In this document: piece after piece, positions 1 to 64,000 of the stretch | How positions within the stretch are numbered: position 1 is the stretch's first letter | How the letters are laid out: each line of letters begins with the position of its first letter | Assembly: GCA_016865865.1 (NCBI GenBank) | Contig: VGOC01000001.1 | Location: forward strand, 513 to 64,512 | Length of the DNA stretch: 64,000 nt | From: Chloroflexota bacterium | GTDB taxonomy: Bacteria > Chloroflexota > Anaerolineae > Anaerolineales > UBA11858 | Direction: 5' to 3' | Notes under the pieces: generated by a model | What the model saw: only the letters and a program-made list of their open reading frames with translations | Databases searched by the model: none | What the model was told of the DNA's origin: nothing | Translations under genes and position numbers: made by a program

Positions 1-18
1 GTCGCAATATGGAAGAAT

Positions 19-1218
19 ATGCAACTGACTAAAGAAGCACAAGCCATGCTGGATGGGACGCAGGGGCGCGCAACGCAGAAGGCTATGGAAATCCTGGCTA
101 CGCTGGGCGCGATCTATGGCGCCGAGCGTTTGATCCCGGTAACCTCTGTGCAGGTGGCTGGGGTCAGTTACGCCAATCTGGGGGAGGCCGGGCTGGCTTT
201 TCTCTCCGAAATGGCCGAGGGTGGAGGCCGCGCCCGCGTCCTGACCACGCTCAACCCGGCGGGGATGGATATCGAAAACTGGAAGAACCTGGGCATCGAG
301 GCTGATTTCGCCGAGAATCAACGGCGCGTGTTGGAGGCATATGAGCGCATGAATATCATCGCCGCGGCTACATGCACGCCCTATCTGATCGGAAACACGC
401 CCCATTTCGGCGAGCATATCGCCTGGGCCGAGTCCAGCGCGGTGTGCTATGCCAACTCAGTGTTGGGAGCGCGCAGCAACCGGGAGGGCGGGCCCAGCGC
501 CCTGGCGGCCTCGCTGACCGGGTTGACCCCGGAATATGGATATCACCTGGACGCGTATCGGCAGCCCACGCTCGGCATTCATGTGGAGAGTGGTCTAGGC
601 GAAAACGCAGATTTTGGGGCTTTTGGAAAAGTCTTAGGAGAGCGGTTGGAAAAAAGTGGTGGTAGGCGCGTGCCTTATATCCAGGGGATTGCATCGGCCT
701 CGGTGGAGAATCTGAAATCGTTGTGCGCCAGTCTGGCGACCTATGGGGGGGTGACCCTGTTCCATATCGCAGGGATCACCCCCGAGGCGAGTCGGTTCGT
801 CCCGCCTGATGAGCAGATGGTCATCGAAGAGGAGGATATCCAAAAGGCCAGGGAATCGATGAGCGACGCGGATTCCACAGAGATTGATTTCGTCAGCCTG
901 GGCTGCCCGCATTTGTCCATCAAAGAGATCGCTCGAATTGCGGAGTTGTTGGAGGGAAAGCAGGTCGTAAAAGAATTCTGGATCACCACTGCCCGCCCGA
1001 CCAAAGCGATCGCAGACCGAATGGGCTATACAGCGGTGATCGAAGCCGCGGGTGCCAGGTTCGCCGCCGATACCTGCTGCGTGGTGGCGCCGATCGCAGG
1101 TCGCTTTCGCGCCCTGGCAACGGATAGCGCCAAGGCCTGTTACTATGCTTCCGCCAAGAACAAATTCAAGACGGCGCTGCTGCCCTTCGATGAGGCGGTG
1201 CGGCAAGCGTTGGGCTAA
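19..1218 (+). CDS. Aconitase X (AcnX / DUF521) catalytic-subunit-like protein
   Basis: 399-aa ORF. Blocks 'LIPVTSVQVAGVSYANLG', 'AWAESSAVCYANSVLGARSNREGGPSAL' and the Cys-rich 'AADTCCVVAP' match my recollection of the DUF521/AcnX large subunit. No DUF126 small-subunit ORF is visible downstream. Confidence 0.65.
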   Translation: MQLTKEAQAMLDGTQGRATQKAMEILATLGAIYGAERLIPVTSVQVAGVSYANLGEAGLAFLSEMAEGGGRARVLTTLNPAGMDIENWKNLGIEADFAENQRRVLEAYERMNIIAAATCTPYLIGNTPHFGEHIAWAESSAVCYANSVLGARSNREGGPSALAASLTGLTPEYGYHLDAYRQPTLGIHVESGLGENADFGAFGKVLGERLEKSGGRRVPYIQGIASASVENLKSLCASLATYGGVTLFHIAGITPEASRFVPPDEQMVIEEEDIQKARESMSDADSTEIDFVSLGCPHLSIKEIARIAELLEGKQVVKEFWITTARPTKAIADRMGYTAVIEAAGARFAADTCCVVAPIAGRFRALATDSAKACYYASAKNKFKTALLPFDEAVRQALG

Positions 1219-1246
1219 TCGAATGTTGGCTTATGTTGTATAATCG

Positions 1247-1328
1247 TCAGATCACGAAAAGGATCATAAGCCCGTCCCCGGGCGACCCGATGACGGGTCT
1301 TTGATCCTGTTTTTGTGAAGTACTGATA
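1247..1328 (+). repeat. ~83-bp hairpin-forming intergenic repeat, copy 1 (more diverged)
   Basis: Shares 'CACGAAAA..GATC..AGCCCGTCCCCGGGCGACCCG..GACGGGTCTT.GATCC..TTT.GTGAAGTACTGAT' with the copies at 2157-2239 and 3688-3770. Confidence 0.8.
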
Positions 1329-1362
1329 ATCATCAGGACTGATTCGCTGATGGAGACGAGGT

Positions 1363-2049
1363 ATGGCCGACGGAGACGACAAAAAACTAACAGAAAGCAA
1401 GTCCGCTGAAAGTGGGAAATCGCCTGCTAAAGAGAAGAAATCGGCCTGGGAAAATCTGCCGAAAATCCTTGGTCAGATCGCGGCGTTGATCATTGCCCTG
1501 GGAGCCATTTTCGGCGCGCTCGACAAGGTGGGGGTGTTCGATCCTGATCCAACAGCGACGCCGACCGTGACCGCCTCGTCTACTCCAACGGAAACATCTA
1601 CCATCACCCCCACCACGCGTCCAACGACTGTGACGCCCACATTGACTGATACGATGACGGCGACCCCAATCCCCAGTGATACACTTACTCCCACCATCAC
1701 ACGGACGCCCACCCGCACGCTGACACCCACTCTCTATCCTGGCGAGCCGATCCTGGTAGTGTTGGCCTGGCCAGGGATCAATATACGCCGCGGACCTGGC
1801 TTCGATTATCCATATGGAGAGCCGGCGGGGATTGTGCCCTATGGCAGCACAGTGCGTTTACTGGGGAGGACCGAAAACTGGAACTGGTATCGCATCGAAT
1901 GTCCCATCGAGATGCCCATCGAGACTGGCTGCTGGGTCACTGCGGACCCCAATTATTCCAACGCCTTTTTTGTCGAGAATGTGCCCGAATTGCTGCCGCC
2001 GGCCACTTTTACCCCGATGCCTTCGCCCACTCAGACGCCGCCGGGGTAA
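1363..2049 (+). CDS. Membrane-anchored Thr/Pro-rich protein with C-terminal SH3b-like domain
   Basis: One hydrophobic helix 'ILGQIAALIIALGAIFGAL', then a long T/P-rich linker. The C-terminal block 'INIRRGPGFDYPY..VRLLGRTENWNWYRIEC' resembles bacterial SH3 domains. Confidence 0.55.
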   Translation: MADGDDKKLTESKSAESGKSPAKEKKSAWENLPKILGQIAALIIALGAIFGALDKVGVFDPDPTATPTVTASSTPTETSTITPTTRPTTVTPTLTDTMTATPIPSDTLTPTITRTPTRTLTPTLYPGEPILVVLAWPGINIRRGPGFDYPYGEPAGIVPYGSTVRLLGRTENWNWYRIECPIEMPIETGCWVTADPNYSNAFFVENVPELLPPATFTPMPSPTQTPPG

Positions 2050-2156
2050 TCCCCCTTATCAAATCCGAAAGGTGGCTTGTTACGACACCGAAAAGAGAAT
2101 ACAATCAGTAAGCCCGGTGAGATTCACATCGGCGTCATCGGCGTGTATCAGCACAC

Positions 2157-2239
2157 TCAGTAGTTCACGAAAACGATCAGGAGCCCGTCCCCGGGCGACC
2201 CGCGGACGGGTCTTGGATCCTTTTTCGTGAAGTACTGAT
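2157..2239 (+). repeat. ~83-bp hairpin-forming intergenic repeat, copy 2
   Basis: Nearly identical to the reverse complement of 3688-3770. Long imperfect stem (TTCACGAAAACGATCAGGAGCCCGTC / GACGGGTCTTGGATCCTTTTTCGTGAA). Confidence 0.85.
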
Positions 2240-2289
2240 ACTGTACTTCTCTGTTGGGCGTCGGCTTGTCCGAGTCAGGAGCGATCATT

Positions 2290-2931
2290 ATGAATGTCCC
2301 CTATGGCCCTATCCTCGTAGTCGAAGATGTCCCTCATATTTTGGAATTGTTGGCGGTGACCTTGCGCTTCAAGGGCTACCCGGTAGTCACGGCGGCCAAT
2401 GGCGAAGAAGCCCTGAAGATGATCGCCAGGGAAAGGCCAGCCATTGTGATCACCGATATATTAATGCCGCGCATGGATGGCTTCGCGTTGATGCACCGAC
2501 TGCGCAGCGACCCCAAAACCAGCCGCATCCCCGTAGTCTTTTTATCGGCGACCTATATTACTCCCGAGGACAGGGATTTTGCCCTGCAACTTGGGGCGGT
2601 GCGCTTTCTGGAGAAACCCGTTGACACGCCGGAATTCCTGCTGACGGTAGCGGAAATCCTGACCCAAGGGCCGCCGACCATCCCTCCGCCGATGAGCGAG
2701 AGCGATTTCTACCGCGGTTACCGGGAGCGGTTGGAGAATAAGCTGCGCCACAAGAGCCAGCAAATCGCGCGCACCGAACGGTTATTGGCGACGCTCCCCC
2801 CGGAACAGAAACCAGCTTTCGAGTCGATCTTGGAAGAATCGCACGCCCACCGTACAGAGATCCAGGACGAGCTTGACCAGCTTTACAAGATCCTCGCCCA
2901 AGAGAACGACAGTGCAGCCCAAGATATCTGA
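2290..2931 (+). CDS. Response regulator receiver (CheY-like) protein with helical C-terminal tail
   Basis: 'ILVVEDVPHILELL...AIVITDILMPRMDGFAL...IPVVFLSA' receiver-domain signature. The ATG at 2290 is preferred over the upstream TTG at 2254. Confidence 0.85.
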   Translation: MNVPYGPILVVEDVPHILELLAVTLRFKGYPVVTAANGEEALKMIARERPAIVITDILMPRMDGFALMHRLRSDPKTSRIPVVFLSATYITPEDRDFALQLGAVRFLEKPVDTPEFLLTVAEILTQGPPTIPPPMSESDFYRGYRERLENKLRHKSQQIARTERLLATLPPEQKPAFESILEESHAHRTEIQDELDQLYKILAQENDSAAQDI

Positions 2932-3685
2932 TCTGATCGAACTGGCTCGCGGGGCCGGCGAAATCTTGCGCGATGGCTTCGGTAGAGGAATCCAGGTCGA
3001 GCACAAGGGCGAAATCAACCTGGTTACTGAGCTGGATCGCCGTTCCGAGGCTTACCTGTTGAGTGAACTTCGGCGGCGATTTTCTGGTCATCGTGTGGTG
3101 ACTGAGGAAAGCCGCGGCCTCGAAGGTGACGACGGGCATATCTGGTATATTGACCCCCTGGACGGCACAGTCAATTACACCCATGGCATCCCGATCTTCT
3201 CGGTTTCTCTAGCCTGTGCGCAGGGCAATGATCTGCTCTTCGGGGTGGTCTATGACCCCATGCGGGATGAATGTTTTTATGCGGAACGCGGCAAAGGGGC
3301 CTGGCTGGACGGACGACCTTTGGGCGTGTCCTCTGCGCTCGAAATTAGGACCTGTCTCCTGGTGACCGGCTTCTCCTACGATTCCTGGACTAACCCCGAC
3401 AACAACCTGAACCACTTTGCAGATTTCACGCTGCGCACGCAAGGCGTCAGGCGATTAGGTTCTGCCGCCCTGGATTTGTGCTATGTGGCCGCAGGGCGTT
3501 TCGATGGATTTTGGGAACTGCGCCTGAACGCCTGGGATGTAGCTGCCGGCGCCCTGATTGCACAGGAGGCCGGCGCGGTAGTGACGGATATTCAGGGTGA
3601 ACCGGAATACTTCCGCAAGCCCTTTTCGATCCTGGCTGCCAACCCCCACATTCACCCCAAGATGGTAGAAGTGCTCAAAAGCTGA
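2912..3685 (+). CDS. Inositol monophosphatase family protein (SuhB-like)
   Basis: 'VVTEES...WYIDPLDGTVNYTHGIP' and 'LRLNAWDVAAGALIAQEAG' are IMPase motifs. The start is uncertain (GTG 2912 or the upstream start at 2873, which overlaps the preceding gene). Confidence 0.85.
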   Translation: MQPKISDLIELARGAGEILRDGFGRGIQVEHKGEINLVTELDRRSEAYLLSELRRRFSGHRVVTEESRGLEGDDGHIWYIDPLDGTVNYTHGIPIFSVSLACAQGNDLLFGVVYDPMRDECFYAERGKGAWLDGRPLGVSSALEIRTCLLVTGFSYDSWTNPDNNLNHFADFTLRTQGVRRLGSAALDLCYVAAGRFDGFWELRLNAWDVAAGALIAQEAGAVVTDIQGEPEYFRKPFSILAANPHIHPKMVEVLKS

Positions 3686-3687
3686 TC

Positions 3688-3770
3688 ATCAGTACTTCAC
3701 GAAAGATGATCCAAGACCCGTCTGCGGGTCGCCCGGGGACGGGCTCCTGATCGTTTTCGTGAACTACTGA
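3688..3770 (-). repeat. ~83-bp hairpin-forming intergenic repeat, copy 3 (inverted)
   Basis: Its reverse complement matches copy 2 almost base for base. It sits between the convergent IMPase and surE genes. Confidence 0.85.
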
Positions 3771-3780
3771 TAATCTGATG

Positions 3781-4590
3781 TCAGCCCCGCAGAAGATCAG
3801 CGAGATCGTCCAGAGGCACGCGCGAGGTGAGGTCGAGGCTCAGCGGGGTTACGGCGACGACCTGCTTGATATAGAGGGCGTGGACATCGGACTCTGGCGG
3901 CGTTTGCTCCCAATCCTCCGCGACGCGATAGCGTATTTGCGTGGGTTGATCCCACGAGTCGCGCTCTGGTCGGATGGCCTGGTAGAAACGCACCGGGGAG
4001 ATGCGGGTGACCTCCCAAGGCGTCTCCGGCGTGGCGTTGGCGGGGATTTCCACTTTGAGCACATGCACGTCCGGGGGCAAGGACTTCTCCAATAGCCGTT
4101 TTCCGAAATAGGCCGCGAAGTACGCTGCGGCAGAAAAATCCACCTCGGTGGAGTAGGAGAGGTGATTTTCCACTTCAGTATCCACGGAGATCGCCAGGGC
4201 GGGTATCCCCAGGGCGGCGGCTTCCAGGGCTGCGCCGACCGTTCCCGAGACGGTTGTCCCGCTGCCGATGTTTGCGCCGTAGTTGATCCCCGAAACCACC
4301 AGGTCTGGCGCGCGGGGCATGACCTCCAGCGCGCCGTGCAAGACAGCCTGCGCGGGAGAACCGCCGACAGCATACACCGTCCAGGTTTTGCCGTTGACCT
4401 GGACTTCTTTGGGGGTGATGATTCCATCGGATGTGGCTGGCAGGCTACGCCCCGCGCCGGAGCTTTGCTCTCGCGGAGCGACCACGGTGACGTATCCCAA
4501 CGCCTCTAGCGCCCCCGCCGCAGCCCACAGGCCGGGGGATAGGATGCCGTCGTCGTTGGTGAGCAGAATTTGTGTCTTTTCGGTGTTCAT
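3781..4590 (-). CDS. surE: 5'/3'-nucleotidase SurE
   Basis: 'ILLTNDDGILSPGL', 'VVSGINYGANIGSGTTVSGTVGAALEAA' are SurE signatures. Confidence 0.9.
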   Translation of the reverse strand: MNTEKTQILLTNDDGILSPGLWAAAGALEALGYVTVVAPREQSSGAGRSLPATSDGIITPKEVQVNGKTWTVYAVGGSPAQAVLHGALEVMPRAPDLVVSGINYGANIGSGTTVSGTVGAALEAAALGIPALAISVDTEVENHLSYSTEVDFSAAAYFAAYFGKRLLEKSLPPDVHVLKVEIPANATPETPWEVTRISPVRFYQAIRPERDSWDQPTQIRYRVAEDWEQTPPESDVHALYIKQVVAVTPLSLDLTSRVPLDDLADLLRG

Positions 4591-4672
4591 GCGATAGTGA
4601 TAAGGTAGGGTGCAATTCGGGAGATGCTATCAGGCGATAAACCCGGCATGAAATTGCACCCCACCTCGGTTA

Positions 4673-4700
4673 CAAAAAAAGAGCGGGAATGACCCGCTCT
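4673..4700 (-). terminator. Rho-independent terminator after the tRNA cluster (minus strand)
   Basis: Hairpin AGAGCGGG-aatga-CCCGCTCT, followed on the minus strand by a T-run (the plus-strand A-run at 4674-4680). Confidence 0.6.
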
Positions 4701-4703
4701 ATC

Positions 4704-4779
4704 TGGCGCCCTCGGCGTGACTCGAACACGCGACCCCTTAGTCCGCAACCAAGTGCTCTATCCACTGAGCTACGAGGGC
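4704..4779 (-). tRNA. tRNA-Arg (anticodon GCG), CCA encoded
   Basis: The reverse complement folds by hand as GCCCTCG/..GCTCAGTGGATAGAGC..CTTGG-TTGCGGA-CTAAG..GTTCGAGTC..CGAGGGC-G-CCA. Confidence 0.9.
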
Positions 4780-4783
4780 GAGG

Positions 4784-4875
4784 CGGGGAGGGCGGGATTC
4801 GAACCCGCGGTCGAGGTTTATTGCCCCGACAACCGCTTAGCAGGCGGTCCCAATCGACCACTCTGGCACCTCCCC
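4784..4875 (-). tRNA. tRNA-Ser (anticodon GCU), long variable arm
   Basis: Reverse complement GGGGAGG..ACCGC-CTGCTAA-GCGGT plus a long extra arm, then GGTTCGAATCC and CCTCCCC-G. Confidence 0.88.
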
Positions 4876-4891
4876 GGGCGAATGATCTATC

Positions 4892-4979
4892 TGGCGGAGG
4901 GAGTGGGATTCGAACCCACGATGGATTGCTCCATACCGGTTTTCAAGACCGGCGCCATTGTCCACTCGGCCATCCCTCC
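4892..4979 (-). tRNA. tRNA-Ser (anticodon UGA), long variable arm, CCA encoded
   Basis: Reverse complement GGAGGGA..CCGGT-CTTGAAA-ACCGG plus an extra arm, then GGTTCGAATCC and the acceptor 3' strand followed by GCCA. Confidence 0.88.
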
Positions 4980-5060
4980 AGGTTGTGGGTCGAGAGAACC
5001 CCTCCCAGGCGGCAGGATTCTACCACAGGAAAGCGAGAGGGGCAATGATAAAACCTTCCC

Positions 5061-5089
5061 TTGACCAATCATCCCTTCCAGGCTAAAAT
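5061..5089 (+). promoter_or_regulatory. Sigma70-like promoter upstream of ffh
   Basis: TTGACC (5061-5066), 17-nt spacer, TAAAAT (5084-5089), about 55 nt upstream of the ffh ATG. Confidence 0.5.
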
Positions 5090-5142
5090 CCAACTTCGCG
5101 GCTGGCCCGTTCTCAGGATGCCAGCCGCTATTTTGGCATCTT

Positions 5143-6465
5143 ATGTTCGAGAACCTGACTCAACGCCTGAACGGCGTTTTCGACAAGCTGCGTCGCCGCG
5201 GCAAGCTCTCCGAGCGCGATGTGGACGAAGCCATGCGTGAAGTGCGCCTGGCCTTGTTGGAAGCCGATGTACATTATAAAGTGACGAAAGATTTCGTGGC
5301 CCGCCTGCGGGAGCGAGCGGTAGGGCGCGAGGTCTCGCGCGCTCTCAACCCCGGACAGCAGGTGATCAAGATCGTCCATGAGGAGATGATCGCCACCCTG
5401 GGCGAGCCTGCCCCGCTGGACTTGCACGGCCCCAAGCCGCGCCTGATAATGTTGGCAGGTTTGCAAGGCTCTGGCAAGACCACTGCGGCTGGGAAGCTGG
5501 CGCACCTCTTGCGCGCTCAAGGGGAACGCATTTTGCTGGTGGCTGCAGATCCTTACCGTCCGGCGGCTGTGCAGCAGTTGCAGACCCTGGGTGAGCGCCT
5601 GGACATCGAGGTTTTCTCCGAGCCTGGAATCGCGCCGCCGGAGATTGTCAAAAAAGCCCATGCGCGAGCGCAGAAAGGCGGTTTCAGCGTCGCCATTCTG
5701 GATACCGCCGGTCGTTCGCAGCTAGACAATCAACTGATGGCTGAACTTCGCGCCATTCACCAAAAAGTGGAATTAGCCGAGGTTTTGCTGGTGGTTGACG
5801 CCATGATCGGACAAGAGGCAGTCAACATCGCCCAGGGATTCCGCGAGGCGGTTCCACTGACGGGGTTGATCCTCACCAAGATGGATGGCGACGCCCGCGG
5901 CGGCGCGGCCATTTCCATCCGCTCGGTGACTGGTGTGCCGATCAAGTTCCTGGGTACCGGCGAAGGATTGGACGCTCTGGAAGTCTATGATCCCGCGCGC
6001 CTGTCGTCCCGTATTTTGGGGATGGGCGATGTGATTGGCTTGATCGAGCGCGCTGAGGCTGCTTTCGATGAAGAGATTGCCGAACAGCAGGCCAGCCGAA
6101 TGCTCTCCGGCGAGTTCAGCCTGGATGATTTCGCCAAACAGTTGCAGCAGGTTCGTAAGATGGGCCCAATTGGTCAACTCCTGGAGTTGATGCCGGGCGG
6201 CATGGGGCGCATGGCGAATGCCATTGATCCCCGAGACGCTGAGAAACAATTCAAAAAAACAGAAGCGATTCTCAGTTCTATGACGACGGAAGAACGCCTG
6301 AAGCCAAAGGTCTTGGATGCCAGCCGCCGCAGGCGAATCGCCAGCGGTTCCGGTACGCAGGTTCAGGATGTCAATCAATTGATCAAACAATACCAGGAGG
6401 CGCGCAACCTGATGAAAAGAATCAAGAAGTCTGGTATGCGTGGCATGGCTGGTTTGTTCGGGTAG
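5143..6465 (+). CDS. ffh: Signal recognition particle protein Ffh
   Basis: 'MLAGLQGSGKTTAAGKLA', 'DTAGR', 'LTKMDGDARGGAA' and the Met-rich M-domain 'LLELMPGGMGRM'. Confidence 0.97.
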   Translation: MFENLTQRLNGVFDKLRRRGKLSERDVDEAMREVRLALLEADVHYKVTKDFVARLRERAVGREVSRALNPGQQVIKIVHEEMIATLGEPAPLDLHGPKPRLIMLAGLQGSGKTTAAGKLAHLLRAQGERILLVAADPYRPAAVQQLQTLGERLDIEVFSEPGIAPPEIVKKAHARAQKGGFSVAILDTAGRSQLDNQLMAELRAIHQKVELAEVLLVVDAMIGQEAVNIAQGFREAVPLTGLILTKMDGDARGGAAISIRSVTGVPIKFLGTGEGLDALEVYDPARLSSRILGMGDVIGLIERAEAAFDEEIAEQQASRMLSGEFSLDDFAKQLQQVRKMGPIGQLLELMPGGMGRMANAIDPRDAEKQFKKTEAILSSMTTEERLKPKVLDASRRRRIASGSGTQVQDVNQLIKQYQEARNLMKRIKKSGMRGMAGLFG

Positions 6466-6494
6466 AATCGTTTCAGAATGAAGGAGACAGATCA

Positions 6495-7004
6495 ATGGTT
6501 CGATTAAGATTGCGCCGTGTTGGCGCAAAAAAGCAGCCCAGCTACCGTGTTGTGGCTGCGGAGAAGGAAAGTCCCCGCGATGGACGTTTCCTCGAAGTTT
6601 TGGGATTCTACAACCCCCGCACGAAACCCTCCACGATTCAACTAGGAGAGGATCGCGTCTATCACTGGTTGAGCGAAGGCGCCCAGCCTTCGGATGCGGT
6701 TCGTCGTTTGTTCGATCAGGTTGGCTTGTGGAATCGCTATCAGCGTTTCAAGGATGGCGAGGACATCGAAAAGCTTCTGGAAGAAGCTGCTGCTGCGGAA
6801 GAAGCCCGGGGCGCTGATCCCAGGACGCGCCGCGATGATCTCATGGGGCAAGCCAAGAAAGCAGCTAAACCGGCTAAAAAGGTAGAAGAGGCCGCGGAGG
6901 TCGAAGAAGCTGTGGAGATCGAAGAGGTCGAGGAGGCGGAGGCGGTTGACGAGGCCGAAGAAACCCCTGAAGAACCTGCGGAAGCCGTAGAGGATGAGGA
7001 ATAA
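6495..7004 (+). CDS. rpsP: 30S ribosomal protein S16 with long acidic C-terminal extension
   Basis: 'MVRLRLRRVGAKKQPSYRVVAAEKESPRDGRFLEVLGFYNP' is S16. About 85 extra residues follow, rich in E/A/K. Confidence 0.95.
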   Translation: MVRLRLRRVGAKKQPSYRVVAAEKESPRDGRFLEVLGFYNPRTKPSTIQLGEDRVYHWLSEGAQPSDAVRRLFDQVGLWNRYQRFKDGEDIEKLLEEAAAAEEARGADPRTRRDDLMGQAKKAAKPAKKVEEAAEVEEAVEIEEVEEAEAVDEAEETPEEPAEAVEDEE

Positions 7005-7067
7005 ATATCCGATTGTGGGCGCTTTCGCCCTTTGCTTCTTGCTTTTTAATCACCTCGGAGGTGGCTT

Positions 7068-7304
7068 TTGAAGGAATTGGTCGAGTATATCGCTCGTTCC
7101 CTGGTGGATGATCCCATGGAGGTCCATGTGGAACAGAGAGGCCAGGGTTCCAAGGTATATCTGAACTTACATGTGGCGAAGGAAGATATGGGGCGAGTGA
7201 TTGGAAAGGGGGGGCGCGTGGCAAACGCTATCCGGCAATTGCTGCATGTTGCCGCGGCTCAAGAAGGCAAGGACGCCTCGCTCGATATCGAAGACCCGCA
7301 ATGA
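7068..7304 (+). CDS. KH domain-containing RNA-binding protein (YlqC/UPF0109-like)
   Basis: 'KELVEYIARSLVDDP..V..E......V.L.L.VAKEDMGRVIGKGGRVANAIR'. Conserved position between rpsP and rimM. TTG start preceded by GGAGGTGG. Confidence 0.85.
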   Translation: MKELVEYIARSLVDDPMEVHVEQRGQGSKVYLNLHVAKEDMGRVIGKGGRVANAIRQLLHVAAAQEGKDASLDIEDPQ

Positions 7305-7876
7305 CCCATAACCAGGTTCAACATCCTGATCGCAAACCAGGCTCGCCGAACGATGGCGAGCCTGAGTTCTTGGTAGTTGGTAAACTCCGACGCCCCCATG
7401 GTTTGGGCGGGGAAATGATCATGTCGGTGTGGACAGATTTCCCCAACCGCCTGACCCCAGGCGCACGACTCTACGTTGGCGACGACCATGAACTCGTCGA
7501 GGTTCGGAGCAGCCGTTGGCATGACCAGGACCTGTTGATCGGGTTCGAAGGGTATCAGGACCGGGATCACGTTGGGGTTTTTCGCAATCAATCGGTTTAT
7601 GTACGCGCAGAGGAGATTCCCGCTTTAGCGGAGGGTGAGATCTATCTCCATCAATTGCTGGGGTTGCGCGTGATTCGCGATGAGGATAACTCCGCGCTGG
7701 GAACGGTGATCAACCTGATCGAAACCAGCGGCGCAAACGATGTCTTTGTAGTGCGCACTGAGGATGGCGTCGAGTGGCTTCTACCGGATATCGAGACGGT
7801 AATCCTGGATATCAACATTGCTCGCGGCGAAATGCGAGTTCATCTTCTCCCTGGCCTGCTGCCCGACAGGAGATAA
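7301..7876 (+). CDS. rimM: 16S rRNA processing protein RimM
   Basis: 'FLVVGKLRRPHGLGGEM', a PRC-barrel-like C-terminus, and synteny with rpsP. A 4-nt overlap with the preceding stop. Confidence 0.88.
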   Translation: MTHNQVQHPDRKPGSPNDGEPEFLVVGKLRRPHGLGGEMIMSVWTDFPNRLTPGARLYVGDDHELVEVRSSRWHDQDLLIGFEGYQDRDHVGVFRNQSVYVRAEEIPALAEGEIYLHQLLGLRVIRDEDNSALGTVINLIETSGANDVFVVRTEDGVEWLLPDIETVILDINIARGEMRVHLLPGLLPDRR

Positions 7877-7932
7877 CCCGAAAAAAGGGGTGGGGGGCGT
7901 ACGGAGCATGCCCCCCCACCCCTTTTTTTGGG
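7877..7932. repeat. CCCGAAAAAAGGG...CCCTTTTTTTGGG palindromic element (core only), terminator-like
   Basis: Hairpin CCCGAAAAAAGGGGTGGGGGG / CCCCCCCACCCCTTTTTTTGGG directly after the rimM stop. Same core architecture as 20296-20358 and 32539-32600. Confidence 0.7.
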
Positions 7933-8047
7933 AATCCTTCTGACAACATTTGCGCGCACACCTCACTATCTCGTCTTGACATATCCGAAAACGGTATGGT
8001 ATTCTGATTAAGGCTTGTTAATGAGAATCTGATTAACCTGAGGGCCG

Positions 8048-9166
8048 GTGTTGAACGACTATCAACGCTACTGGGTTGGCTTCAATCTCGTCAAAGGTAT
8101 TGGCGCAGCTCGTATTCGGCTGCTCCTGGACGCATTCGGCGACCTTCGAACAGCCTGGAACGCCTCAGCCGAAGGTCTGCAGGCGACCGGCCTGAGCGCC
8201 GCATTGATCGAGAACCTTGTCACGTTAAGAGCGGATGTCTCCCTGGAGAAAGTCTGGGAGGATATTCAAGCGCAAGGTATTCAGGTGCTGACCTGGGAAG
8301 ACGAGGGATATCCTCGTCATCTATCTGACCTCGACAACGCGCCGCCGGTGCTGTATCTGCGCGGTGAATACCTCCCGGAGGATGAATGGGCTGTGGCTGT
8401 GGTGGGCACCCGGCGGGTGACGGCTTATGGCCGTCAGGTCGCCGAGAATATTGCCCGAACCCTGGCTGGCAGCGACGTGACCGTGGTCAGCGGCTTGGCG
8501 CGGGGGATAGATGCCATCGCTCATCAGGCCGCCATCGAGGCGGGCGGGCGTACCCTGGCAGTGTTGGGTAACGGGGTAGATCGCGTATATCCGCTAGAGC
8601 ATCGCCAACTGGCAGATCAGGTGATCGCTCATGGCGCGCTGATCAGTGACTACCCGGTGGGCACCCCGCCTGACGCGCATAACTTCCCGCCTCGCAACCG
8701 CATTATCTCAGGGCTGTCGTTGGCGACCGTGGTTGTCGAAGCTGGCGTCAAGAGCGGCGCGCTGATCACGGCGAACTTTGCCGCAGAACAAGGGCGAGAG
8801 GTCTTCGCTGTTCCCGGGAATGTGTTTGCGCCGCAGAGCAAGGGCGCCAACCGCCTGATTCAGCAAGGCGCCCATCCGCTCCTGGACCCTAAGGAGATTC
8901 TGGAAATCCTGGAACTAACCTTGATCTCAGAACACCGGGAAGCGCGGGTGGTTTTGCCTGCCGACGCCACCGAGGCCCGGCTCTTCGGTCTTTTGAGTCA
9001 CGAGCCAACGCATGTGGATGAAATCCGCGCCCGGGCGGACTTACCCATCGAAAAAGTGACTTCAGCTCTGGCGATGATGGAATTGAAAGGCATGGTGCGG
9101 CAGGTGAGCGGGATGCGGTATTATGCGGTACACGAGGCCAGTGCAGGCTATGAGGTAGAAGGATGA
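8048..9166 (+). CDS. dprA: DNA processing protein DprA (Smf)
   Basis: 'AVVGTRRVTAYG', 'VVSGLARGIDAIAHQAA', 'GVDRVYP', 'FPPRNRIISGLS', 'GALITA..A.EQGREVFAVPG'. Confidence 0.9.
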   Translation: MLNDYQRYWVGFNLVKGIGAARIRLLLDAFGDLRTAWNASAEGLQATGLSAALIENLVTLRADVSLEKVWEDIQAQGIQVLTWEDEGYPRHLSDLDNAPPVLYLRGEYLPEDEWAVAVVGTRRVTAYGRQVAENIARTLAGSDVTVVSGLARGIDAIAHQAAIEAGGRTLAVLGNGVDRVYPLEHRQLADQVIAHGALISDYPVGTPPDAHNFPPRNRIISGLSLATVVVEAGVKSGALITANFAAEQGREVFAVPGNVFAPQSKGANRLIQQGAHPLLDPKEILEILELTLISEHREARVVLPADATEARLFGLLSHEPTHVDEIRARADLPIEKVTSALAMMELKGMVRQVSGMRYYAVHEASAGYEVEG

Positions 9167-10251
9167 TTACGAATTACTACGCCGTTATCATGGCCGGCGG
9201 AGGGGGTACCCGCCTCTGGCCGCTCTCTCGCAAGGACAGCCCGAAACAAGTGCTGCCGCTGGTGGGTGAGCGTTCTCTGTTTCAGGCGGCGGTTGACCGA
9301 CTGGATGGCATCTTCGAGCCGGGGCAGATATACGTGGTCACCGTGGCCGAACAGGCCAAAGCTTTGCAGGCGCAGTGTCCGCAGATCCCGACCGAAAATT
9401 ATCTGCTAGAACCTATGCCGCGCGGCACGGCTTCGGTTGTCGGGTTGGCCGCCATCGCCTTGCGGCATCGTGATCCTCAGGCCGTGATGGCGGCGCTGAC
9501 CGCAGATCACGTTTTCCAAAATGAAGGTCGCTTCAGGGAACTGCTGCTTTCGGCGTTTGATTCCGCCCGGCAAGGACACCTGGTCACCTTGGGGATTACG
9601 CCCACTTTCCCCTCGACCGGATATGGTTATATCCAGCAGGGCGAATGGGTCGAATCCCAGCGCGGGTTGGATGTTTACCATGCACTGCGATTTGTCGAGA
9701 AGCCCGATGAGCGCCGCGCCCGTCAGATGCTCGAAAGCGGCGATCACGCCTGGAATTCGGGGATGTTCGTCTGGGAGGTGGGGCGGATTTTGGCCGAGTT
9801 CGAGCGTCAGATGCCCGGATTAGCCTCGAAGCTTAGTGAAATCTCGAAGGCCTGGGATCAACCCCAAAGGGAGTCCGTGATCCAGCAAAATTGGCCGAAA
9901 ATCCAGCCAGAGACGATAGATTATGGGATCATGGAAAACGCCCGTGACGTGGTTGTCATCCCTGCGGAAGGGCTGGGCTGGAACGACGTTGGGAGTTGGG
10001 AGGCGCTTTTCGAGGCGCTGCCAGCCGATGAGGAGGGTAACATCGTCCTTGGGGATGGATATATCCCCGTAGATACACGCGGCGTTCTGGTTTATAAGAA
10101 ATCCTCCCCGCGATTGATTGTGACCATTGGAGTAGAAGACCTGGTGGTGGTTGATACTGGCGATGTTTTGCTGATTTGTAAGAAAGATCAGGCGCAGAAG
10201 GTGCGTCAGGTTGTAAAACGGTTGGAAGATTCGGGCACCGATTATTTGTAA
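9163..10251 (+). CDS. Mannose-1-phosphate guanylyltransferase-like nucleotidyltransferase
   Basis: 'AVIMAGGGGTRLWPLSRKDSPKQ', 'TLGITPTFPSTGYGYI', 'FVEKPD' are NTP-transferase motifs. Overlaps the dprA stop. Confidence 0.82.
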   Translation: MITNYYAVIMAGGGGTRLWPLSRKDSPKQVLPLVGERSLFQAAVDRLDGIFEPGQIYVVTVAEQAKALQAQCPQIPTENYLLEPMPRGTASVVGLAAIALRHRDPQAVMAALTADHVFQNEGRFRELLLSAFDSARQGHLVTLGITPTFPSTGYGYIQQGEWVESQRGLDVYHALRFVEKPDERRARQMLESGDHAWNSGMFVWEVGRILAEFERQMPGLASKLSEISKAWDQPQRESVIQQNWPKIQPETIDYGIMENARDVVVIPAEGLGWNDVGSWEALFEALPADEEGNIVLGDGYIPVDTRGVLVYKKSSPRLIVTIGVEDLVVVDTGDVLLICKKDQAQKVRQVVKRLEDSGTDYL

Positions 10252-10301
10252 GCCGCTTTCGAGTGCACCCCGCCTGATCGGGACTGTTTTGGAGTTTTTC
10301 T

Positions 10302-12629
10302 ATGGAAGCCTATTGTGTCAAGTGTAAAGAGAGGCGTGAGATCAAGGATGCGCAGGCGGTTTTTACCGCCAACGGAACCCCGGCGACTCGCGGTGTTTGC
10401 TCAGTGTGCGGGACCGGTTTGTATCGCATGGGGCGCACTGACGCCCATGAAGGTTTGGAACCCCCCGAAGTAACCAGACGCTCTCCCCAAAAGCAGCCAG
10501 GAAAACGCTCTGGCAAACTGGTCATCGTGGAGTCGCCGACCAAAGCGAAAACCGTTGGGCGGTATCTCGGCGAGGGCTATAAGGTCGAGGCCTCGGTGGG
10601 TCATGTGCGGGATTTGCTGCGTTCTCAGCTATCGGTTGACGTCGAGAACGATTTCAAACCCAAATACCGCGTGCCAAACGAAAAGCGGGAGGTAGTCAAG
10701 AAGCTCAAGGCTGAGGCTGCCACAGCCGAAGAGGTGTACCTGGCGACTGACCTCGACCGTGAAGGGGAAGCGATTGCATGGCACTTGTTAGAATCGGCTG
10801 AAATCGAACCCGAACGCGCCAGGCGGGTAGTCTTTCACGAGATCACGCGACTCGCTATCGAAGAGGCGTTCGCCAAACCGCGCCCCCTCGATATGGATTT
10901 GGTCAATGCCCAACAAGGCCGCCGGGTTTTGGATCGCCTGGTGGGATACGGCATCACCCCAATATTGTGGAAGAAGGTGCGCAGCCGGCTCTCGGCGGGG
11001 CGGGTGCAGTCGGTGGCTCTGCGTTTGATCGTCGAGCGCGAGCGCGAGATTGATGCCTTCGTCCCTGAGGAGTATTGGACGATCGGCGCCGAATTCTCGC
11101 CCAACGAAAACAAGGAGAAATTCATCGCCAAGTTGGCGCGCGTGGATGGGGAAAAGCCGGTTCTCTCCACCGAAGAGGATGTCCGACCTCTCCTGGTAGA
11201 TATGGAAAGGGCCAGGTACACGGTCAGCGAAGCCAAGAAGGGAACAAGAGAGCGGAAGGCGCAGGCCCCCTTCACCACCAGCACCATGCAGCAAACCGCC
11301 TCGCGCCGTTTGAGTTTTACGGCGCGTCGAACCATGCAGATTGCGCAACAGCTTTATGAAGGAGTCGAGGTGGGCAACAGCGGCCAGACAGGGCTGATTA
11401 CCTATATGCGCACCGATTCGACCAATGTTGCTGCCATCGCGCAAACCGAGGCGCGCCAGTTCATCGAAGGCCAATATGGCGAGAAATATCTCCCCAAGTC
11501 GCCGCCGGTATATCGCACCAAGGCGCGCGGCGCGCAGGAGGCGCACGAAGCCATCCGGCCTACTTCGGTCATGCGCACGCCGCAATCGGTCAAGGAATAT
11601 CTCTCGCGCGATCAATATCGCCTCTATCAACTGATCTGGCAGCGCTTTGTGGCATCGCAGATGTCATCGGCGATCTACGACACGATCACTGTGGAAATCG
11701 AAGGCGCAGAAGCCGAACATCAATATCTATTCCGGGCAACCGGCTCGACTATTCGCTTCCCGGGCTTTCTGGTGGTCTATCAAGATCTCGAGAAGGACGA
11801 AGAAGAAGAATCGCGTGTACCCACAGACCTTTCTGTGGGGCAGTTGTTGAAGCTGATCCGCCTGATCCCTGAACAGCACTTCACGCAACCCCCGCCGCGG
11901 TATTCGGACGCCTCTTTGGTGAAAGAATTGGAAGAGAACGGGATTGGCCGTCCTTCGACTTATGCGCCCATTCTTTCCACCCTGCAGAACCGGGGATATA
12001 TTATTCGTGAACAGCGCCGTTTGATTCCCACGGAGACGGGCATCATAGTCAACGACCTCGTGGTGGAGCATTTCCCTGATATCGTTGACGTGAATTTCAC
12101 GGCTGCGATGGAGAAAGATTTGGATCAGGTCGCTATCGGGAAGAAGAAGTGGGTTGAAGTCGTGAGCGAGTTTTACGGCCCCTTCCAGGAGCAGTTGGAG
12201 TTGGCAAACGAAAAAATGCCCAAAATAAGCTCCGGCCCAGAACCAGTGGGACGAGATTGCCCTGAATGTGGGCATGGCCTGGTGATCCGTTGGGGGCGCC
12301 ATGGAAAATTCATCGGCTGCAGCAACTACCCCCAATGCCGCTATACTGAACCATGGTTAGAAAAGTTGGGCGTTAAATGCCCAACGGATGGCGGGGAATT
12401 GGTCATCAAGAAAACCCGCCGGGGGCGCGTCTTTTACGGCTGCGCCAACTACCCCGAATGTGAATTTTCCTCCTGGAAGTTGCCTCTCCGAGCGCCATGC
12501 CCAAAATGTGGGGGCCTGCTCATCGCGGAGAATAAAACCACTGCGGTTTGCGTGAAATGCAGCGAGCAATTCTTACAGGATGATTTGGTTGCCGATGAAG
12601 GAACTGATGTCGTCGCCGACCTGGCATAA
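10302..12629 (+). CDS. topA: DNA topoisomerase I with extra N-terminal CxxC zinc ribbon and C-terminal zinc fingers
   Basis: TOPRIM 'KLVIVESPTKAKTVGRYLG', 'ATDLDREGEAIAWH', and 'ITYMRTDS' containing the catalytic Tyr. C-terminal CPECG/CxxC repeats. N-terminal 'CVKCK...CSVCG'. Confidence 0.97.
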   Translation: MEAYCVKCKERREIKDAQAVFTANGTPATRGVCSVCGTGLYRMGRTDAHEGLEPPEVTRRSPQKQPGKRSGKLVIVESPTKAKTVGRYLGEGYKVEASVGHVRDLLRSQLSVDVENDFKPKYRVPNEKREVVKKLKAEAATAEEVYLATDLDREGEAIAWHLLESAEIEPERARRVVFHEITRLAIEEAFAKPRPLDMDLVNAQQGRRVLDRLVGYGITPILWKKVRSRLSAGRVQSVALRLIVEREREIDAFVPEEYWTIGAEFSPNENKEKFIAKLARVDGEKPVLSTEEDVRPLLVDMERARYTVSEAKKGTRERKAQAPFTTSTMQQTASRRLSFTARRTMQIAQQLYEGVEVGNSGQTGLITYMRTDSTNVAAIAQTEARQFIEGQYGEKYLPKSPPVYRTKARGAQEAHEAIRPTSVMRTPQSVKEYLSRDQYRLYQLIWQRFVASQMSSAIYDTITVEIEGAEAEHQYLFRATGSTIRFPGFLVVYQDLEKDEEEESRVPTDLSVGQLLKLIRLIPEQHFTQPPPRYSDASLVKELEENGIGRPSTYAPILSTLQNRGYIIREQRRLIPTETGIIVNDLVVEHFPDIVDVNFTAAMEKDLDQVAIGKKKWVEVVSEFYGPFQEQLELANEKMPKISSGPEPVGRDCPECGHGLVIRWGRHGKFIGCSNYPQCRYTEPWLEKLGVKCPTDGGELVIKKTRRGRVFYGCANYPECEFSSWKLPLRAPCPKCGGLLIAENKTTAVCVKCSEQFLQDDLVADEGTDVVADLA

Positions 12630-12725
12630 TGCTTGCAACAAAACAAGGGATTGCATGATTTCGAGGTCTGGTCTACAATAATTGGCAACCAGATAGATAC
12701 GAAGAACCTGTTTGGGAGAGACAAT

Positions 12726-13757
12726 ATGGATATAATCCGCGAAACGACCCGTGCAAGATTGAGAAGCCCACTCATCGTTGGCATTGTGGGTTTTATAGTG
12801 GGCCTCCTCATCGGGTGGATTGCTATCGGTTGGGGGATTTGGCCCGTAAAATGGACTGACGCTTCTCCGGCAGACCTGGAAGACTCGTGGCGGGAAGATT
12901 ATCTGCTCATGGCGGTCGATTCATACGCCTCCCTCCCCGATACCGAAAAAGCCATTGCGCGTTGGAATGGATTAGGAACGGAGGCTGCCGCGCTCCTCGC
13001 TCAACTTGCAGCAAACCCTGGCCCGCGCAGTGAGAGCGTGCGAGCTTTTCAGCAAGCCGTCGGTCAGACTTCTGTGGGGACTCCTTCAGCCGGGGGCGAG
13101 ATCATGACCACACCCATCACTGAAGAGGAAGAAGCGGGGGGAAAACCTTCGAGGACGACTTTGATCTTGATAATGTGTGGGGTGGTGGCAATTTTAGCCG
13201 TGGCTGTGGCTGCTTTCTTTTTCCTCTTCCGGCGACAGCCTCAATCTGATTTCATGTCGCCGATGGCGCAGGCTCAGGAGTACACTCGTCAGGCCGAACC
13301 GACAGATTTTACCGCCCGCGGCGAAATGCCCCCCATGTCGCAATTTATGACCACCTATATGCTAGGAGACGATCTTTTCGATGACTCCTTCAGCATCGAC
13401 TCTCCCACCGGAGAATTCCTCGGCGAATGCGGCGTTGGGATTTCCGAATCCATTGGCGTGGGGGAACCCAAAAAGGTTGCTGCTTACGAAGTGTGGCTCT
13501 TCGACAAGAACGATATTCAGACCGTCACCAAGGTGCTGATGAGCAAACATGCTTATGATGATAGCACTCTGCGTGACCGGCTGCAAACCAAGGGCGAACC
13601 CTTCCAGGCTGAGCCTGGGGCGGAGATGATCCTCGAAACTGCAACATTGCGGCTGGTCGCACGGGTTGTAGATATGGCTTATGGGAGCGGCCCAACTCCC
13701 CCTCAGAGTTATTTCGAACGCCTGACGCTCGAACTGGCGATCTGGCAAAGGGCCTGA
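12726..13757 (+). CDS. Hypothetical membrane protein (two predicted TM helices)
   Basis: ATG at 12726. Hydrophobic segments 'LIVGIVGFIVGLLIGWIAIGWGIW' and 'LILIMCGVVAILAVAVAAFFFLF'. No family recognised. Confidence 0.55.
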   Translation: MDIIRETTRARLRSPLIVGIVGFIVGLLIGWIAIGWGIWPVKWTDASPADLEDSWREDYLLMAVDSYASLPDTEKAIARWNGLGTEAAALLAQLAANPGPRSESVRAFQQAVGQTSVGTPSAGGEIMTTPITEEEEAGGKPSRTTLILIMCGVVAILAVAVAAFFFLFRRQPQSDFMSPMAQAQEYTRQAEPTDFTARGEMPPMSQFMTTYMLGDDLFDDSFSIDSPTGEFLGECGVGISESIGVGEPKKVAAYEVWLFDKNDIQTVTKVLMSKHAYDDSTLRDRLQTKGEPFQAEPGAEMILETATLRLVARVVDMAYGSGPTPPQSYFERLTLELAIWQRA

Positions 13758-13763
13758 TCCTAG

Positions 13764-13802
13764 AAAAAAAGAGCGCGAGCCGAAGCTCGCGCTCTTTTTT
13801 TT
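13764..13802. terminator. Bidirectional rho-independent terminator
   Basis: A7-GAGCGCGAGC-cgaa-GCTCGCGCTC-T9, between the convergent hypothetical gene and greA. Confidence 0.8.
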
Positions 13803-13806
13803 CTCG

Positions 13807-14271
13807 TTATTCGATGTTCAGGATCGTTAAATCTAGCTTGCCATCTGGGGTTTGGACATGGATTTTGTCCCCAACTTTTTTTCCTAATAAAGCCTGCCCC
13901 ATGGGGGATTCATTGGAAATTCGACCGTTGCTGGGGTCGGCTTCTTTGATGCCAACCAGGTGATAAACCTCTTCGGGGTAATCTTCCTCCCGGATGGTGA
14001 CTTTCGCGCCCACGGTGACGATATCGTTGTGGCCGTTATTCGCCTCGATGATCACCGCTTCGCGCAAAATATATTCGATCTCCTGGATGCGGCCTTCGAT
14101 GAAGCCTTGTTGTTCTTTGGTGGCGGCATATTCGGCGTTCTCCGAAAGGTCGCCCATTTCGATCGCGCTTTTCAATCGTTTGGCAATTTCCTGGCGAGTG
14201 GGGCCTTTGAGCCTTTCCAGCTCTTTTCTCAATTCCTTTTCGCCTTCGATGGTTAAGTAATGGATGCTCAT
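13807..14271 (-). CDS. greA: Transcription elongation factor GreA
   Basis: 'MSIHYLTIEGEKELRKELERLKG..RQEIAKRLKSAIEMGDLSENAEYAATKEQQ'. The ATG at 14271 is preferred. The longer ORF to 14409 runs through a palindromic repeat. Confidence 0.92.
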   Translation of the reverse strand: MSIHYLTIEGEKELRKELERLKGPTRQEIAKRLKSAIEMGDLSENAEYAATKEQQGFIEGRIQEIEYILREAVIIEANNGHNDIVTVGAKVTIREEDYPEEVYHLVGIKEADPSNGRISNESPMGQALLGKKVGDKIHVQTPDGKLDLTILNIE

Positions 14272-14319
14272 AATTAACTCTTTAGTCTTGTGTTCACTGA
14301 AAAAATTCACGAAAGAGGT

Positions 14320-14377
14320 GGCGGGGCGACATATATGGGGGTGCGTGCTGCACACGCACACCCATATATGCCGCCCC
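14320..14377. repeat. Long near-perfect palindrome between dynamin-like gene and greA
   Basis: GGCGGGGCGACATATATGGGGGTGCGTG-ctgcac-ACGCACACCCATATATGCCGCCCC. Confidence 0.75.
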
Positions 14378-14405
14378 GAATCCACTCCTCGTTTTTTTGG
14401 TGGAC

Positions 14406-16130
14406 TCATTCCTGGATCTGAGTCTGTAAACGACTCAAGCTGGTGTGGATTTCTCGAAGTTCGGCCTGGGAAGTTTCGTCCTTGTCGCGTTCGGCGCGCA
14501 CGAAGCGCGTGTACGGGGCGATGGTGTTGTTGATATGCTGTAGGCTGCGTTCGATCTCGCGTTCGAAATGCACTCGCAGCGCCTTTGTCAGTTGGGTGCG
14601 CATGGCGGAAATTTTCTCGCGCATTTCTTTCTTGGCTGCTCGCCGCCGCGCAGGGATGATGAACAGCCCCAAGGCGGCCACCAGGCTCGCCAACAAGATG
14701 CCGGTCACGTCGGCAGCCAGCGTTGTGGCGATGGCGGCCACCAGGGCGCCCAACCCCACCGCCCCGACCTGGAGAGCCGCGGCCGCAGCGACGGCATTTT
14801 GAGCGCCCTGGGCAATCTGTTGGGCTTCCTTGGATTTGTCATACGTCTCCACCACGCGTTTGGCCTCGCGGCCGATCCCCTCGATCAACCGCTCGCGGTC
14901 GTAGTGAAAAGCGCTCGAAGCCTCATCTCCGACGATGCGGTCCTTGTGCTTCCGGCGGCGTTCGGCAATATGCTCGGTGACAGCCTGCCACTGGCGCAAA
15001 TCGGAGTCGACCACCCAATCAATCAGCTCGTTGACTTTGTTCTCGATGCGTTGGGGGGCGTCGGCTACGACCCGGGTTTCGAATTCCAACTGGATGCGTT
15101 CTTTCTTGATCAAGTCGAAAACCCTCGCCAGGCGCATGGTCTCATCGAAATAGATTTCGCCGCGTTGTTCCATTTCGTAGAGCACATTATCTACATCCGA
15201 CATACGGAATGTGAAATCGCGGCGCATATCATCGCTGTAGACGCCCAATTGGCTTTCGACATCTTCGAGCATATCGAAATCATCCTTGAGCAGAGCCAAC
15301 CGCCCCTGGATGGTTTCCAGATAGCGATCGGCCAGGTGCCTTCCAACCCCCAATGGGTTGAGGAACTTCAAACGGGTGCGGCTGCTCTCGTCCAGCGATT
15401 CTCGGATATATTTTTCCAAGGCCTCGAAGCGGCTTTCGTTCCATAGTTGGGGCTGCCCTTGTTTGGCTTGCAGCGCGGTTCTGGCGCTGACAGGGAAGAT
15501 ATCGGGAGTCATGCCCAATAATGTTTGGGCTTTCTCGGTGAGGAACCTTTCGATTTGGGGCAGGTCATCCTCGCTTTGTAATATGTCTACTTTGTTGATC
15601 ACCAGGACGACCTTCTTGCCCCAGGCGCGGATTTGCTCCAGGAAGACGCGTTCACTTTCGGTAAAGGGGCGGTCCGCCGAAGTGATGAACAGCACCAGGT
15701 CTGAGCGTGGCACGAATTTCGAGGTGATCTCTTCGTGTTCGCGGATGACGGCGTTGGTGCCAGGAGTGTCCACGATGCTGATTTCCAAGAGAATATCCAC
15801 TGGAGCAGTCAGGATGTGCAGATGATCGTCCACGATTTGGCGTTGACTGCTCTGGCCATACCGCAGAATGTTGACCTGGGTGGTGGTGGGGGTGACGCCT
15901 TCTTTGAGCACTCTTTGCCCCAACAGGGCGTTGATGAAGGCGCTCTTGCCAGCGTTGAATTCCCCGACGACGACCAGAAGGAAGAAATCATCCAACTGCT
16001 GGATAGACTCTTCGAGGGCGGCCTGATCTTCGTCCGGCGCGCCGAAACGAGCCAGCGCCACGCGCAATTCTCTGAGAAGGTTACGTTCTTCTTTCAGGAG
16101 GGCTTCTTGATGGTTGGATAGAATTTGCAT
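14406..16130 (-). CDS. Dynamin-family GTPase (bacterial dynamin-like protein)
   Basis: P-loop 'VVVGEFNAGKSAFINALLG', 'DTPG', 'INKVD', and a long helical C-terminal part with a hydrophobic paddle 'VGAVGLGALVAAIATTLAADVTGILLASLVAALGLFII'. Confidence 0.85.
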   Translation of the reverse strand: MQILSNHQEALLKEERNLLRELRVALARFGAPDEDQAALEESIQQLDDFFLLVVVGEFNAGKSAFINALLGQRVLKEGVTPTTTQVNILRYGQSSQRQIVDDHLHILTAPVDILLEISIVDTPGTNAVIREHEEITSKFVPRSDLVLFITSADRPFTESERVFLEQIRAWGKKVVLVINKVDILQSEDDLPQIERFLTEKAQTLLGMTPDIFPVSARTALQAKQGQPQLWNESRFEALEKYIRESLDESSRTRLKFLNPLGVGRHLADRYLETIQGRLALLKDDFDMLEDVESQLGVYSDDMRRDFTFRMSDVDNVLYEMEQRGEIYFDETMRLARVFDLIKKERIQLEFETRVVADAPQRIENKVNELIDWVVDSDLRQWQAVTEHIAERRRKHKDRIVGDEASSAFHYDRERLIEGIGREAKRVVETYDKSKEAQQIAQGAQNAVAAAAALQVGAVGLGALVAAIATTLAADVTGILLASLVAALGLFIIPARRRAAKKEMREKISAMRTQLTKALRVHFEREIERSLQHINNTIAPYTRFVRAERDKDETSQAELREIHTSLSRLQTQIQE

Positions 16131-16155
16131 CGATTGTTCCTTTATTTCGCAATAT

Positions 16156-16208
16156 CCAGATTTAGGAGGGTACGGCGTGTTTCACACGCCGCACACTCCC
16201 AAATCTGG
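16156..16208. repeat. Palindromic intergenic element
   Basis: CCAGATTTAGGAGGGTACGGCGTGT-ttc-ACACGCCGCACACTCCCAAATCTGG, upstream of the dynamin-like gene. Confidence 0.7.
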
Positions 16209-16295
16209 GCTCTTCTGATTATAGCATCTCACGTATGAACCGTGATATACTGTTTCAATCAATGAAAGGGATGATTACTACGAGGAGTATACTGA

Positions 16296-16628
16296 ATGAA
16301 AATCTCGACAATCCAATATAAGCGTTGTGATTTGGTCAAGGTCGTTGGCCGAATTGATGGCCATACCGCCCCAGACCTCGAGAAGGCTTTCGCTGAAATC
16401 ATCAATGGCGACAAATCAGGGATCGTCTTCGATATGGCCGAGGTGGATTTCATCTCCAGCCGGGGTTTGTGGGTGCTGCTCGAAACCCAAAAAGCCTGCA
16501 AGAAGAAACAGGGCAAGCTGGCGCTGGCCAACGTGCCTGAGGATATGCTGGAGTCCCTTGACCTGGCCGGGGTGAAGCACTTTGTCGAAATCTACACCGA
16601 TGTCGCAGCCGCGGTGGGTAGTTTCTGA
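16296..16628 (+). CDS. STAS-domain anti-sigma-factor antagonist (SpoIIAA/RsbV-like)
   Basis: 'GRIDGHTAPDLEKAF...IVFDMAEVDFISSRGLWVLL' with the conserved phosphorylatable Ser context (DFISS). Confidence 0.85.
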   Translation: MKISTIQYKRCDLVKVVGRIDGHTAPDLEKAFAEIINGDKSGIVFDMAEVDFISSRGLWVLLETQKACKKKQGKLALANVPEDMLESLDLAGVKHFVEIYTDVAAAVGSF

Positions 16629-16631
16629 TCG

Positions 16632-17042
16632 TTGATGCCCACCCGGACGTTTCCTGGGCGGTTTCGATGCCTGCCCGAAATTGGTGATTTCGTTACTCGA
16701 ATAGCCAGGCAAGCGGGTCTCGATTCCGCACAGGTTTATGCTGTACAATTAGCCGTCGATGAGGCCTGCACGAATATCATCGAGCATGGCTATGGCGACG
16801 AGGGGCGGGGAGAGATCGTCTGTTCTTGTGACAGCACGGATGAAGGCATCACCATTATGATAAAAGATTGGGGACAGCGGTTCGACCCCCATGGCATCCC
16901 TGAGCCGGATTATGATATCCCCCTGGATGAACTTCGACCCAGGGGGGCCGGTGTATTCTTGATGAATAAATTGATGGATGAAGTCGCTTTCGAATTCGAT
17001 AGCGTTGAGGGGAATACGCTTACCATGAAAAAACGCAGGTGA
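16632..17042 (+). CDS. Anti-sigma regulatory Ser/Thr kinase (RsbW/SpoIIAB-like, HATPase_c)
   Basis: 'LAVDEACTNIIEHGYG', 'IKDWGQRFDP', 'GAGVFLMNKLMDEV'. Confidence 0.8.
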   Translation: MMPTRTFPGRFRCLPEIGDFVTRIARQAGLDSAQVYAVQLAVDEACTNIIEHGYGDEGRGEIVCSCDSTDEGITIMIKDWGQRFDPHGIPEPDYDIPLDELRPRGAGVFLMNKLMDEVAFEFDSVEGNTLTMKKRR

Positions 17043-17047
17043 TGTAT

Positions 17048-17120
17048 CTTCTCGAAAATTGGGGGGATGGCGTAGGACAGGTTGTCAACCTGTCCTACAT
17101 TTCCCCGAAATTTCGAGAAG
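17048..17120. repeat. 73-bp palindromic element between convergent genes (terminator-like)
   Basis: CTTCTCGAAAATTGGGGGG..GTAGGACAGGTTGTCAACCTGTCCTAC..CCCCGAAATTTCGAGAAG. The core CAGGTTGTCAACCTG recurs at 61451-61471. Confidence 0.75.
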
Positions 17121-17131
17121 GTATCAGGTGA

Positions 17132-19231
17132 TTATACATCCCTTTTGATCACCATCAATGTAATGTCGTCTTGAGGGGGAAGATCTCCCAGGAAACCATA
17201 GAGAGCCTCCAGGATGGCCTGCTGCAAGCCTTCGGCTGATCTGCCCATATTCGTGTTGATTACCTTTTCCAACGCCTGGCGCTTGAAGAGTTCGCCGGCG
17301 CCATTTTGAGCTTCGGTGATGCCATCGGTATACAATACCAGCACATCACCGGAGTGGATCTGGATGCTGGCGCGCTCCCAGGTAGTTTCTTCTTCGATCC
17401 CAACAGGTAACCCGGTGCTCTGAAGAAACTCTGTCGAGGCTCCTTCGTCCGAACGCAGCAGGATGGGGGGGTTGTGCCCGGCGTTGGCGTAAGTCAATGT
17501 CCCTGCCTTGGGATCCAAAATGCCGTAAAAGATGGTCACGAAGAGATTGGCGCGCGAATCCATTAGAATCCTTTCGTTTGTGGCGAACAAGACGATATCG
17601 GGTTGGAATTCGAAATCGAGGGCATACGTGCGGACCAGGGTACGGCTCAGGGTCATGAACAAGGCCGGGCCGATGCCTTTATCGAGCACGTCAGCGAGCA
17701 CCAGGCCGATTTTGCCGTCTTCCAGAGGGATCACATCGAAGAAGTCTCCCGAGGTCTCTCCCGCGGGGACGATGGTTACGGAGAACTGCCACCCTGACAT
17801 ATCGGGGAAGGTGATGGGCAACAGGCTATCCTGGATTTGCCAGGCCAGTTTCAATTCTTCGCGCATGCGTTGAAATTCCAGGGATTGGGTATAGACCCTG
17901 GCCTGGTTGGCGGCCGAGGCGATCTGCGCCCCCAGGGATTGCATGGCGGGGCAGAGGTTTTGTAGGGCGCGCCGATCCCAGGGTTGAGCCAAAGCATAGA
18001 GTTCCAAATAAACACCCCCAAAGGTCTGCCCCGTCTCTCCATCTTTGATCGGTGCAACCACCATCGGGTCATGGTTTCTAATCCCATTATCCCAGGGGAG
18101 AGGCTCGTTAGCTAGAAATGTCTCACCCCGGGTTCGATTTAACAGCCAGGGCCAGATGGTCTCCAAATTGGGCTGCCAATCGAGGGGATATTTTGCCAAT
18201 ATATCCTCAGGGAAAGTCCAGATCACATATCGGCCGGCAGGGAACATGTTGGGCAGGTGATCGGAGAGAATGGTTGGCAGATCTTCGATGCAAGGAGGGG
18301 CGTTGATGATGGCGCGTCCCAGTTGCTCCAGGTGTTGCAACATGCGCGATTGTTGGCGACTGTTTTCACTCGACCAGCTCATCTGCCGCGCCAGAAAAGC
18401 CACGATCAACATGCCGCTGATGAAGAAAAGATAGACTGGAACGCCGTTTTGGGTATAGAGACCGGTCGCCAGGATCGCAAAAGGGTGCGCCAGATGGGGC
18501 AGTCCGAAGGCTAAGAAGAAGAAATATAATACGGAATAAACCCGATCCGACCCGGCTAACACTCTCTGTGACCAGGTTCCATAGACCAGGTATACAGCCC
18601 AGAGCAAGAGCTGTAGGATGAAATTGCTCGCCAACAAGCCAAACGCCAGGGCGATCGTATACGGGTTGATCGCCGCTAGAGGGTAGGTTCCCCCCAAATA
18701 TTGGTAGAGTGTGAAAGCGGTGAGAGCGACGGCGGTGCCGCTGGTGAGGTTCAGAGCCAGGTTTCGGGCCTGCCTCCACCGTGTGGTCAGGGAGGTTGTG
18801 GCAAACCAGTTGTCGAAGAATTCGAGCACGGCGCCAAAAACGGCCAGCCAGAACATGGTCGGGCCGAAGAGCAGCGCGCCTGACCACAAGATGACCCCGG
18901 CCAGAGAGCCGTTGGAGCTTCCGTATCGGTTAGCCCTGAGTTCGACGATCAGGAAGAAGCGCAGATGATTGAAAATAAAAAATAAGGTTGCGAATAACAA
19001 CAGCTCCCAGGGGTGTTTCTGGAAGAGCGACCAGTCGGTTTCGATTGCTAACCAGATCAGCCCGGCGAGGGCCAGCGGCAGGGCATACAGGAAGGTGACG
19101 ATATCCCCCACAGCGATGATCTGCCTCTCGATCTGCATATCCTCCACACCCGAGCGGAATTGGCGGGCGATGGCGAGGAGCAACCGGTAGCGTCTTGGAA
19201 TATGGGTGCGGGTTTTAGGAGGCGTTGTCAT
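17132..19231 (-). CDS. Membrane-bound PP2C-family (SpoIIE/RsbU-like) serine phosphatase
   Basis: About 330-aa multi-TM N-terminus, a GAF-like middle region, and a C-terminal 'SGDFFDVIPLEDGKIGLVLADVLDKG...YTDGITEA' PP2C signature. Confidence 0.85.
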   Translation of the reverse strand: MTTPPKTRTHIPRRYRLLLAIARQFRSGVEDMQIERQIIAVGDIVTFLYALPLALAGLIWLAIETDWSLFQKHPWELLLFATLFFIFNHLRFFLIVELRANRYGSSNGSLAGVILWSGALLFGPTMFWLAVFGAVLEFFDNWFATTSLTTRWRQARNLALNLTSGTAVALTAFTLYQYLGGTYPLAAINPYTIALAFGLLASNFILQLLLWAVYLVYGTWSQRVLAGSDRVYSVLYFFFLAFGLPHLAHPFAILATGLYTQNGVPVYLFFISGMLIVAFLARQMSWSSENSRQQSRMLQHLEQLGRAIINAPPCIEDLPTILSDHLPNMFPAGRYVIWTFPEDILAKYPLDWQPNLETIWPWLLNRTRGETFLANEPLPWDNGIRNHDPMVVAPIKDGETGQTFGGVYLELYALAQPWDRRALQNLCPAMQSLGAQIASAANQARVYTQSLEFQRMREELKLAWQIQDSLLPITFPDMSGWQFSVTIVPAGETSGDFFDVIPLEDGKIGLVLADVLDKGIGPALFMTLSRTLVRTYALDFEFQPDIVLFATNERILMDSRANLFVTIFYGILDPKAGTLTYANAGHNPPILLRSDEGASTEFLQSTGLPVGIEEETTWERASIQIHSGDVLVLYTDGITEAQNGAGELFKRQALEKVINTNMGRSAEGLQQAILEALYGFLGDLPPQDDITLMVIKRDV

Positions 19232-20072
19232 GGTGTGAAAGTGTTGTTCCGAAAGATTTTCCCCCGATTGCCCGGGTCACATTTTTCGGTTGCGCTCCTG
19301 AAAAAATGAGCACCTCGAGGCGAGGTATCTCCTCGACAACATCCAACATTTGCCTGACTTTGCTGGCCATCCCCCCGGTGACGTCCGTCCCTGCCGAGCT
19401 GCCCAAAGCTGGGGCGATTTCGGCGAAATCGGTGGGCGTGATGTTGGGGATCAGTTGCGCACATTGTGGGTAATCAGCCCAGACCCCTTCATCGAGTCCG
19501 GCTAATAGAATACGCCTCGGGTGAAGTTCTCGCGCCAGGTGGCAGAAAAGGTCTTCCGTTGAGAGAATCGTCCCGCCCCGGGCCGTATCGAAAATCACAT
19601 CGCCATGGATTACAGGGAGCAGGCCTGCGTTCAGCGCGGCGCGCAGCGGCTTCAGATCCCAGGCTTGCACCTGTCCATCGCGGGCGGTGACTGCCGCCGA
19701 GGGGTGCAGCGCGATGGCGGGTAGTTTTGCAGCGTGGAGCGCTTCCATCACAATATGGTTCAGCGTGGAGGCGTCCTGCCAGACTTCAGCGAAGCCGCGC
19801 CAGCCCTCGGGCGAATCCACCCCCTGGCGCGTGTTGTGCCTCCTGGCCGACACATGGGCGAACGAGCCAGCCCCATGCCCGATCACTAATCTCAACTCAT
19901 GATCTGCAGCGACTGCGTTCTGGATTTCATCGGCCAGCCGGGCGATGACCTCCAGACGGGGGGTGCGCGGCCGGGTCTTATCGGTGATCAGCGAGCCGCC
20001 GAGTTTGAGGAATTGGAGGCCTGTCCTGAGCGGAGTCGAAGGATTGGAGATTGGAGATTGGAGATTGGACAT
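19215..20072 (-). CDS. Isopentenyl phosphate kinase (amino-acid-kinase fold)
   Basis: 'LKLGGSLITDK', 'VIGHGAGSFAHVSA', 'DVTGGMASKV'. The first ~10 codons are heptamer-repeat derived, so the start is uncertain. The 3' end overlaps the PP2C start by 17 nt. Confidence 0.75.
   Translation of the reverse strand: MSNLQSPISNPSTPLRTGLQFLKLGGSLITDKTRPRTPRLEVIARLADEIQNAVAADHELRLVIGHGAGSFAHVSARRHNTRQGVDSPEGWRGFAEVWQDASTLNHIVMEALHAAKLPAIALHPSAAVTARDGQVQAWDLKPLRAALNAGLLPVIHGDVIFDTARGGTILSTEDLFCHLARELHPRRILLAGLDEGVWADYPQCAQLIPNITPTDFAEIAPALGSSAGTDVTGGMASKVRQMLDVVEEIPRLEVLIFSGAQPKNVTRAIGGKSFGTTLSHHDNAS
20041..20070. repeat. Heptanucleotide tandem repeat (GATTGGA)x4
   Basis: ggattggagattggagattggagattggac. 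On the minus strand it encodes 'SNLQSPISN' directly after the annotated ATG of the kinase. Confidence 0.9.
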
Positions 20073-20263
20073 TGCTCTAATACAAGAATTCGTTGAGACC
20101 TAGGGCGAAGCCGATCGCTTCGAATTCTTCGGGTTCAACAAAGGTTCGTCAATAGTCATATGAATGGTTTTCATTTTGAAGCTCCTTTCATGTGGATTAT
20201 AATCTACGTCCTAGTCCATATTGATATGAAAGTCAAGCCGAACACATTACTCGAAAACGAGCT

Positions 20264-20391
20264 ATATTGGTAACTATTCAGCCTAAGCGAGAGGTGCCCC
20301 GAAAAAAGGGTGTGCGTGGGGGTGCGCAGCACCCCCACGCACACCCTTTTTTCGGGAACTTTCTCTCGATGGCTGAGCAGTTACCTAATAT
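20264..20391. repeat. 128-bp palindromic MITE-like element, full copy
   Basis: Arms ATATTGGTAACTATTCAGCC..CCCGAAAAAAGGGTGTGCGTGGGGGTGC / GCACCCCCACGCACACCCTTTTTTCGGG..GGCTGAGCAGTTACCTAATAT. Second copy at 32511-32634. Confidence 0.85.
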
Positions 20392-20502
20392 TGTAAAATA
20401 GATCAGGTTGATGACAGGTGGGGCGCACTATCGCAAAGTGCACCCCACTTATCCCCTGTTCCTTATCACTTGTCACCTATCCCCTATCCCAAGGAGAGTA
20501 CA

Positions 20503-22317
20503 ATGCCAACTTTGCTTCAACTCCTCATTGTTATCATAATCATTCTGTTCCTTTGGTGGCTGATCAGCCTGATCTGGGGCAAGCCGTGGATCCTGAACCA
20601 TTTCTACGCCCGCGCCATGTTCGAGCTTTTCTTCGATAACCCAGAGATCATGACCTTGGTCGGCATCCTGGAACGCTTTGGCATCCAGGCCCACAACGCC
20701 AGGCTGACAGATGCTTCCGATGCATACGAGCGAAAACTCTTTCGCAGGATGGAACGCAATCTGAAAATTCTACGCAGCTACAAACGAGAGCGGATGAGCC
20801 CCTCTCAGCGATTGTCTACCGAAATCCTGGATTGGTACCTCGATGACCAGCTACGCATGGAGCCATTCCGGCACAACACTTACCCCGTCAATCAGATGTT
20901 TGGCGTCCAGTCCGAGCTGCCCAACCTGATGATGACCTTGCATCCGCTGAACAACCCGCGGGCCGCGCGCGCTTATGTCAAACGTCTGAGCAGGTTTGGG
21001 GTCAAGTTCGACCAGGTGCTGGAGGGGCTGCGAATCCGCCAGGAGAAAGGCTGTCTCCCGCCGAATTTCGCCATGCGACATGTGTTGGATGAGATGAGTG
21101 CTTTCATCGGGCGGCCGGCCAGGGAAAATCCGCTCTATACGGTTTTCGAGGAGAAAATCGGGAAGCTGAAAATCTCTCCAGGCGGTCGGGCCGGACTTCT
21201 GGCTGATGTCGAACGAGAAATCGAAAGGACGGCTTATCCTGCTTATCAGAAATTGATCGCCTATTTCACCGCGCTGGAATCTCGAGCAGCCGAGAATCAC
21301 GGGGTCTGGAATCTGCCCGACGGAGATGCGTATTATACGCAGTGTTTGAGGACGGCGACGACGACCGACCTGACCCCTGAGCAGGTGCATGAAATCGGCT
21401 TGCAAGAAGTCGCCCGCATCGAAAGGGAGATGTCGGCCATTCTCGAGGGGTTGGGCTACAAAGGCGTCCATCCGACCAGGCAGTTAGCTGCTTTCGGCGA
21501 AGACGAACGCTTTTTGTACCCCAACACGGACGAAGGCCGCGCCGATTGCCTGGCTGAATACCAACGCATCCTCGCCGAGATGGATCATACCCTACCCGAG
21601 GTCTTCGACGTCCGCCCCAAGGCCGGACTGGAAGTGCAGCGGGTGCCTGAGTTTCGTGAGAAAGCTATGGCCGGCGCGTACTACCAACCCTCCGATTTGG
21701 GAGGAAAACGCCCCGGCGTTTTTTTTGCTAATCTTCGGGACATGAAGGAAACCCAGAAATTCGGCATGAAGACACTGGCCTATCATGAGGGCATCCCCGG
21801 GCATCATTTCCAGATTGCCATAGCCATGGAGTTGAAGGGTGTGCCGTTTTTCCGGCGCTTGATCCCGTTTTTTGCGTATGTCGAGGGGTGGGCGATGTAT
21901 GCCGAGAATCTGGCGCGTGAGATGGGGGTATATCGGGACGATCCTTATAGCGAGTTAGGCTTCCTGGATTCGATCCTGTTTCGGGCGGTCCGTCTCGTTG
22001 TTGATACCGGCATTCACTATAAACGCTGGACGCGTGAACAGGCCATCGAGTATATGGAGCAGCACACCGGTCAGCCGCATGAAACCGTGGTCAGCGAGAT
22101 CGAACGTTATTTCGTCATGCCCGGCCAGGCCTGCTCCTATAAAATTGGCGAGATCAAAATCCTCGAGCTGCGCGCCAGAGCGCAGAAAGAGATGGGCGAG
22201 GATTTCGACATCCGCCAGTTCCATAACGTGATTTTGAAGAACGGCGGCATGCCTTTGACCATCTTGGAGAAAGTGATCGTCGGATATATTGGGAGTGGAA
22301 AATCTAGCTTATTCTAA
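20503..22317 (+). CDS. DUF885 family protein
   Basis: 'AYHEGIPGHHFQ' and 'VDTGIHYKRWTREQAIEYM' are typical of DUF885. N-terminal TM helix. AAGGAG precedes the ATG at 20503. Confidence 0.8.
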   Translation: MPTLLQLLIVIIIILFLWWLISLIWGKPWILNHFYARAMFELFFDNPEIMTLVGILERFGIQAHNARLTDASDAYERKLFRRMERNLKILRSYKRERMSPSQRLSTEILDWYLDDQLRMEPFRHNTYPVNQMFGVQSELPNLMMTLHPLNNPRAARAYVKRLSRFGVKFDQVLEGLRIRQEKGCLPPNFAMRHVLDEMSAFIGRPARENPLYTVFEEKIGKLKISPGGRAGLLADVEREIERTAYPAYQKLIAYFTALESRAAENHGVWNLPDGDAYYTQCLRTATTTDLTPEQVHEIGLQEVARIEREMSAILEGLGYKGVHPTRQLAAFGEDERFLYPNTDEGRADCLAEYQRILAEMDHTLPEVFDVRPKAGLEVQRVPEFREKAMAGAYYQPSDLGGKRPGVFFANLRDMKETQKFGMKTLAYHEGIPGHHFQIAIAMELKGVPFFRRLIPFFAYVEGWAMYAENLAREMGVYRDDPYSELGFLDSILFRAVRLVVDTGIHYKRWTREQAIEYMEQHTGQPHETVVSEIERYFVMPGQACSYKIGEIKILELRARAQKEMGEDFDIRQFHNVILKNGGMPLTILEKVIVGYIGSGKSSLF

Positions 22318-22710
22318 CCACTTGCCAACCACTTTGCCCATGCCGGTGCTTTGTCGTTTGAATCCCAAGTTTTCATAGAATTCCACAGCATCATCCGTGA
22401 ACAGATAGACATGCTGGCCGGTCAACCTCTTGAAGAGGTATTTCATCATCTGGCTGGCGACGCCCCGACTCCGGTAGGGAGCATACGTCCACACATCGAG
22501 TATATAGGCATTGCAGACTCCGTCCGAGAGCGCCCTGGCCTTGCCGATGATTTTGTCCCCATCGTAGGCGATGCAGGTCGCGAAGCTGTTCTCGAAGCAG
22601 GCCCTGAGTTGTTCGGGCGTGCGGCTATTGTCGTAGTGATCCTCGACGATTTTGTCTTTGATTTCGTCCCAGTCTACATTTTCGAGATCCGGCTTGAAGG
22701 TGATCGCCAT
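22309..22710 (-). CDS. GNAT family N-acetyltransferase
   Basis: 'IIGKARALSDGVCNAYILDVWTYAPYRSRGVASQMM..L' acetyl-CoA binding pattern. ATG at 22710 ('MAITFKP'). Confidence 0.8.
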   Translation of the reverse strand: MAITFKPDLENVDWDEIKDKIVEDHYDNSRTPEQLRACFENSFATCIAYDGDKIIGKARALSDGVCNAYILDVWTYAPYRSRGVASQMMKYLFKRLTGQHVYLFTDDAVEFYENLGFKRQSTGMGKVVGKWLE

Positions 22711-22718
22711 GTTACAGT

Positions 22719-23366
22719 TCATCCTTTCGACTGGTTGATCGAGCGGGCGATGAACCATTGGGCGGCGAAATAGGCGCTCAAGTTCAGGCCGCGCCCGGCC
22801 AGGAAGGGGAAGCGGAATTTGTTGATCGCCAGGATGGTATCGGAGAGCACGAAGAGCAGCGCGCCGATGAAGGCGAATAACACCCAACGATCCCGGGCTT
22901 GATCCCATTGATCCCAGGCGGTGTAGGCCATGGTCAGGATCACGACGATATAGAAGATCACCGGGAAGGTCATCTCTCCCAAGCCGGGCAATAAGATCAG
23001 GAAGATTCCCACCCCAAATGCCAGATACAGCAGCGCCGGAAGCCAGGCCATGCGCCAGGGTCGCTTTCCCATGAAGGCGCCGATATACACCAGGTGGGCA
23101 ATCAGGAAGCTGACCAATCCAAAGACGAACAAGTCGAACGGCAGCATCAGCATCACATCGCCAGCCAGGGAGAAGATCAGGCCGATGATCACCAGGTTTC
23201 TATACCGAATGATGACCGGCGGTTTCGACAGCGCTGCCAGAGCGATGATCAGCGAGGTGGTCAGGGGTTTGAAGATATAAATCTGGATGGGCGGGCCCTG
23301 ATATTCGGCCCACATGTGCAGCAGGGCGGAGACGATGATGAGAGCTGTCAGGATGAGAGTTTGCAT
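22719..23366 (-). CDS. YhhN-family lysoplasmalogenase-like membrane protein
   Basis: Polytopic. 'FKPLTTSLII', 'FSLAGDVMLM' and 'GALLFVLSDTILAINKF' are YhhN-type motifs. Confidence 0.78.
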   Translation of the reverse strand: MQTLILTALIIVSALLHMWAEYQGPPIQIYIFKPLTTSLIIALAALSKPPVIIRYRNLVIIGLIFSLAGDVMLMLPFDLFVFGLVSFLIAHLVYIGAFMGKRPWRMAWLPALLYLAFGVGIFLILLPGLGEMTFPVIFYIVVILTMAYTAWDQWDQARDRWVLFAFIGALLFVLSDTILAINKFRFPFLAGRGLNLSAYFAAQWFIARSINQSKG

Positions 23367-23520
23367 GGCGATTACCTCCATTCATTCAGGGGAACTGGGG
23401 CGCGGGGGGAGAAAAGGGGAGAACCGAACTGCTTTGATTGTAGTTGAGGCGGTGGAGGAGGTCAAGTTATCGTGAGGAGGCCATTTATTGGGGAGTTGCG
23501 GATATGATAAACTTATTTTT

Positions 23521-24372
23521 GGCGAATGGAATTCGCGGCTGCTGCGCGAAGCCTGCCTGCGTCAGCGAATGGGTCAGCGAATAGGATTCGCGGCTGCCGC
23601 GCGAAGCCTGCCTGCTCAGCGAATGGAATTCGCGGCTGTCGTGCGAAGCCTGCCTGCGCAGGCCGACTTACGTGGGGCAACCAGCGGAGGCTGGTTTTGT
23701 CAGGCAGCGTCGAATTTATTCGATGTGTGAATGGGCGAAAGGAAGCGGTTGTCGCGCGAGGAATGCCTCGCCTGCGTCAGCGAATGGAATTCGCGGCTGT
23801 CGTGCGAAGCCTGCCTGCGCAGGCTGACTTACGTGGGGCAACCGGCGGAGGCTGGTTTTGTCAGGCAGCGTCGAATCTATTCGATGTGTGAATGGGCGAA
23901 AGGAAGCGGTTGTCGCGCGAGGAATGCCTCGCCTGCGTCAGCGAATGGAATTCGCGGCTGTCGTGCGAAGCCTGCCTGCGCAGGCTGACTTACGTGGGAC
24001 AACCGGCGGAGGCTGGTTTTGTCAGGCAGCGTCGAATTTATTCGATGTGTGAATGGGCGAAAGGAAGCGGTTGTCGCGCGAGGAATGCCTCGCCTGCTTA
24101 GCGAATGGAATTCGCGGCTGTCGTGCGAAGCCTGCCTGCGCAGGCTGACTTACGTGGGGCAACCAGCGGAGGCTGGTTTTGTCAGGCAGCGTCGAATTTA
24201 TTCGATGTTTGAATGGGCGAAAGGAAGCGGTTGTCGCGCGAGGAATGCATCGCCTGCGTCAGCGAATGGAATTCGCGGCTGTCGTGCGAAGCCTGCCTGC
24301 GCAGGCTGACTTACGTGGGGCAACCAGCGGAGGCTGGTTTTGTCAGGCAGCGTCGAATTTATTCGATGTTTG
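23521..24372 (+). repeat. Tandem array of hairpin-rich REP-like units (~161 bp)
   Basis: Units start at 23619, 23780, 23941, 24101 and 24262 (periods 161/161/160/161). The last unit is truncated at about 24372. Two short degenerate partial units precede them (23521-23618). The copies differ by only a few substitutions. Confidence 0.95.
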
Positions 24373-24421
24373 AAAGCGTCGAAGAGGGACAGTTTTTGGT
24401 GTAGAATTTAAGGTAGGACCA

Positions 24422-24853
24422 ATGAAAAAGTATTCCGCCCATACCGAGCTATATATCCATATCATCTGGGGAACCTGGGATCGTTTGCCGTTGATCACCG
24501 AGGCCATCGAACGGCGTTTGTATGCCGCAATCGCGGCTAAATGCCGCGAGTTGACATGTATCCCACTGGCTATCGGCGGCATTGAAGATCACGTGCATCT
24601 GCTGGCGCGCCTGCATGCTCCGATCTCGGTTTCGGAGCTTGTCAAAGGCGTCAAAGGTTCTTCTTCCCATTTGGTCACCCACGAGATCACGCCGGGTCAG
24701 TTCTTCAAATGGCAGGGAAGTTATAGCGCCTTCTCTGTCAGTCCGGCGGACCTGCCGCGCCTGGAGGTTTATATAGCCAACCAGAAGCAGCACCATGCCG
24801 CCAACGATCTGACCCTTGAGTGGGAGACATTGAACCCAGAAGCGGAAGAATAA
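24422..24853 (+). CDS. IS200/IS605-family Y1 (HUH) transposase-like protein, RAYT-like
   Basis: 'YIHIIWGTWDRLPLI', HUH motif 'EDHVHLLARL', 'VKGVKGSSSH', 'WQGSYSAFSVS' (candidate catalytic Tyr), 'YIANQKQHH'. Flanked on both sides by the same repeat. Confidence 0.85.
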   Translation: MKKYSAHTELYIHIIWGTWDRLPLITEAIERRLYAAIAAKCRELTCIPLAIGGIEDHVHLLARLHAPISVSELVKGVKGSSSHLVTHEITPGQFFKWQGSYSAFSVSPADLPRLEVYIANQKQHHAANDLTLEWETLNPEAEE

Positions 24854-24860
24854 CAGGCCA

Positions 24861-24981
24861 GCGAATGGAATTCGCGGCTGTCGCGCGAAGCCAGCCTGCG
24901 CAGGCTGACTTACGTGGGACAACCAGCGAAGGCTGGTTTCGCAAGCCAGCGTCGAATTTATTCGATGCGTGAATGGGCGAA
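24861..24981 (+). repeat. Additional copy of the REP-like unit downstream of the Y1 transposase gene
   Basis: GCGAATGGAATTCGCGGCTGTCGCGCGAAGCCAGCCTGCGCAGGCTGACTTACGTGGGACAACCAGCGAAGGCTGG...CGAATTTATTCGATG. Same orientation as the upstream array. Starts 7 nt after the tnpA stop. Confidence 0.9.
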
Positions 24982-25014
24982 TTCATTCGATATTCTTGGA
25001 AAGGAGCAGGCCTC

Positions 25015-27114
25015 ATGGATCCCATCGCGTTAGCTTTATTAGCAAGCGCTCTATCGCCCGCCTTGCTAATCGTGATCGAGAAGATCGGCGAAAAACTGGT
25101 GGAAGTAGGGATCGAACCCACCATCGAGATGGCCCGCGCCAAATTGTTGAAGGGTTATGAGCAAGAGAAAGCAGAACAAGAGTTGCGTGCAGTGGTGATG
25201 GCCGCTCTTGATGACACCCGCCACAAATTGCCCGATGCGTTCGACCGTTCCAAGATCACCAATAAACTCACCGGACGGACAGCAGAAACCTACGCCTTGC
25301 TAGCCGCCGCGGCGGTGGAACTGGCCGACCCTGACCCGGCCAAAATACCCGCCAGGCTGCTTGCCGACCTCGAACTGGAAGAGTCCCACCGTGATCTGCT
25401 GGCATGTTTCTTGGGTAATTTCCGCCCGCGGTTGGCTGATACGAAGACATTCACTCGCCTGATCGAATATTCCAATGACCTCGACCGCCGTGGCTTGCTG
25501 GCCGGGCTTGCCGTAGATGTCGCCGGGATCGCTCGAGGTGTATCTGAAATGGCGCAGAATCTGGAGCGTCTTGTCGCGTATTTTCGGATCGCTGCCGACG
25601 AAGACGAAGCGCTTCGGCAGTACCTGGAGACCCTGCAGGACAGATTACGCTGGCTGCCCCTGCCGCTGGCTGCCCCCAGCGCGGCAAGCGGCCAAACCGA
25701 TGCTGAACTGCGCTGCGTGTACGTGCCTCTGTCGCTCAGAGATCTGGAAGCGGAAGCAGAAGCCCGCCGCAGGGCAGAACGCTTCGATCGCTCCGCCGCC
25801 GAGATGGAGAATGAACTTCGAGAGATAGAAGCCCGACCTGTCGGATTGGGAGAAGTAATCGCCCGGCATGAGCGTTTTGCCATCATTGGCAAGGCAGGTT
25901 GCGGTAAGACCACCCTGCTCAAAATGGCTGCCCTGGCCTTTGCGGAAGATCGAGCCAAAGAAGACCTGGATTGGCAGGGGGAGCCCTTGTTTCCAATCTT
26001 CGTGCGGCTGCGCAATTTTGGCGCCTTCTTGAGCGATCATCCGGAGTATAGAGAACCCGGGCCGGGCGCGTTGACCGCTTATCTTACCCATCATTTCAGC
26101 ATCAGCTACGATCTGGACCTGACTACCAGGTTCTTTGCCCAGAGGCTCAACGCAGGGGGTTGTCTGATTTTGTTGGATGGTCTGGACGAAGTTTCTCAAG
26201 GGCGGCCTGATGTCGCCCAACAGGTGGATGCTTTCATCCGTTTTTATGTTTCCAAAGGTAAGGGCAACCGTTTTGGGCTGGCCTCTCGACCGCGTGGATT
26301 CGAGATGGTTCAAGTCTATTTGCGCGCTTCTCGATTTGCGGTCTGTGATGTCAATCCCCTCACACCGCAGGGCATCCGCCGCCTGACCGCCAGATTGTTG
26401 GACTGGATCGTCAACGATCCCCGGCAGCTTGCTGAAGACCGCCAGAATCTCCCCGATAAGATTCTGGCCTCGGATTCGCTCACCGAGCTGGCCGCCACGC
26501 CGCTGTTTTGTACCGCCTTGACGCTTGTCTACAAGTGGATGGGTTCAGACCTCCCTCAACGGCGGGTGGATGTGCTGGAGCAGGTGGTTGACCTGCTGTT
26601 GGTCTTCTGGAAAGCGCAAGACCCGGATCTGGAGAAGAAGCATGATCTGGCTGTGCTGGATGGCACCGATGTTAGCCTCGATGATTTGGAAATCGTCGCT
26701 GCCAACAAACGCAGCCGTCTGAGCTATCTGGCATACCGCATGCAGACTGCGGACATCAAGACCGAAGTGGACGCGGATATTGCCTGCGCCTGGCTGCAAA
26801 GCTACCTGGAGGATGAAGAAGGTTGTGATCCTGATGTAGCCAACCGATGGGCGGCAGGTTTCTTGCGTTACGCTCACGAATATAGCGGCCTGTTCGTGGA
26901 AGACAAAGGGCCGGGTGTGTATGCTTTCACGCATGAAGGTTTTCGCGAGTATCTGGCGGCGCGTGAGTTGGTGGACCGCGGTGATGCGGTCTTTACGGAT
27001 GAAGTGTTGGAACACTTGTTGGAGGATGCCTGGGAATCCGTCATCCTGCTGGCGGCTGCCTTTCGGGGCTATTCGCGGAAGGCGCGGCGAGATTTGATCA
27101 CATGCGCCTTATAA
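25015..27114 (+). CDS. NACHT-domain STAND NTPase (NLR-like) with unassigned ~280-aa N-terminal domain
   Basis: Walker A 'FAIIGKAGCGKTTLLK', Walker B 'CLILLDGLDEV', and downstream 'ASRPRG' and winged-helix-like blocks. AAGGAG at 25001 precedes the ATG at 25015. Confidence 0.85.
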   Translation: MDPIALALLASALSPALLIVIEKIGEKLVEVGIEPTIEMARAKLLKGYEQEKAEQELRAVVMAALDDTRHKLPDAFDRSKITNKLTGRTAETYALLAAAAVELADPDPAKIPARLLADLELEESHRDLLACFLGNFRPRLADTKTFTRLIEYSNDLDRRGLLAGLAVDVAGIARGVSEMAQNLERLVAYFRIAADEDEALRQYLETLQDRLRWLPLPLAAPSAASGQTDAELRCVYVPLSLRDLEAEAEARRRAERFDRSAAEMENELREIEARPVGLGEVIARHERFAIIGKAGCGKTTLLKMAALAFAEDRAKEDLDWQGEPLFPIFVRLRNFGAFLSDHPEYREPGPGALTAYLTHHFSISYDLDLTTRFFAQRLNAGGCLILLDGLDEVSQGRPDVAQQVDAFIRFYVSKGKGNRFGLASRPRGFEMVQVYLRASRFAVCDVNPLTPQGIRRLTARLLDWIVNDPRQLAEDRQNLPDKILASDSLTELAATPLFCTALTLVYKWMGSDLPQRRVDVLEQVVDLLLVFWKAQDPDLEKKHDLAVLDGTDVSLDDLEIVAANKRSRLSYLAYRMQTADIKTEVDADIACAWLQSYLEDEEGCDPDVANRWAAGFLRYAHEYSGLFVEDKGPGVYAFTHEGFREYLAARELVDRGDAVFTDEVLEHLLEDAWESVILLAAAFRGYSRKARRDLITCAL

Positions 27115-27193
27115 AAGGTGGACGCTCTGCGCGCCGCAGGCGCTGAAAATTGGCTTCATGCCTTGCTGGTTGCCGGGAGCATGGCCAGGGACT

Positions 27194-28354
27194 ATGGAAA
27201 AGCATCTACCGCCCCCCGACCGCAAAAAGGTGGAAGATGCCTTGAAAGCAGTGGCTTCCAGCCCAGACTACTCACCACCCCAGCGCGCCGACGCCGCCGA
27301 CGCCCTCGACCGCCTCGGCTACACCCCCGAGGGCTTGCACCGCTTCATCCCAATCCCTACTCCCCAATCACCCAATTACTATATTGCTCAATACCCCGTC
27401 ACCAACGCCCAATACGAGCGCTTCCTCAAGTCGGGCGACTTTGCCGAAGAACGCTTTTGGACGGCCTTCCCCAAATTCAGCCATCCGAAGGAGGGCAAGG
27501 GTGACGAACTGCGCCTGGAAACCATCGCCTACATCGGCGACTGGGGCGATGAAGGCTGGGAATGGTATAGCAACCCGAAGGATTTTTGGGCGGATAAAGT
27601 GCTAAAAGATGATGCTGGCGTGATCTACCCCCGCTACTGGCACGACCCGCGCTTCGGCATCGCCCGCCGCGGTGTGCCCGTGGTGAGTATCACCTGGTAC
27701 GAGGCCAACGCCTATTGCAAGTGGCTGGCCGAACACTGGGGTGAACGCGAAGAAGCCAGAGAAAACCCCGAACTCGACCCGGCGCAACTTACCTTCCGCT
27801 TGCCCACCGAAGCCGAGTGGATTGCCGCCGCCAGTCCCCCTCTCCCTGTGGGAGAGGGGCTAGGGGTGAGGGGGGATGAGCCGGAAGACCGTTACCCCTG
27901 GGATGACGGGATACGGGCGAAGGATGACCGGGAAGACATCACCCGCCGCGCCAATGTGGATGAAAGCAAAATCGGCCGCACCACGCCGGTGTGGATGTAT
28001 CCTCTGGGGGTAAGTCCCCGTGGGGTGTGGGACCTGGGCGGCAATGTCTGGGAATGGCAGGCGAATTTCTATGACAAGGATCAATACGCGTTGCGGGGCG
28101 GCTTCTGGTACATCGGTCTTAATCTCGCCCGCCTCGCCGTCCGCCGCAGGCACGACCCGGACGGCTGGTACTCGGGCCTCGGTTTTCGGGTGGTGGCGGC
28201 GTTCTCCACGCTCTTCTCTCCCCGCCGGAAATGCAATGTGGCTGAAAGGCTCCACTGCCGAGGCCATGTAGAAGAATGGCGGGGCGCATTCCTGGCCGCG
28301 ACCCTCACCACTTCGGCTTTGCTCAGTGCAAGCCCCAGCCCCTCTATCTGCTAG
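27194..28354 (+). CDS. FGE-sulfatase (SUMF1) / C-type-lectin-fold domain protein with DGR-VR-like C-terminus; possibly the detached C-terminal part of the NACHT gene
   Basis: 'YYIAQYPVTNAQYERFL', 'PVVSITWYEANAYCKWL', 'RLPTEAEW', 'GNVWEWQANFY', 'LRGGFWYIGLNLARLAVRRRHDPDGWYSGLGFRVV'. Confidence 0.8.
   Translation: MEKHLPPPDRKKVEDALKAVASSPDYSPPQRADAADALDRLGYTPEGLHRFIPIPTPQSPNYYIAQYPVTNAQYERFLKSGDFAEERFWTAFPKFSHPKEGKGDELRLETIAYIGDWGDEGWEWYSNPKDFWADKVLKDDAGVIYPRYWHDPRFGIARRGVPVVSITWYEANAYCKWLAEHWGEREEARENPELDPAQLTFRLPTEAEWIAAASPPLPVGEGLGVRGDEPEDRYPWDDGIRAKDDREDITRRANVDESKIGRTTPVWMYPLGVSPRGVWDLGGNVWEWQANFYDKDQYALRGGFWYIGLNLARLAVRRRHDPDGWYSGLGFRVVAAFSTLFSPRRKCNVAERLHCRGHVEEWRGAFLAATLTTSALLSASPSPSIC
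27836..27874. repeat. In-frame mini-palindrome insertion (CCCCTCTCC..GGAGAGGGG..GGGGTGAGG type)
   Basis: cccctctccctgtgggagaggggctaggggtgagggg encodes 'PPLPVGEGLGVRG', between the conserved 'RLPTEAEW' and 'YPWDDG' blocks of the FGE domain. Confidence 0.75.
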
Positions 28355-28375
28355 GGAGAGGGGTGACGGTGAAGG
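28339..28375. repeat. Mini-palindrome of the same family, containing the stop codon of the FGE-domain ORF
   Basis: cccctctatctgctagggagaggggtgacggtgaagg. The TAG at 28352-28354 lies in the hairpin loop. Confidence 0.65.
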
Positions 28376-28378
28376 CCG

Positions 28379-29461
28379 ATGGAATCGAATATGTACCGCC
28401 AATTGTATTCCTGGGACAACCTTCTGCTCGCCTATCATAAAGCTGCCAGGGGCAAACGCGGCTATTCGAATGTCGCAGCGTTTGAGCATCATCTCGAAGA
28501 CAATTTAATGCAATTGCAGCATGAACTACAGACATTCACTTATTGCCCTGGATGTTACGATAGCTTCTATATCCATGAACCCAAGAGACGTTTGATCTCA
28601 GCGGCCCCGTTTCGAGATCGAGTTGTGCATCACGCGCTATGCAATCTGATCGAACCGCTTTTCGAGCGGCTATTTATCCCCGATTCGTATGCCAATCGGA
28701 TTGGCAAGGGAACACACCGGGCTTTGGATCGTGCGCAGGCTTTCGCCCGACGATATCCTTAGAGACTGTTTTAAAAGTCGCCAGAAACCACAGATAAACA
28801 CAGATGAACACCGATTTTCTTGATGAACAGCCGTCTTTTATCGCCGAAATCCCTTTTATCTGTGTTCATCTGTGGCCGATTTGAGTTTTAAAACACTCTC
28901 TTACGTGCTGCAATGCGATATCCGACAGTTTTTTCCATCGGTTGATCATTTGCTTCTTCACAATTTGCTGGCAAACAAGATCGAAGATGACCGCATCATG
29001 TGGTTGATTGACCGCATTCTGGAGAGCGGGCATGAGGTTCTTACCGATGAATATGAGATGGTTTATTTTCCAGGGGATGATCTCTTTGCCGCGAATCGGC
29101 CGCGTGGTTTACCGATTGGTAACCTGACCAGTCAGTTTTGGGCAAATGTCTATTTGAATCCACTCGATCACTTCGTCCAGGTGCGCATCCCAGAACAGTG
29201 ACAGAGGGATTTCCTTTCTTGGGGTTTGTCGTTTTCCCTGAGCATCGCCGCTTGAAACGCCGCAAAGGGATATATTATCTCCGGAAGCTGCGTCGTTTGC
29301 TCGACGCATACCAACGCGGTGAAATCGCGCTCGATGATGTCACTGCGAGTGTGCGGGGATGGGCTAATCATGTTCGTTACGGAGATACCTGGGGTCTACG
29401 AAAGGCCATCTTTCGCACACTGATACCAGCAAAATCGCCTCCTGCCACCCCCCATTCTTGA
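28379..29461 (+). pseudogene. DGR-type reverse transcriptase, disrupted (MITE insertion plus internal deletion of the YxDD region)
   Basis: Three fragments in three frames. (1) 28379-28759 '...[17 protein letters not shown]...ARRYP'. (2) 28902-29180 '[16 protein letters not shown]...[25 protein letters not shown]'. (3) about 29195-29461 '[23 protein letters not shown]...VRGWANHVRYGDTWGLR'. No YxDD motif appears in any frame. Confidence 0.85.
28762..28900. mobile_element. 139-bp MITE with 16-bp terminal inverted repeats and TTA target duplication
   Basis: TIRs GAGACTGTTTTAAAAG (28762-28777) and the reverse complement of GTTTTAAAACACTCTC (28885-28900), 14/16 matching. TTA at 28759-28761 and 28901-28903. 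Internal CACAGAT(A/G)AA subterminal inverted repeats. Confidence 0.85.
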
Positions 29462-29636
29462 CCAGAGTTCAATGATGGGTTTCGAGTGACCCCCCTCTCG
29501 TCCCCCCATTTGCGCCACGGGGACCCACGCCGCCCAGTGATTCCCAGGCGCTAATGGGGGAAAGAGGGCGGTCGCGAGGAGCAGTGGATAGATCTCCAAT
29601 ATCCACTATCCAACCTCCAACTTCCAACCTCCACCC

Positions 29637-30581
29637 TCACCCCTTAACCTCCGTCACAAGCATCCTCACCGCTCCTGCTGCCTGCAAAGTAGCCGCAATT
29701 TGTTCGGCTTGTTCCGGAGCGGCCAGGGCAATCATATTGCCGCCGCGCCCGCCGCCGGAGAGTTTGGCGCCAGACGCGCCGGCTTCGTTCGCCGCCCTGA
29801 CCAGCTTATCCAATTCAGGAGAAGAGACTCCCATTTCGACCAACAGCGCGTGGCTCTCGTTCATCAGCGGCCCGAGGCGGTCGGGGCGTCCCTGCTCGAT
29901 GGCCTGGCGGGCCGACCTTGTGATGCTGCCCACGGCGGCGAAGAGCGTCTCGTAGCGTTGGGGGTCGGCCTGCCAGCCCGCATGCACATCTCCAACGGTC
30001 TCTTTGGTCGGGGTGGCGATTCCGGTGTCGCCGATGACGATGGTGAAGGGCTTGCTGATGCTGAAGGTTTCGATGAGTTGCTGCTTGATGAAGTAGACAG
30101 GTTTGGCGTAGGCGACCACGGTGTTATCTATGCCCGAGGGAGTGCCGTGATGGATTTTCTCGACTTCGAAGGCCAGGGCGGATACTTGCTCATCGGGGAG
30201 GGGATGGCCGAGGAAGCCCGCCAGCGCCCGGATGACGGCCACTGAGACGGCTGCGCCGGAACCAAGGCCGGAGGCCACCGGGATGGTCGAGGTCACCTTC
30301 AGGGTGCAGGCTGGAAGGCGGCTGATTCCCAGGGAGGCAGTAACACCCTCGATCGCGGCAACCAACGCATGGGTCGAGTCCAGCTCATCCAGCCGCCTGT
30401 CCAGACCAATCCCAGGGGCGAGAATCCGCACCGCGCCCGCGTTTCCACGAAGTTCGGGCGTGACCGTTGCCGTGGCGCGCACTTGTGCCACGGGCGCAGC
30501 GATAGCGGGCTGTCCGTAGACCACGGCGTGTTCGCCGAATAAGATGATTTTTCCAGGGGCAGAGGCGGTAAAGGATGGCAT
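29637..30581 (-). CDS. mvk: Mevalonate kinase (GHMP kinase)
   Basis: 'APGKIILFGEHAVVYGQPAIA', GHMP motif 'PVASGLGSGAAVSVA', and C-terminal 'GAKLSGGGRGGNMIAL'. Confidence 0.85.
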   Translation of the reverse strand: MPSFTASAPGKIILFGEHAVVYGQPAIAAPVAQVRATATVTPELRGNAGAVRILAPGIGLDRRLDELDSTHALVAAIEGVTASLGISRLPACTLKVTSTIPVASGLGSGAAVSVAVIRALAGFLGHPLPDEQVSALAFEVEKIHHGTPSGIDNTVVAYAKPVYFIKQQLIETFSISKPFTIVIGDTGIATPTKETVGDVHAGWQADPQRYETLFAAVGSITRSARQAIEQGRPDRLGPLMNESHALLVEMGVSSPELDKLVRAANEAGASGAKLSGGGRGGNMIALAAPEQAEQIAATLQAAGAVRMLVTEVKG

Positions 30582-30595
30582 GAGGCGAAGACAGA

Positions 30596-30657
30596 CTGGG
30601 GACTGCAGACCACGGACTTCAGAGGCATTTCGGCGGTCTGCCGTCCGCGGTCCCCAG
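30596..30657. repeat. GGAC(C/T)GC(A/G)GAC-type palindromic element, intergenic copy
   Basis: CTGGGGACTGCAGACCACGGAC...GGCGGTCTGCCGTCCGCGGTCCCCAG, between the UbiA-like stop and the mvk start. Confidence 0.75.
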
Positions 30658-30660
30658 TCG

Positions 30661-31530
30661 TCAAAATATGTAGAAGATCAGCAGGACGCTGAAGCCGTAC
30701 AGCGCGATGGCCAGTTGCAGCGGGCGGTCGGCGAGGATCAGGTCTTCGGGCGCGCCGCCGGTGTTTTCGACCTGGATCAGGTATTGGTAGCGGAAGATGC
30801 TGTAGATGATGAAGGGGATGGTGAGCATCATGGTGTGGTTGCCGGGCAGGTTGGGGGCGGAAAAGGTGTACAGGCTGTAGGTGATGATGGTCACACCCGA
30901 GGCCAGGGTGATGAGGTGGTCGAGGAATTCCAGGGTGTAGCCATCCAGGACGCGGCGGTGGGCGTTGTCGCCTTCGGCGATCAGACCTAGCTCGGCCCTG
31001 CGCTTCCCTGTCCCGATCAGCAAGGCAAGGAAGGTGGTGAAGATGTACAACCAGGGGGAGAAGCGTTCTACGTCTATCAGCGCTACGCCCGCGGCCACGC
31101 GCAGGACGTAAAAGGAGGCCAGCACGATGATATCCAGCAGGACGATATGTTTCAGCCACTTGGAATAGGATAGATTGAGCGCCAGATAGAGAATTCCGAT
31201 GGCGGCGAAACCTGGGGAAAGCAGGTAGGCGGCCGGCAGGGCCAGGACGAGAATCAGGCCGGCCGCTGCCCAGGCGATTGGGATGGAAAGCTCTCCCGCA
31301 GCGATGGGGCGGAAGCGCTTCTTGGGATGTTTTCGGTCGGCTTCGACGTCGGCGATGTCGTTGATGATGTACACGACGCTGGCAAGCAGGCTGAAGATGA
31401 AGAAGCCGGCGATAATGTGTGAGAAGGCAGGGAAATTGGTCAGCTTGCGGTCGAAGACCAGGCCGACGAATAGGAAGATATTCTTGGCCCACTGTTTGGG
31501 GCGTAATGTTTTGATGAGCGCGATGAGCAT
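30661..31530 (-). CDS. UbiA-family prenyltransferase (decaprenyl-phosphate phosphoribosyltransferase-like)
   Basis: 'NDIADVEADRKHPKKRFRPIAAGEL' Asp-rich motif. Polytopic. Confidence 0.82.
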   Translation of the reverse strand: MLIALIKTLRPKQWAKNIFLFVGLVFDRKLTNFPAFSHIIAGFFIFSLLASVVYIINDIADVEADRKHPKKRFRPIAAGELSIPIAWAAAGLILVLALPAAYLLSPGFAAIGILYLALNLSYSKWLKHIVLLDIIVLASFYVLRVAAGVALIDVERFSPWLYIFTTFLALLIGTGKRRAELGLIAEGDNAHRRVLDGYTLEFLDHLITLASGVTIITYSLYTFSAPNLPGNHTMMLTIPFIIYSIFRYQYLIQVENTGGAPEDLILADRPLQLAIALYGFSVLLIFYIF

Positions 31531-31580
31531 GGGGGAATGATAGTAGGGATTGGGGGATTCGTCAACGGGTGGGCAGTGGG

Positions 31581-31608
31581 CAGTAAGCAGTGAGCAGTCG
31601 TCGGTGTC
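31581..31608. repeat. Heptanucleotide tandem repeat (NNGCAGT)x4
   Basis: gggcagt gggcagt aagcagt gagcagt. Spaced CCTGGTC repeats follow at 31631-31680. Confidence 0.8.
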
Positions 31609-31698
31609 GAAACCCCTTGTTTCCTGGTCGCTAGTTTCCTGGTCATCAACTACCTGGTCACCAGTTCCCTAATCGCCAATTTACTGTAAAATACACTT

Positions 31699-32604
31699 AT
31701 GCCTAAGAAAATACGCGTTGATCTCCTGCTCGTCGAGCGCGGCCTGGCGGAGAGCCGCGCCCAGGCCCAACGCCTGGTGATGGCCGGGCAGGTGCGCGCC
31801 GATGGTCAGGTGGTGGATAAGCCCTCTTCGAAGGTGGATTCTGGGGTGGATTTGACGGTAGATAGCGGGCCGCGGTTCGTCTCGCGCGGCGGAGAGAAAT
31901 TGCAGGCGGCCTTCAAGGCCTTCGGTCTGGACGTGGCCGGGCGAGTCTGCGCCGACGTGGGGGCGTCTACGGGAGGGTTTACGGATTGTCTGCTGCAGCA
32001 TGGGGCGGCGCGCGTCTATGCGATGGATGTCGGCAAGGGCCTCCTGCATTGGAAACTGCGCAATGACCCGCGGGTGGTGGTCATGGAGGGGACCAACGCC
32101 CGTTTTGTGGAGAATCTGCCCGAACCGGTCGGTTTCGTGACCATAGACGCCTCGTTCATCTCGTTGAAGATATTGCTGCCCGTGGTGCGAGGGTGGACCT
32201 CACCCCCCTCTCCCCTCTCTGCGCGCGGAAAGGGGGGAGGGAGCCGGGGGGTGGGGGGTGAGGTGCTGGCGCTGATCAAACCGCAGTTCGAAGCCGGGCG
32301 GCGCGTGGCGGCGCGGGCGAGAGGAGTCATCCGCGATCCTGAGATTCACCGCCAGGTATTGGGAGAAATCTTATCTTTTGCCGAACAACAGAGATACAGC
32401 GTGCGCGGATTGATCGAGTCTCCCATCACCGGCCCCAAGGGAAATCGAGAATTCCTGGCCTGGTTTTCTTACCCGGCCTCCGAGAGCATCGCCTGGAAAG
32501 ATAGCATCGAGGTAACTACTCAGCCAAACGGGGAAGTTCCCGAAAAAAGGGTGTGCGAAGGGGGCGCAGCCGCTTTGCGTTCGCACACCCTTTTTTCGGG
32601 CTAA
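31699..32604 (+). CDS. tlyA: TlyA-family rRNA 2'-O-methyltransferase (S4 + FtsJ domains) carrying two repeat-derived segments
   Basis: 'RVDLLLVERGLAESRAQAQRLVMAGQV', 'DVGASTGGFTDCLLQHGA', 'IDASFISL', 'LIKPQFEAGR'. An internal ~20-aa insert lies at 32197-32264, and the C-terminal tail comes from the 32511-32634 element. Confidence 0.85.
   Translation: MPKKIRVDLLLVERGLAESRAQAQRLVMAGQVRADGQVVDKPSSKVDSGVDLTVDSGPRFVSRGGEKLQAAFKAFGLDVAGRVCADVGASTGGFTDCLLQHGAARVYAMDVGKGLLHWKLRNDPRVVVMEGTNARFVENLPEPVGFVTIDASFISLKILLPVVRGWTSPPSPLSARGKGGGSRGVGGEVLALIKPQFEAGRRVAARARGVIRDPEIHRQVLGEILSFAEQQRYSVRGLIESPITGPKGNREFLAWFSYPASESIAWKDSIEVTTQPNGEVPEKRVCEGGAAALRSHTLFSG
32197..32264. repeat. In-frame palindromic insertion (full ACCTCACCCC...GGGGTGAGGT type) inside tlyA
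   Basis: acctcacccccctctcccctctctgcgcgcggaaaggggggagggagccggggggtggggggtgaggt encodes 'TSPPSPLSARGKGGGSRGVGGE', between 'LPVVRGW' and 'VLALIKPQFE'. Confidence 0.8.
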
Positions 32605-32634
32605 TCCGTTCGATGGCTGAGCAGTTACCAATAT
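32511..32634. repeat. 128-bp-family palindromic MITE-like element, second copy
   Basis: GGTAACTACTCAGCC..CCCGAAAAAAGGGTGTGCGAA...TTCGCACACCCTTTTTTCGGG..GGCTGAGCAGTTACC. Supplies the last ~30 codons and the stop of tlyA. Confidence 0.85.
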
Positions 32635-32678
32635 CCAACCTCTAATCTCTCCATAATCGAGTATACTACTCCCCGCCT

Positions 32679-34481
32679 ATGGCTCTCGAACACATTCGCA
32701 ACTTCAGCATCATCGCCCATATTGACCACGGCAAATCCACGCTGGCGGATCGGTTATTGCAGGCGACTGGTACGATCTCCGAGCGTGATATGACCGCGCA
32801 GGTTTTGGATTCGATGGATCTGGAGCGCGAGAAGGGAGTCACCATCAAGGCTTCGGCGGTGCGTATGAATTATACGGCGCGAGATGGCCAGACCTACGAG
32901 CTGAACCTGATTGACACGCCGGGGCACGTTGATTTTGGGTACGAAGTCAGTCGGGCGATGTACGCCTGCGAGGGGGCTTTACTGGTCGTTGATGCGGCGC
33001 AAGGCATCGAAGCCCAAACTCTGGCTAACCTGTATATGGCCCTGGAAGCTGATTTGGAGATCATCCCGCTGATCAATAAGATTGACCTGCCGGCGGCGCG
33101 ACCGGATGAAGTCGCCGAGGAGATCAGGGACCTCTTGGGGACGCCGATCGAAGAGATCGTTCGGATTTCCGCCAAATCGGGCAGCAATATCCAGGAGGTG
33201 TTGGATTCCATTATCGAGCGGGTGCCACCCCCGAAGGGAGTCCCCGAAGCTCCCCTGCGGGCGTTGATCTTCGATTCGCATTACGACGCCTATAAAGGCG
33301 TCATTGCTTACGTGCGCGTCTTCGAGGGCCAAATCCGCAAGACGGATTCGCTGCGGATGATGGCCACCCGCAAGAATACAACCCCTGTCGAGATCGGCAT
33401 CTTTTCACCGCAGATGCGCGCGACCGATCAGCTATCCACAGGCGAGGTTGGTTACATTGCTACGGGATTGAAAAGCGTCCACGAGTGCCGCGTGGGGGAT
33501 ACGATCACCCTGACCGACTGCCTGGCTGAAACCCCGCTGCCCGGTTATCGAAAAGCCAAGCCGATGGTTTTCGCCGGCGTTTTCCCCGTGGAGGGCGAGG
33601 ATTACGAGGATTTGAAAGACGCCCTGGCCAAGCTTCAACTCAACGACGCCTCCCTGGTTTACGAGCCTGAAATTTCGCAGGCTTTGAATTTCGGCTTCCG
33701 CTGCGGTTTCCTGGGACTGTTCCACATGGAGATCATCCAGGAACGCCTCGAGCGCGAGTACGATCTCGATATCATCGTCACTGCCCCATCGGTCGAATAC
33801 GAAGTGCTTCTGCGCAATGGGGAGACAATACGGATCGATTCGCCAGCCGAGCTGCCCGATGAGGGTGAGATTGAGCAGGTGCGCGAGCCGTGGATGAAAA
33901 TCCAGATTTTTACGCCGACGGATTACTATGGCGTAGTGATGGAACTGGTTACCGGGAGGCGTGGCATCTTCATTGACCAAGAATACCCCACTCCCCACCG
34001 GGTGCAGCTCAATTTCGAGATCCCGCTCTCCGAGCTGATCGTTGATTTCTTCGATTATCTCAAATCGGGCACGCGCGGCTACGCCTCGCTAGATTATCAA
34101 TTTGCCGATTATCGCGCCGACGATCTGGTCAAGCTCGAAATCCTGGTCAATCAGGAGCCGTTGGATGCCCTGGCGGTGATCGTCCATCGCGATGACGCCT
34201 ACCGCAAAGGGCAGGCGCTGGTATCGAGGCTCAAGGATTTGATCCCGCGCCAGTTGTTCGCTGTGCCTATCCAGGCTTCGGCTGGGGGGCGGGTGATCTC
34301 GCGCGCCAATATCAAAGCCCTTCGCAAAGATGTGCTGGCGAAATGCTACGGCGGCGACGTCACCCGAAAGCGTAAATTGCTCGAGAAACAAAAGAAAGGG
34401 AAAAAACGCATGAAGAGTGTGGGGAATGTAGATATCCCTCAAGAAGCATTCCTGGCGGTGTTGCGGTTGCGAGATGACTGA
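32679..34481 (+). CDS. lepA: Elongation factor 4 (LepA)
   Basis: '[22 protein letters not shown]', 'DTPGHVDF', 'NKIDL', and the LepA-specific C-terminal '[21 protein letters not shown]'. Confidence 0.97.
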
Positions 34482-35487
34482 ACATAACACGGAGAATAAA
34501 ACCCGATCCACCCTCCGGCAGATGATTCCGGGGGTTCTGATCAGCTTGCTGGTGCTGATTCTGTTGTTCCGATTTTTCGATTGGCATGAAGTGATCGAAG
34601 CGCTGCGACAGGCGGAATGGATTTACCTGCTGCTGGTTTTGCCGCTGTATTTCCTCTCCTATGTGCTGCGCGCCTTTGCCTGGTGGACGATGCTCGAGCA
34701 AGCCGCGCCTTTTTGGCGCGTCTTTTTGACCATGCACACCGGTTATCTGTTGAATAATATCTTGCCATTTCGATTAGGCGAATTGGGGCGCGCCTATTTG
34801 TTGGGGAGGGACGGGCTTGGATTTTGGCGCGTCTTTTCTTCGATATTGATCGAACGCGCCTTCGACATGATCATCGCGGTGAGCTTGCTCTTGGGGGCGT
34901 TACCCTTTGTCTTTATTTCATCGAATACGCAGCATGTAGCCCTCACGGTTGGCGGGGTGGTGATGCTGGGTTTGCTGACTCTCTATCTGCTGGCGCGTAA
35001 CCGGGAATGGGCGCTGGCTCAATTCGGACGGTTGGGGGCGCGCTGGCCGATGGTGCTGCGACTGGGGAAAAACCGCCTGGACGCCTTTCTCCAGGGGTTG
35101 GGCGCTTTGACTTCCCTGGGGCGTTTCCTTCGAGTTTTGGTCTCGTTGGTCGCCAGTTGGGCAATAGCCATTTCGATTCAGTTTCTGGTATTACGCGCCT
35201 TCTATCCTGAAGCGCGCATGTTGTATGCTGTGACTGTACAAGGCGTTTCCGCCCTGGGTGTGGCCGTGCCTTCATCTCCTGGCTATATCGGTGTTTTCGA
35301 AGCTGCTGTTGTGGGCGCTTTGGCGTTGTTCGATATCCCTACCTCCACTGCTTTTGCTTATGCGCTGACATTGCATCTCATGTATATTCTCATGACTGGC
35401 AGCTTTGGAGGCTACAGCCTGGCAATCAGCAGGATCAGCCTGGGGGAAATATTCCAAAACGTAAAGCGTATCAGCGTTCAACGGTGA
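34474..35487 (+). CDS. Flippase-like polytopic membrane protein (UPF0104 / LPG-synthase TM-domain family)
   Basis: Eight or so hydrophobic segments. '[16 protein letters not shown]' and '[13 protein letters not shown]' resemble the UPF0104 family. Confidence 0.65.
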
Positions 35488-35503
35488 ATTGTTGGAGAGA
35501 CCG

Positions 35504-36538
35504 ATGTCGAAACATTACCTGGTCACGGGGGGCGCGGGGTTCATTGGCTCGAATTATGTCCACAGGCTGTTGAGCCGCGGTGAACGCGTGACGATCTTCG
35601 ACAACTTATCCCGCGCAGGGGCTGCGCATAACCTGGAGTGGCTGCGCGCTGCCCACGGGAAAGACTCTTTCTCGTTGATGGCGGCAGATATCGAAGATTT
35701 CTCTGCTCTCGAAGAGGCCAGCCATGACGCTGATATGATCGTGCACCTGGCGGGTCAGGTGGCGGTGACCACCTCGGTCGTTGATCCCCGCGCCGATTTC
35801 GAAGATAACGCTCTGGGGACTTTCAACGTTCTCGAAGCTGCCCGCCTCTCGGGTCGAAAACCGATCGTGTTATACGCTTCTACGAATAAAGTGTATGGCG
35901 GGATGGAGGGAATCCGTATTGTGGAAGAGAGCGCCCGTTACCAATATGCACATCTCCCCTTTGGTATTCCCGAAACTCAACCGTTGGATTTCTTCTCTCC
36001 GTACGGCTGTTCGAAGGGCGCCGGGGATCAATATGTGCGCGATTATCACCGCATTTACGATCTCCCCACCGTTGTCTTCCGTCAGGGTTGTATCTATGGC
36101 CCACGGCAGTTCGGCGTCGAAGATCAGGGCTGGCTGGCCTGGTTTACGATTGCTGCTCTGTTGGGCAAGCCGATCACCATCTATGGGAATGGGAAGCAGG
36201 TAAGGGACGTGCTGTTCATAGATGATCTCTTGGATGTGTATGATCTGGCGGTCGAACGAATAGATGTGGCCGGGGGGCAGGTATATAACATTGGCGGTGG
36301 GCCAGAAAATACCCTCTCGATCTGGCAGGAATTCGGGCCGCTGCTCGAGCAACTGCTGGGGCGAAAAATCCCTGTGGCGCGCGGCGATTGGCGCCCCGGA
36401 GACCAGCAAATCTATATCTCAGACATTCGCAAAGTCAGGCGAGAGTTAGGCTGGCAGCCAAAGATCAGCGTCGAAGACGGCATCCGCCGGCTGTTCGAGT
36501 GGGTTGAAGCCAACAACGGCCTCTTCCCCTTCTCCTAA
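35504..36538 (+). CDS. NAD-dependent sugar epimerase/dehydratase (SDR family)
   Basis: 'YLVTGGAGFIGSNYVHRLL', catalytic 'YGCSKGAGDQY', 'STNKVYG'. Confidence 0.85.
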   Translation: MSKHYLVTGGAGFIGSNYVHRLLSRGERVTIFDNLSRAGAAHNLEWLRAAHGKDSFSLMAADIEDFSALEEASHDADMIVHLAGQVAVTTSVVDPRADFEDNALGTFNVLEAARLSGRKPIVLYASTNKVYGGMEGIRIVEESARYQYAHLPFGIPETQPLDFFSPYGCSKGAGDQYVRDYHRIYDLPTVVFRQGCIYGPRQFGVEDQGWLAWFTIAALLGKPITIYGNGKQVRDVLFIDDLLDVYDLAVERIDVAGGQVYNIGGGPENTLSIWQEFGPLLEQLLGRKIPVARGDWRPGDQQIYISDIRKVRRELGWQPKISVEDGIRRLFEWVEANNGLFPFS

Positions 36539-36612
36539 CTCCCAACCCCCCTAACACCTAACTCGCAACCCGCAACTTGAAACGTGATACTTGAAACGTG
36601 AACCGTAATTCC

Positions 36613-37776
36613 ATGCGCATCCTCACCGTCCTCACCTACTACCGCCCTCACACCAGCGGATTGACTATCTATGTCGAGCGTCTGGCGCGGACTCTGGCGA
36701 AGCGCGGGCATCAGGTCACTGTGCTGACATCGCGATATGATAGCAGCCTGCCGCGCCAGGAAATAGTGGATGGTGTACGGGTAGTGCGCGCCCCGGTGTT
36801 GATGCGGATCAGCAAAGGCGTGATCATGCCGACTTTCGGCTATCTGGCCTGGAAGCTGGCTTTGGAGAACGATGTCATCCATTTGCACCTGCCGCAATTC
36901 GACGCCGCCGGGGTTGCCCTGCGCGGGCGTTTATTGCGCAAACCGACGCTGATCACCTACCATTGTGATCTCGAATTGCCCGCGGGGATTTTCAATCGCT
37001 TCGTCAATCAAATCGTCCATGGGATGAATCATCTGGCCGGGGTTTTCACGCACAAGATCGTCGCATACACAGAGGATTTCGCCTCTCATTCGCCTTATCT
37101 GAGGCGATTCGCCGATAAAGTGCGCGTGATTCTCCCGCCTGTCGAACTGCCCAAAGTCAGCCAATCCGAGAGCGATGCTTTTGGCGCACGGTGTAATCCC
37201 GAAGGTCGCCGCCCTGTGATCGGCATGGCGACCCGCTTCGCCTCGGAGAAGGGCGTTGAAATCCTGCTGGATGCCTTGTCCAATGTGTTGGAACATTATC
37301 CCAATGCGATGGTGCTGTATGCCGGGCAGTATCAGGACGTAATTGGAGAGGAGGTCTATCTGGGACGCCTGCTTCCCAGGATCGAACAGTATCAGACCAG
37401 GGGCCATTGGCAATTCCTTGGGGTGTTGAATCCTGCTCAAATGTCGGCTTTTTACCCCCATCTGGATGTGCTGGTGGTGCCCAGCCTCAATTCCACAGAA
37501 ACCTTCGGGTTAGTCCAGATCGAGGCGATGATGCACGGAATCCCCACGGTGGCCTCGGATCTGCCAGGTGTGCGCCAACCCTCGCGCATGACCGGCATGG
37601 GCGAGGTGGTTCCCATAGGCGATGCCGACGCCCTGGCTGAGGCGTTGTCGAAGATTTTCGCTGATCCTGACCAATATCAAGGTGATCTTGAGGAGATCAA
37701 TAGGACCTTTAACCCTCAGACCAATGCAGAAAAGTATGAAAAACTATATTTAGAGCTAATGGAGGAATTATCGTAG
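36613..37776 (+). CDS. Glycosyltransferase family 4 (GT-B)
   Basis: 'MRILTVLTYYRPHTSGLTIYVERLAR.LA.RGHQVTVLT', and C-terminal 'ETFGLVQIEAMMHGIPTVASDLPGV'. Confidence 0.85.
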   Translation: MRILTVLTYYRPHTSGLTIYVERLARTLAKRGHQVTVLTSRYDSSLPRQEIVDGVRVVRAPVLMRISKGVIMPTFGYLAWKLALENDVIHLHLPQFDAAGVALRGRLLRKPTLITYHCDLELPAGIFNRFVNQIVHGMNHLAGVFTHKIVAYTEDFASHSPYLRRFADKVRVILPPVELPKVSQSESDAFGARCNPEGRRPVIGMATRFASEKGVEILLDALSNVLEHYPNAMVLYAGQYQDVIGEEVYLGRLLPRIEQYQTRGHWQFLGVLNPAQMSAFYPHLDVLVVPSLNSTETFGLVQIEAMMHGIPTVASDLPGVRQPSRMTGMGEVVPIGDADALAEALSKIFADPDQYQGDLEEINRTFNPQTNAEKYEKLYLELMEELS

Positions 37777-37807
37777 GACAGGTCGCTGTGCGTGCCGAAG
37801 GCATAGC

Positions 37808-38206
37808 CTATGGAACAACTTCGAAGCCTTGCTCGGCGAAGTGTGGGTCGAAGGTGAAAGCGGTCCGAAGCCCAAGGCGGCGCATAGTGGCGAAGCTGGC
37901 GCAATCAACAAGACTAAGTTGTCTGCGGTTGGCAGTGATAAAAGAATCCACGATTTCCTGGTGTTGCCGAGTATTGATCCACTCTTTATGAAGCCAGGGC
38001 ATGATTTTTTCTTGTAAATCGCGAATGGCGCTCATTCCCAAACGGTTCTGAACCAGTGCGTAGGCTTCGACGAGTAAATAGTTGTTCGTATAGAGCAGGA
38101 CGCTCTTCTGAATTAAATCATGCCAGGCTTGTTTGGCGATAAGATGTGAACCATCCTGCAAAGATAGCATGGCGAGTACGGCTGACGTATCAATCAAGAT
38201 CATCAT
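37808..38206 (-). CDS. vapC: PIN-domain toxin (VapC-like)
   Basis: 'MILIDTSAVLAML' with the conserved Asp, and later 'SLVDCASFATM'. A 17-nt overlap with the upstream small ORF. Confidence 0.78.
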   Translation of the reverse strand: MMILIDTSAVLAMLSLQDGSHLIAKQAWHDLIQKSVLLYTNNYLLVEAYALVQNRLGMSAIRDLQEKIMPWLHKEWINTRQHQEIVDSFITANRRQLSLVDCASFATMRRLGLRTAFTFDPHFAEQGFEVVP

Positions 38207-38453
38207 CGCCGCCTATTTCTGCATAAATTTCTGCCAGGTAAATGTCGTGGTTGATAGAGACATCTGTCGCGCCTTCAATGTCATGGTATTCGCCAATCGC
38301 CATCGCCCGTCGTTTTAGTTCTTCCCGGCTGGGCTGTATCTGCCGCTCGACAAGCAAATCCACCCCTTGCCGCACCAACTCCGCCATGGAGACGCTATAC
38401 TCGGCAGCCTTCTGCAGGTCCCCAATACCCAATACCCAATACCCAAAATCCAA
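38190..38453 (-). CDS. Putative antitoxin (helix part of an RHH-like fold), N-terminus probably truncated or repeat-derived
   Basis: 'SVSMAELVRQGVDLLV' resembles RHH helix 1-2 and the tail is acidic. The first ~12 codons come from the (CCCAATA)n repeat. Alternative ATG at 38387. Confidence 0.45.
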   Translation of the reverse strand: MDFGYWVLGIGDLQKAAEYSVSMAELVRQGVDLLVERQIQPSREELKRRAMAIGEYHDIEGATDVSINHDIYLAEIYAEIGGDDDLD

Positions 38454-39231
38454 GGACTACCTTTGGCTTCACTTACGCGACTTGCCATACTTCCGCGCCC
38501 TGCTGCGAGCTGTCGAAGCGCGTTTCTATGTGGATATTGCCCTGCCGGCCCCGACCCTGGATGTAGGCTGCGGCGATGGGCATTTTGCCGCGATCGCCTT
38601 CGAGCGTCCGTTGGAGGTGGGAATTGATCCCTGGCGGGGGCCTTTGCGTGAGGCGGGCAGGCGAGGGGCTTATCTCGGCCTGGCGCAGTCCGATGGCGCG
38701 GCGCTGCCCTTCCCGGATGGTCACTTCGCCAGCGCGGTGAGCAACTCGGTCCTGGAACATATTCCCCATCTCGATGATGCGCTGATCGAGATCGCTCGGG
38801 TGCTCGAACCAGGCGCGCCGTTCGTTTTTTGCGTGCCCAACGATAATTTTTTGCCGTCCCTTTCGATAGGCCGCTGGCTTGATCGCGCGGGCTTGCGCCG
38901 CATGGGGGACGCCTACCGCTCCTTCTTCGATCGTATCTCCCGGCATTATCATTGCGATCCGCTCGACATTTGGGAAGCGCGGCTCGATGGGGCGGGCTTT
39001 CATATCGAGCGTTGGCGGCATTATTTCTCCCCCGGAGCTTTGCGCATCCTGGAATGGGGGCATTATTTTGGCCTGCCGTCATGGATCAGTCATCTACTTA
39101 CCGGGCGATGGATTCTCTCTCCGACGAGATGGAATCTCGCTCTCACGCGGCGTTTGGTGCAACGATATTACGATGATCCGATCGCTGCCGAAGATGGCGC
39201 CTATACATTCTACATAGCCAGACGGGAGTGA
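38386..39231 (+). CDS. Class I SAM-dependent methyltransferase
   Basis: 'LDVGCGDGHF' motif I, 'SNSVLEHIPHLDDAL', 'LEPGAPFVFCVPN'. The start is uncertain (ATG 38386; the N-terminus crosses the heptamer repeat). Confidence 0.72.
   Translation: METLYSAAFCRSPIPNTQYPKSKDYLWLHLRDLPYFRALLRAVEARFYVDIALPAPTLDVGCGDGHFAAIAFERPLEVGIDPWRGPLREAGRRGAYLGLAQSDGAALPFPDGHFASAVSNSVLEHIPHLDDALIEIARVLEPGAPFVFCVPNDNFLPSLSIGRWLDRAGLRRMGDAYRSFFDRISRHYHCDPLDIWEARLDGAGFHIERWRHYFSPGALRILEWGHYFGLPSWISHLLTGRWILSPTRWNLALTRRLVQRYYDDPIAAEDGAYTFYIARRE
38421..38448. repeat. Heptanucleotide tandem repeat (CCCAATA)x3 + CCCAAAA
   Basis: cccaata cccaata cccaata cccaaaa, at the junction of the divergent antitoxin-like and methyltransferase ORFs. 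Confidence 0.9.
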
Positions 39232-39290
39232 GGCAGGAAGCTCCAGCCGTTTGCCGCCTCTGATAAGATCGAGTATCATTGTCCCCTGAT

Positions 39291-41471
39291 ATGAAAGAAC
39301 CAACTGTCTTGGATTACGTGAGGTCGAAGATATTTTTCTGGCGGGGCGAGAGGGTCGAAATCCCCTTGCCTGGCGATGAAGTCGAGGGAGACGATCTTCG
39401 CGAACTCGTCCAGGGACTCCCCCTCGATGAAGTTGGATCGCTTTCTACCCCTGAGGCCTCTGAACCTGGCACACGCGGCGCGTTCGATTGGGTCCGTTGG
39501 GTGGGTTGGAAGGCGCTGCTGCCCCTGGGGTTGGCTCTGTTTGCTCAACGCGCCCTGGAACCCCCGCATCGTAGCCTGAGTGCCGGGATCGTTTTCTATC
39601 TCCTTGCCCTGGGGGTTCTCGTGTGGGCCCAATGGCGTGGACATCTGGCGCTGCCCCATATGGCCGGAATGGATTATCGAAGCGACTCGCTCCCGATACG
39701 CTTGCTTCCGATGGGGGGGAGCATCGTTTTTGGCTTGTTGGCGTTCCTCGCTTTTGAGGGGAATCGGTTCACGCAGATGAATCTCGTTCTATGGGTGATC
39801 TCTCTGGCATTATTCATTTACGCGTGTTGGATGCCCGGCCGCGAGGCAAATCCCTGGCGGGAGAGAGTGCGTATAGCCTTAATCTACTTCAGAGATCATG
39901 GCGTTCACTTCTCCCCCTGGACATTATTCGTCATCAGCGTGTTCGCGCTTTCGGCCTTCTTCCGACTCTATCGCCTGGACAGCGTCCCCCCGGAGATGTT
40001 CAGCGACCACGCCGAGAAACTACTCGATGTGGCAGATGTGCTCGATGGCGAGTACAGCATCTTCTTCACCCGCAATACCGGGCGCGAAGCCTTCCAGATG
40101 TACTTGACGGCGGCGATGGGGAAGCTCTTCGGAACCGGTCTGTCGTTTCTCAGCTTGAAGCTCGGCACCGCCCTGGCTGGTTTGTTCACCCTACCCTTCA
40201 TTTACCTGCTGGGCAAAGAGATCGTCAACCGGAGAGTGGGTTTGCTGGCGATGGCCTTTGCGGGGATCGCCTACTGGCCCAATGTGATCTCCCGAGTAGC
40301 CTTACGTTTTACGCTTTATCCCTTCTTCGCCGCGCCGACGCTGTATTTTCTGATACGCGGTTTACGCCGGGGAAGCCGAAATGATTTCATTTTGTCGGGC
40401 ATATTCTTGGGGCTGGGCTTGCATGGCTACAGCCCCTTCCGCTTTATGCCCATTGTGGTTTTGGTTACCGTGGGGTTGTTTCTGCTGCACCACCGTTTGA
40501 AAGCGATCAGCCGGCAAACTCTTTGGGGATTGATTGTTTTGATCTTGGCCTCTCTGTTGGTTTTCCTTCCCCTGCTGCGTTTCGCGCTGTCGAACATGGA
40601 CTCTTTCTCCTATCGCATGCTGACGCGCATGACGGATGTCGAGCAGCCTCTCTCCGATCCAGCCTGGCAGGTTTTCTTGGAAAACTTATGGGGGGCGATG
40701 ACCATGTTCTTCTGGGATGACGGCGAAATCTGGGTGCATTCCGTGACCCACCGCCCGGCGCTGAGCGTGGTCTCGGCGGCGCTGTTTTTCCTTGGGGGGG
40801 GAATGCTGACGGTGCGCTATCTGCGGCGGCGGGATTGGTTGGATGCCTTTTTGTTGGTCTCGATCCCGCTGTTGATGATGACTTCGGTCTTGTCGCTGGC
40901 CTTTCCGGGGGAGAACCCCTCTCTCAATCGGACAGGGGGAGCCTTGATCCCGGTTTTCCTGATCGTGGGGATAGCGCTCGATGGACTGCTGACCACCCTC
41001 GAGGGGAGTCTGAACCGCCCTCTCTGGGGACAGCGATTGGCCGGGGGCGTTGGCGTGCTCCTTTTGGCGTGGTCCTGCGCCCAGGATTATGATCTTGTCT
41101 TCAGGCAATATACGAACTATTTTGCCCTGGCCTCCTGGAATACCTCCGAGTTGGGCGCGGTCATCCGCCAGTTTGCCGACACGATTGGGGAGGAAGACAC
41201 CGCCTGGGTGGTGCCCTATCCCCATTGGGTGGACACGCGCCTGGTGGGCATCCGGGCTGGGGTTCCACTGAGGGATTACGCCCTCTGGCCAGATCAACTC
41301 TCCCAAACCCTGGATGACCCGCGAGCAAAGCTGTTCCTCTTCAAGCCCGAAGACGTCACAGCGATGGAAACCTTGCGCGAGCTGTACCCGACTGGCGTGC
41401 TGCAATTGTACGACTCGGAAATCGAAGGCAAGGATTTCTATGTCTATTTCGTGCCCCCCGCTCAACGTTGA
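39291..41471 (+). CDS. GT-C fold glycosyltransferase, family 39 / ArnT-like
   Basis: Polytopic N-terminal half. 'FFRLYRLDSVPPEMFSDHAEKLLDVADVLDGEYSIFFTRNTGREAF' resembles PMT_2/ArnT loop 1. Soluble C-terminal domain. Confidence 0.7.
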   Translation: MKEPTVLDYVRSKIFFWRGERVEIPLPGDEVEGDDLRELVQGLPLDEVGSLSTPEASEPGTRGAFDWVRWVGWKALLPLGLALFAQRALEPPHRSLSAGIVFYLLALGVLVWAQWRGHLALPHMAGMDYRSDSLPIRLLPMGGSIVFGLLAFLAFEGNRFTQMNLVLWVISLALFIYACWMPGREANPWRERVRIALIYFRDHGVHFSPWTLFVISVFALSAFFRLYRLDSVPPEMFSDHAEKLLDVADVLDGEYSIFFTRNTGREAFQMYLTAAMGKLFGTGLSFLSLKLGTALAGLFTLPFIYLLGKEIVNRRVGLLAMAFAGIAYWPNVISRVALRFTLYPFFAAPTLYFLIRGLRRGSRNDFILSGIFLGLGLHGYSPFRFMPIVVLVTVGLFLLHHRLKAISRQTLWGLIVLILASLLVFLPLLRFALSNMDSFSYRMLTRMTDVEQPLSDPAWQVFLENLWGAMTMFFWDDGEIWVHSVTHRPALSVVSAALFFLGGGMLTVRYLRRRDWLDAFLLVSIPLLMMTSVLSLAFPGENPSLNRTGGALIPVFLIVGIALDGLLTTLEGSLNRPLWGQRLAGGVGVLLLAWSCAQDYDLVFRQYTNYFALASWNTSELGAVIRQFADTIGEEDTAWVVPYPHWVDTRLVGIRAGVPLRDYALWPDQLSQTLDDPRAKLFLFKPEDVTAMETLRELYPTGVLQLYDSEIEGKDFYVYFVPPAQR

Positions 41472-41499
41472 ACGTTCGAGACATATTGCTTAAATTACT

Positions 41500-44400
41500 A
41501 TGAAATATTTACTTCATATACGCAATTTTTTTTGGAGGTGGACGAGCGCGGACGCTTTGCGCGCCTTCGACGAACGAGGAGATCGAAAAAGAATCCGCGT
41601 TCATCCGCGTTCATCCACATCCTATCATATTTTGATCGTGTTCATACTGGCAGTGGGCGTCTACCTGCGCCTGGTGGGGTTGGATTGGGACGAGGAACAG
41701 CATCTGCATCCTGATGAACGTTTTCTCACCATGGTGGAAGCCAGCATTTCTCCGGTGGAGAGCCTGGGCGATTATTTCGACACCGCCGAATCGAGCCTCA
41801 ACCCGCACAACCGCGGCCATGGCTTTTTTGTCTATGGTACGTTACCGATCTTCATTGTCCGTTATGTAGCTGAGTGGCTGGGGGAACCGGGGTACGGTCA
41901 GGTTTATCTTGTGGGCAGGGTCTTGTCGGCCTTGATGGATCTGGCTGTTGTCTGGCTGGTGTATCTGACTGCCAGCCGTCTCTATGATCGTCGGGTAGGG
42001 GTTCTAGGCGCGGCCTTCTATTCTTTCGCCGTCCTGCCTATCCAGCAATCTCATTTCTTCACCGTTGATACGTTCATCAATTTCTTCACATTTCTGGCAG
42101 TCTACTTTGCGATTGAAGTGATGACCGCGGACCGCAGACCGCAGACCACAGACAGCAATCTGCAACCCGCCGTCGGCGGTCGGCTGTCCGCGGTCGTGTC
42201 ACACCCCATCTTCTGGCCGTGCATCCTCTTCGGCCTCGCCCTCGGCATGGCCGTGGCTTCCAAGGTCAATGCTGCGCCGGTGGCGGTGGTGCTGCCTGGG
42301 GCGGTAGTACTCTATTTACTGCGCCTCTCGCCTGCGGAGCGCGAGCGGGAATTGCCTCAGATGATCTTATATGTGGTGATGGCGGGAGTGGTCAGCATTC
42401 TGGCCTTCCGGGTCATGCAGCCGTACGCCTTCTCAGGGCCGGGATTCTTTGGATTGAAACCCAATCCGTTGTGGATCGAGAATATGAATTCTCTGCGCGC
42501 CCAGGCCGGCGGCGATGTGGATTTCCCGCCCGCGCTGCAATGGGCGCGCCGTCCGATCTGGTTTTCGCTGCAGAACCTGGTTTTGTGGGGGATGGGACTG
42601 CCCTTAGGGTTTCTCGCCTGGGCTGGTTTTCTGTGGATGGGCTGGCGCAGTATCAAGGGGGAGTGGCAAAAGCACATCCTGCTGTGGGGCTGGACGGCGC
42701 TCTACTTCGTCTGGCAATCCTTGCAGTGGAACAGCACCATGCGCTACCAACTGCCGATCTATCCGACATTGGCGATCTTCGCGGCCTGGTTTGTGATTGC
42801 GTTGGCGCGTTCGAACGTCGAAAAGTTGAAACGTTATGACGTGAAACGTGTGTTTGCATTTATTTTGGGGGGCGCTGTCCTTATTGCCACGTTCTTGTGG
42901 GCTTTCGCTTTCACCCGGATTTACACGCAACCCCACCCTCGCGTGGCAGCCAGCCGCTGGATGTTCCAGAATTTCCGCGGGCCGGTCACGCTGCATATCG
43001 AAACGGATGGCAGCGATTATGCCCAGCCGTTGCCCTTTGCCCAGGATTTGCGTATCAGCAGCGGCGCGCCGTATGAGACGCAGTTTATCGCCCACAAGAC
43101 GGGCATGCTGAATGAAATTTCGTTGCCGCATGTGGCCGATGTCGGCGCGGCGGGGAATTTGATCGTCAGTCTGGCTGCGGTGCAATCCTCTGGCCCGCCG
43201 CTGGCTGTCACCACAATCCCGGCGGCAGAATTGCCCTTCTCCTTCTCCAACAGTAGCGATATCGAGATCGATTTTGGGCTTGATGTTTTAGTGGACCCCG
43301 GGAGTATGTATCTCCTGACTTTCGAAGTGTTGGGCGGCCTGGGTGATGTGGATTTGTGCGGCGCGCTGCAATTGGAGATTCAGGCCGTTGACCAGGTGAT
43401 TCCTCAAGAAGTGGAAAATCACCCTGATTGTGTGGCGCGTCCTGATTTGCCCTATATGGTGAGTTTTATCCCCCAGGGGGCAGGGACTCTCTCTGGGGTT
43501 ATGGCGCGTCAACTTAGAGCGAGTCCGGCAGGCGGCGCCGGGGAGAAAATCCTCACGGCGAGTCTCTCCCTCACCCCGGATGGTGAGCCGGTCGCTTTCG
43601 CACAGTTGACTTCCAGCTTTATCCCCCAGTCCGATTATCGCGGCGAAAGTTATACTTTGGAGCTTGGCCAGCCGGTGGAGTTGATTCAAGGGGACGCCTA
43701 TTATCTGGATTTCGAGCTGCAAGGTGGTGGTGAACTTTCCTTATCTGGCGTGGCGATTGCCAACGAGAGCACCTGGGATGATGGCCTGCCCTTGCGCATG
43801 GACGGCTATGATCCCTTTGGCGGAATCTACCAGGGCGGCCTCAATTTCGAGATGTATTGGGATGATAACGAAGAAAAGCTGCAACGCTTCACCAGCACCC
43901 TGGCCCAAGCCGATTATTTGCTGATTACCTCCAACCGCCAGTGGGGCACCACTACCCGCGTCCCTGAGCGATATCCCTTGACCTCGGAGTATTACCGGCG
44001 ACTGTTAGGCTGCCCTACCGAGCGCAGCATCGAGTGGTGTTACGCCGTTGCAGAACCGGGATCCTTCGAAGGCCATTTGGGTTTCGATCTGGTGCAGGTT
44101 TTCCAATCCAAGCCCTCGCTGGGCGCATTCAGCATCAACGACCAGTTTGCCGAGGAAGCCTTCACGGTCTATGACCACCCCAAGGTGTTCGTATTCCAGA
44201 AGTCGGCTGATTTCGACCCTGCCTGGGTGGAGGAAATCCTCGGGGCAGTGGACCTCTCGAAAGTTGTCCGGGTCACCCCTCGCAAAGCGGATTCCTTCCC
44301 CGGGGACCTGATGCTTCCTCCAGACCGATTAGCCGAGCAGCGCGCCGGGGGCGCCTGGTCGGACTTTTTCGATCCTGATGCGCTGCATAACCGTTTTCAG

Positions 44401-46896
44401 CCGCTTGGGGTGGCGGTGTGGTACGTGAGTGTTTTCCTATTAGGATCGCTCAGTTACCCCCTCGTGCGATTCGCGCTGCCTGGCCTCGATGATCGCGGCT
44501 ATCCTATGGCGCGCGTAGCGGGATTGTTGATTCTGGCTTATTTTGTCTGGCTGGCTGGATCAGTGAGGATTCCGTTCAGTCGCCTGACGATTGGTTTGGC
44601 AATTCTGCTCATGGCGCTGTTGAGTGGGCGCTTGGCTTTACGACAGAAAAATGAATTGTTGACTGAATGGCGCGAGCGCAGGAAATATTTCCTGGTTGTC
44701 GAAGCTCTATCCCTGCTCTTCTTCGTGATCTTTTTGCTGATCCGCTTGGGCAACCCCGATCTGTGGCATCCCTGGAAGGGCGGCGAAAAGCCCATGGATT
44801 TCTCCTACTTCAACGCCGTGCTGAAGAGCACCTCTTTCCCGCCCTATGATCCCTGGTTCGCCGGGGGGTATATCAACTATTATTATTACGGCTACGTGAT
44901 CGTCAGCGTGTTGGTCAAGTTTTTAGGGATCGTGCCATCTTTCGCCTATAATTTGATCCTGCCCACGCTGTTTGCTATGGTGGCGATGGGCGCCTTCTCG
45001 ATTGTTTGGAATCTCAGCGACCGATTGACTACCGACGGCGGACAGCCGACCGCAGTCCGCGGTCAGTGGTCTGCTGTCTTCTCTATTCAACGATTCCTGC
45101 CTGCCATTGGTGGGGCGCTGGCGATGGCCGTCCTCGGCAATCTGGGCATCCTGCGGATGATCGTCCAGGGCTACCAGCGACTGGCCATATCCACAGAGCA
45201 GCTCGTTTCGGCTGGAGTCTTGAGCAAATTCATCTGGACGATCGAAGGTCTGTTCAAAGCCTTCGCCGGGACGCCCTTGCCCTACCGCCTGGACGAATGG
45301 TATTGGAATCCCAGCCGGGCGATCGGGGCTGAACACGGCAACCCCATCACCGAGTTTCCCTTCTTCACATTTTTGTACGCCGATTTACACGCTCACATGA
45401 TTGCGCTGCCGATTGCCCTGCTGGCAGTCGCCTGGGCTTTGTCGGTTGTCCTGGGGAAAGCCTGGGCGACGAACGGTCGGCGTTTTCCTCTTCAGGTGGG
45501 GACGAGCCTCTTGCTGGGCGGTCTGGCGATTGGCGCTATGTATCCGGTGAACCTCTCCGATATCTATACCTACCTGCCCCTGGGGATTGCCGCCTTGTGT
45601 TATACAATCTGGCGATACTGGGGGGAGCGCACACCAGCGGGGGGCGATTTCTACGCCAGGTTCAAACGGCTATCTATCCTGGCCGCCGGGGTCATCCTGC
45701 TGGCGCTGTTGTCCAATGGCCTCTATCAACCCTACGTCCAGTGGTACAGCCAGGGATATAGCAAACTCGAAGCCTGGATGGGTTCTCATACCCCTACATC
45801 GGATTATCTGACCCATTGGGGCCTGTTTCTGTTCGTGGTCGTTTCGTGGATGTTCTCCGAGACGATTGATTGGATGGCCAGGACTCCGGCCTCTGCGCTG
45901 CGTAAGCTGGAACCCTACCGGGGCCTGATTTGGGGAGGGTTGCTGGCGATGGGGTTTCTGATTCTCGCCCTGGGGATCAATCTGCCGAATGCCAACCTCG
46001 AGGGTGATGGATTTCCGTTTGGGCGGGGGGTGCACATCGTGTGGTTTGTGCTGCCCCTGGCAGTTTGGGCTGGCGTGCTGCTCCTGCGTCCCAATATGCC
46101 GGACTCCAAGCGCTTTGTGCTCTTTTTGATCGGCACGGCATTGATCCTCACCCTGACCATCGAAGTCGTCTATGTGATCGGCGACATCGGGCGCATGAAC
46201 TCGGTTTTCAAATTCTACATGCAGGCCTGGGTCTTTCTCTCGGTCAGCGCAGCGGCGGCTTTCGGCTGGCTCCTATCGGCGCTGCCTTCCTGGAAGCCTG
46301 GCAGACGGCTTGTCTGGCAGATTGCTTTCATATTTTTCGTCGCAGCCGCGGCTTTGTATCCTCTCCTGGGGGGCTTTGCCAAAATCGAAGACCGCATGGC
46401 CGAAGACGCCCCTCACACCCTCGATGGCATGACTTACATGAAATATGCCACATACGATGATGAGGGCGCAACGTTGATCCTGTCAGAAGATTACAACGCC
46501 ATCCGTTGGATGCAGGAGAATATCCCTGGTTCGCCTGTGATCGTGGAAGCCAACCAGGTCGAATATCATTGGGGCACGCGCTACACCATCTATACCGGTC
46601 TGCCTGGCGTGGTTGGCTGGAACTGGCACATGCGCCAGCAGCGCACCATCGTGCCACATGATTGGGTCTATGAGCGCGTCGATGGCGTCCACGAGTTCTA
46701 CCAGACCGAGGATATCCAATGGGCGCGTGATTTCTTGAAACGCTATGATGTCAACTATATCGTTCTGGGGCAGCTCGAGCGGGCCAAATACGCCGGGCCA
46801 GGATTGGAGAAGTTTTCAGCCTATGAAGGCGCTCTGTGGACTGAAGTTTTCCGCGATGGCGAGACGGTGATTTATCAGGTGAGCAGTGGACAGTGA
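41500..46896 (+). CDS. Giant (1798 aa) polytopic membrane protein with DUF2298 / Chlor_Arch_YYY module
   Basis: N-terminal 'LRLVGLDWDEEQHLHPDERFLTMV', a central soluble region, and a C-terminal module with 'FAGGYINYYYYGYVIVSVL' (YYY motif) and 'EFPFFTFLYADLHAHM'. Confidence 0.8.
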   Translation: MKYLLHIRNFFWRWTSADALRAFDERGDRKRIRVHPRSSTSYHILIVFILAVGVYLRLVGLDWDEEQHLHPDERFLTMVEASISPVESLGDYFDTAESSLNPHNRGHGFFVYGTLPIFIVRYVAEWLGEPGYGQVYLVGRVLSALMDLAVVWLVYLTASRLYDRRVGVLGAAFYSFAVLPIQQSHFFTVDTFINFFTFLAVYFAIEVMTADRRPQTTDSNLQPAVGGRLSAVVSHPIFWPCILFGLALGMAVASKVNAAPVAVVLPGAVVLYLLRLSPAERERELPQMILYVVMAGVVSILAFRVMQPYAFSGPGFFGLKPNPLWIENMNSLRAQAGGDVDFPPALQWARRPIWFSLQNLVLWGMGLPLGFLAWAGFLWMGWRSIKGEWQKHILLWGWTALYFVWQSLQWNSTMRYQLPIYPTLAIFAAWFVIALARSNVEKLKRYDVKRVFAFILGGAVLIATFLWAFAFTRIYTQPHPRVAASRWMFQNFRGPVTLHIETDGSDYAQPLPFAQDLRISSGAPYETQFIAHKTGMLNEISLPHVADVGAAGNLIVSLAAVQSSGPPLAVTTIPAAELPFSFSNSSDIEIDFGLDVLVDPGSMYLLTFEVLGGLGDVDLCGALQLEIQAVDQVIPQEVENHPDCVARPDLPYMVSFIPQGAGTLSGVMARQLRASPAGGAGEKILTASLSLTPDGEPVAFAQLTSSFIPQSDYRGESYTLELGQPVELIQGDAYYLDFELQGGGELSLSGVAIANESTWDDGLPLRMDGYDPFGGIYQGGLNFEMYWDDNEEKLQRFTSTLAQADYLLITSNRQWGTTTRVPERYPLTSEYYRRLLGCPTERSIEWCYAVAEPGSFEGHLGFDLVQVFQSKPSLGAFSINDQFAEEAFTVYDHPKVFVFQKSADFDPAWVEEILGAVDLSKVVRVTPRKADSFPGDLMLPPDRLAEQRAGGAWSDFFDPDALHNRFQPLGVAVWYVSVFLLGSLSYPLVRFALPGLDDRGYPMARVAGLLILAYFVWLAGSVRIPFSRLTIGLAILLMALLSGRLALRQKNELLTEWRERRKYFLVVEALSLLFFVIFLLIRLGNPDLWHPWKGGEKPMDFSYFNAVLKSTSFPPYDPWFAGGYINYYYYGYVIVSVLVKFLGIVPSFAYNLILPTLFAMVAMGAFSIVWNLSDRLTTDGGQPTAVRGQWSAVFSIQRFLPAIGGALAMAVLGNLGILRMIVQGYQRLAISTEQLVSAGVLSKFIWTIEGLFKAFAGTPLPYRLDEWYWNPSRAIGAEHGNPITEFPFFTFLYADLHAHMIALPIALLAVAWALSVVLGKAWATNGRRFPLQVGTSLLLGGLAIGAMYPVNLSDIYTYLPLGIAALCYTIWRYWGERTPAGGDFYARFKRLSILAAGVILLALLSNGLYQPYVQWYSQGYSKLEAWMGSHTPTSDYLTHWGLFLFVVVSWMFSETIDWMARTPASALRKLEPYRGLIWGGLLAMGFLILALGINLPNANLEGDGFPFGRGVHIVWFVLPLAVWAGVLLLRPNMPDSKRFVLFLIGTALILTLTIEVVYVIGDIGRMNSVFKFYMQAWVFLSVSAAAAFGWLLSALPSWKPGRRLVWQIAFIFFVAAAALYPLLGGFAKIEDRMAEDAPHTLDGMTYMKYATYDDEGATLILSEDYNAIRWMQENIPGSPVIVEANQVEYHWGTRYTIYTGLPGVVGWNWHMRQQRTIVPHDWVYERVDGVHEFYQTEDIQWARDFLKRYDVNYIVLGQLERAKYAGPGLEKFSAYEGALWTEVFRDGETVIYQVSSGQ
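42123..42195. repeat. GACCGCGGAC-type palindromic element inserted in frame
   Basis: gaccgcggaccgcagaccgcagaccacagac...gtcggcggtcggctgtccgcggtc encodes 'TADRRPQTTDSNLQPAVGGRLSAVV' between hydrophobic helices. Confidence 0.75.
45031..45078. repeat. GACCGC..GCGGTC-type element inserted in frame
   Basis: accgacggcggacagccgaccgcagtccgcggtcagtggtctgctgtc encodes 'TTDGGQPTAVRGQWSAV'. Confidence 0.65.
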
Positions 46897-47000
46897 ACAG
46901 TGTACAACACTGTGCTGTGCATTGCTTTTGATTGCTCAGGCTAAAGCCTTCGCAGGGAGAATTCCAAAAAAAATGGGTGACTGGTAACTGGTATACTCGA

Positions 47001-49550
47001 ATGATGGCTTTATATCTCTGGTACTTCATTATCACCTTACTCGGCTTGCTGACCTTCCCGCTGGCATATCGCCTGCTGCCGGCCCTGGCCGACCGCGGCT
47101 ATGCCCTCAGCCGCGCCCTGGGTTGGCTATTGTGGGGCTACATCTTCTGGCTGCTCGGTTCTTTAGGAGTCTTGCAGAATAATGTGGGGGGAGAACTTTT
47201 CGTCTTGTTGATCTTGGCCGCGGTGGGTTTCTGGTCGTTACGCCGCGTCGGGTGGGCTGAGATCAAGGCCTGGTTCGGCGCACAACGCCGCCTGGTGTTG
47301 ACCGTGGAGCTGCTCTTCCTGGCTGCTTTCGCGGGGTGGAGCGCGGTACGCGCCGCCAACCCCGATATCGTCGGCACCGAAAAACCGATGGAGCTGGCTT
47401 TCATCAACGCTATCCTGCGCTCTCCAGCTCTGCCTCCTTTCGACCCCTGGCTTTCGGGTTACGCCATCTCCTATTATTATTTCGGTTATGTGCTGGTAGC
47501 CATGCTGGCTAAACTCGCCGGAACCACGGGCGGCGTCGCCTTCAACCTGGGCGGCTCCCTGGTCTTCGCCCTCAGCGCAGTCGGTTCGTATGGGTTGCTC
47601 TACAATTTGCTCCACGACCGCGGACTGCAGACCGCAGACGGAAGATACCAAACTGTCGTCCGCCGTCCGCCGTCCGCCGTCTTCCGTCCTCTCCTCGCCC
47701 CCTTCTTCCTCCTCATCGTCAGCAACCTGGGCGGATTGCTGCACCTCTTGCGCCTTGGCGGAATCTTCTGGCGCACGGACACAAGCGGCGCGCTGACCTC
47801 CCCCCTCTGGGCCTGGCTGGATATGGGCAGCTTCAGCGACCCTCCTCCGGCGGAGCCATTCCCTCATTGGTGGTGGTGGCAGGCCTCGCGCGTGATTCAA
47901 GATTTTGACTTCAACTGGGTCAACAAGGGCGACATCATTGACGAATTCCCCTTCTTTTCCTATTTGCTGGCTGATCTGCATCCCCACGTTTTGGCGATGC
48001 CTTTTGCTTTCCTGGCGATGACGATGGCGTTCGGCTTGTTTCTGGATCGCGGGGATGAAAAATTGCCCTGGCCGCGCCTGACTCTGAGTCCGGCGTTTTT
48101 CCTCGTCAGCGCGGTGATACTTGGCGGTATCGTCTTCCTCAACACCTGGGATGCGCCCTTCTATGTGGCGCTCTTTGCTGGGGCGTATGTTCTCAGGCGT
48201 TGGAGGTTGGATGTTGGACGTTGGACGCTGGTTTCCTTATCGAGAGACTTCGTCGTCGCCGGGCTTACCCTGGGCATCAGCGGCATCCTCCTCTACCTCC
48301 CCTTCTATCTCGGCTTCTCCTCCCAGGCTGGCGGGCCGCTGCCGAACGTTATCTACGTCACCCGTGGAATTTACCTCTGGATCATGTTCGCGCCCCTCTT
48401 GACGCCCATCTTGATATTCGTGATCTACTTGTGGCGCGGCCAGGCGGAGGCAAAACGTGAGGGGCTGAAACGCGGTTTGCAAATCACCTTGGGATTGGTG
48501 CTGATTTTGTGGCTGGTATCCCTGGCGATATCTGGGATCATTGCGTCTCTGCCCCTATTTAGCAGCATCGCTCCTGAAGCCGCTGCATCCGCGCGCGCTT
48601 TCCTGGGATCATTGGCCGCGCCAGGGTGGGGCGCGCTTCTCGAAGAAGGTTTCATCCGCCGCCTCACAGCGCCGGGCGCATTGCTCACCCTGGCCGCGCT
48701 GTTGACCTTTACGCTCGCCAACCTCTGGCCTCGAAGGCAAGAAGATTTTGGAGATGGTGAGATCTCCCCTTCTCCCCTGCTCCCCCGCTCCCTGCCTTCC
48801 TCGCAAACATACGCGCTCCTCCTCACCCTCACCGCTGGCCTCCTCGTTCTCGTCCCCGAATTCATCTACCTGCGCGACCTGTTTGGTTATCGCATCAACA
48901 CGATCTTCAAATTCTATTTCCTGGCCTGGTTGATGTGGGGCATCGTGGCGGCCTATGCTGTGGTTGTTCTGTGGACAGGACTTAGTTCTGCCTGGCGGGT
49001 GGTATTCCGCGGCGGCATGATAGTACTGCTGGGTCTGTCGCTGATCTATCCTGTCCTGGGGCTGTGGACGAAGACTGATGGTTTCGACCCGCCTCGATGG
49101 ACCCTGGATGGCACAGCTTATTTGCATAGCAGCTCTCCAGACGAGGCCGCGGCGATGGCCTGGCTGCGAGAGGCGCCCCTGGGGGTGGCTGCAGAGGCCG
49201 TAGGCGGTAGTTACACGACTTTTGCGCGCATGGCTACGCACAGCGGGCAGCCCACCGTCCTGGGCTGGGAATTCCACGAAGTGCAGTGGCGCGGCGGATC
49301 GGAGCTGTTAGGCACCCGCAAGGCCGATATCGCGCGCCTGTATTGCATCCCCAATTGGGATGAGGCCCGTCAGGTTCTCGATCTCTATGATATCCGTTAT
49401 GTGGTCGTGGGGGTCAGGGAGCGCAGCGAGTACGCCGCCGGGAGTTCCTCCTGCCCGGCGGGCTTGAGTGAAACCAAATTCATCTTCAACCTTCCGGTGG
49501 TCTTCCAGCAGGGAGATGTGACGATCTACGAGGTCTCTTTGCAGGATTAG
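47001..49550 (+). CDS. DUF2298 / Chlor_Arch_YYY polytopic membrane protein
   Basis: 'DRGYALSRALGWLLWGYIFWLLG', 'LSGYAISYYYFGYVLVAML', 'EFPFFSYLLADLHPHV'. The ATG at 47001 is preferred over the upstream start at 46932. Confidence 0.8.
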   Translation: MMALYLWYFIITLLGLLTFPLAYRLLPALADRGYALSRALGWLLWGYIFWLLGSLGVLQNNVGGELFVLLILAAVGFWSLRRVGWAEIKAWFGAQRRLVLTVELLFLAAFAGWSAVRAANPDIVGTEKPMELAFINAILRSPALPPFDPWLSGYAISYYYFGYVLVAMLAKLAGTTGGVAFNLGGSLVFALSAVGSYGLLYNLLHDRGLQTADGRYQTVVRRPPSAVFRPLLAPFFLLIVSNLGGLLHLLRLGGIFWRTDTSGALTSPLWAWLDMGSFSDPPPAEPFPHWWWWQASRVIQDFDFNWVNKGDIIDEFPFFSYLLADLHPHVLAMPFAFLAMTMAFGLFLDRGDEKLPWPRLTLSPAFFLVSAVILGGIVFLNTWDAPFYVALFAGAYVLRRWRLDVGRWTLVSLSRDFVVAGLTLGISGILLYLPFYLGFSSQAGGPLPNVIYVTRGIYLWIMFAPLLTPILIFVIYLWRGQAEAKREGLKRGLQITLGLVLILWLVSLAISGIIASLPLFSSIAPEAAASARAFLGSLAAPGWGALLEEGFIRRLTAPGALLTLAALLTFTLANLWPRRQEDFGDGEISPSPLLPRSLPSSQTYALLLTLTAGLLVLVPEFIYLRDLFGYRINTIFKFYFLAWLMWGIVAAYAVVVLWTGLSSAWRVVFRGGMIVLLGLSLIYPVLGLWTKTDGFDPPRWTLDGTAYLHSSSPDEAAAMAWLREAPLGVAAEAVGGSYTTFARMATHSGQPTVLGWEFHEVQWRGGSELLGTRKADIARLYCIPNWDEARQVLDLYDIRYVVVGVRERSEYAAGSSSCPAGLSETKFIFNLPVVFQQGDVTIYEVSLQD
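47616..47688. repeat. GACCGCGGAC-type palindromic element inserted in frame
   Basis: gaccgcggactgcagaccgcagacggaaga...tcgtccgccgtccgccgtccgccgtcttccgtc encodes 'DRGLQTADGRYQTVVRRPPSAVFR'. Confidence 0.75.
48199..48227. repeat. Heptanucleotide tandem repeat (NGTTGGA)x4 inside a CDS
   Basis: gttggag gttggat gttggac gttggac encodes 'RWRLDVGRWT'. It is the reverse complement of the TCCAACN repeat at 29601-29626. Confidence 0.8.
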
Positions 49551-49644
49551 CGATATAATACAACGAACCTGAGAAACCCGGTTTCTGACATCTTTAGGTT
49601 GACGTCCTTGGCAAGAGAAACTGGGTTTCTAATGAAAACGTTCT

Positions 49645-51381
49645 ATGCAAAAACTCACGTACGAAGATATCCTGTATGTCCTGGCGTTTGTCCTGGCCCT
49701 TGGGGTGCGATTGACGAACTTAGGGGACGCTCCATTGTCTGAAACCGAGGCTGGTCTGGCTCTCCAGGCATTCGATTTGGCCCGAGGGAATCTTGCCGCG
49801 CCTGCCCCTCAACCGGGTTATCTCGCCCTGACCAGCGCGGTCTTCTCCCTCTTCGGGAGCAGCGAAGCCCTGGCGCGATTCTGGCCTGCGATGGCGGGGA
49901 GCTTTTTGTCGCTGGCGCCATGGGCTTTCAGCCGCCTTTTGGGGAGAAAGGCTGCCCTGATCCTGGCTTTTGGCCTGGCTCTCGATCCTGGGCTGGTCGC
50001 CTTGTCACGGCAGGCGGATGGGCGCATGCTGGCGATCGGTTTTGTTGTCCTGGCCCTGGCGTTCGCCTATGCCCGCAAACCTGCTGGATCGGGGATAATG
50101 GCCGGCCTGGCGCTGCTCTCCGGGCCTTCGATCTGGTTGGGTCTCCTGGGGGTGGGAATCGCCTGGGGGGCGGGCCGTCTTTTGGGCGTAGAAATTCTCG
50201 AAGATGGCGAACCAGCCGCGAGCCCCGCGAGCGCGTCAACAGGATTCTTCCGAACCTGGATTCTCTTTACTGTGGGCGCAATCCTGATCGTTGGAAGCCT
50301 CTTCTTTTCTTTCCCCGCTGGTTTAGGCGCATGGGCCAGTTCGATCGCGGCATTTGCGCGCGCCTGGGTGACGCCGTCAGGCATCTCGGCCGGGCGATTG
50401 TTGGCCGCCCTGGCGATGTATCAGCCCCTGGCGTTGATTTTCGCCATCGTCGCCCTGGTTCGAGATGGGTCCCGACGCAGATCGTTGGTGTGGGGCTTGG
50501 GCTTGTGGGCTTTGGCCGCGCTCGGTTTGGCATTGGTTTTCACCGGACGCGAGGTCGGCGATGCGGTCTGGTTATTGCTGCCCCTGTGGAGTCTGGCAGC
50601 GGTGGGGCTGTCCGAATATTTTTCCGAGGACGCGAAGAACCCGGTCAGCTTGGGGCAGGCGGCTTCTTTGTTTGTGTTGTTGGCCCTGGTCTGGCTGACG
50701 CTTGCCGGGTTGCATCTGACAGCCGTCGAAGCGATCCGTTTACGATTGTTGGTGGTCCTTGGCATTTTGGGGCTGGCGGTTTTGACCACCGCCTTTGTCG
50801 CCTTGGGATGGAATTGGCGGATCGCTCGCAGCGGCGCGGTCTTTGGCGTTGGCGCCGCCCTGGCCGTGTATGGAATCGCCGCCATGATGGGCGTCTCCCA
50901 GGTTCGCCCGGATAGCCCGGCAGAGTTGTGGGCTACGCCTCCTCGGGCTGGCCAGGCGGCGTTATTCGCTGATATGTTGAGAGAACTATCCCTCTTGCAT
51001 ACCGGGGATGCCCACGCTATTGACGTGATTTCTCTGGTCGATTCGTCCGCGCTGCGATGGCTATTGCGAGACTACCCGGATGCGCGCTTCGCCGCTTCTG
51101 TAGATAGGGATGTTTTTCCGTCGGTCGTTATCGCACCGCTGGGGAGTGAATCCCAGGTCTGGTCGGCGGCCTATCGCGGGCAGGATTTCGCCTGGCGGCT
51201 GAATCCGGGCTGGGAAGGGGTTTTGCCAGAAGCCTGGGTGGATTGGCTGGTATTCCGTGAGGCGCCTGTGCAGTCCGAGCGCATCTTGCTCTGGGCGCGA
51301 TCGGATCTGTTCCCGGATGAAGTGATCTCGGTTGACGATGCTGCGGGTCAGATCGAAGAAGCGGCCGATGAATTCGAATGA
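49645..51381 (+). CDS. Polytopic membrane protein, possibly GT-C/Agl23-like partner of DUF2298 proteins
   Basis: More than 10 hydrophobic segments. The N-terminus 'LGVRLTNLGDAPLSETEAGLALQA' resembles loop 1 of ArnT-like proteins. The family assignment is from memory only. Confidence 0.5.
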   Translation: MQKLTYEDILYVLAFVLALGVRLTNLGDAPLSETEAGLALQAFDLARGNLAAPAPQPGYLALTSAVFSLFGSSEALARFWPAMAGSFLSLAPWAFSRLLGRKAALILAFGLALDPGLVALSRQADGRMLAIGFVVLALAFAYARKPAGSGIMAGLALLSGPSIWLGLLGVGIAWGAGRLLGVEILEDGEPAASPASASTGFFRTWILFTVGAILIVGSLFFSFPAGLGAWASSIAAFARAWVTPSGISAGRLLAALAMYQPLALIFAIVALVRDGSRRRSLVWGLGLWALAALGLALVFTGREVGDAVWLLLPLWSLAAVGLSEYFSEDAKNPVSLGQAASLFVLLALVWLTLAGLHLTAVEAIRLRLLVVLGILGLAVLTTAFVALGWNWRIARSGAVFGVGAALAVYGIAAMMGVSQVRPDSPAELWATPPRAGQAALFADMLRELSLLHTGDAHAIDVISLVDSSALRWLLRDYPDARFAASVDRDVFPSVVIAPLGSESQVWSAAYRGQDFAWRLNPGWEGVLPEAWVDWLVFREAPVQSERILLWARSDLFPDEVISVDDAAGQIEEAADEFE

Positions 51382-52105
51382 CCAGGGCGGCTGGACTGAA
51401 AGGATTCCGTGGGTATTGACAGACTATCCAAGCATAATCGCTATTGATGGCCCGGCTGCTTCGGGCAAGTCAACTCTGGCTGAACGGCTGGCCAGGAGAT
51501 TGGATTTTTTGTATTTCGACACCGGCGTTATGTACCGGGCGGTGACCTGGCTCGCTCTCGATCAGGGCATCTCTGTGGATGATGAACGGGCGGTTACCCG
51601 GTTGTCGCAGAAGGCGCAGATTGATGTGCAGCCTCCCTCTCGAAAAGATGGCCGCGTCTACGATGTCTTAGTAGACGGCGAGGATATCACCTGGGAAATC
51701 CGCCGGCCGGAGGTGGACGCCAATGTGTCGGTGGTGTCGGCGTTTCGGGGAGTGCGAGAAGCCATGACCACTCAGCAGCGGCGTATCGGCCAGCGCGGCC
51801 AGGTGGTCATGGTGGGGCGCGATATCGGCACGGTGGTGTTGCCAGATGCCGATCTGAAAATCTATCTAGACGCCTCTGTGGAGGAACGCGCCCACCGCCG
51901 CTGGAAGGAGCGCCTCGCCCTCGGCGAAGATGCGTCCTTCGAGGCGATCCTGGAAGCCATGCGCAGGCGCGATCAGATCGACTCGACCCGAGACGTGGCT
52001 CCGCTGCGCCCTGCTGAGGATGCCGTGATCATCGAATCCGATACCCTCAGCATCGAGAAAGTTCTCGAAGCGACGCTCGACCTGGTGCGAAGCAAGAGTC
52101 AATAG
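51368..52105 (+). CDS. cmk: Cytidylate kinase
   Basis: 'IIAIDGPAASGKSTLAERLA', 'YFDTGVMYRAVT', 'VMVGRDIGTVVLPDA', 'KIYLDASVEERAHRR'. Confidence 0.9.
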   Translation: MNSNDQGGWTERIPWVLTDYPSIIAIDGPAASGKSTLAERLARRLDFLYFDTGVMYRAVTWLALDQGISVDDERAVTRLSQKAQIDVQPPSRKDGRVYDVLVDGEDITWEIRRPEVDANVSVVSAFRGVREAMTTQQRRIGQRGQVVMVGRDIGTVVLPDADLKIYLDASVEERAHRRWKERLALGEDASFEAILEAMRRRDQIDSTRDVAPLRPAEDAVIIESDTLSIEKVLEATLDLVRSKSQ

Positions 52106-52113
52106 CGAGGGCG

Positions 52114-52812
52114 ATGGCTGGGTTATATCAACTCCCCTGGTATGTTCGGATCGTCCGGCCCCCCCTGAGAGCCTTCTTTCGGGGCGTCTTTCACATCTTG
52201 AGCCATGTGAAAGTATCTGGCCTGGAGAATGTGCCCAAGAAGGGAGCTTACATCGTCGCCATCAACCATGTCTCGTTATTCGAGGCGCCTTTTGTGACGG
52301 CCTTTTGGCCGGCGGCGTTCGAGGTGGCCGGGGCTGCCGATGTGTGGGATCGGCCCGGGCAGGGATTGCTGGCGCGGCTCTATGGCGGCATCCGAATCCA
52401 CCGCGGCCAGTATGACCGGCAGATGATTGATATCACGTTATCTGTTCTGCGCTCTGGGCGGCCGCTCCTGCTTGCTCCTGAAGGCGGTCGTTCGCATCAG
52501 ACGGGGATGCGGCGGGCCAAGCCGGGGGTGGCGTATTTGATGGACAAAGCAGGCGTGCCGGTTGTTCCTGTCGGTGTGGTGGGCAGCACCGACGATTTTT
52601 TTGAGCGCGCCTTGCGCGCCGAGCGGCCAGTGATCGAAATGCGCATTGGACAGCCAATGGTCCTGCCTCCAGTGACAGGCCGAGGGAAAGACCGCCGCCA
52701 GGCCCGCCAACGAAACGCCGATTTAGTGATGGCGCGCATCGCGGCTCTATTACCCCCCGAGTATCGCGGCGTGTACGCAGATTTCGTGGACGATTCGCCG
52801 CAAGCTGTGTAG
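52114..52812 (+). CDS. Lysophospholipid (1-acyl-sn-glycerol-3-phosphate) acyltransferase family protein
   Basis: 'VAINHVSLFEAPF' (H-x4-E variant of the HX4D box), 'LLAPEGGRS', 'PVVPVGVVG'. Confidence 0.75.
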   Translation: MAGLYQLPWYVRIVRPPLRAFFRGVFHILSHVKVSGLENVPKKGAYIVAINHVSLFEAPFVTAFWPAAFEVAGAADVWDRPGQGLLARLYGGIRIHRGQYDRQMIDITLSVLRSGRPLLLAPEGGRSHQTGMRRAKPGVAYLMDKAGVPVVPVGVVGSTDDFFERALRAERPVIEMRIGQPMVLPPVTGRGKDRRQARQRNADLVMARIAALLPPEYRGVYADFVDDSPQAV

Positions 52813-52824
52813 TGATCGAATGAG

Positions 52825-53559
52825 ATGACTCCTTTTCTTGCGAAACAACCCGAGAAGAAGCCAGGACGATACAACCACCAGGCCTGGGCGCCGATGCGCC
52901 GATTTTTGCGATTTTTGCTGAAAACGATTGGATTCACGCTATTGGTTCGCCTGGATCGCGTCGAGGGGCTCGAGAATATCCCCAAAGAAGGCCCGGTGAT
53001 ATTTTTCATCAACCACATCGCCTTCGTAGACCCGATCGTTGTCTTATTCGTCTTGCCCAGAGATGTTGTGCCTCTGGCGAAAATAGAGGTCTATGATTAT
53101 CCATTCGTGGGTATCTTTCCACGCTTGTGGGGGGTGATCCCCGTCAAGCGCGAGGAGTTCGACCGCATGGCCATACGCAAAGCCCTGGAAGTTTTGAGGG
53201 CAGGCGAGTGTTTGCTGGTAGCCCCAGAGGGTACCCGTGGCGATGCTTTGCAGCAGGGCAGGGATGGCGCTGCTTATCTGGCCTCCCGCGCCGGGGCTTC
53301 GATCGTCCCTGTGGCTATCGAAGGCACTGTTGGATTTCCGGTATTCCGAAATCATAGGCGCTGGCGGCAGGCCGGCGCTCATATCCGTTTTGGTAAGCCA
53401 TTTCGTTTCAGAGCTGAATATCACAAGGCTAAGGGTGAATCGCTGCGCGAAATGACGAATGAGGCGATGTATGTGCTGGCAAAGGCTCTCCCCGAGCATC
53501 GCAGAGGTGAGTATGCCAACCTGGAAGAAGGGACTCAAGATACTATCGAATGGCTTTGA
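52825..53559 (+). CDS. Lysophospholipid (1-acyl-sn-glycerol-3-phosphate) acyltransferase family protein
   Basis: 'FFINHIAFVDPIV' (HX4D), 'LVAPEGTRG', 'IVPVAIEG'. Confidence 0.8.
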   Translation: MTPFLAKQPEKKPGRYNHQAWAPMRRFLRFLLKTIGFTLLVRLDRVEGLENIPKEGPVIFFINHIAFVDPIVVLFVLPRDVVPLAKIEVYDYPFVGIFPRLWGVIPVKREEFDRMAIRKALEVLRAGECLLVAPEGTRGDALQQGRDGAAYLASRAGASIVPVAIEGTVGFPVFRNHRRWRQAGAHIRFGKPFRFRAEYHKAKGESLREMTNEAMYVLAKALPEHRRGEYANLEEGTQDTIEWL

Positions 53560-53606
53560 GAAGTGCTATAATAATCTTTTAGGATTACCGTGGTACTAGC
53601 AATCTC

Positions 53607-56600
53607 ATGCCTTTGATCTTCGCGCTATTCCAGGAAACACCGTTTTTTATCTTTCCAGACGATTGGGGTGGATGGTCAGGTCTTGTCGCCTGGCTTGTTG
53701 TCATTGGGTATTCGGTCTATCATTGGCGGGGGTATGGAAAAGCGTGGGGGGTGAATCAATGGACCTTGTTCATCGCCTTATTAGTCGTCACTCCGTTGAC
53801 TTGTATCTTCGTTGGCGTGAGACTGTCTCTTTCGGAGGCGGTCTCTCTGCCAGCTGTTACTCTTGATGCTGGCGGTCTGCCATTGATGATCTTCTCGGCT
53901 CTTCCCTGGGTATTGGCGGCGGGATTCTTGGGGCCGTTATCGGCATCTATGCTGGCGTTTTTGACCGGGTTGTTGATTGGGTTGTGGGGGACCCACACGC
54001 TGTTTACCTCGCTTGAGTTAGCCACTCTGGCTGTCCTGATCTCAGCAGCCAGCCAGCAGCGATACCGCACAAGCTGGTTCAAGGCGCTGCGTCATCCCTC
54101 CTTCGCGGTGATCGTCGTCACTCTGATCTACCCCTTTCTGCTTATCGGCAGCTCGATTTTGTGGGTAGATGGGCCGTTAGCAGGAAAACTGGATTATGCG
54201 ATATCATTAGCAGGACCCATGACCCTGGCAATCGTAGGGCCTATTATCGTGGCCGGGTTATTGGCAGAGATTATTCGATTTGCATTTCCAAAACAATGGG
54301 GGGGACAGCCCCCATGGTCTCCTTCTCCTGCTGAAAGCAGCTTAGAAGCGCGCTTCTCTTATTCCTTGAGCCTGGCGATGATCCTTCTGCTTGCTTTGTT
54401 CGTTGCCGGGGATTGGGTGATAGCAGGCAACGCAGCCCAAAAAATGCTGGAAGATCGTTTGAGCGCAGCTACCGAAGTCGTTTCTGATGGAATACCTTAT
54501 TTCCTCGACACAGGTCAAAACCAGATTTTACAGATTGCCGCGCAATTAAACCTTGCTGCCGATTCATCCTCTCAGCTTCAAAAAGCGCTTTCTGAGAGTT
54601 ACCGTTCGGCGCCATTCTTCAATCAGTTGTACATCATCGATTCTCAGGCCAACCAAATCGCCGCCTACCCCTCCGCAAGTTTCGAGGATAGATATTCGTC
54701 GCTCGAAGAACAAGTTGGTATCATGATGGCTCTGGAGGAAGGCGTGCCTGTTCAAGTGTATGCCATCCCCTCCCTTGGTGGATCGTATTCGGCTCAAATT
54801 TCATTTTTAGCTGCGGTTTTCGATGAAGCGGAGCAGGTGGATGGCGTGCTCATCGGTAGGACGGATTTTGCAAGCAATCCATACACGCAATCTGTCTTGA
54901 CGAATCTGAACAGTATTGCAGATATTGGGGGGGTGGGTTTATTGGTTGATGAAGATGGGGAGATTCTCTATCATTCTGAATCTGAATGGGCTTTTTCGGA
55001 ATACTCTGCCCCCATTGGGGGGGATGCGGTGTTTACTGATGGATCAGCCCCCGATGGGACGCGGCTGTTGGTCTATACGCGGCCAACAGAGGGGCGACCC
55101 TGGGGAACAGTCTTGATGGTTCCGGCCAGGCAGGCTCAACAATTAGCGCTCAACATAGCCGCTCCGCTCCTGATCTTGATATTATTATTGATTGGATCAT
55201 CGGCTGTGATGATACGGTTGAGTCTGAGAGGAATCACGTCATCTATCAAATCCTTGACTGGAGAAGCGGAGCGCATATCTCAAGGTCAACTCGATCATGT
55301 GCTTAGTAAGGGGAGTGTTGATGAGGCCGGAAGATTGCGAAATGCCTTCGAGAAAATGCGCCTCAGCCTGAAAGCCCGTTTGGACGAGCTGAACCGTTTG
55401 TTGGTCGTCAGCCAGGGGGTGGCGGCGCACCTGGAGATAGCCGAGGCGTTCCAGCCCATCATCGAGTCTGCGTTGACGATCGGGGCGAATTCTGCGCGTA
55501 TCGTCCTCGCGCCAGACGTTTTTCCTGATAACGATCTCGATGGGGAGATGCCTTCTTGTTATGGCGTTGGGGAATACGCGCGGGATTTTGCATACTTCGA
55601 TTCTCAACTTCTGACCCTGATGAAAGAACAGGGCGGGGACAGAATTGTCCTGACCAATCCAGCGCGCACTCCTCTGTTGAGTTTTGGGCCGGGCGCGCCG
55701 CGTTTGGGCAGCCTGGCGGCGGTAGCGCTCTATCATGAACGGACATACTACGGCGTCCTGTGGGTGGCTCATCATCTGCCGCGCGCTTTTTCGGATGAGG
55801 AAGTACAGTTCGTTACGACACTGGGCAGCCAGGCGGCTTTAGCAACGGCTAACGCACGTCTGTTTATGACGGCTGAATTCGAGCGCGAACGCCTGGCGGC
55901 TATCCTGGCTTCTACTCCTGACCCCGTTCTGGTCACAGACCAACGAGATCGCTTATTGTTGGTCAATGCCCAGGCCTGGCTGGCATTGGGATTGGGCCTC
56001 GAAGCCGGCATCGGCAAACCGGTCGAAGAGGTAATCACTCAAGCTGAACTCATCAACCTGTTACACATTTCCGATGAAGTCCATGAACCGGTGGAAGTGA
56101 AACTCCCCGATGAGCGCTTCTATATGGCTACTGCATCAACGATCACGATTGACGGTCGAAATATGGGCAGGGTATGTGTCCTCAAGGATGTGACTCAATT
56201 CAAAGAGCTTGATGACCTCAAATCGGAATTCGTCTCTACAGTGAGTCATGACTTGCGCTCGCCGCTGACTCTGATGCGGGGGTATGCCACGATGTTGGAG
56301 ATGGTCGGCCATCTCAATGAGCAGCAGGCCGAATATGTGCGCAAGATCGTCGTGGGAGTTGAGAGCATATCCCGTCTGGTCAACAACTTGCTAGACCTGG
56401 GTCGCATCGAGGCTGGCGTAGGGTTGCAATTGGAGATGTTGCCTGTGCGAGATATCGTCGAGTGGGTTGTCGAGTCATTCCAATTACAGGCCCAGCAAAA
56501 AAAGATCGCTCTGCGCGCCGATATCCCCGAGAATTTACCTCCGCTGATCGAGGCTGACCAGGCTTTGCTCCAGCAGGCGCTACACAATCTTGTGGAAAAT

Positions 56601-56903
56601 GCTGTCAAGTATACGCCGGAAGGGGGAAAGATTTGGGTTCGAGCAAAGCCGCGCCAGAGTACGCTTCTGTTCGTTGTCGAGGACACTGGTATTGGAATAG
56701 CGCCGGTGGATCAGCCGCATTTATTCCAAAAGTTCTATCGCAGCGCCGACCGAAAAGCCAAAAGAGAGCACGGCACGGGTTTAGGCCTGGCAATCGTAAA
56801 GTCAATCGTTGACCGACATAACGGAAATATCGGGCTTGATAGCCGGCTGGGAGCCGGGAGTACTTTCTATATCGAAATCCCACTCCGTCATAGCCCCCAA
56901 TAA
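53607..56903 (+). CDS. Multi-domain sensor histidine kinase (multi-TM, extracytoplasmic sensor, HAMP, GAF, PAS, HisKA, HATPase)
   Basis: H-box 'FVSTVSHDLRSPLTLMRGY', N-box 'LHNLVENAVKYT', 'DTGIGI', 'GTGLGLAIVKSIV'. About 240-aa multi-TM N-terminus. Confidence 0.85.
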   Translation: MPLIFALFQETPFFIFPDDWGGWSGLVAWLVVIGYSVYHWRGYGKAWGVNQWTLFIALLVVTPLTCIFVGVRLSLSEAVSLPAVTLDAGGLPLMIFSALPWVLAAGFLGPLSASMLAFLTGLLIGLWGTHTLFTSLELATLAVLISAASQQRYRTSWFKALRHPSFAVIVVTLIYPFLLIGSSILWVDGPLAGKLDYAISLAGPMTLAIVGPIIVAGLLAEIIRFAFPKQWGGQPPWSPSPAESSLEARFSYSLSLAMILLLALFVAGDWVIAGNAAQKMLEDRLSAATEVVSDGIPYFLDTGQNQILQIAAQLNLAADSSSQLQKALSESYRSAPFFNQLYIIDSQANQIAAYPSASFEDRYSSLEEQVGIMMALEEGVPVQVYAIPSLGGSYSAQISFLAAVFDEAEQVDGVLIGRTDFASNPYTQSVLTNLNSIADIGGVGLLVDEDGEILYHSESEWAFSEYSAPIGGDAVFTDGSAPDGTRLLVYTRPTEGRPWGTVLMVPARQAQQLALNIAAPLLILILLLIGSSAVMIRLSLRGITSSIKSLTGEAERISQGQLDHVLSKGSVDEAGRLRNAFEKMRLSLKARLDELNRLLVVSQGVAAHLEIAEAFQPIIESALTIGANSARIVLAPDVFPDNDLDGEMPSCYGVGEYARDFAYFDSQLLTLMKEQGGDRIVLTNPARTPLLSFGPGAPRLGSLAAVALYHERTYYGVLWVAHHLPRAFSDEEVQFVTTLGSQAALATANARLFMTAEFERERLAAILASTPDPVLVTDQRDRLLLVNAQAWLALGLGLEAGIGKPVEEVITQAELINLLHISDEVHEPVEVKLPDERFYMATASTITIDGRNMGRVCVLKDVTQFKELDDLKSEFVSTVSHDLRSPLTLMRGYATMLEMVGHLNEQQAEYVRKIVVGVESISRLVNNLLDLGRIEAGVGLQLEMLPVRDIVEWVVESFQLQAQQKKIALRADIPENLPPLIEADQALLQQALHNLVENAVKYTPEGGKIWVRAKPRQSTLLFVVEDTGIGIAPVDQPHLFQKFYRSADRKAKREHGTGLGLAIVKSIVDRHNGNIGLDSRLGAGSTFYIEIPLRHSPQ

Positions 56904-56941
56904 TTCGCTGAAATTGGTGCAAAAAACTCCAAATTTTCTCC

Positions 56942-56970
56942 TTGACTGGGTTTAGCCCGTCTTGTATAAT
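56942..56970 (+). promoter_or_regulatory. Near-consensus sigma70 promoter upstream of rpoC
   Basis: TTGACT (56942-56947), exact 17-nt spacer, TATAAT (56965-56970). AGGAGG at 57103 precedes the GTG start at 57116. Confidence 0.6.
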
Positions 56971-57115
56971 ACCCCCCGGATGCAGTACGAAAACGAAATA
57001 GAGAAATTTAGCGAGCGCTTGAGGTAAGAAAATCTCATGCGCTTGCTTTTGTTTGTCTTGCTCACAGTACATTTGTTCGATTTATTCTCTTCGATAACCC
57101 TCAGGAGGCTCACAA

Positions 57116-60100
57116 GTGGAAACAAAGGGGCTTAAATCCTTGCGAATTGCTTTAGCTTCGCCGGAGACGATTCGTGGTTGGTCTTATGGCGAGGTTCTAA
57201 AACCCGAGACCATCAATTACAGGCGATTGCGACCAGAAAAAGATGGTCTATTTTGTGAGGCTATTTTTGGCCCTCAACGCGATTGGCAATGCTATTGCGG
57301 GAAATACAAAAACGTCCGGTATAAAGGCATTGTATGTGATAAGTGCAATGTAGAAGTAACGAAATCGGCTGTGCGGCGTGAACGCATGGGGCATATCGAA
57401 TTAGCTGCTCCCGTTGCGCATATCTGGTACGCGCGTCGTCTTCCCTCACACCTGGGGTTGTTGCTCGATATCTCACGGCGTAATCTCGATCGCGTACTCT
57501 ACTTCGCGCAATATGTTGTCACATACGTAGACGATGATGCTCGCGAAAGGGCTTTGAAACGCCTGGAGGATGAGTATTCAGGCGGTGACAGCGATATCAA
57601 AGAGGAAACGAATACTGAGCTTGACAGCATCTTGTTTGAACGCGACGAGTTGCTGGAATCTCTGAAGAAAAAAGAAGAAGAGGTCAGGTCTGGTTATGAT
57701 GAGAAGACTGCTGCCGAGTTGGATCCGGTAATGAAAAAAGGCCAGCAGTTGGAAACGGAATTGCAGGAAAAGATGGGCAAGACCACGCGTCGCGCCATCC
57801 TCTTTCCAGGCACAGATATCGTTATCGTCAAGGCTGGCGACACTGTTAGCAACAAGCATTTGGGCAATGTTCAACAGGTGGTCAAGGAACGCCTCGAGGA
57901 GATCGAGACAGAACTCCAGGATCAACGTCAACGCGAGTTGGAACACGTAAAACTGGATATGGCCCGCGCGCGCGCAGAGACTGAGCAGAAGCTGATCGCC
58001 AGACGTGAAGAGCTGGAGGGCGAAATTGCAGCTTCTCGAGGCGAGTACCGTCGCCTGCGCGATGAGCTGATGGATTTACAGCCGCTGACATTTATGGGCG
58101 AACTACGTTACCGTGAGCTGAAATCTCGCTGGGGTCAGGTGTTCCAGGCGGATATGGGAGCTGAGGCTATCCTTGATATTCTGAAGCGCCTGGATCTGGA
58201 GGCTCTCGCCGAGGAACTTCGATATACCTTGCGAACCTCTGGCAGCAAGCAGAAACGCAGGCTGGCCACTCGACGTTTGAAAATCGTCGAGGCATTCCGA
58301 AAATCTGGCAATAAGCCGGAGTGGATGATCTTGACTGTTTTGCCTGTGATTCCTCCCGACTTACGCCCGATGGTGCAGTTGGATGGCGGCCGATTCGCCA
58401 CTTCGGATTTGAACGATCTCTACCGGAGGGTGATCAACCGGAATAATCGTCTCAAGCGTTTGCTCGAACTTGGCGCTCCTGATGTGATCGTGCGCAATGA
58501 GAAGCGCATGCTTCAGGAAGCGGTAGACTCGCTGGTTGATAACTCGCAGCGCGGAAAAGCTCGATCACGCCGGGGTCGCCGCGAGTTGAAGTCGCTCAGT
58601 GACATGCTCAAAGGTAAGAAAGGGCGATTCCGCCGCAATCTGTTGGGTAAGCGCGTCGATTATTCGGGCCGTTCGGTGATCGTCGCCGGCCCGAAATTGA
58701 AGATTCATCAGTGCGGCCTGCCAAAGACAATGGCTTTGGAACTCTATCGTCCCTTCGTGATTTCTCGATTGGTTACCAATGGATATGCTACCAATGTCAA
58801 GGGCGCAAAGCGCCTCATCGAGCGCGCCCGCCCTGAGGTCTGGGAAGCCCTGGAAGAAGCTATCCAGGAGCGCCCGGTGTTGTTGAACCGCGCCCCGACC
58901 CTGCATCGCTTAGGTATTCAAGCCTTCGAGCCTATGCTCATCGAAGGGAAGGCGATTCAACTCCACCCCCTGGTCTGCACCGCCTTCAATGCAGACTTCG
59001 ATGGCGACCAGATGGCGGTGCATGTTCCCTTGTCCAATAAGGCGGTCGTCGAGGCGCGTGAGCTGATGCTGTCTAGCAAGAATTTGCTCAAACCCGCCAG
59101 CGGCGAACCCATCGTCAGCCCCTCCAAGGATATGGTGCTGGGGGTGTACTATCTGACGAAGAAGGATGACCGGGAACACAAGGGTGACGGTCGCATCTTT
59201 TCGTCTTTCGATGAAGTCGAAATGGCTTACCAACTTGGCCAGGTAGAGATTCCGACAGAGATCAAACTATACACAGAAACCTGGTACGACGAGGACGGCA
59301 GTTGGCGGAAAGAACCGGAAACGCGCTTGATCGCTACCACAGTTGGCCGGGTGCTCTTCAACCGTGTGCTGCCCGAAAAGGTTCAATTCGTGAATCAAAC
59401 CCTGGAGAAGGGTGGAATCAAAGATTTGATCGCGGATGTCTATGAGGTTTGTGGTGAAGTAGAGACCGTGCGCACCGCAGATAGCGTCAAGGATATCGGC
59501 TTCAAATACGCTACTGTATCTGGTTTCACCATCGCAGTAGCGGATATTACCATCCCGCCGAATAAAGAGGAGATTATTTCGAACGCGCTACAAGAAGTAG
59601 AGAAAGTGCAACGCAACTACCGACGAGGTTTGTTGACCGATCAGGAACAAAATGAACGCGTCATCGAGATCTGGCAGAACACGACTTTGGTTGTTGGCGA
59701 TGCTGTGCGTGAGCATATGGATCCGAACGGGGATCTGGCTACCATGGCGGATTCTGGAGCTACCAAGGGTGGTTTCGGTCAGCTTTCGCAGTTGGCAGGT
59801 ATGCGCGGTTTGATGGCCGATCCCTCCGGGCGCATCATCCCTATGCCTATTCGTTCGAATTTCCGTGAGGGCCTGACCTCTCTGGAATACTTCCTCTCCT
59901 CCCATGGCGCTCGCAAAGGTCTGGCAGATACCGCTCTCCGTACGGCTGACGCCGGTTATCTGACTCGCCGCCTGGTGGATGTCGCGCAGGATATCATTAT
60001 CAATGCCGAAGATTGCGGCACGACAAATGGCATCGCCATCCGAAAATCTGATGACGTGGCTGGACAGTCGATGGGTAGCCGTTTGTACAGTCGGCTTGCT

Positions 60101-61420
60101 GCTGAACGAATTGTCGATGCGAAAACCGGTGAGGTCATTGTTGGCATCGGGGATTTGATCGACAGGGAAGAAACCCGCCGAATCACCAAAGCAGGAATCG
60201 AAGAAGTAAAAATATTCTCACCGATGACTTGCGAACTGGAATATGGCATCTGCGCGAAATGTTATGGGATGGACTTAGGCCGTGGACAGGTAGTTGATAT
60301 CGGCGCGGCAGTGGGGATCGTTGCTGCTCAGTCGATTGGCGAGCCGGGCACTCAATTGACCCTGCGAACCTTTCACACCGGCGGCGTCGCAGCCGGCACG
60401 GATATTACGACTGGTCTCCCGCGTGTCGAAGAGATCTTCGAAGCACGGAAGAACCCGAAAGGCGAGGCGGTTGTCAGCGAGATTGCTGGAGTCGTTCAAA
60501 TCGAGTTATCCGAGCGCTATGATGACTTGCGAATCGTGCATGTCGTTCATAGCGAGATGACCAGCAATTCGTATAAGATCACGCGGGGTTGGGAAGCTCA
60601 TGTGAAAGACGAGGACGAGGTCAAGCAAGGCGATGTCCTTATCGCCCATAAGAAGGACGAAGGGAAAACGATCGTCGCAGAACATGATGGCCGCGTTCGA
60701 ATCGAGGACGATCATGTGATTGTCTCACGTGAGATACGTGATGAAGAGCAATACGAAATCCCCAGCAACGCCCGCTTGATGGTGGAGAATGGCGAACATG
60801 TGGAGCCGGGTCAGCCTCTGACGGAAGGTTCCCTGAACACTCATGATCTCTTGCGGATTCAAGGTCGTGAGGCCACACAAATGTACTTGCTCTCTGAAGT
60901 ACAGAACGTGTATCGTTCTCAAGGTCAGAACATCCACGACAAACACTTCGAGGTGATCATCCGCAAGATGATGTCGCGAGTCGTCGTCAGCAATCCTGGC
61001 GACAGCGAATTCCTGCCTGGGGATATTGTCAATCGCCTCGAGTTGTTGAAAGTGAACGAAGCGCTGTTGGCGGAAGGAAAACGATCTGCCAAATATCGCG
61101 AGATTCTGTTAGGCATCACCAAGGCGTCTTTGAGCACAGATTCGTTCCTCTCGGCCGCCTCCTTCCAACACACCATCAAGGTACTTACACGTGCAGCCGC
61201 GGGTGGCAGTGAAGATCCGCTCTACGGCTTGAAGGAAAACGTAATCATCGGTAAGCTCATTCCGGCTGGCACAGGTTTCGTTGATGGGCCTTTCGCTCCC
61301 AGCAAGTCTCAGAGGGGGACATACGAAAACCTTCCGGTGGCCAGTATCATCGAAGAAGGTGTAGATGAAACCATCGACGAGGAAGATTACGAGGTAGATG
61401 ATGACTTCATCGATGATTAG
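57116..61420 (+). CDS. rpoC: DNA-directed RNA polymerase subunit beta' with large coiled-coil lineage-specific insertion
   Basis: Zn-binding '[23 protein letters not shown]', '[12 protein letters not shown]' catalytic motif, and the trigger-loop and bridge-helix regions. Confidence 0.98.
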
Positions 61421-61482
61421 GTGTATTCTGTAGGTCAGGTATACTTTGTGGGTCAGGTTGTCAACCTGACCGATGCCGCAGT

Positions 61483-61526
61483 AAATCCCCTCTCGCTGTT
61501 TCTCGAAGCGAGAGGGGATTTTTTTG
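61483..61526 (+). terminator. Rho-independent terminator of rpoC
   Basis: AAATCCCCTCTCGC-tgtttctcgaa-GCGAGAGGGGATTT followed by a T-run. Confidence 0.8.
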
Positions 61527-61621
61527 TTCATGTTATAATCGCCGCACTTCAGGTGGGGTGCATCTTGAATATGGAGATGCGCCCCATCTATACGCCAATA
61601 TGCTAGATTTTGGAGAATCCC

Positions 61622-64000
61622 ATGGAGATCGGTTTAATTCGCAAAATAGATATAGATGAAGAAATGCAGCAATCCTATCTGGATTATGCAATGAGCGTCA
61701 TCGTCTCACGCGCCTTGCCCGACGCCCGGGATGGGCTAAAACCGGTTCACCGCCGCATCCTTTACGCCATGCATGATATGGGCATTCGTCCCGACTCGCC
61801 TTATAAAAAGTCTGCCCGCATTGTCGGTGAAGTACTGGGGAAGTACCATCCGCATGGCGACATGGCGGTATACGATGCCATGGCGCGCATGGCGCAGGAC
61901 TTCTCTATGCGCTATCAACTCGTGGATGGTCAGGGCAACTTCGGCAGCATGGATGGGGATTCTCCCGCCGCTATGCGGTATACCGAGGCACGTATGGCTG
62001 CTCTTGCCTCCCACATGTTATCCGACATTGATAAAGCCACGGTTGATTTTTCGTCCAATTTCGATGACACCCTCTCTGAACCTGATGTGCTCCCGGCTGC
62101 CCTGCCGAATTTACTCATCAATGGCATCACGGGCATTGCGGTGGGGATGTCTACCAGCATCCCACCTCACAACCTGGGGGAGGTGATTGATGCTTTAGTG
62201 TACATGCTGGAAAACTGGAAAGACCTCGATGATATTTCCGTGGCCGATTTGATGAAATTCATCAAGGGGCCAGATTTCCCGACTGGCGGAATCGTGATTG
62301 ACCAGACCGAAGATGGGGGTCTGCAAAAGGCGTATGGCTCAGGGCGTGGTCTGATCATGGTGAGGGCGCGCGCTCATATCGAAGAGATGAGCCGGGGTAG
62401 AAATCGGATCGTGGTGACTGAAATCCCCTATATGGTCAATAAAGCCACCTTGCTGGAACGGATCGCCAGCCTGGCGCGAGAAGTAAAAATCGAAGGCATT
62501 GCCGACCTTCGGGACGAATCGGATCGTCAAGGCGTGCGCGTGGTGATCGAACTGACTAAAACCGCCGATCCCGAAAAGGTGCTGGATGATCTGTTCAAGT
62601 ACAGCTCCATGCGCACGACATTCAGTTTGATTATGCTGGCGCTCGTCGAGGGGGAGCCTCGTATGCTCAACTTGAAGCAGGCTCTGCGGGTCTATTTGAA
62701 TCATCGCCTGGAGATCATCAAACGGCGCAGCGAATTCGATCTGGAACGCGCCCGCAAGCGAGAACATATTCTATCTGGCCTGATGACCGCCCTGGCTAAT
62801 TTGGATGAAGTGATTGACATCATCCGGAAATCACGCCGCGTAGAGACGGCCAACCAAAACCTGCGACGCCGCTTCAAGCTCAGCGATGAGCAGGCCCAGG
62901 CGATATTGGATATGCCTCTACGGCGTCTGGCTGCCCTCGAGCGTCAAAAGATCGAGCAGGAACATAAAGACATCCAGGCAAAGATCAAGGCGCTGGTCGC
63001 TTTGCTGAAATCGCCAGTCAAGATACGCAATGTCATCTCCGATGAACTTCGGACGGTCAAAGAGGAATATGGCGACCCGCGCCGGACACAGATCATCTCA
63101 GTCGAGGGGGATAAGGAAGATATCCCAGTACGCCTAAGCAGCCTGACGCCGGAGCAGACAGTATGGGTCTCGCTAACCTCCGAGGGGTTGATCTCGCGCA
63201 CATCGAAGGACGACCGGCCGCGCGTCAGCGGCAGCGCCGCCCCGAAGCGCCTGATCCGGGTGAATACCCGCGATACTTTGTATCTTGTCGCCGATAACGG
63301 GCAAACAGCTTCGCTGCCTGTGCTGTCGATTCTCGAAACCGACAAACCTGCCGAGGGCGTGCCATTCCACAAAATGTCGTCTTTGACAGAAAACGACAAA
63401 GTCGCTGTGATCTTCGCTTTGCCTCCGAAAGATCAGTTAGAGGAAGGCTGGTATTTGCTTTCGATCACCCGCCAGGGGATGGTGAAGAAGACAGCCGCCG
63501 AAGAGTTGCCCGGCCCGGCAGCCACGCCGTTTACTCTGGCCAGGGTAAATGAGGGAGATCGTTTGGGCTGGATATGCCTGACGGACGGCAAAAAAGACAT
63601 CTTGTTAGTAGCCGCGAGCGGGATGGCCATCCGTTTTTCCGAAGAAGATGTGCGCCCGATGGGGTTGGTGGCCGCAGGGGTGATGGGCATCAAAATGGAT
63701 CAGGGGGATGAAGTCATCGGCGCCGAGTTGATTCCGCAACGCGGCGAGGTGTTCTTGCTGGCCTCCGACGGGCGAGCCAAGCGGGTGAAGCAGGAAGAAT
63801 TTCCAATCCAGGGGCGCTATGGAAAAGGCGTTATCGCCTGGAAACTACCCGCAGGCGTCAGCTTGATCGGCTGTGTCATTGGTGCGAAAACCAAACCAAT
63901 CACTTTGCGCCTGAAGAAGTATGCCCCCAAGATGGTCAACCTGGGTGATGCGCCCGTGCAAACCCGGGCAGCGGAGCGCGGTAAATCTGTTCAGGAGGTT
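61622..64000 (+). CDS. gyrA: DNA gyrase subunit A (3' end beyond window)
   Basis: Hand translation from the ATG at 61622: '[54 protein letters not shown]...[53 protein letters not shown]'. The frame is open to the last base, so it is missing from the supplied ORF track. Confidence 0.95.

Follow-up and report, generated by a model that had tools for sequence, protein, structure and literature searches.

The standard example of a domesticated transposase that coexists with a population of non-autonomous repeats inside one genome is that of REP sequences and their RAYT proteins, which have been tied to class-2 Y1 proteins, mostly from Proteobacteria. In E. coli, BIME-2 clusters are tandem arrays of alternating REPs, each of 35-40 nt, scattered over the chromosome, and the ends of IS200/IS605 elements carry same-strand hairpins. 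A further group of Y1 transposases, TnpAY1 subclass 1.2, has been described as having no REP, generally no IS200-type end structures and a distribution mostly in Cyanobacteria and Bacteroidetes (Quentin, Siguier, Chandler and Fichant 2018, BMC Genomics 19:475, PMC6006769), and in the literature searched we found no paper after 2018 that describes repeats for it. The locus analysed here lies in a window of 64,000 nucleotides (the whole stretch of DNA under study) from a Chloroflexota genome, G000, in which a Y1 gene stands beside a tandem array of hairpin-rich units. We propose that the locus is probably a REPtron-like module, that is, a single-copy gene for a subclass 1.2 Y1/HUH single-stranded DNA nuclease together with its predicted cognate repeat, and thus a candidate REPtron-like system for a subclass published as REP-less. 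A sequence-only reading had called it a RAYT/REP-like locus, an interpretation that is partly supported: the pairing of gene and repeat and their co-divergence stand, whereas a class-2 RAYT protein, dispersal of the unit in G000 and the catalytic tyrosine originally named do not, and the activity of the enzyme is predicted.

Tandem Repeats Finder detects the array at 23606-24374 with a period of 161 bp (4.8 copies, 97% matches, score 1454) and reports the short-period partial units at 23522-23661. The array comprises five cores of a 104-nt unit and two partial units upstream of the Y1 gene, with a sixth unit after the stop codon (Table 1). When one unit was compared by BLAST with the whole assembly, it recovered copies at 97.5, 100, 98.8, 96.3 and 97.5% identity (the last over 122 nt), a 40-nt partial match and the post-gene copy at 91.1% over 123 nt, so that the array copies are 96-100% alike and the downstream copy is 91% identical to them. 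The tandem array of units of about 161 bp and its two partial 5' units are confirmed as first described; two distances changed on measurement, with 47 nt instead of 49 bp between array and ATG, and 6 nt instead of 7 bp between the stop codon and the downstream unit. Partial unit 1 joins the next copy through a GCCTGCG microhomology and is matched by nhmmer to model positions 1-49 at C1:24033-24081, which is 23521-23569 of the window. The fold z of the 57-nt spacer is only -1.5 to -2.1, and the spacer may be a degenerate third module. A sigma-70 consensus scan of the gene's leader gave no match. In Logan unitigs, the flanks have a depth of about 19-21x and array words reach about 95x, which agrees with about five copies and makes it unlikely that many more lie unassembled in other places. 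We looked for excision joints and copy-number variation and saw no joints in the Logan contigs, a result at the level of contigs that does not show their absence.

Table 1. Features of the locus, in window coordinates.
Feature	Position	Strand	Description and basis
YhhN-family gene	22719..23381	-	Left border of the variable island; Pfam, synteny
Island, ~6.25 kb	23382..29636	.	Holds array, Y1 gene, unit, NACHT, FGE-like and RT relic; synteny
Partial unit 1	23521..23564	+	Left module only (hairpin H1, linker, half of hairpin A); sequence read, nhmmer, Tandem Repeats Finder short-period rows
Partial unit 2	23575..23618	+	Degenerate left module; sequence read, Tandem Repeats Finder
Unit core 1	23619..23722	+	H1, linker, hairpin A, hairpin B, linker, H4; nhmmer C1:24131-24234; BLAST 97.5%
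57-nt spacer	23723..23779	+	Recurs behind cores 1-4; contains the hairpin GCGAGG-AATG-CCTCGC; sequence read
Unit core 2	23780..23883	+	BLAST, nhmmer
Unit core 3	23941..24044	+	BLAST, nhmmer
Unit core 4	24101..24204	+	BLAST, nhmmer
Unit core 5	24262..24365	+	Last before the gene, without the spacer that trails the other cores; BLAST, nhmmer
Leader of Y1 gene	24366..24421	+	TAGAAT -10-like hexamer, putative ribosome-binding site AAGGTAGGA; read by eye
TnpAY1 subclass 1.2 gene, 143 aa	24422..24853	+	HUH H57/H59, WQ 97-98, Y117-x3-Q121-x2-H124 H125
Downstream unit core	24861..24964	+	Same orientation, 91% identical to array units, repeat tail to 24981; BLAST, nhmmer

Three same-genus genomes lack the island between YhhN and their homolog of the gene at 29637-30581, and at another locus of the family, L005, the neighbour genes differ from those found here. 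An empty-site comparison for the ends of the element does not isolate the Y1 module, because these same-genus genomes are without the whole 6.25-kb island. The apparent Chloroflexota host of the original reading is supported by the relatives and is Anaerolineales-like.

The 143-aa protein matches Pfam Y1_Tnp with 73 bits and the NCBIfam IS200 equivalog with 58.9 bits, just above the cut-off of 55, with no further NCBIfam model at E<0.01, and the two databases agree with the description of an IS200-like HUH Y1 gene with HVHLL. In the HUH motif, EDHVHLL, all of 29 relatives retain H57 and H59, and the W motif KWQG is likewise invariant; in the Y motif, YIANQKQHH, conservation is at least 90% for Y117, Q121 and H124, and H125 is invariant. 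The catalytic tyrosine had been placed in WQGSYSAF, where Y101 is invariant in the family; alignment of Y117 (in EVYIANQ) with the catalytic Y127 of IS608 TnpA gives Y117 instead, which is most likely the catalytic residue. The AlphaFold model (pLDDT 81.6) finds its best fold matches in IS608 and ISDra2 TnpA (Foldseek E ~1e-8), and the E. coli RAYT (4ER8) ranks 30th by fold and gives no PDB sequence match at E<1. In the tree, the window protein falls among Y---Q--HH rows, with IS200 TnpA in a separate clade (support 99/100) and class-2 Y---NP proteins in another (100/100); the phylogeny suggested beforehand as a check thus groups it neither with ordinary IS200 TnpA nor with class-2 RAYT. Judged by its motifs, the protein belongs to TnpAY1 subclass 1.2 and is distinct from both ordinary IS200 TnpA and the class-2 RAYTs, a placement made from the motifs in Table 1 of PMC6006769, whose reference sequences the tree lacked. 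It has the DH[IV]H, Y---Q--HH (YIKNQKEHH in the subclass motif) and WQ of that subclass, and its 143 aa, which end in a short C-terminal tail, are close to the subclass length of about 148 aa. Membership of the class-2 RAYTs is ruled out by motif (Y---Q--HH, not Y---NP), by the PDB sequence search and by the tree, so that the RAYT identity first given to the protein yields to a match with subclass 1.2 of PMC6006769.

Two modules of about 50 nt, inverted relative to each other and each with two hairpins, make up the 104-nt unit, a doublet with two-fold symmetry. A module consists of an A/T-rich hairpin (6-bp stem, GAA loop), a linker of about 15 nt (GCAAC..TTGCGAAG in the family, GGCTG..GCGAAG at this locus) and a G/C-rich hairpin with a 7-bp stem and a loop that reads CTNC on one strand and GNAG on the other. 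The symmetry is seen in the loops (GAA/TTC and CTNC/GNAG) and in a model that matches both strands about equally; half-units are also found alone. Pairing in the four hairpins amounts to 98-99% over a set of 43 units, with substitutions on both sides in 24 of the 36 pairs, and none of 500 shuffles reached the observed values; the real structure is 93.9% paired, as against 24-38% in slid controls. Indeed, the four hairpins are conserved by compensatory change across phyla, and all the hairpins listed earlier exist, four of them kept by this covariation. Hardly any G-U pairs occur in the four conserved hairpins (for each pair, 0-2 sequences out of 43), which fits a constraint on both DNA strands. 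An array unit folds at -27.2 kcal/mol on the top strand vs -19.4 on the other, and the downstream unit folds equally well on both; an asymmetry between strands through G-T pairs likewise applies to the array unit and extends neither to the downstream unit nor to the family. The long-range stem is weaker in array units than in the downstream copy, so that decay is possible. The bases before H1 vary (gccc, agcc, atcc and others), and a REP-type GT[AG]G or CGTC tetranucleotide does not occur at the foot of the hairpins, the conserved GNAG being in the loop of hairpin B. A CRISPR array was rejected because the intervening 'spacers' are themselves repeated; an Rfam search gave no family at its threshold, with a sub-threshold match to CRISPR-DR28 (29.9 vs 35 bits) on hairpin A.

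The exact unit has no copy in G000 outside the locus by BLAST, motif scan or k-mer depth, and this confinement is one half of the refutation that the sequence-only reading had set beforehand, namely a unit occurring nowhere else in the genome. The locus is thus without the dispersed population that defines REP/RAYT systems. With nhmmer we found about 15 diverged relatives of the unit dispersed in the genome and borne by MITEs, as well as one solitary unit. These unit-bearing relatives (MITE-B) have terminal inverted repeats (TIRs), with perfect 8-bp target duplications in three of five complete both-ended copies, and share termini of 14-20 nt with a MITE family of 122 complete copies, 110 of which have 8-bp target duplications. 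Such ends and duplications point to a DDE transposase and not to a Y1 enzyme, and the sequence around the local units contains neither TIRs nor target-site duplications. The Y1 gene of this clade is present once in G000.

Among 79 homologous loci, units or half-units lie within 200 bp of the gene on both sides at 56 and on one side only at 19, so that gene and unit are paired at 75, at non-syntenic sites; runs of at least three units occur at 11 loci, and at nine the gene is arranged between a left and a right half. Because the gene lies exactly between left and right module in some relatives, the unit looks like a gene-less fusion of both ends. Protein and unit divergence correlate (Spearman 0.455; Mantel 0/2000). 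In G051, G042 and G041, units adjoin the Y---Q--HH genes, and the class-2 RAYT and IS200 genes have no unit within ~0.8-1 kb. The association of gene and unit is family-wide and specific to subclass 1.2. With a model built from gene-adjacent units, and with matches on both strands counted, the matches number at least 150 in G051 (at least 75 sites), 85 in G042 (~42 sites, over a 5.2-Mb scaffold) and 32-37 in each of G041, G049 and G050; G042 has one close gene and each of the other four has one gene. Cultured Fischerella or Nostoc strains carry about 16 units alongside a single gene. The frequency of this pairing, the co-divergence and the dispersed units of some genomes bear out the claim that gene and repeats look like a functional pair such as REP and RAYT, while the long compound unit and the head-to-tail array, first thought unusual, both prove to be family-wide.

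One gene match at E<=1e-10 was obtained in six of 11 other genomes, and the gene is single-copy in G000, G041, G047 and G049-G051; gene pairs within a genome share just 68-87% nucleotide identity, and no genome examined contains near-identical copies. The distribution is patchy (a match in 17 of 41 relatives), and the close relatives of the protein are mostly from Anaerolineae. Two syntenic relatives with 86% nucleotide identity differ by a precise one-unit indel of 111 nt. Of 20 units sampled in G051, about half lie within an outer inverted repeat, and ten are plain, with neither outer inverted repeat nor target duplication. TAATAAA occurs 3 nt from one end in five of these ten plain units, too few to claim an insertion target.

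Several of these observations would also be expected of an ordinary low-copy autonomous IS200-family insertion sequence, with the modules as its LE and RE and the units as gene-less deletion derivatives (MITE/PATE-like) piling up beside the gene. The protein is closest to IS608, ISDra2 and IS200 TnpA in sequence and fold and just passes the IS200 cut-off; its gene lies between left and right half-units at nine loci, has variable neighbours (L005), is missing from this site in same-genus genomes and is patchily spread. We nevertheless regard this explanation as unlikely, given the lack of near-identical gene copies in the genomes examined, the excess of units over genes (up to at least 75 to 1), the synteny of the locus between two relatives at 86% identity and two ends that are inverted copies of each other, whereas those of IS200/IS605 have same-strand hairpins. 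A different possibility is that DDE transposases spread the units as cargo of TIR-type MITEs, the Y1 gene being merely in or beside them, as the termini shared with the 122-copy family and the outer repeats around about half of the sampled G051 units might suggest. However, the other sampled units in G051 and those adjacent to the gene are free of such ends and duplications, and the outer repeats vary by genome, while unit and gene remain constant partners; we consider this account quite improbable.

The position of the array, upstream of the gene and in the same orientation, the strong conservation of structure and the better top-strand fold of the array unit could instead indicate structured RNA genes or cis-elements, such as a regulatory leader or small RNA of the Y1 gene, in place of DNA substrates. 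This is very improbable, and we rejected structured RNA on the scarcity of G-U pairs, the two-fold symmetry and the matches on both strands; moreover, units are found on both flanks of the gene and at distant sites, the downstream unit folds equally on both strands, Rfam offers no family at threshold, and we found no RNA run holding the gene. A local satellite arising by slippage, without a functional tie to the adjoining gene, would explain why the exact unit is confined to the locus; slippage or unequal exchange would also be expected to leave the array copies closer to each other than to the flanking copy, as is observed. It is hardly credible in view of the gene-unit pairing at 75 of 79 loci at non-syntenic sites, the co-divergence of protein and unit and the compensatory change that keeps the hairpins across phyla.

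In the REPtron-like module that we favour, a dimeric enzyme would bind the unit hairpins on single-stranded DNA, as its homology to IS608 TnpA and to E. coli TnpA-REP suggests, and would cut with Y117 and a metal site formed by HUH and Q121, so that units may be excised and reinserted in trans. The five-copy array would have been built or homogenised locally, through unequal recombination, slippage between units or reinsertion beside a resident copy, since its copies are 96-100% alike and only 91% like the downstream copy. The system may be dormant or young in G000, where the exact unit is unspread and an unrelated TIR/TSD MITE family would be the sole carrier by which related units have spread. 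Taking the family together, there is in our view an even chance that subclass 1.2 Y1 nucleases run their own widespread REPIN-type system in Chloroflexota, Cyanobacteria and other phyla, in which the repeat is a 100-nt doublet of two-hairpin modules, that the subclass is intermediate between autonomous IS200 elements and domesticated RAYTs, and that unrelated palindromes and MITEs tend to receive units at their centres, one unit then being propagated by both a Y1 and a DDE machinery.

If this is true, a class-1 subclass on the IS200 side, with a doublet of its own, extends the REP/RAYT phenomenon to Chloroflexota and Cyanobacteria, provides another system, independent of the first, in which to study hairpin recognition by a Y1 enzyme, and offers a candidate intermediate stage between insertion sequence and domesticated nuclease. 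For annotation, it would account for many short-contig breaks and 'IS200/IS605 transposase' calls in Anaerolineae MAGs. The locus by itself is one ordinary member of the family pattern.

As in published subclass 1.2 (PMC6006769), the proteins have DH[IV]H, WQ and Y---Q--HH, about 145 aa and a short conserved C-terminal tail, occur in low copy number per genome and are sisters of ordinary IS200 TnpA; unlike the published members, those studied here are accompanied, on one flank or both, by a conserved four-hairpin unit, and their close relatives are mainly Anaerolineae. With IS200/IS605 elements (IS608, ISDra2, IS200) the locus shares the closest fold, HUH with Y-x3-Q and hairpin-bearing ends beside a small tnpA, but it has no multi-copy identical elements and no tnpB partner, its ends are inverted copies, and in the family gene-less doublets far outnumber the gene. 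E. coli BIME-2 clusters resemble the array described here in that REP doublets, separated by fixed spacers, follow one another head to tail within a single intergenic region, although the only array of the unit in G000 adjoins the nuclease gene. REPtrons differ in having a class-2 protein (Y---NP) where ours is class 1 (Y---Q--HH), a single hairpin of 20-40 nt in place of a two-hairpin module of about 50 nt, and GTAG or CGTC at the hairpin foot, where we find GNAG in a loop; the exact unit, moreover, is not dispersed in G000, but units are dispersed in other genomes of the family (G051, G042). Nevertheless, REPtrons and REPIN-RAYT systems (E. coli TnpA-REP, PDB 4ER8; Pseudomonas REPINs) likewise combine a single-copy Y1 gene with flanking palindromic repeats, repeats that far exceed the gene in some genomes, co-divergence and repeat clusters beside the gene, and the mobile entity in REPINs is a doublet built, like our unit, of two inverted repeats (Nunvar 2010; Bertels and Rainey 2011, PMC3116915; Ton-Hoang 2012).

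The Y1 transposase gene of the window is paired, across its relatives, with a four-hairpin DNA unit. In 79 loci encoding proteins 53-83% identical to the window's, a unit or half-unit lies within 200 bp on both sides of the gene in 56 and on one side only in 19, some of these being cut by contig ends; about three to four loci have no unit. Similarity among the units follows similarity among the proteins (Spearman 0.455; Mantel, 0/2000). The pairing is specific: no unit occurs within ~0.8-1 kb of the class-2 RAYT-like genes (tyrosine motif Y---NP) in genomes G051, G042 and G041, or of the ordinary IS200 genes in G045, G049 and G050, and units are present at the Y---Q--HH genes of this control set. 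In nine of the 79 loci, cyanobacterial ones included, the gene sits exactly between a left and a right half-unit, so that the unit looks like a gene-less fusion of the two ends; upstream of the gene of the closest homolog there is only a left half-unit.

The conserved core of the unit, delimited by comparing the flanks of homologous genes, occupies 104 nt of the 161-bp period. It opens with hairpin H1 (6-bp stem, GAA loop; here GCGAATGGAATTCGC), followed by linker 1, hairpin A (7-bp stem, CTNC loop), a variable spacer, hairpin B (7-bp stem, GNAG loop), linker 2, which is complementary to linker 1, and H4 (6-bp stem, TTC loop). Since the second half has the reverse-complement design of the first, the unit is a doublet of two inverted modules of ~50 nt with two hairpins each. 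When 43 non-redundant units from many genomes were aligned, the four hairpins were 97.7-99.3% paired, with changes on both sides in 24 of 36 pairs, and none of 500 shuffles reached the observed values; pairing was 93.9%, against 24-38% with the partners slid, and the long-range linker pairing was weaker (~81%). Such structure might be that of an RNA, but G-U pairs are nearly absent from the hairpins, the profile matches both strands equally, and no Rfam family matched the unit at threshold; we therefore take the constraint to act on DNA, on both strands. As DNA, the top strand of one array unit forms a more stable fold than the bottom strand (-27.2 versus -19.4 kcal/mol); the two strands of the downstream unit fold equally well, and the long-range stem is weakened in the array copies. 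The REPs of subclass 2.4 in Cytophaga hutchinsonii (GTAG-GGGCGAAT-TGA-ATTCGCCC; PMC6006769 supplement) resemble H1, except for the GTAG foot.

Positions of the array, the Y1 gene and related features (C, contigs of the source assembly G000; L, extracted loci)
Feature	Sequence	Position	Details
Array and Y1 gene	window	23521-24981	
Two partial units	window	23522-23661	covered by short-period rows (Tandem Repeats Finder)
Tandem array	window	23606-24374	161-bp period, 4.8 copies, 97% matches, score 1454 (Tandem Repeats Finder)
Array unit folded	window	23777-23884	
Y1 gene	window	24422-24853	143 aa
Downstream unit folded	window	24859-24966	
Variable island	window	23382-29636	6.25 kb; array, Y1 gene, unit, NACHT, FGE-like gene, RT relic
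Gene following the island	window	29637-30581	
MITE-A copies	window	~20264-20391; 32511-32634	
Solitary consensus-like unit	C10	39127-39230	
MITE-B examples (with others)	C19; C23; C67; C75; C90; C93	2883-3012; 19739-19868; 11902-12035; 14170-14299; 8558-8687; 7235-7364	130-bp element
ORF with Y1_Tnp-like domain	C47	11961-13538 (L002 1468-3045, minus)	525 aa
Closest homolog	L024	3001-3432	83% identity

At the locus itself, Tandem Repeats Finder, BLAST and ORF matches bear out the array and Y1 gene as the sequence-only reading had described them, with 47 nt between array and ATG and 5 nt between stop and downstream unit. A BLAST search of one unit against the whole assembly (3.25 Mb, 168 contigs) returned five array copies (96.3-100% identity), a 40-nt partial unit and the downstream copy (91.1% over 123 nt), and no match outside the locus; nor did the 20-mer and four of five hairpin motifs singled out in that reading occur elsewhere in the genome with two mismatches allowed. 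Logan unitig depth, from lake-water metagenome runs, is ~19-21x for the flanks and rises to ~95x for words shared within the array, a depth that fits about five copies and cannot accommodate many unassembled ones. The exact unit is thus confined to this locus rather than dispersed genome-wide. Unequal exchange or slippage is the most likely process by which the array grew or became homogeneous. Its copies are 96-100% alike, versus 91% for the downstream one, and a GCCTGCG microhomology marks the joint between the partial units. Reinsertion next to a resident copy is a less probable origin. Nor is a head-to-tail array unusual, as had been thought: tandem runs of at least two units occur in 31 of the 79 loci and of at least three in 11, which makes the array a habit of the family.

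Unit number changes quickly, while the gene keeps its place over short times and shifts over long ones. The loci L033 and L036, from two related Anaerolineae MAGs, are syntenic (86% nucleotide identity); ~200 bp upstream of the gene, a stretch of precisely 111 nt, one unit, is present in one of them and missing from the other, and the unit that L033 retains lacks part of H4. Among relatives, the neighbouring genes vary. In three same-genus genomes the left-border gene YhhN directly adjoins the homolog of the gene that follows the island, and the block between them is missing, hence its designation as variable; the comparison delimits the island as a whole rather than the Y1 module within it.

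The protein scores 73 bits against Pfam Y1_Tnp and 58.9 bits (cut-off 55) against the NCBIfam IS200 equivalog. Among solved structures, IS608 TnpA is its top sequence match (E 1.7e-7), and E. coli TnpA-REP (4ER8) is absent at E<1; with the AlphaFold model (pLDDT 81.6), a fold search matched IS608, ISDra2 and Sulfolobus TnpA at E ~1e-8, with 4ER8 at rank 30 (E 3e-5). In the alignment, the counterpart of Y127, the catalytic residue of IS608 TnpA (VKQYIENQ), is Y117, in EVYIANQ, which is therefore most likely the catalytic tyrosine, a role earlier misassigned to that of WQGSYSAF (Y101), which is invariant among 29 relatives. The putative enzyme is intact at every catalytic position. The protein's motifs (DHVH, KWQG, YIANQKQHH), length and short C-terminal tail equal the signature of TnpAY1 subclass 1.2 (DH[IV]H, WQ, YIKNQKEHH, median 148 aa, mean 1.7 copies per genome; Quentin et al. 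2018, PMC6006769), which by sequence makes it a member. In a tree of Y1 proteins from the genomes examined, class-2 Y---NP proteins and ordinary IS200 TnpA each make up a clade of their own (support 100/100 and 99/100, respectively); the window protein falls with the Y---Q--HH sequences, adjoining an 83%-identical protein of a Chloroflexota MAG, so that it is not a class-2 RAYT. The protein collection contains more than 1300 homologs, many of them from very short contigs, and the species-genome collection 476 relatives, mostly from Anaerolineae and other Chloroflexota, with Cyanobacteria, Poribacteria, Elusimicrobiota and Armatimonadota also represented. In the closest homolog, R replaces the metal-binding Q of Y-x3-Q (YIANRKRHH). 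The ORF on C47 has a C-terminal Y1_Tnp-like domain (54 bits) with DYLHW for HUH and F at the Tyr position, and resembles a catalytically inactive Y1 domain attached to an N-terminal region of considerable length.

A profile search found 23 unit sites in G000: seven at the locus, a solitary consensus-like unit, and ~15 sites with a diverged relative that has ~70% identity to the local unit; these diverged copies are the cargo of MITE-B. This element is a chimera of MITE-A termini (14-20 nt in common), 8-bp duplications (perfect in three of five complete copies found by end patterns) and a four-hairpin cargo related to the gene-side unit. MITE-A itself (110-115 bp; termini GTAACT(A/G)CTCAGCC...GGCTGAGCAGTTAC; a G/C hairpin in the middle, between A/T runs) is very abundant genome-wide: its termini gave 365 matches, an 8-bp target duplication accompanies 110 of its 122 complete copies, and it forms the end of many contigs. 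Hence units of this lineage have been dispersed in G000 as passengers of a TIR/TSD element, and the variant that flanks the gene has stayed at its locus. GGCTG after H1, T-A closing pairs and an identical H4 are sub-lineage traits common to the local units, the MITE-B units and those next to the closest homologs.

In some other genomes the distribution is different. With a covariance model, counting both strands in 12 genomes, we found at least 150 matches in G051 (7.2 Mb), or no fewer than 75 sites, distributed over dozens of its contigs, with one gene of the clade; along the single 5.2-Mb scaffold of G042, which has one gene at 56% identity and two distant ones, there are 85 matches from 0.2 to 4.5 Mb. 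G041, G049 and G050 have 32-37 matches and one gene each; G043, G044, G047 and G048 have gene-adjacent copies only. Gene copies of the same genome are 68-87% identical at the nucleotide level. Five of ten "plain" dispersed G051 units (L105, L106, L110, L112, L117) have TAATAA(A/T) 3 nt outside one end, which may be a target preference. Units often occupy the centre of unrelated larger inverted repeats, as in the solitary unit on C10 and at L108, L109, L116 and L118-L122 of G051 (for example CTGGTGATTACCC...GGGTAATCACCAG in G000, and CAGCAATTCTCAGTTTGG... in G051, with 12-14-bp direct repeats outside it), reflecting either insertion there or capture by different MITEs.

Alongside the observed anatomy, covariation, specific family-wide association, copy-number ratios and unit indel, analogy with IS608 TnpA and E. 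coli TnpA-REP suggests that a dimeric HUH/Y1 enzyme would bind the hairpins on single-stranded DNA, that Y117 would cut, and that gene-less doublets would move or copy in trans. For subclass 1.2, the literature searched describes no partner repeats. The locus lacks two features that define RAYT systems, the class-2 signature (Y---NP) and the GTAG foot, and, in G000, also a dispersed population of its unit; in these respects the RAYT/REP reading does not stand. What does stand is the family-wide pairing of gene and unit, and Bertels et al. 2017 (PMC5581495) take a single gene accompanied by many units as the hallmark of RAYTs; the interpretation as a system of the RAYT kind, in which the locus works like a REPtron, is thus partly supported.

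Follow-up and report, generated by a model that had tools for sequence, protein, structure and literature searches.

Remnant of a diversity-generating retroelement that formerly hypermutated an NLR-like sensor in a Chloroflexota genome

One strand of the window analyzed here, a 64-kb stretch of DNA from a Chloroflexota bacterium, carries a NACHT NTPase and an FGE/C-type-lectin domain together with a reverse transcriptase (RT) of the type found in diversity-generating retroelements (DGRs). The locus is the remnant of a DGR that formerly diversified an NLR-like sensor by hypermutation at its ligand-binding tip, and all of its parts are broken. The cassette is non-functional throughout, with five classes of lesion: an in-frame stop codon and a frameshift in the sensor gene, an insertion and a deletion in the RT gene, and the loss of avd and of the template repeat (TR). 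The features of the locus, including the remains of the variable region (VR), are as follows.

23382-29636, no strand assigned: block containing the REP array, the RAYT, the broken sensor gene and the broken RT (6.25 kb, yhhN to mvk)
23488-24400, + strand: REP-like tandem array (TRF: 161-nt unit, about 4.8 copies at 23606-24374, plus shorter units)
24422-24853, + strand: RAYT or IS200-like Y1 transposase, 143 aa (Pfam Y1_Tnp, E=3e-20; NCBIfam transpos_IS200, E=5.7e-16)
25015-27111, + strand: 5' part of the sensor gene, comprising an N-terminal helical domain (about 210 aa) and the NACHT NTPase module (read in frame 1, or from 24973 with the alternative start)
27112-27114, + strand: in-frame TAA (a sense codon in homologs, Q in the closest, P0122)
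27190-27196, + strand: +1 frameshift (frame +1 to +2) through an additional T, about 27193, that separates MARD from MEKHLP
27194-28207, + strand: 3' part of the sensor gene, linker and FGE-type C-type-lectin fold (frame 2)
28080-28179, + strand: VR body, formerly hypermutated codons (by base composition, adenine-specific divergence and family entropy)
28180-28207, + strand: G/C-rich 3' block common to VR and TR, putative crossover zone (28 nt)
28208-28390, + strand: former TR-RT spacer, now contributing a read-through tail of 49 codons to the FGE ORF (stop codon 28352-28354)
28233-28258, + strand: conserved post-TR RNA hairpin (RNAalifold, 24 loci)
28391-28759, + strand: RT fragment 1, corresponding to residues 1-123 in relatives (80% identity to P0001 in frame 2 by tblastn)
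28760-28901, + strand: MITE-like insertion, 142 nt (terminal inverted repeats at 28761-28779 and 28883-28901)
28902-29177, + strand: RT fragment 2, corresponding to residues 124-216 in relatives and carrying IGNLTSQ (29115-29135; 76% identity in frame 3 by tblastn)
29177-29178, + strand: junction left by the RT deletion, which took the catalytic YVDD box among 45 codons and 1 further nt (about 136 nt)
29178-29461, + strand: RT fragment 3, C-terminal thumb region (tblastn, 65% identity to residues 258-348 of P0001, frame 2)

A preliminary description of this DNA had recognized a NACHT STAND NTPase and an FGE-sulfatase ORF and had treated them as two coupled genes. Both domains were found where it had placed them. 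The NACHT ORF (24973 or 25015 to 27114) matched Pfam NACHT with an E value of 8.6e-9 (35.9 bits against a cut-off of 26.7) and carries both Walker motifs, GKAGCGKT (A) and LILLDGLDEV (B). The best PDB folds for its AF2 model (pLDDT 89) were NLRC4, NLRP3 and NOD2, and the top Foldseek matches were NLRC4, NLRP3, NOD2 and NAIP5, with E values down to 6e-9; the ORF is thus predicted to contain a P-loop NTPase and a helical/winged-helix module of the NLR-like STAND type. The FGE-sulfatase ORF (27158-28354) matched Pfam FGE-sulfatase with an E value of 8e-32, and its model (pLDDT 92) was closest to FGE, SUMF2 and EgtB, so that structure prediction, which had been proposed as a check, returned NLR-type folds for one half and FGE-type folds for the other.

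Sequence comparison indicates, however, that these ORFs are halves of a single gene of about 1,070 aa, broken by the TAA and the frameshift. The NACHT part matched the full-length fusion P0122 over residues 7-727 with 60% identity, the FGE part was 48-50% identical to the C-terminal third of P0122-P0125, and the conceptual NACHT-FGE fusion covered 98-99% of approximately 100 fused homologs of 1,000-1,085 aa. The tblastn alignment of P0122 continues through the TAA in frame +1 before shifting frame, and the coordinate tables of P0123-P0125 likewise reach beyond this codon, which was found in five independent assemblies. At the site of the frameshift the homologs read MARDMDKYLP uninterrupted in a single frame. 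The TAA and the frameshift at about 27193 therefore leave the NTPase and the C-terminal sensor of the window in separate frames rather than joined in one polypeptide.

The RT with the IGNLTSQ motif is present, in three pieces. Relatives are contiguous across the insertion point (RRYP/YVLQCD), indicating a clean insertion of the 142-nt element between codons that are adjacent in relatives. Its terminal inverted repeats are 19 nt long and 89% complementary, the DNA folds into a strong hairpin (z=-5.3), and the element is present as a single copy in the window, with an ambiguous target-site duplication (T or TA). In other assemblies six contigs break within the insert and one spans it; contigs breaking at this point suggest that other copies of the insert exist. 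At the second lesion, the alignment shows that the stretch ...KRELRC.GY.RYVDDFLLF...LRLTIH... between DHFV and PGAHP is absent, and the reading frame changes from 3 to 2. The RT in cis is inactivated, as had been proposed, by the insertion at 28760-28901 together with the deletion of YVDD at about 29177.

The class of this RT, on which the preliminary description had made its reading depend, was also as expected. It carries the (I/L/V)GxxxSQ variant of motif 4 and clusters with DGR RTs, nesting among the RTs of loci with verified TR/VR pairs. Its best solved relative was the 328-aa RT of PDB 8ub7 (E=1e-38, compared with 1e-12 for group II RTs), which we take to be that of the Bordetella phage DGR.

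The RTs of the relatives were 60-76% identical to that of the window, and 45 related loci have TR/VR pairs with mismatches almost only at TR adenines. A conserved Avd ORF of 111-131 aa is present in nearly all relatives (those of L001 and L003 were recognized by Pfam bAvd), and in intact relatives, L001 among them, the target is a full-length NACHT-FGE fusion. These results support the proposal of a relic DGR coupled to an NLR-like NACHT/C-type-lectin sensor. No TR or other second copy of the repeat was detected in the 64-kb window by blastn-short or by an adenine-tolerant scan of both strands, and no avd by tblastn with the Avd proteins of 40 relatives or by an Avd HMM against the six-frame translation, which bears out for the window the two absences that had been noted by eye.

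The VR lies at the C-terminus of the C-type-lectin/FGE fold, though the gene is interrupted upstream. The VR body has an adenine fraction of 0.119 and no AAC codons, values that fall within the range of the VRs in 44 relatives but not within that of their TRs. Compared with the TR of L019, the body was mismatched at 22 of the 29 TR adenines and at 16 of the 79 other positions (p=1.7e-7), and the adjoining flank showed no adenine bias against the same TR. Entropy across 77 homologs revealed an invariant scaffold alternating with hypervariable blocks of more than 3 bits. The adenine-templated pattern anticipated for this region is therefore found in the repeat, where it points to mutagenesis in the past and not to a TR still present. 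With the RT grouping among DGR RTs and the repeat showing this pattern, neither of the outcomes that were to refute the preliminary reading was obtained. The preliminary description had set the VR at 28037-28195; a VR is present there, but comparison with relatives places its true extent at about 28080-28207, and GNVWEW belongs to the invariant scaffold.

The 3' flank from 28208 onwards is TR-type, not VR-type. VR-type sequence ends at 28179, and TR-type sequence begins at 28208 (TCCAC, where the VRs of relatives have TCCC). Relatives have blocks of exact VR/TR identity of 22-38 nt, often at this end of the repeat. An nhmmer profile of post-TR sequences matched 28183-28312 with an E value of 2.4e-21, whereas post-VR profiles gave no match there, and blastn matches of the spacer in relatives lay -19 to +98 nt from TR ends. 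The sequence 28196-28260 is closely similar to the TR flank of L019, down to a lineage-specific GCGG..CG insert; the contig of L019, the nearest relative, ends at its VR flank, and this comparison covers the TR flank. The distance from the spacer to the RT start, about 79 nt, is the same as in L013 and L038. Furthermore, of the 10 pairs in the post-TR hairpin, 8 show compensatory changes across the 24 loci, and 9 are retained in the window. The 25 nt previously given as separating the FGE ORF from the RT are thus misleading, since the codons from 28208 are read-through of the former TR-RT spacer and the RT starts at 28391.

We consider it likely that a collapse between VR and TR, with separate lesions in the RT and the sensor gene, accounts for the dead cassette. 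Judging from intact relatives, the ancestral order would have been the sensor gene (helical N-terminal domain, NACHT, FGE-type lectin with VR), avd, TR, structured spacer and RT. The ancestral RT and Avd would have copied TR RNA into cDNA with errors at adenines, and replacement of the VR by this cDNA would have re-randomized the lectin surface of an NLR-like switch at about 20 codons. Between VR and TR, which are direct repeats of about 130 nt, a deletion with its crossover inside the 28-nt G/C-rich block common to both would have joined the VR body (to 28179) to the TR 3' flank (from 28208). This same deletion would have removed the target stop codon, avd and the TR, explaining the absence of the last two and leaving the VR fused to the TR-RT spacer. 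A single VR-TR deletion, caused perhaps by homologous recombination or replication slippage, is the simplest reading of the junction. The RT was hit separately, by the MITE-like insertion and by the deletion of about 136 nt that took YVDD, and the sensor gene gained its TAA and +1 frameshift in the linker from NACHT to lectin. The three features held to be unusual (no avd or TR, an inactivated RT, an adjoining RAYT/REP array) then represent ordinary decay and mobile-element traffic rather than a new architecture. A pre-collapse allele with avd and TR still in place was not found for this lineage, the relatives used being at most 76% identical in RT.

The junction may instead be an assembler mis-join through the common 28-nt block. 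Five assemblies agree on it, however, and the block is shorter than the k-mer of Logan contigs, presumably built with k=31. Five contigs from other assemblies were 99.95-100% identical to the window, with no differences in the VR. The RT lesions were the same in four independent assemblies; the RT deletion junction was 100% identical in two, and a third spans it at 99.85% identity overall (five mismatches, positions not located). The recovery of the same VR region in five assemblies and of the same RT lesions in four indicates that the lesions are fixed. Heterogeneity of the VR in the population, which the preliminary description had suggested looking for, was thus not seen among the five assemblies.

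The VR-to-RT distance of about 190 nt also resembles that of another cassette order, target-RT-avd-TR, which is the order of the closest target homolog (L004). Had the ancestor consisted of target (VR), about 100-280 nt, RT, avd and TR, then a deletion on the 3' side of the RT could have removed avd and TR without VR-TR recombination. In agreement with this, such an order is present in 18 related loci, including that of the isolate Levilinea saccharolytica (L070), just 175 nt separate the RT stop from mvk, and L004 has an intact target, its VR, 155 nt and then a truncated RT fragment. On the other hand, a neighbor-joining tree of the RTs divides cleanly by cassette order, with the window RT within the clade that has the TR upstream of the RT (target-avd-TR-RT); the VR-to-RT sequence is the post-TR element described above, and the VR-to-RT spacer profile of the alternative order matched only the RT 5' end (28367-28453). 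We therefore regard an ancestor of this order as unlikely.

The decay may also have been partly adaptive, in that loss of the machinery would have frozen a useful variant, leaving NACHT (699 aa) and lectin (386 aa, from the ATG at 27194) as a putative sensor of fixed specificity made up of two proteins. Each half remains a long open frame free of further lesions, the near-invariant family residues checked are all intact, the frameshift falls inside the 79 nt from the stop to an in-frame conserved ATG, and the state is fixed in the population. However, almost all of the approximately 100 close homologs are single fused proteins, the lectin half has a 49-residue tail derived from non-coding spacer, and recent decay accounts equally well for the intact frames, making this reading improbable. 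A single recombination between the direct repeats VR and TR would excise avd and the TR and freeze the current receptor variant; that such a collapse is a recurrent, built-in off-switch of avd-TR-RT cassettes, with the frozen halves acting as a two-protein fixed-specificity sensor, seems to us quite improbable.

It could further be supposed that the locus is a degenerate satellite whose VR is still diversified in trans, an intact sibling DGR elsewhere supplying RT, Avd and a matching TR. Degenerate loci alongside one complete locus per DGR class occur in Thiohalocapsa PB-PSB1 (PMC10907252), and the intact target of L004 stands beside a truncated RT. The target frame of the window is broken twice, however, and five independent metagenome assemblies, drawn from four or more samples, agree throughout its VR despite SNPs nearby. 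In the Bordetella phage DGR a TR-type end is not a homing recipient, and by analogy the VR of the window, its 3' flank now TR-type, would not be expected to act as one. Diversification in trans is therefore very improbable. The last alternative, a retron, group II or Abi/UG-type RT lying by chance next to an ordinary member of the FGE enzyme family, draws on weak matches to generic models (group II, 1.8e-12; retron St85, 8e-6; UG families in PADLOC) and, with next to no probability left to it, is refuted by the similarity to the 8ub7 RT, which exceeds that to group II RTs by 26 orders of magnitude, by the verified TR/VR cassettes of close relatives and by an FGE C-terminus with an adenine-specific repeat pattern and a checkerboard of family entropy.

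Dore et al. (2024, PNAS; PMC10907252) described DGR-diversified STAND-NTPase (NACHT/nSTAND/KAP) C-type-lectin proteins of multicellular and filamentous bacteria ('clade 5D') as well as degenerate DGR loci, including degradation by MITE-like elements. As the preliminary description had allowed, the architecture is thus not wholly new, NACHT-lectin DGR targets and degenerate copies having both been published. The window locus resembles clade 5D in its target (N-terminal extension, central NACHT, C-terminal CLec with VR), in the avd-containing cassette of its relatives, in a host belonging to filamentous Chloroflexota lineages, and in degenerate loci with MITE-like elements degrading DGR parts; it differs in having no working part, a target that is also broken and no TR. 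Assignment to clade 5D is by resemblance, the window RT not having been placed in the tree of that paper. Degenerate loci of Thiohalocapsa PB-PSB1 and the truncated-RT locus L004/L005 likewise have key machinery absent or pseudogenised, with repeat or MITE-like sequence at the damaged RT, but the target is intact at least in L004, and in the window avd and TR were apparently removed by a junction inside the VR/TR repeat.

The DGR of Bordetella phage BPP-1 (mtd-avd-TR-brt) shares the order target, avd, TR, spacer and RT with the putative ancestor of the window cassette, and has in common with it the (I/L)GxxxSQ motif and RT similarity (E=1e-38 to PDB 8ub7), a VR at the C-terminus of a CLec fold and structured RNA downstream of the TR. 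In contrast to BPP-1, the window cassette is chromosomal rather than phage-borne and is inactive, and its target is an intracellular-type, NLR-like switch with an FGE-type CLec instead of a receptor-binding protein of the tail fibre. Bacterial antiviral NACHT/Avs STAND proteins and animal NLRs share the NACHT with Walker A and B motifs, a predicted NBD-helical-winged-helix module that superposes on NLRC4, NLRP3 and NOD2, and the tripartite logic of N-terminal domain, NTPase and C-terminal sensor, although the sensor of the window is a lectin fold and not LRR or TPR repeats. The PADLOC models gave no bNACHT or Avs match and a marginal P-loop match to mad8 (E=9e-4).

As a sensor system the locus adds little, since DGR-diversified NACHT-lectin proteins are already published and this copy is dead. 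It documents a concrete route of DGR loss, a probable collapse between the element's own VR and TR, recognizable as a diversified repeat followed by a TR-type flank and spacer. Surveys that need a TR/VR pair would miss such relics, and surveys that count RTs would overcount active systems. The comparison of relatives also revealed two cleanly separated cassette orders in Chloroflexota, and the conserved post-TR hairpin, supported by covariation, is a candidate handle on cDNA priming in cellular DGRs.

The surroundings of the cassette were compared with those of related genomes. In the window yhhN (22719-23381, - strand) and mvk (29637-30581, - strand) are 6,255 nt apart, while in the related genome L097 yhhN lies 28 nt past mvk, and in L096 a different gene occupies this spot. 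We infer that, compared with related genomes, the whole 6.25-kb block has been inserted between yhhN and mvk. The RAYT/REP array reported beside the cassette was confirmed, with the Y1 transposase preceded by the 161-nt array and followed by a further unit; outside the array, copies of the REP unit were located at 24859-24981 and 20264-20391.

The preliminary description had presented a relic diversity-generating retroelement (DGR) beside a sensor, with NACHT, FGE-fold and reverse transcriptase (RT) elements on one strand. ORF and domain searches found all three where it had placed them, with the coordinates correct:

within 24973-29461, plus strand: 713-aa ORF with a NACHT domain (Pfam E=8.6e-9; GKAGCGKT and LILLDGLDEV)
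within 24973-29461, plus strand: 398-aa ORF with an FGE-sulfatase domain (Pfam E=8e-32)
within 24973-29461, plus strand: RT in three ORF fragments, together aligning to reverse transcriptases of about 350 aa

The reading of NACHT and FGE as two genes was not upheld. About 100 homologs of 1,000-1,085 aa carry both domains, and a conceptual NACHT-FGE fusion spans 98-99% of them, the nearest being the full-length fusion proteins P0122 and P0123. In tblastn with P0122 the alignment (60% identity, frame +1) continues past a TAA at 27112-27114, where P0122 has Q, and then, at an extra T near 27193 between MARD and MEKHLP, passes from frame +1 to +2. The two ORFs are therefore parts of a single disrupted gene. 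Structure prediction gave an all-helical, unassigned domain of about 210 aa, followed by an NLR-like NACHT module (pLDDT 89; structural matches NLRC4, NLRP3 and NOD2) and a C-terminal FGE-type lectin fold (pLDDT 92). The lectin half retrieved FGE-family enzymes and PorK in a PDB sequence search, and none of the PADLOC defence models matched either half. In the last 50 residues of 77 homologs, near-invariant GNVWEW, LRGGSW, AR, P and GFR alternate with blocks of more than 3 bits entropy, a pattern which, judged from the alignment, is the picture expected for a DGR variable region.

The reconstructed RT matched PDB 8ub7, a 328-aa RT which we take to be that of the Bordetella phage DGR, at E=1e-38 and group II intron RTs at 1e-12. 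RTs of about 350 aa that are 60-76% identical to it number in the thousands, and a scan of genome contigs of species representatives gave no locus above about 61% identity. The far stronger match to 8ub7, the presence of its relatives in cassettes with a template repeat (TR) and variable repeat (VR), and its tree position among their DGR RTs support the earlier assignment to the DGR type. Two lesions were found. A 142-nt insertion at 28760-28901, with clean boundaries, separates codons that are adjacent in relatives (RRYP|YVLQCD), and at about 29177 the RT lacks 45 codons and one base compared with relatives, the YVDD catalytic box among them, with a resulting frame shift. Comparison with relatives thus indicates a DGR RT broken twice. 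The inserted element, with a strong hairpin (z=-5.3) and terminal inverted repeats of 19 nt, is probably a MITE that this lineage carries in multiple copies. It occurs once in the window, and a 38-nt stretch of it matches the related locus L032 at 89%. An Rfam scan of 22-31 kb gave a snoRNA match on its hairpin that is sub-threshold noise.

Related loci (80) were taken from genomes, mostly of Anaerolineae and other Chloroflexota, and 56 had sufficient upstream flank to test. The TR/VR signature, direct repeats of 63-141 nt with mismatches almost only at the adenines of one copy, was found in 45 loci, L001 and L003 included. Two cassette orders were observed, target(VR)-avd-TR-spacer-RT and target(VR)-RT-avd-TR, and a neighbor-joining tree of the RTs (loci L011-L090) separated those of Chloroflexota-type DGRs cleanly into two clades, one for each cassette order. 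The window RT falls in the target-avd-TR-RT clade beside L019, L014 and L044. Cassette orders were catalogued by Wu et al. 2018 (PMC5758913), avd-TR-RT among them. The N-terminal motif of the Avd ORF differs by RT clade (MPIFTRTFDFLTWLLP.. against MNESPLFxRTYDLLLW..).

As the preliminary description had stated, no TR and no avd were seen: neither blastn-short nor an ungapped scan in which mismatches at template adenines were allowed gave a TR on either strand of the window, and no Avd homolog was found in it. A weak direct repeat (28040-28061 and 28262-28283) was rejected as a TR start, having 73% identity, three of six mismatches at A and an extent that would enter the RT. The window repeat body has an A fraction of 0.119 and zero AAC codons; in the TRs of relatives the median fraction is 0.252, with three AAC codons or more, and in their VRs 0.115, with a median of one. 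When it is set against the TR of L019, the nearest relative, differences fall on 22 of the 29 adenines of that TR and on 16 of its 79 remaining positions (p=1.7e-7), so that the proposed adenine-templated pattern is present in the repeat body, the flank showing no such bias. The repeat body is VR-like, unlike the flank after it. A profile made from 220 nt surrounding and following TR ends matched 28183-28312 (E=2.4e-21), one made for TR ends in the other architecture matched there as well (1.4e-7), and profiles built after VR ends gave no match to this interval. In relatives blastn matches begin between -19 and +98 nt relative to TR ends, and the post-TR flank of L019 closely resembles 28196-28260, a lineage-specific insert included. 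A metagenome search using the VR pattern with N at variable positions returned two matches, both VRs of other organisms; contigs of the window's own population were unmatched despite the fit of the window VR, so this population is apparently absent from the collection searched.

A hairpin lies directly 3' of the TR (window 28233-28258; about 7660-7700 in L001; alignment columns 123-175). It is kept in 24 DGR loci, where covariation is strong (10 pairs, 8 with compensatory changes), is followed by the conserved single-stranded motifs CCGAGGC, GAAAAATGGCGGGGC..TTCCTGGCCGCG and CGGGCAAATAACAAC, has no Rfam match and may be the spacer RNA that functions in this DGR clade.

Since a VR-like body is followed by TR-type sequence, the locus reads target, VR body, G/C block, TR-type flank and spacer, RT:

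to 28179, plus strand: VR body, after the target
28180-28207, plus strand: 28-nt G/C block common to VR and TR
28208-28390, plus strand: TR-type flank and spacer, then the RT

We regard the sequence after the repeat as the decisive evidence on the fate of avd and the TR; it suggests that both were probably lost by a VR-TR collapse of a target-avd-TR-RT ancestor. A single deletion between the two direct repeats would account at once for the absence of avd and of the TR, for the loss of the stop codon and for the 49 codons appended to the FGE ORF. Exact VR/TR identity blocks in relatives are 22-38 nt, often at this 3' end, these being longest-exact-run figures only, as the block after the last adenine mismatch is distorted by an adenine difference at the repeat end; such blocks could provide the homology for recombination or slippage. 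No allele predating the proposed collapse was found. The literature yielded no report of VR-TR collapse, a weak negative.

The lesions were compared with contigs of other assemblies (JGI 3300020083/84/221; SRR7008372, SRR16108674 and SRR7990334), which match the window at 99.85-100% identity. Five of these contigs extend over stop codon, frameshift and VR-spacer junction, and three over the RT deletion junction, two at 100% identity; one spans the MITE-like insert whole and six end within it. Among those five contigs SNPs occur at 24095, 24249, 27502 and 28244, all four outside the VR. The lesions are real and fixed. Logan contigs are built with k=31. An assembler mis-join through the shared block is unlikely because the block (28 nt) is shorter than this k and five assemblies agree. 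That a sibling DGR elsewhere in the genome acts in trans on this VR is very improbable, since the target is broken, the VR is invariant and its 3' flank is TR-type. The alternative ancestral order RT-avd-TR was rejected as unlikely in view of the post-TR profile match and the placement of the RT in the tree.

Dore et al. 2024 (PMC10907252) described a DGR lineage of multicellular and filamentous bacteria, Chloroflexi included, in which NACHT, nSTAND or KAP NTPases are fused to a diversified C-type lectin, and proposed an antigen-sensor role for these targets; they also reported loci termed "degenerate" and DGR parts degraded by MITE-like elements. The window locus lacks the YxDD, the TR and the avd that an active DGR would have and bears the marks of DGR ancestry; it is a dead member of the NACHT-lectin kind. 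Cassette decay is not unique to it, because loci L004 and L005 have an intact target (P0122, 1072 aa) and an RT fragment 155 nt later that is truncated after about 98 residues and followed by 76-nt tandem repeats. The degenerate DGR of L004 (6100-7000) adjoins ilvD, as does the intact locus L001.

Two features lie just upstream of the sensor gene:

23606-24374: 161-nt repeat array
24422-24853: RAYT gene

In the related genome L097 mvk and yhhN are 28 nt apart, and in the window a 6.25-kb block (23382-29636) lies between them, indicating that both the cassette and the RAYT/REP array were inserted here. A PAS/GAF/HD gene occupies the spot in L096, and the yhhN-mvk interval looks like a variable site. 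The REP-like 161-nt unit is present in about 4.8 tandem copies upstream of RAYT (repeat region 23488-24400), a further unit (24859-24981) abuts the start of the sensor gene, and a copy 82% identical lies 3 kb away on the other strand (20264-20391). Two of the four SNP positions fall in the REP array. In the Rfam scan of 22-31 kb, CRISPR-DR28 matches on the 24-nt palindromic core of the unit were below threshold and were rejected as chance resemblances. The neighboring mevalonate kinase has its closest matches among proteins of Anaerolineales and Chloroflexota. On the island flanks (19215-20072 and 29637-31530) lie genes for an isopentenyl phosphate kinase-like member of the amino-acid kinase family, for mevalonate kinase and for a UbiA prenyltransferase, a set that would fit the alternative mevalonate pathway for which Chloroflexota are known. 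Farther along, 38000-51500 has a strongly negative AT skew (down to -0.38) and a run of large plus-strand ORFs of 730, 1798, 872 and 578 aa.
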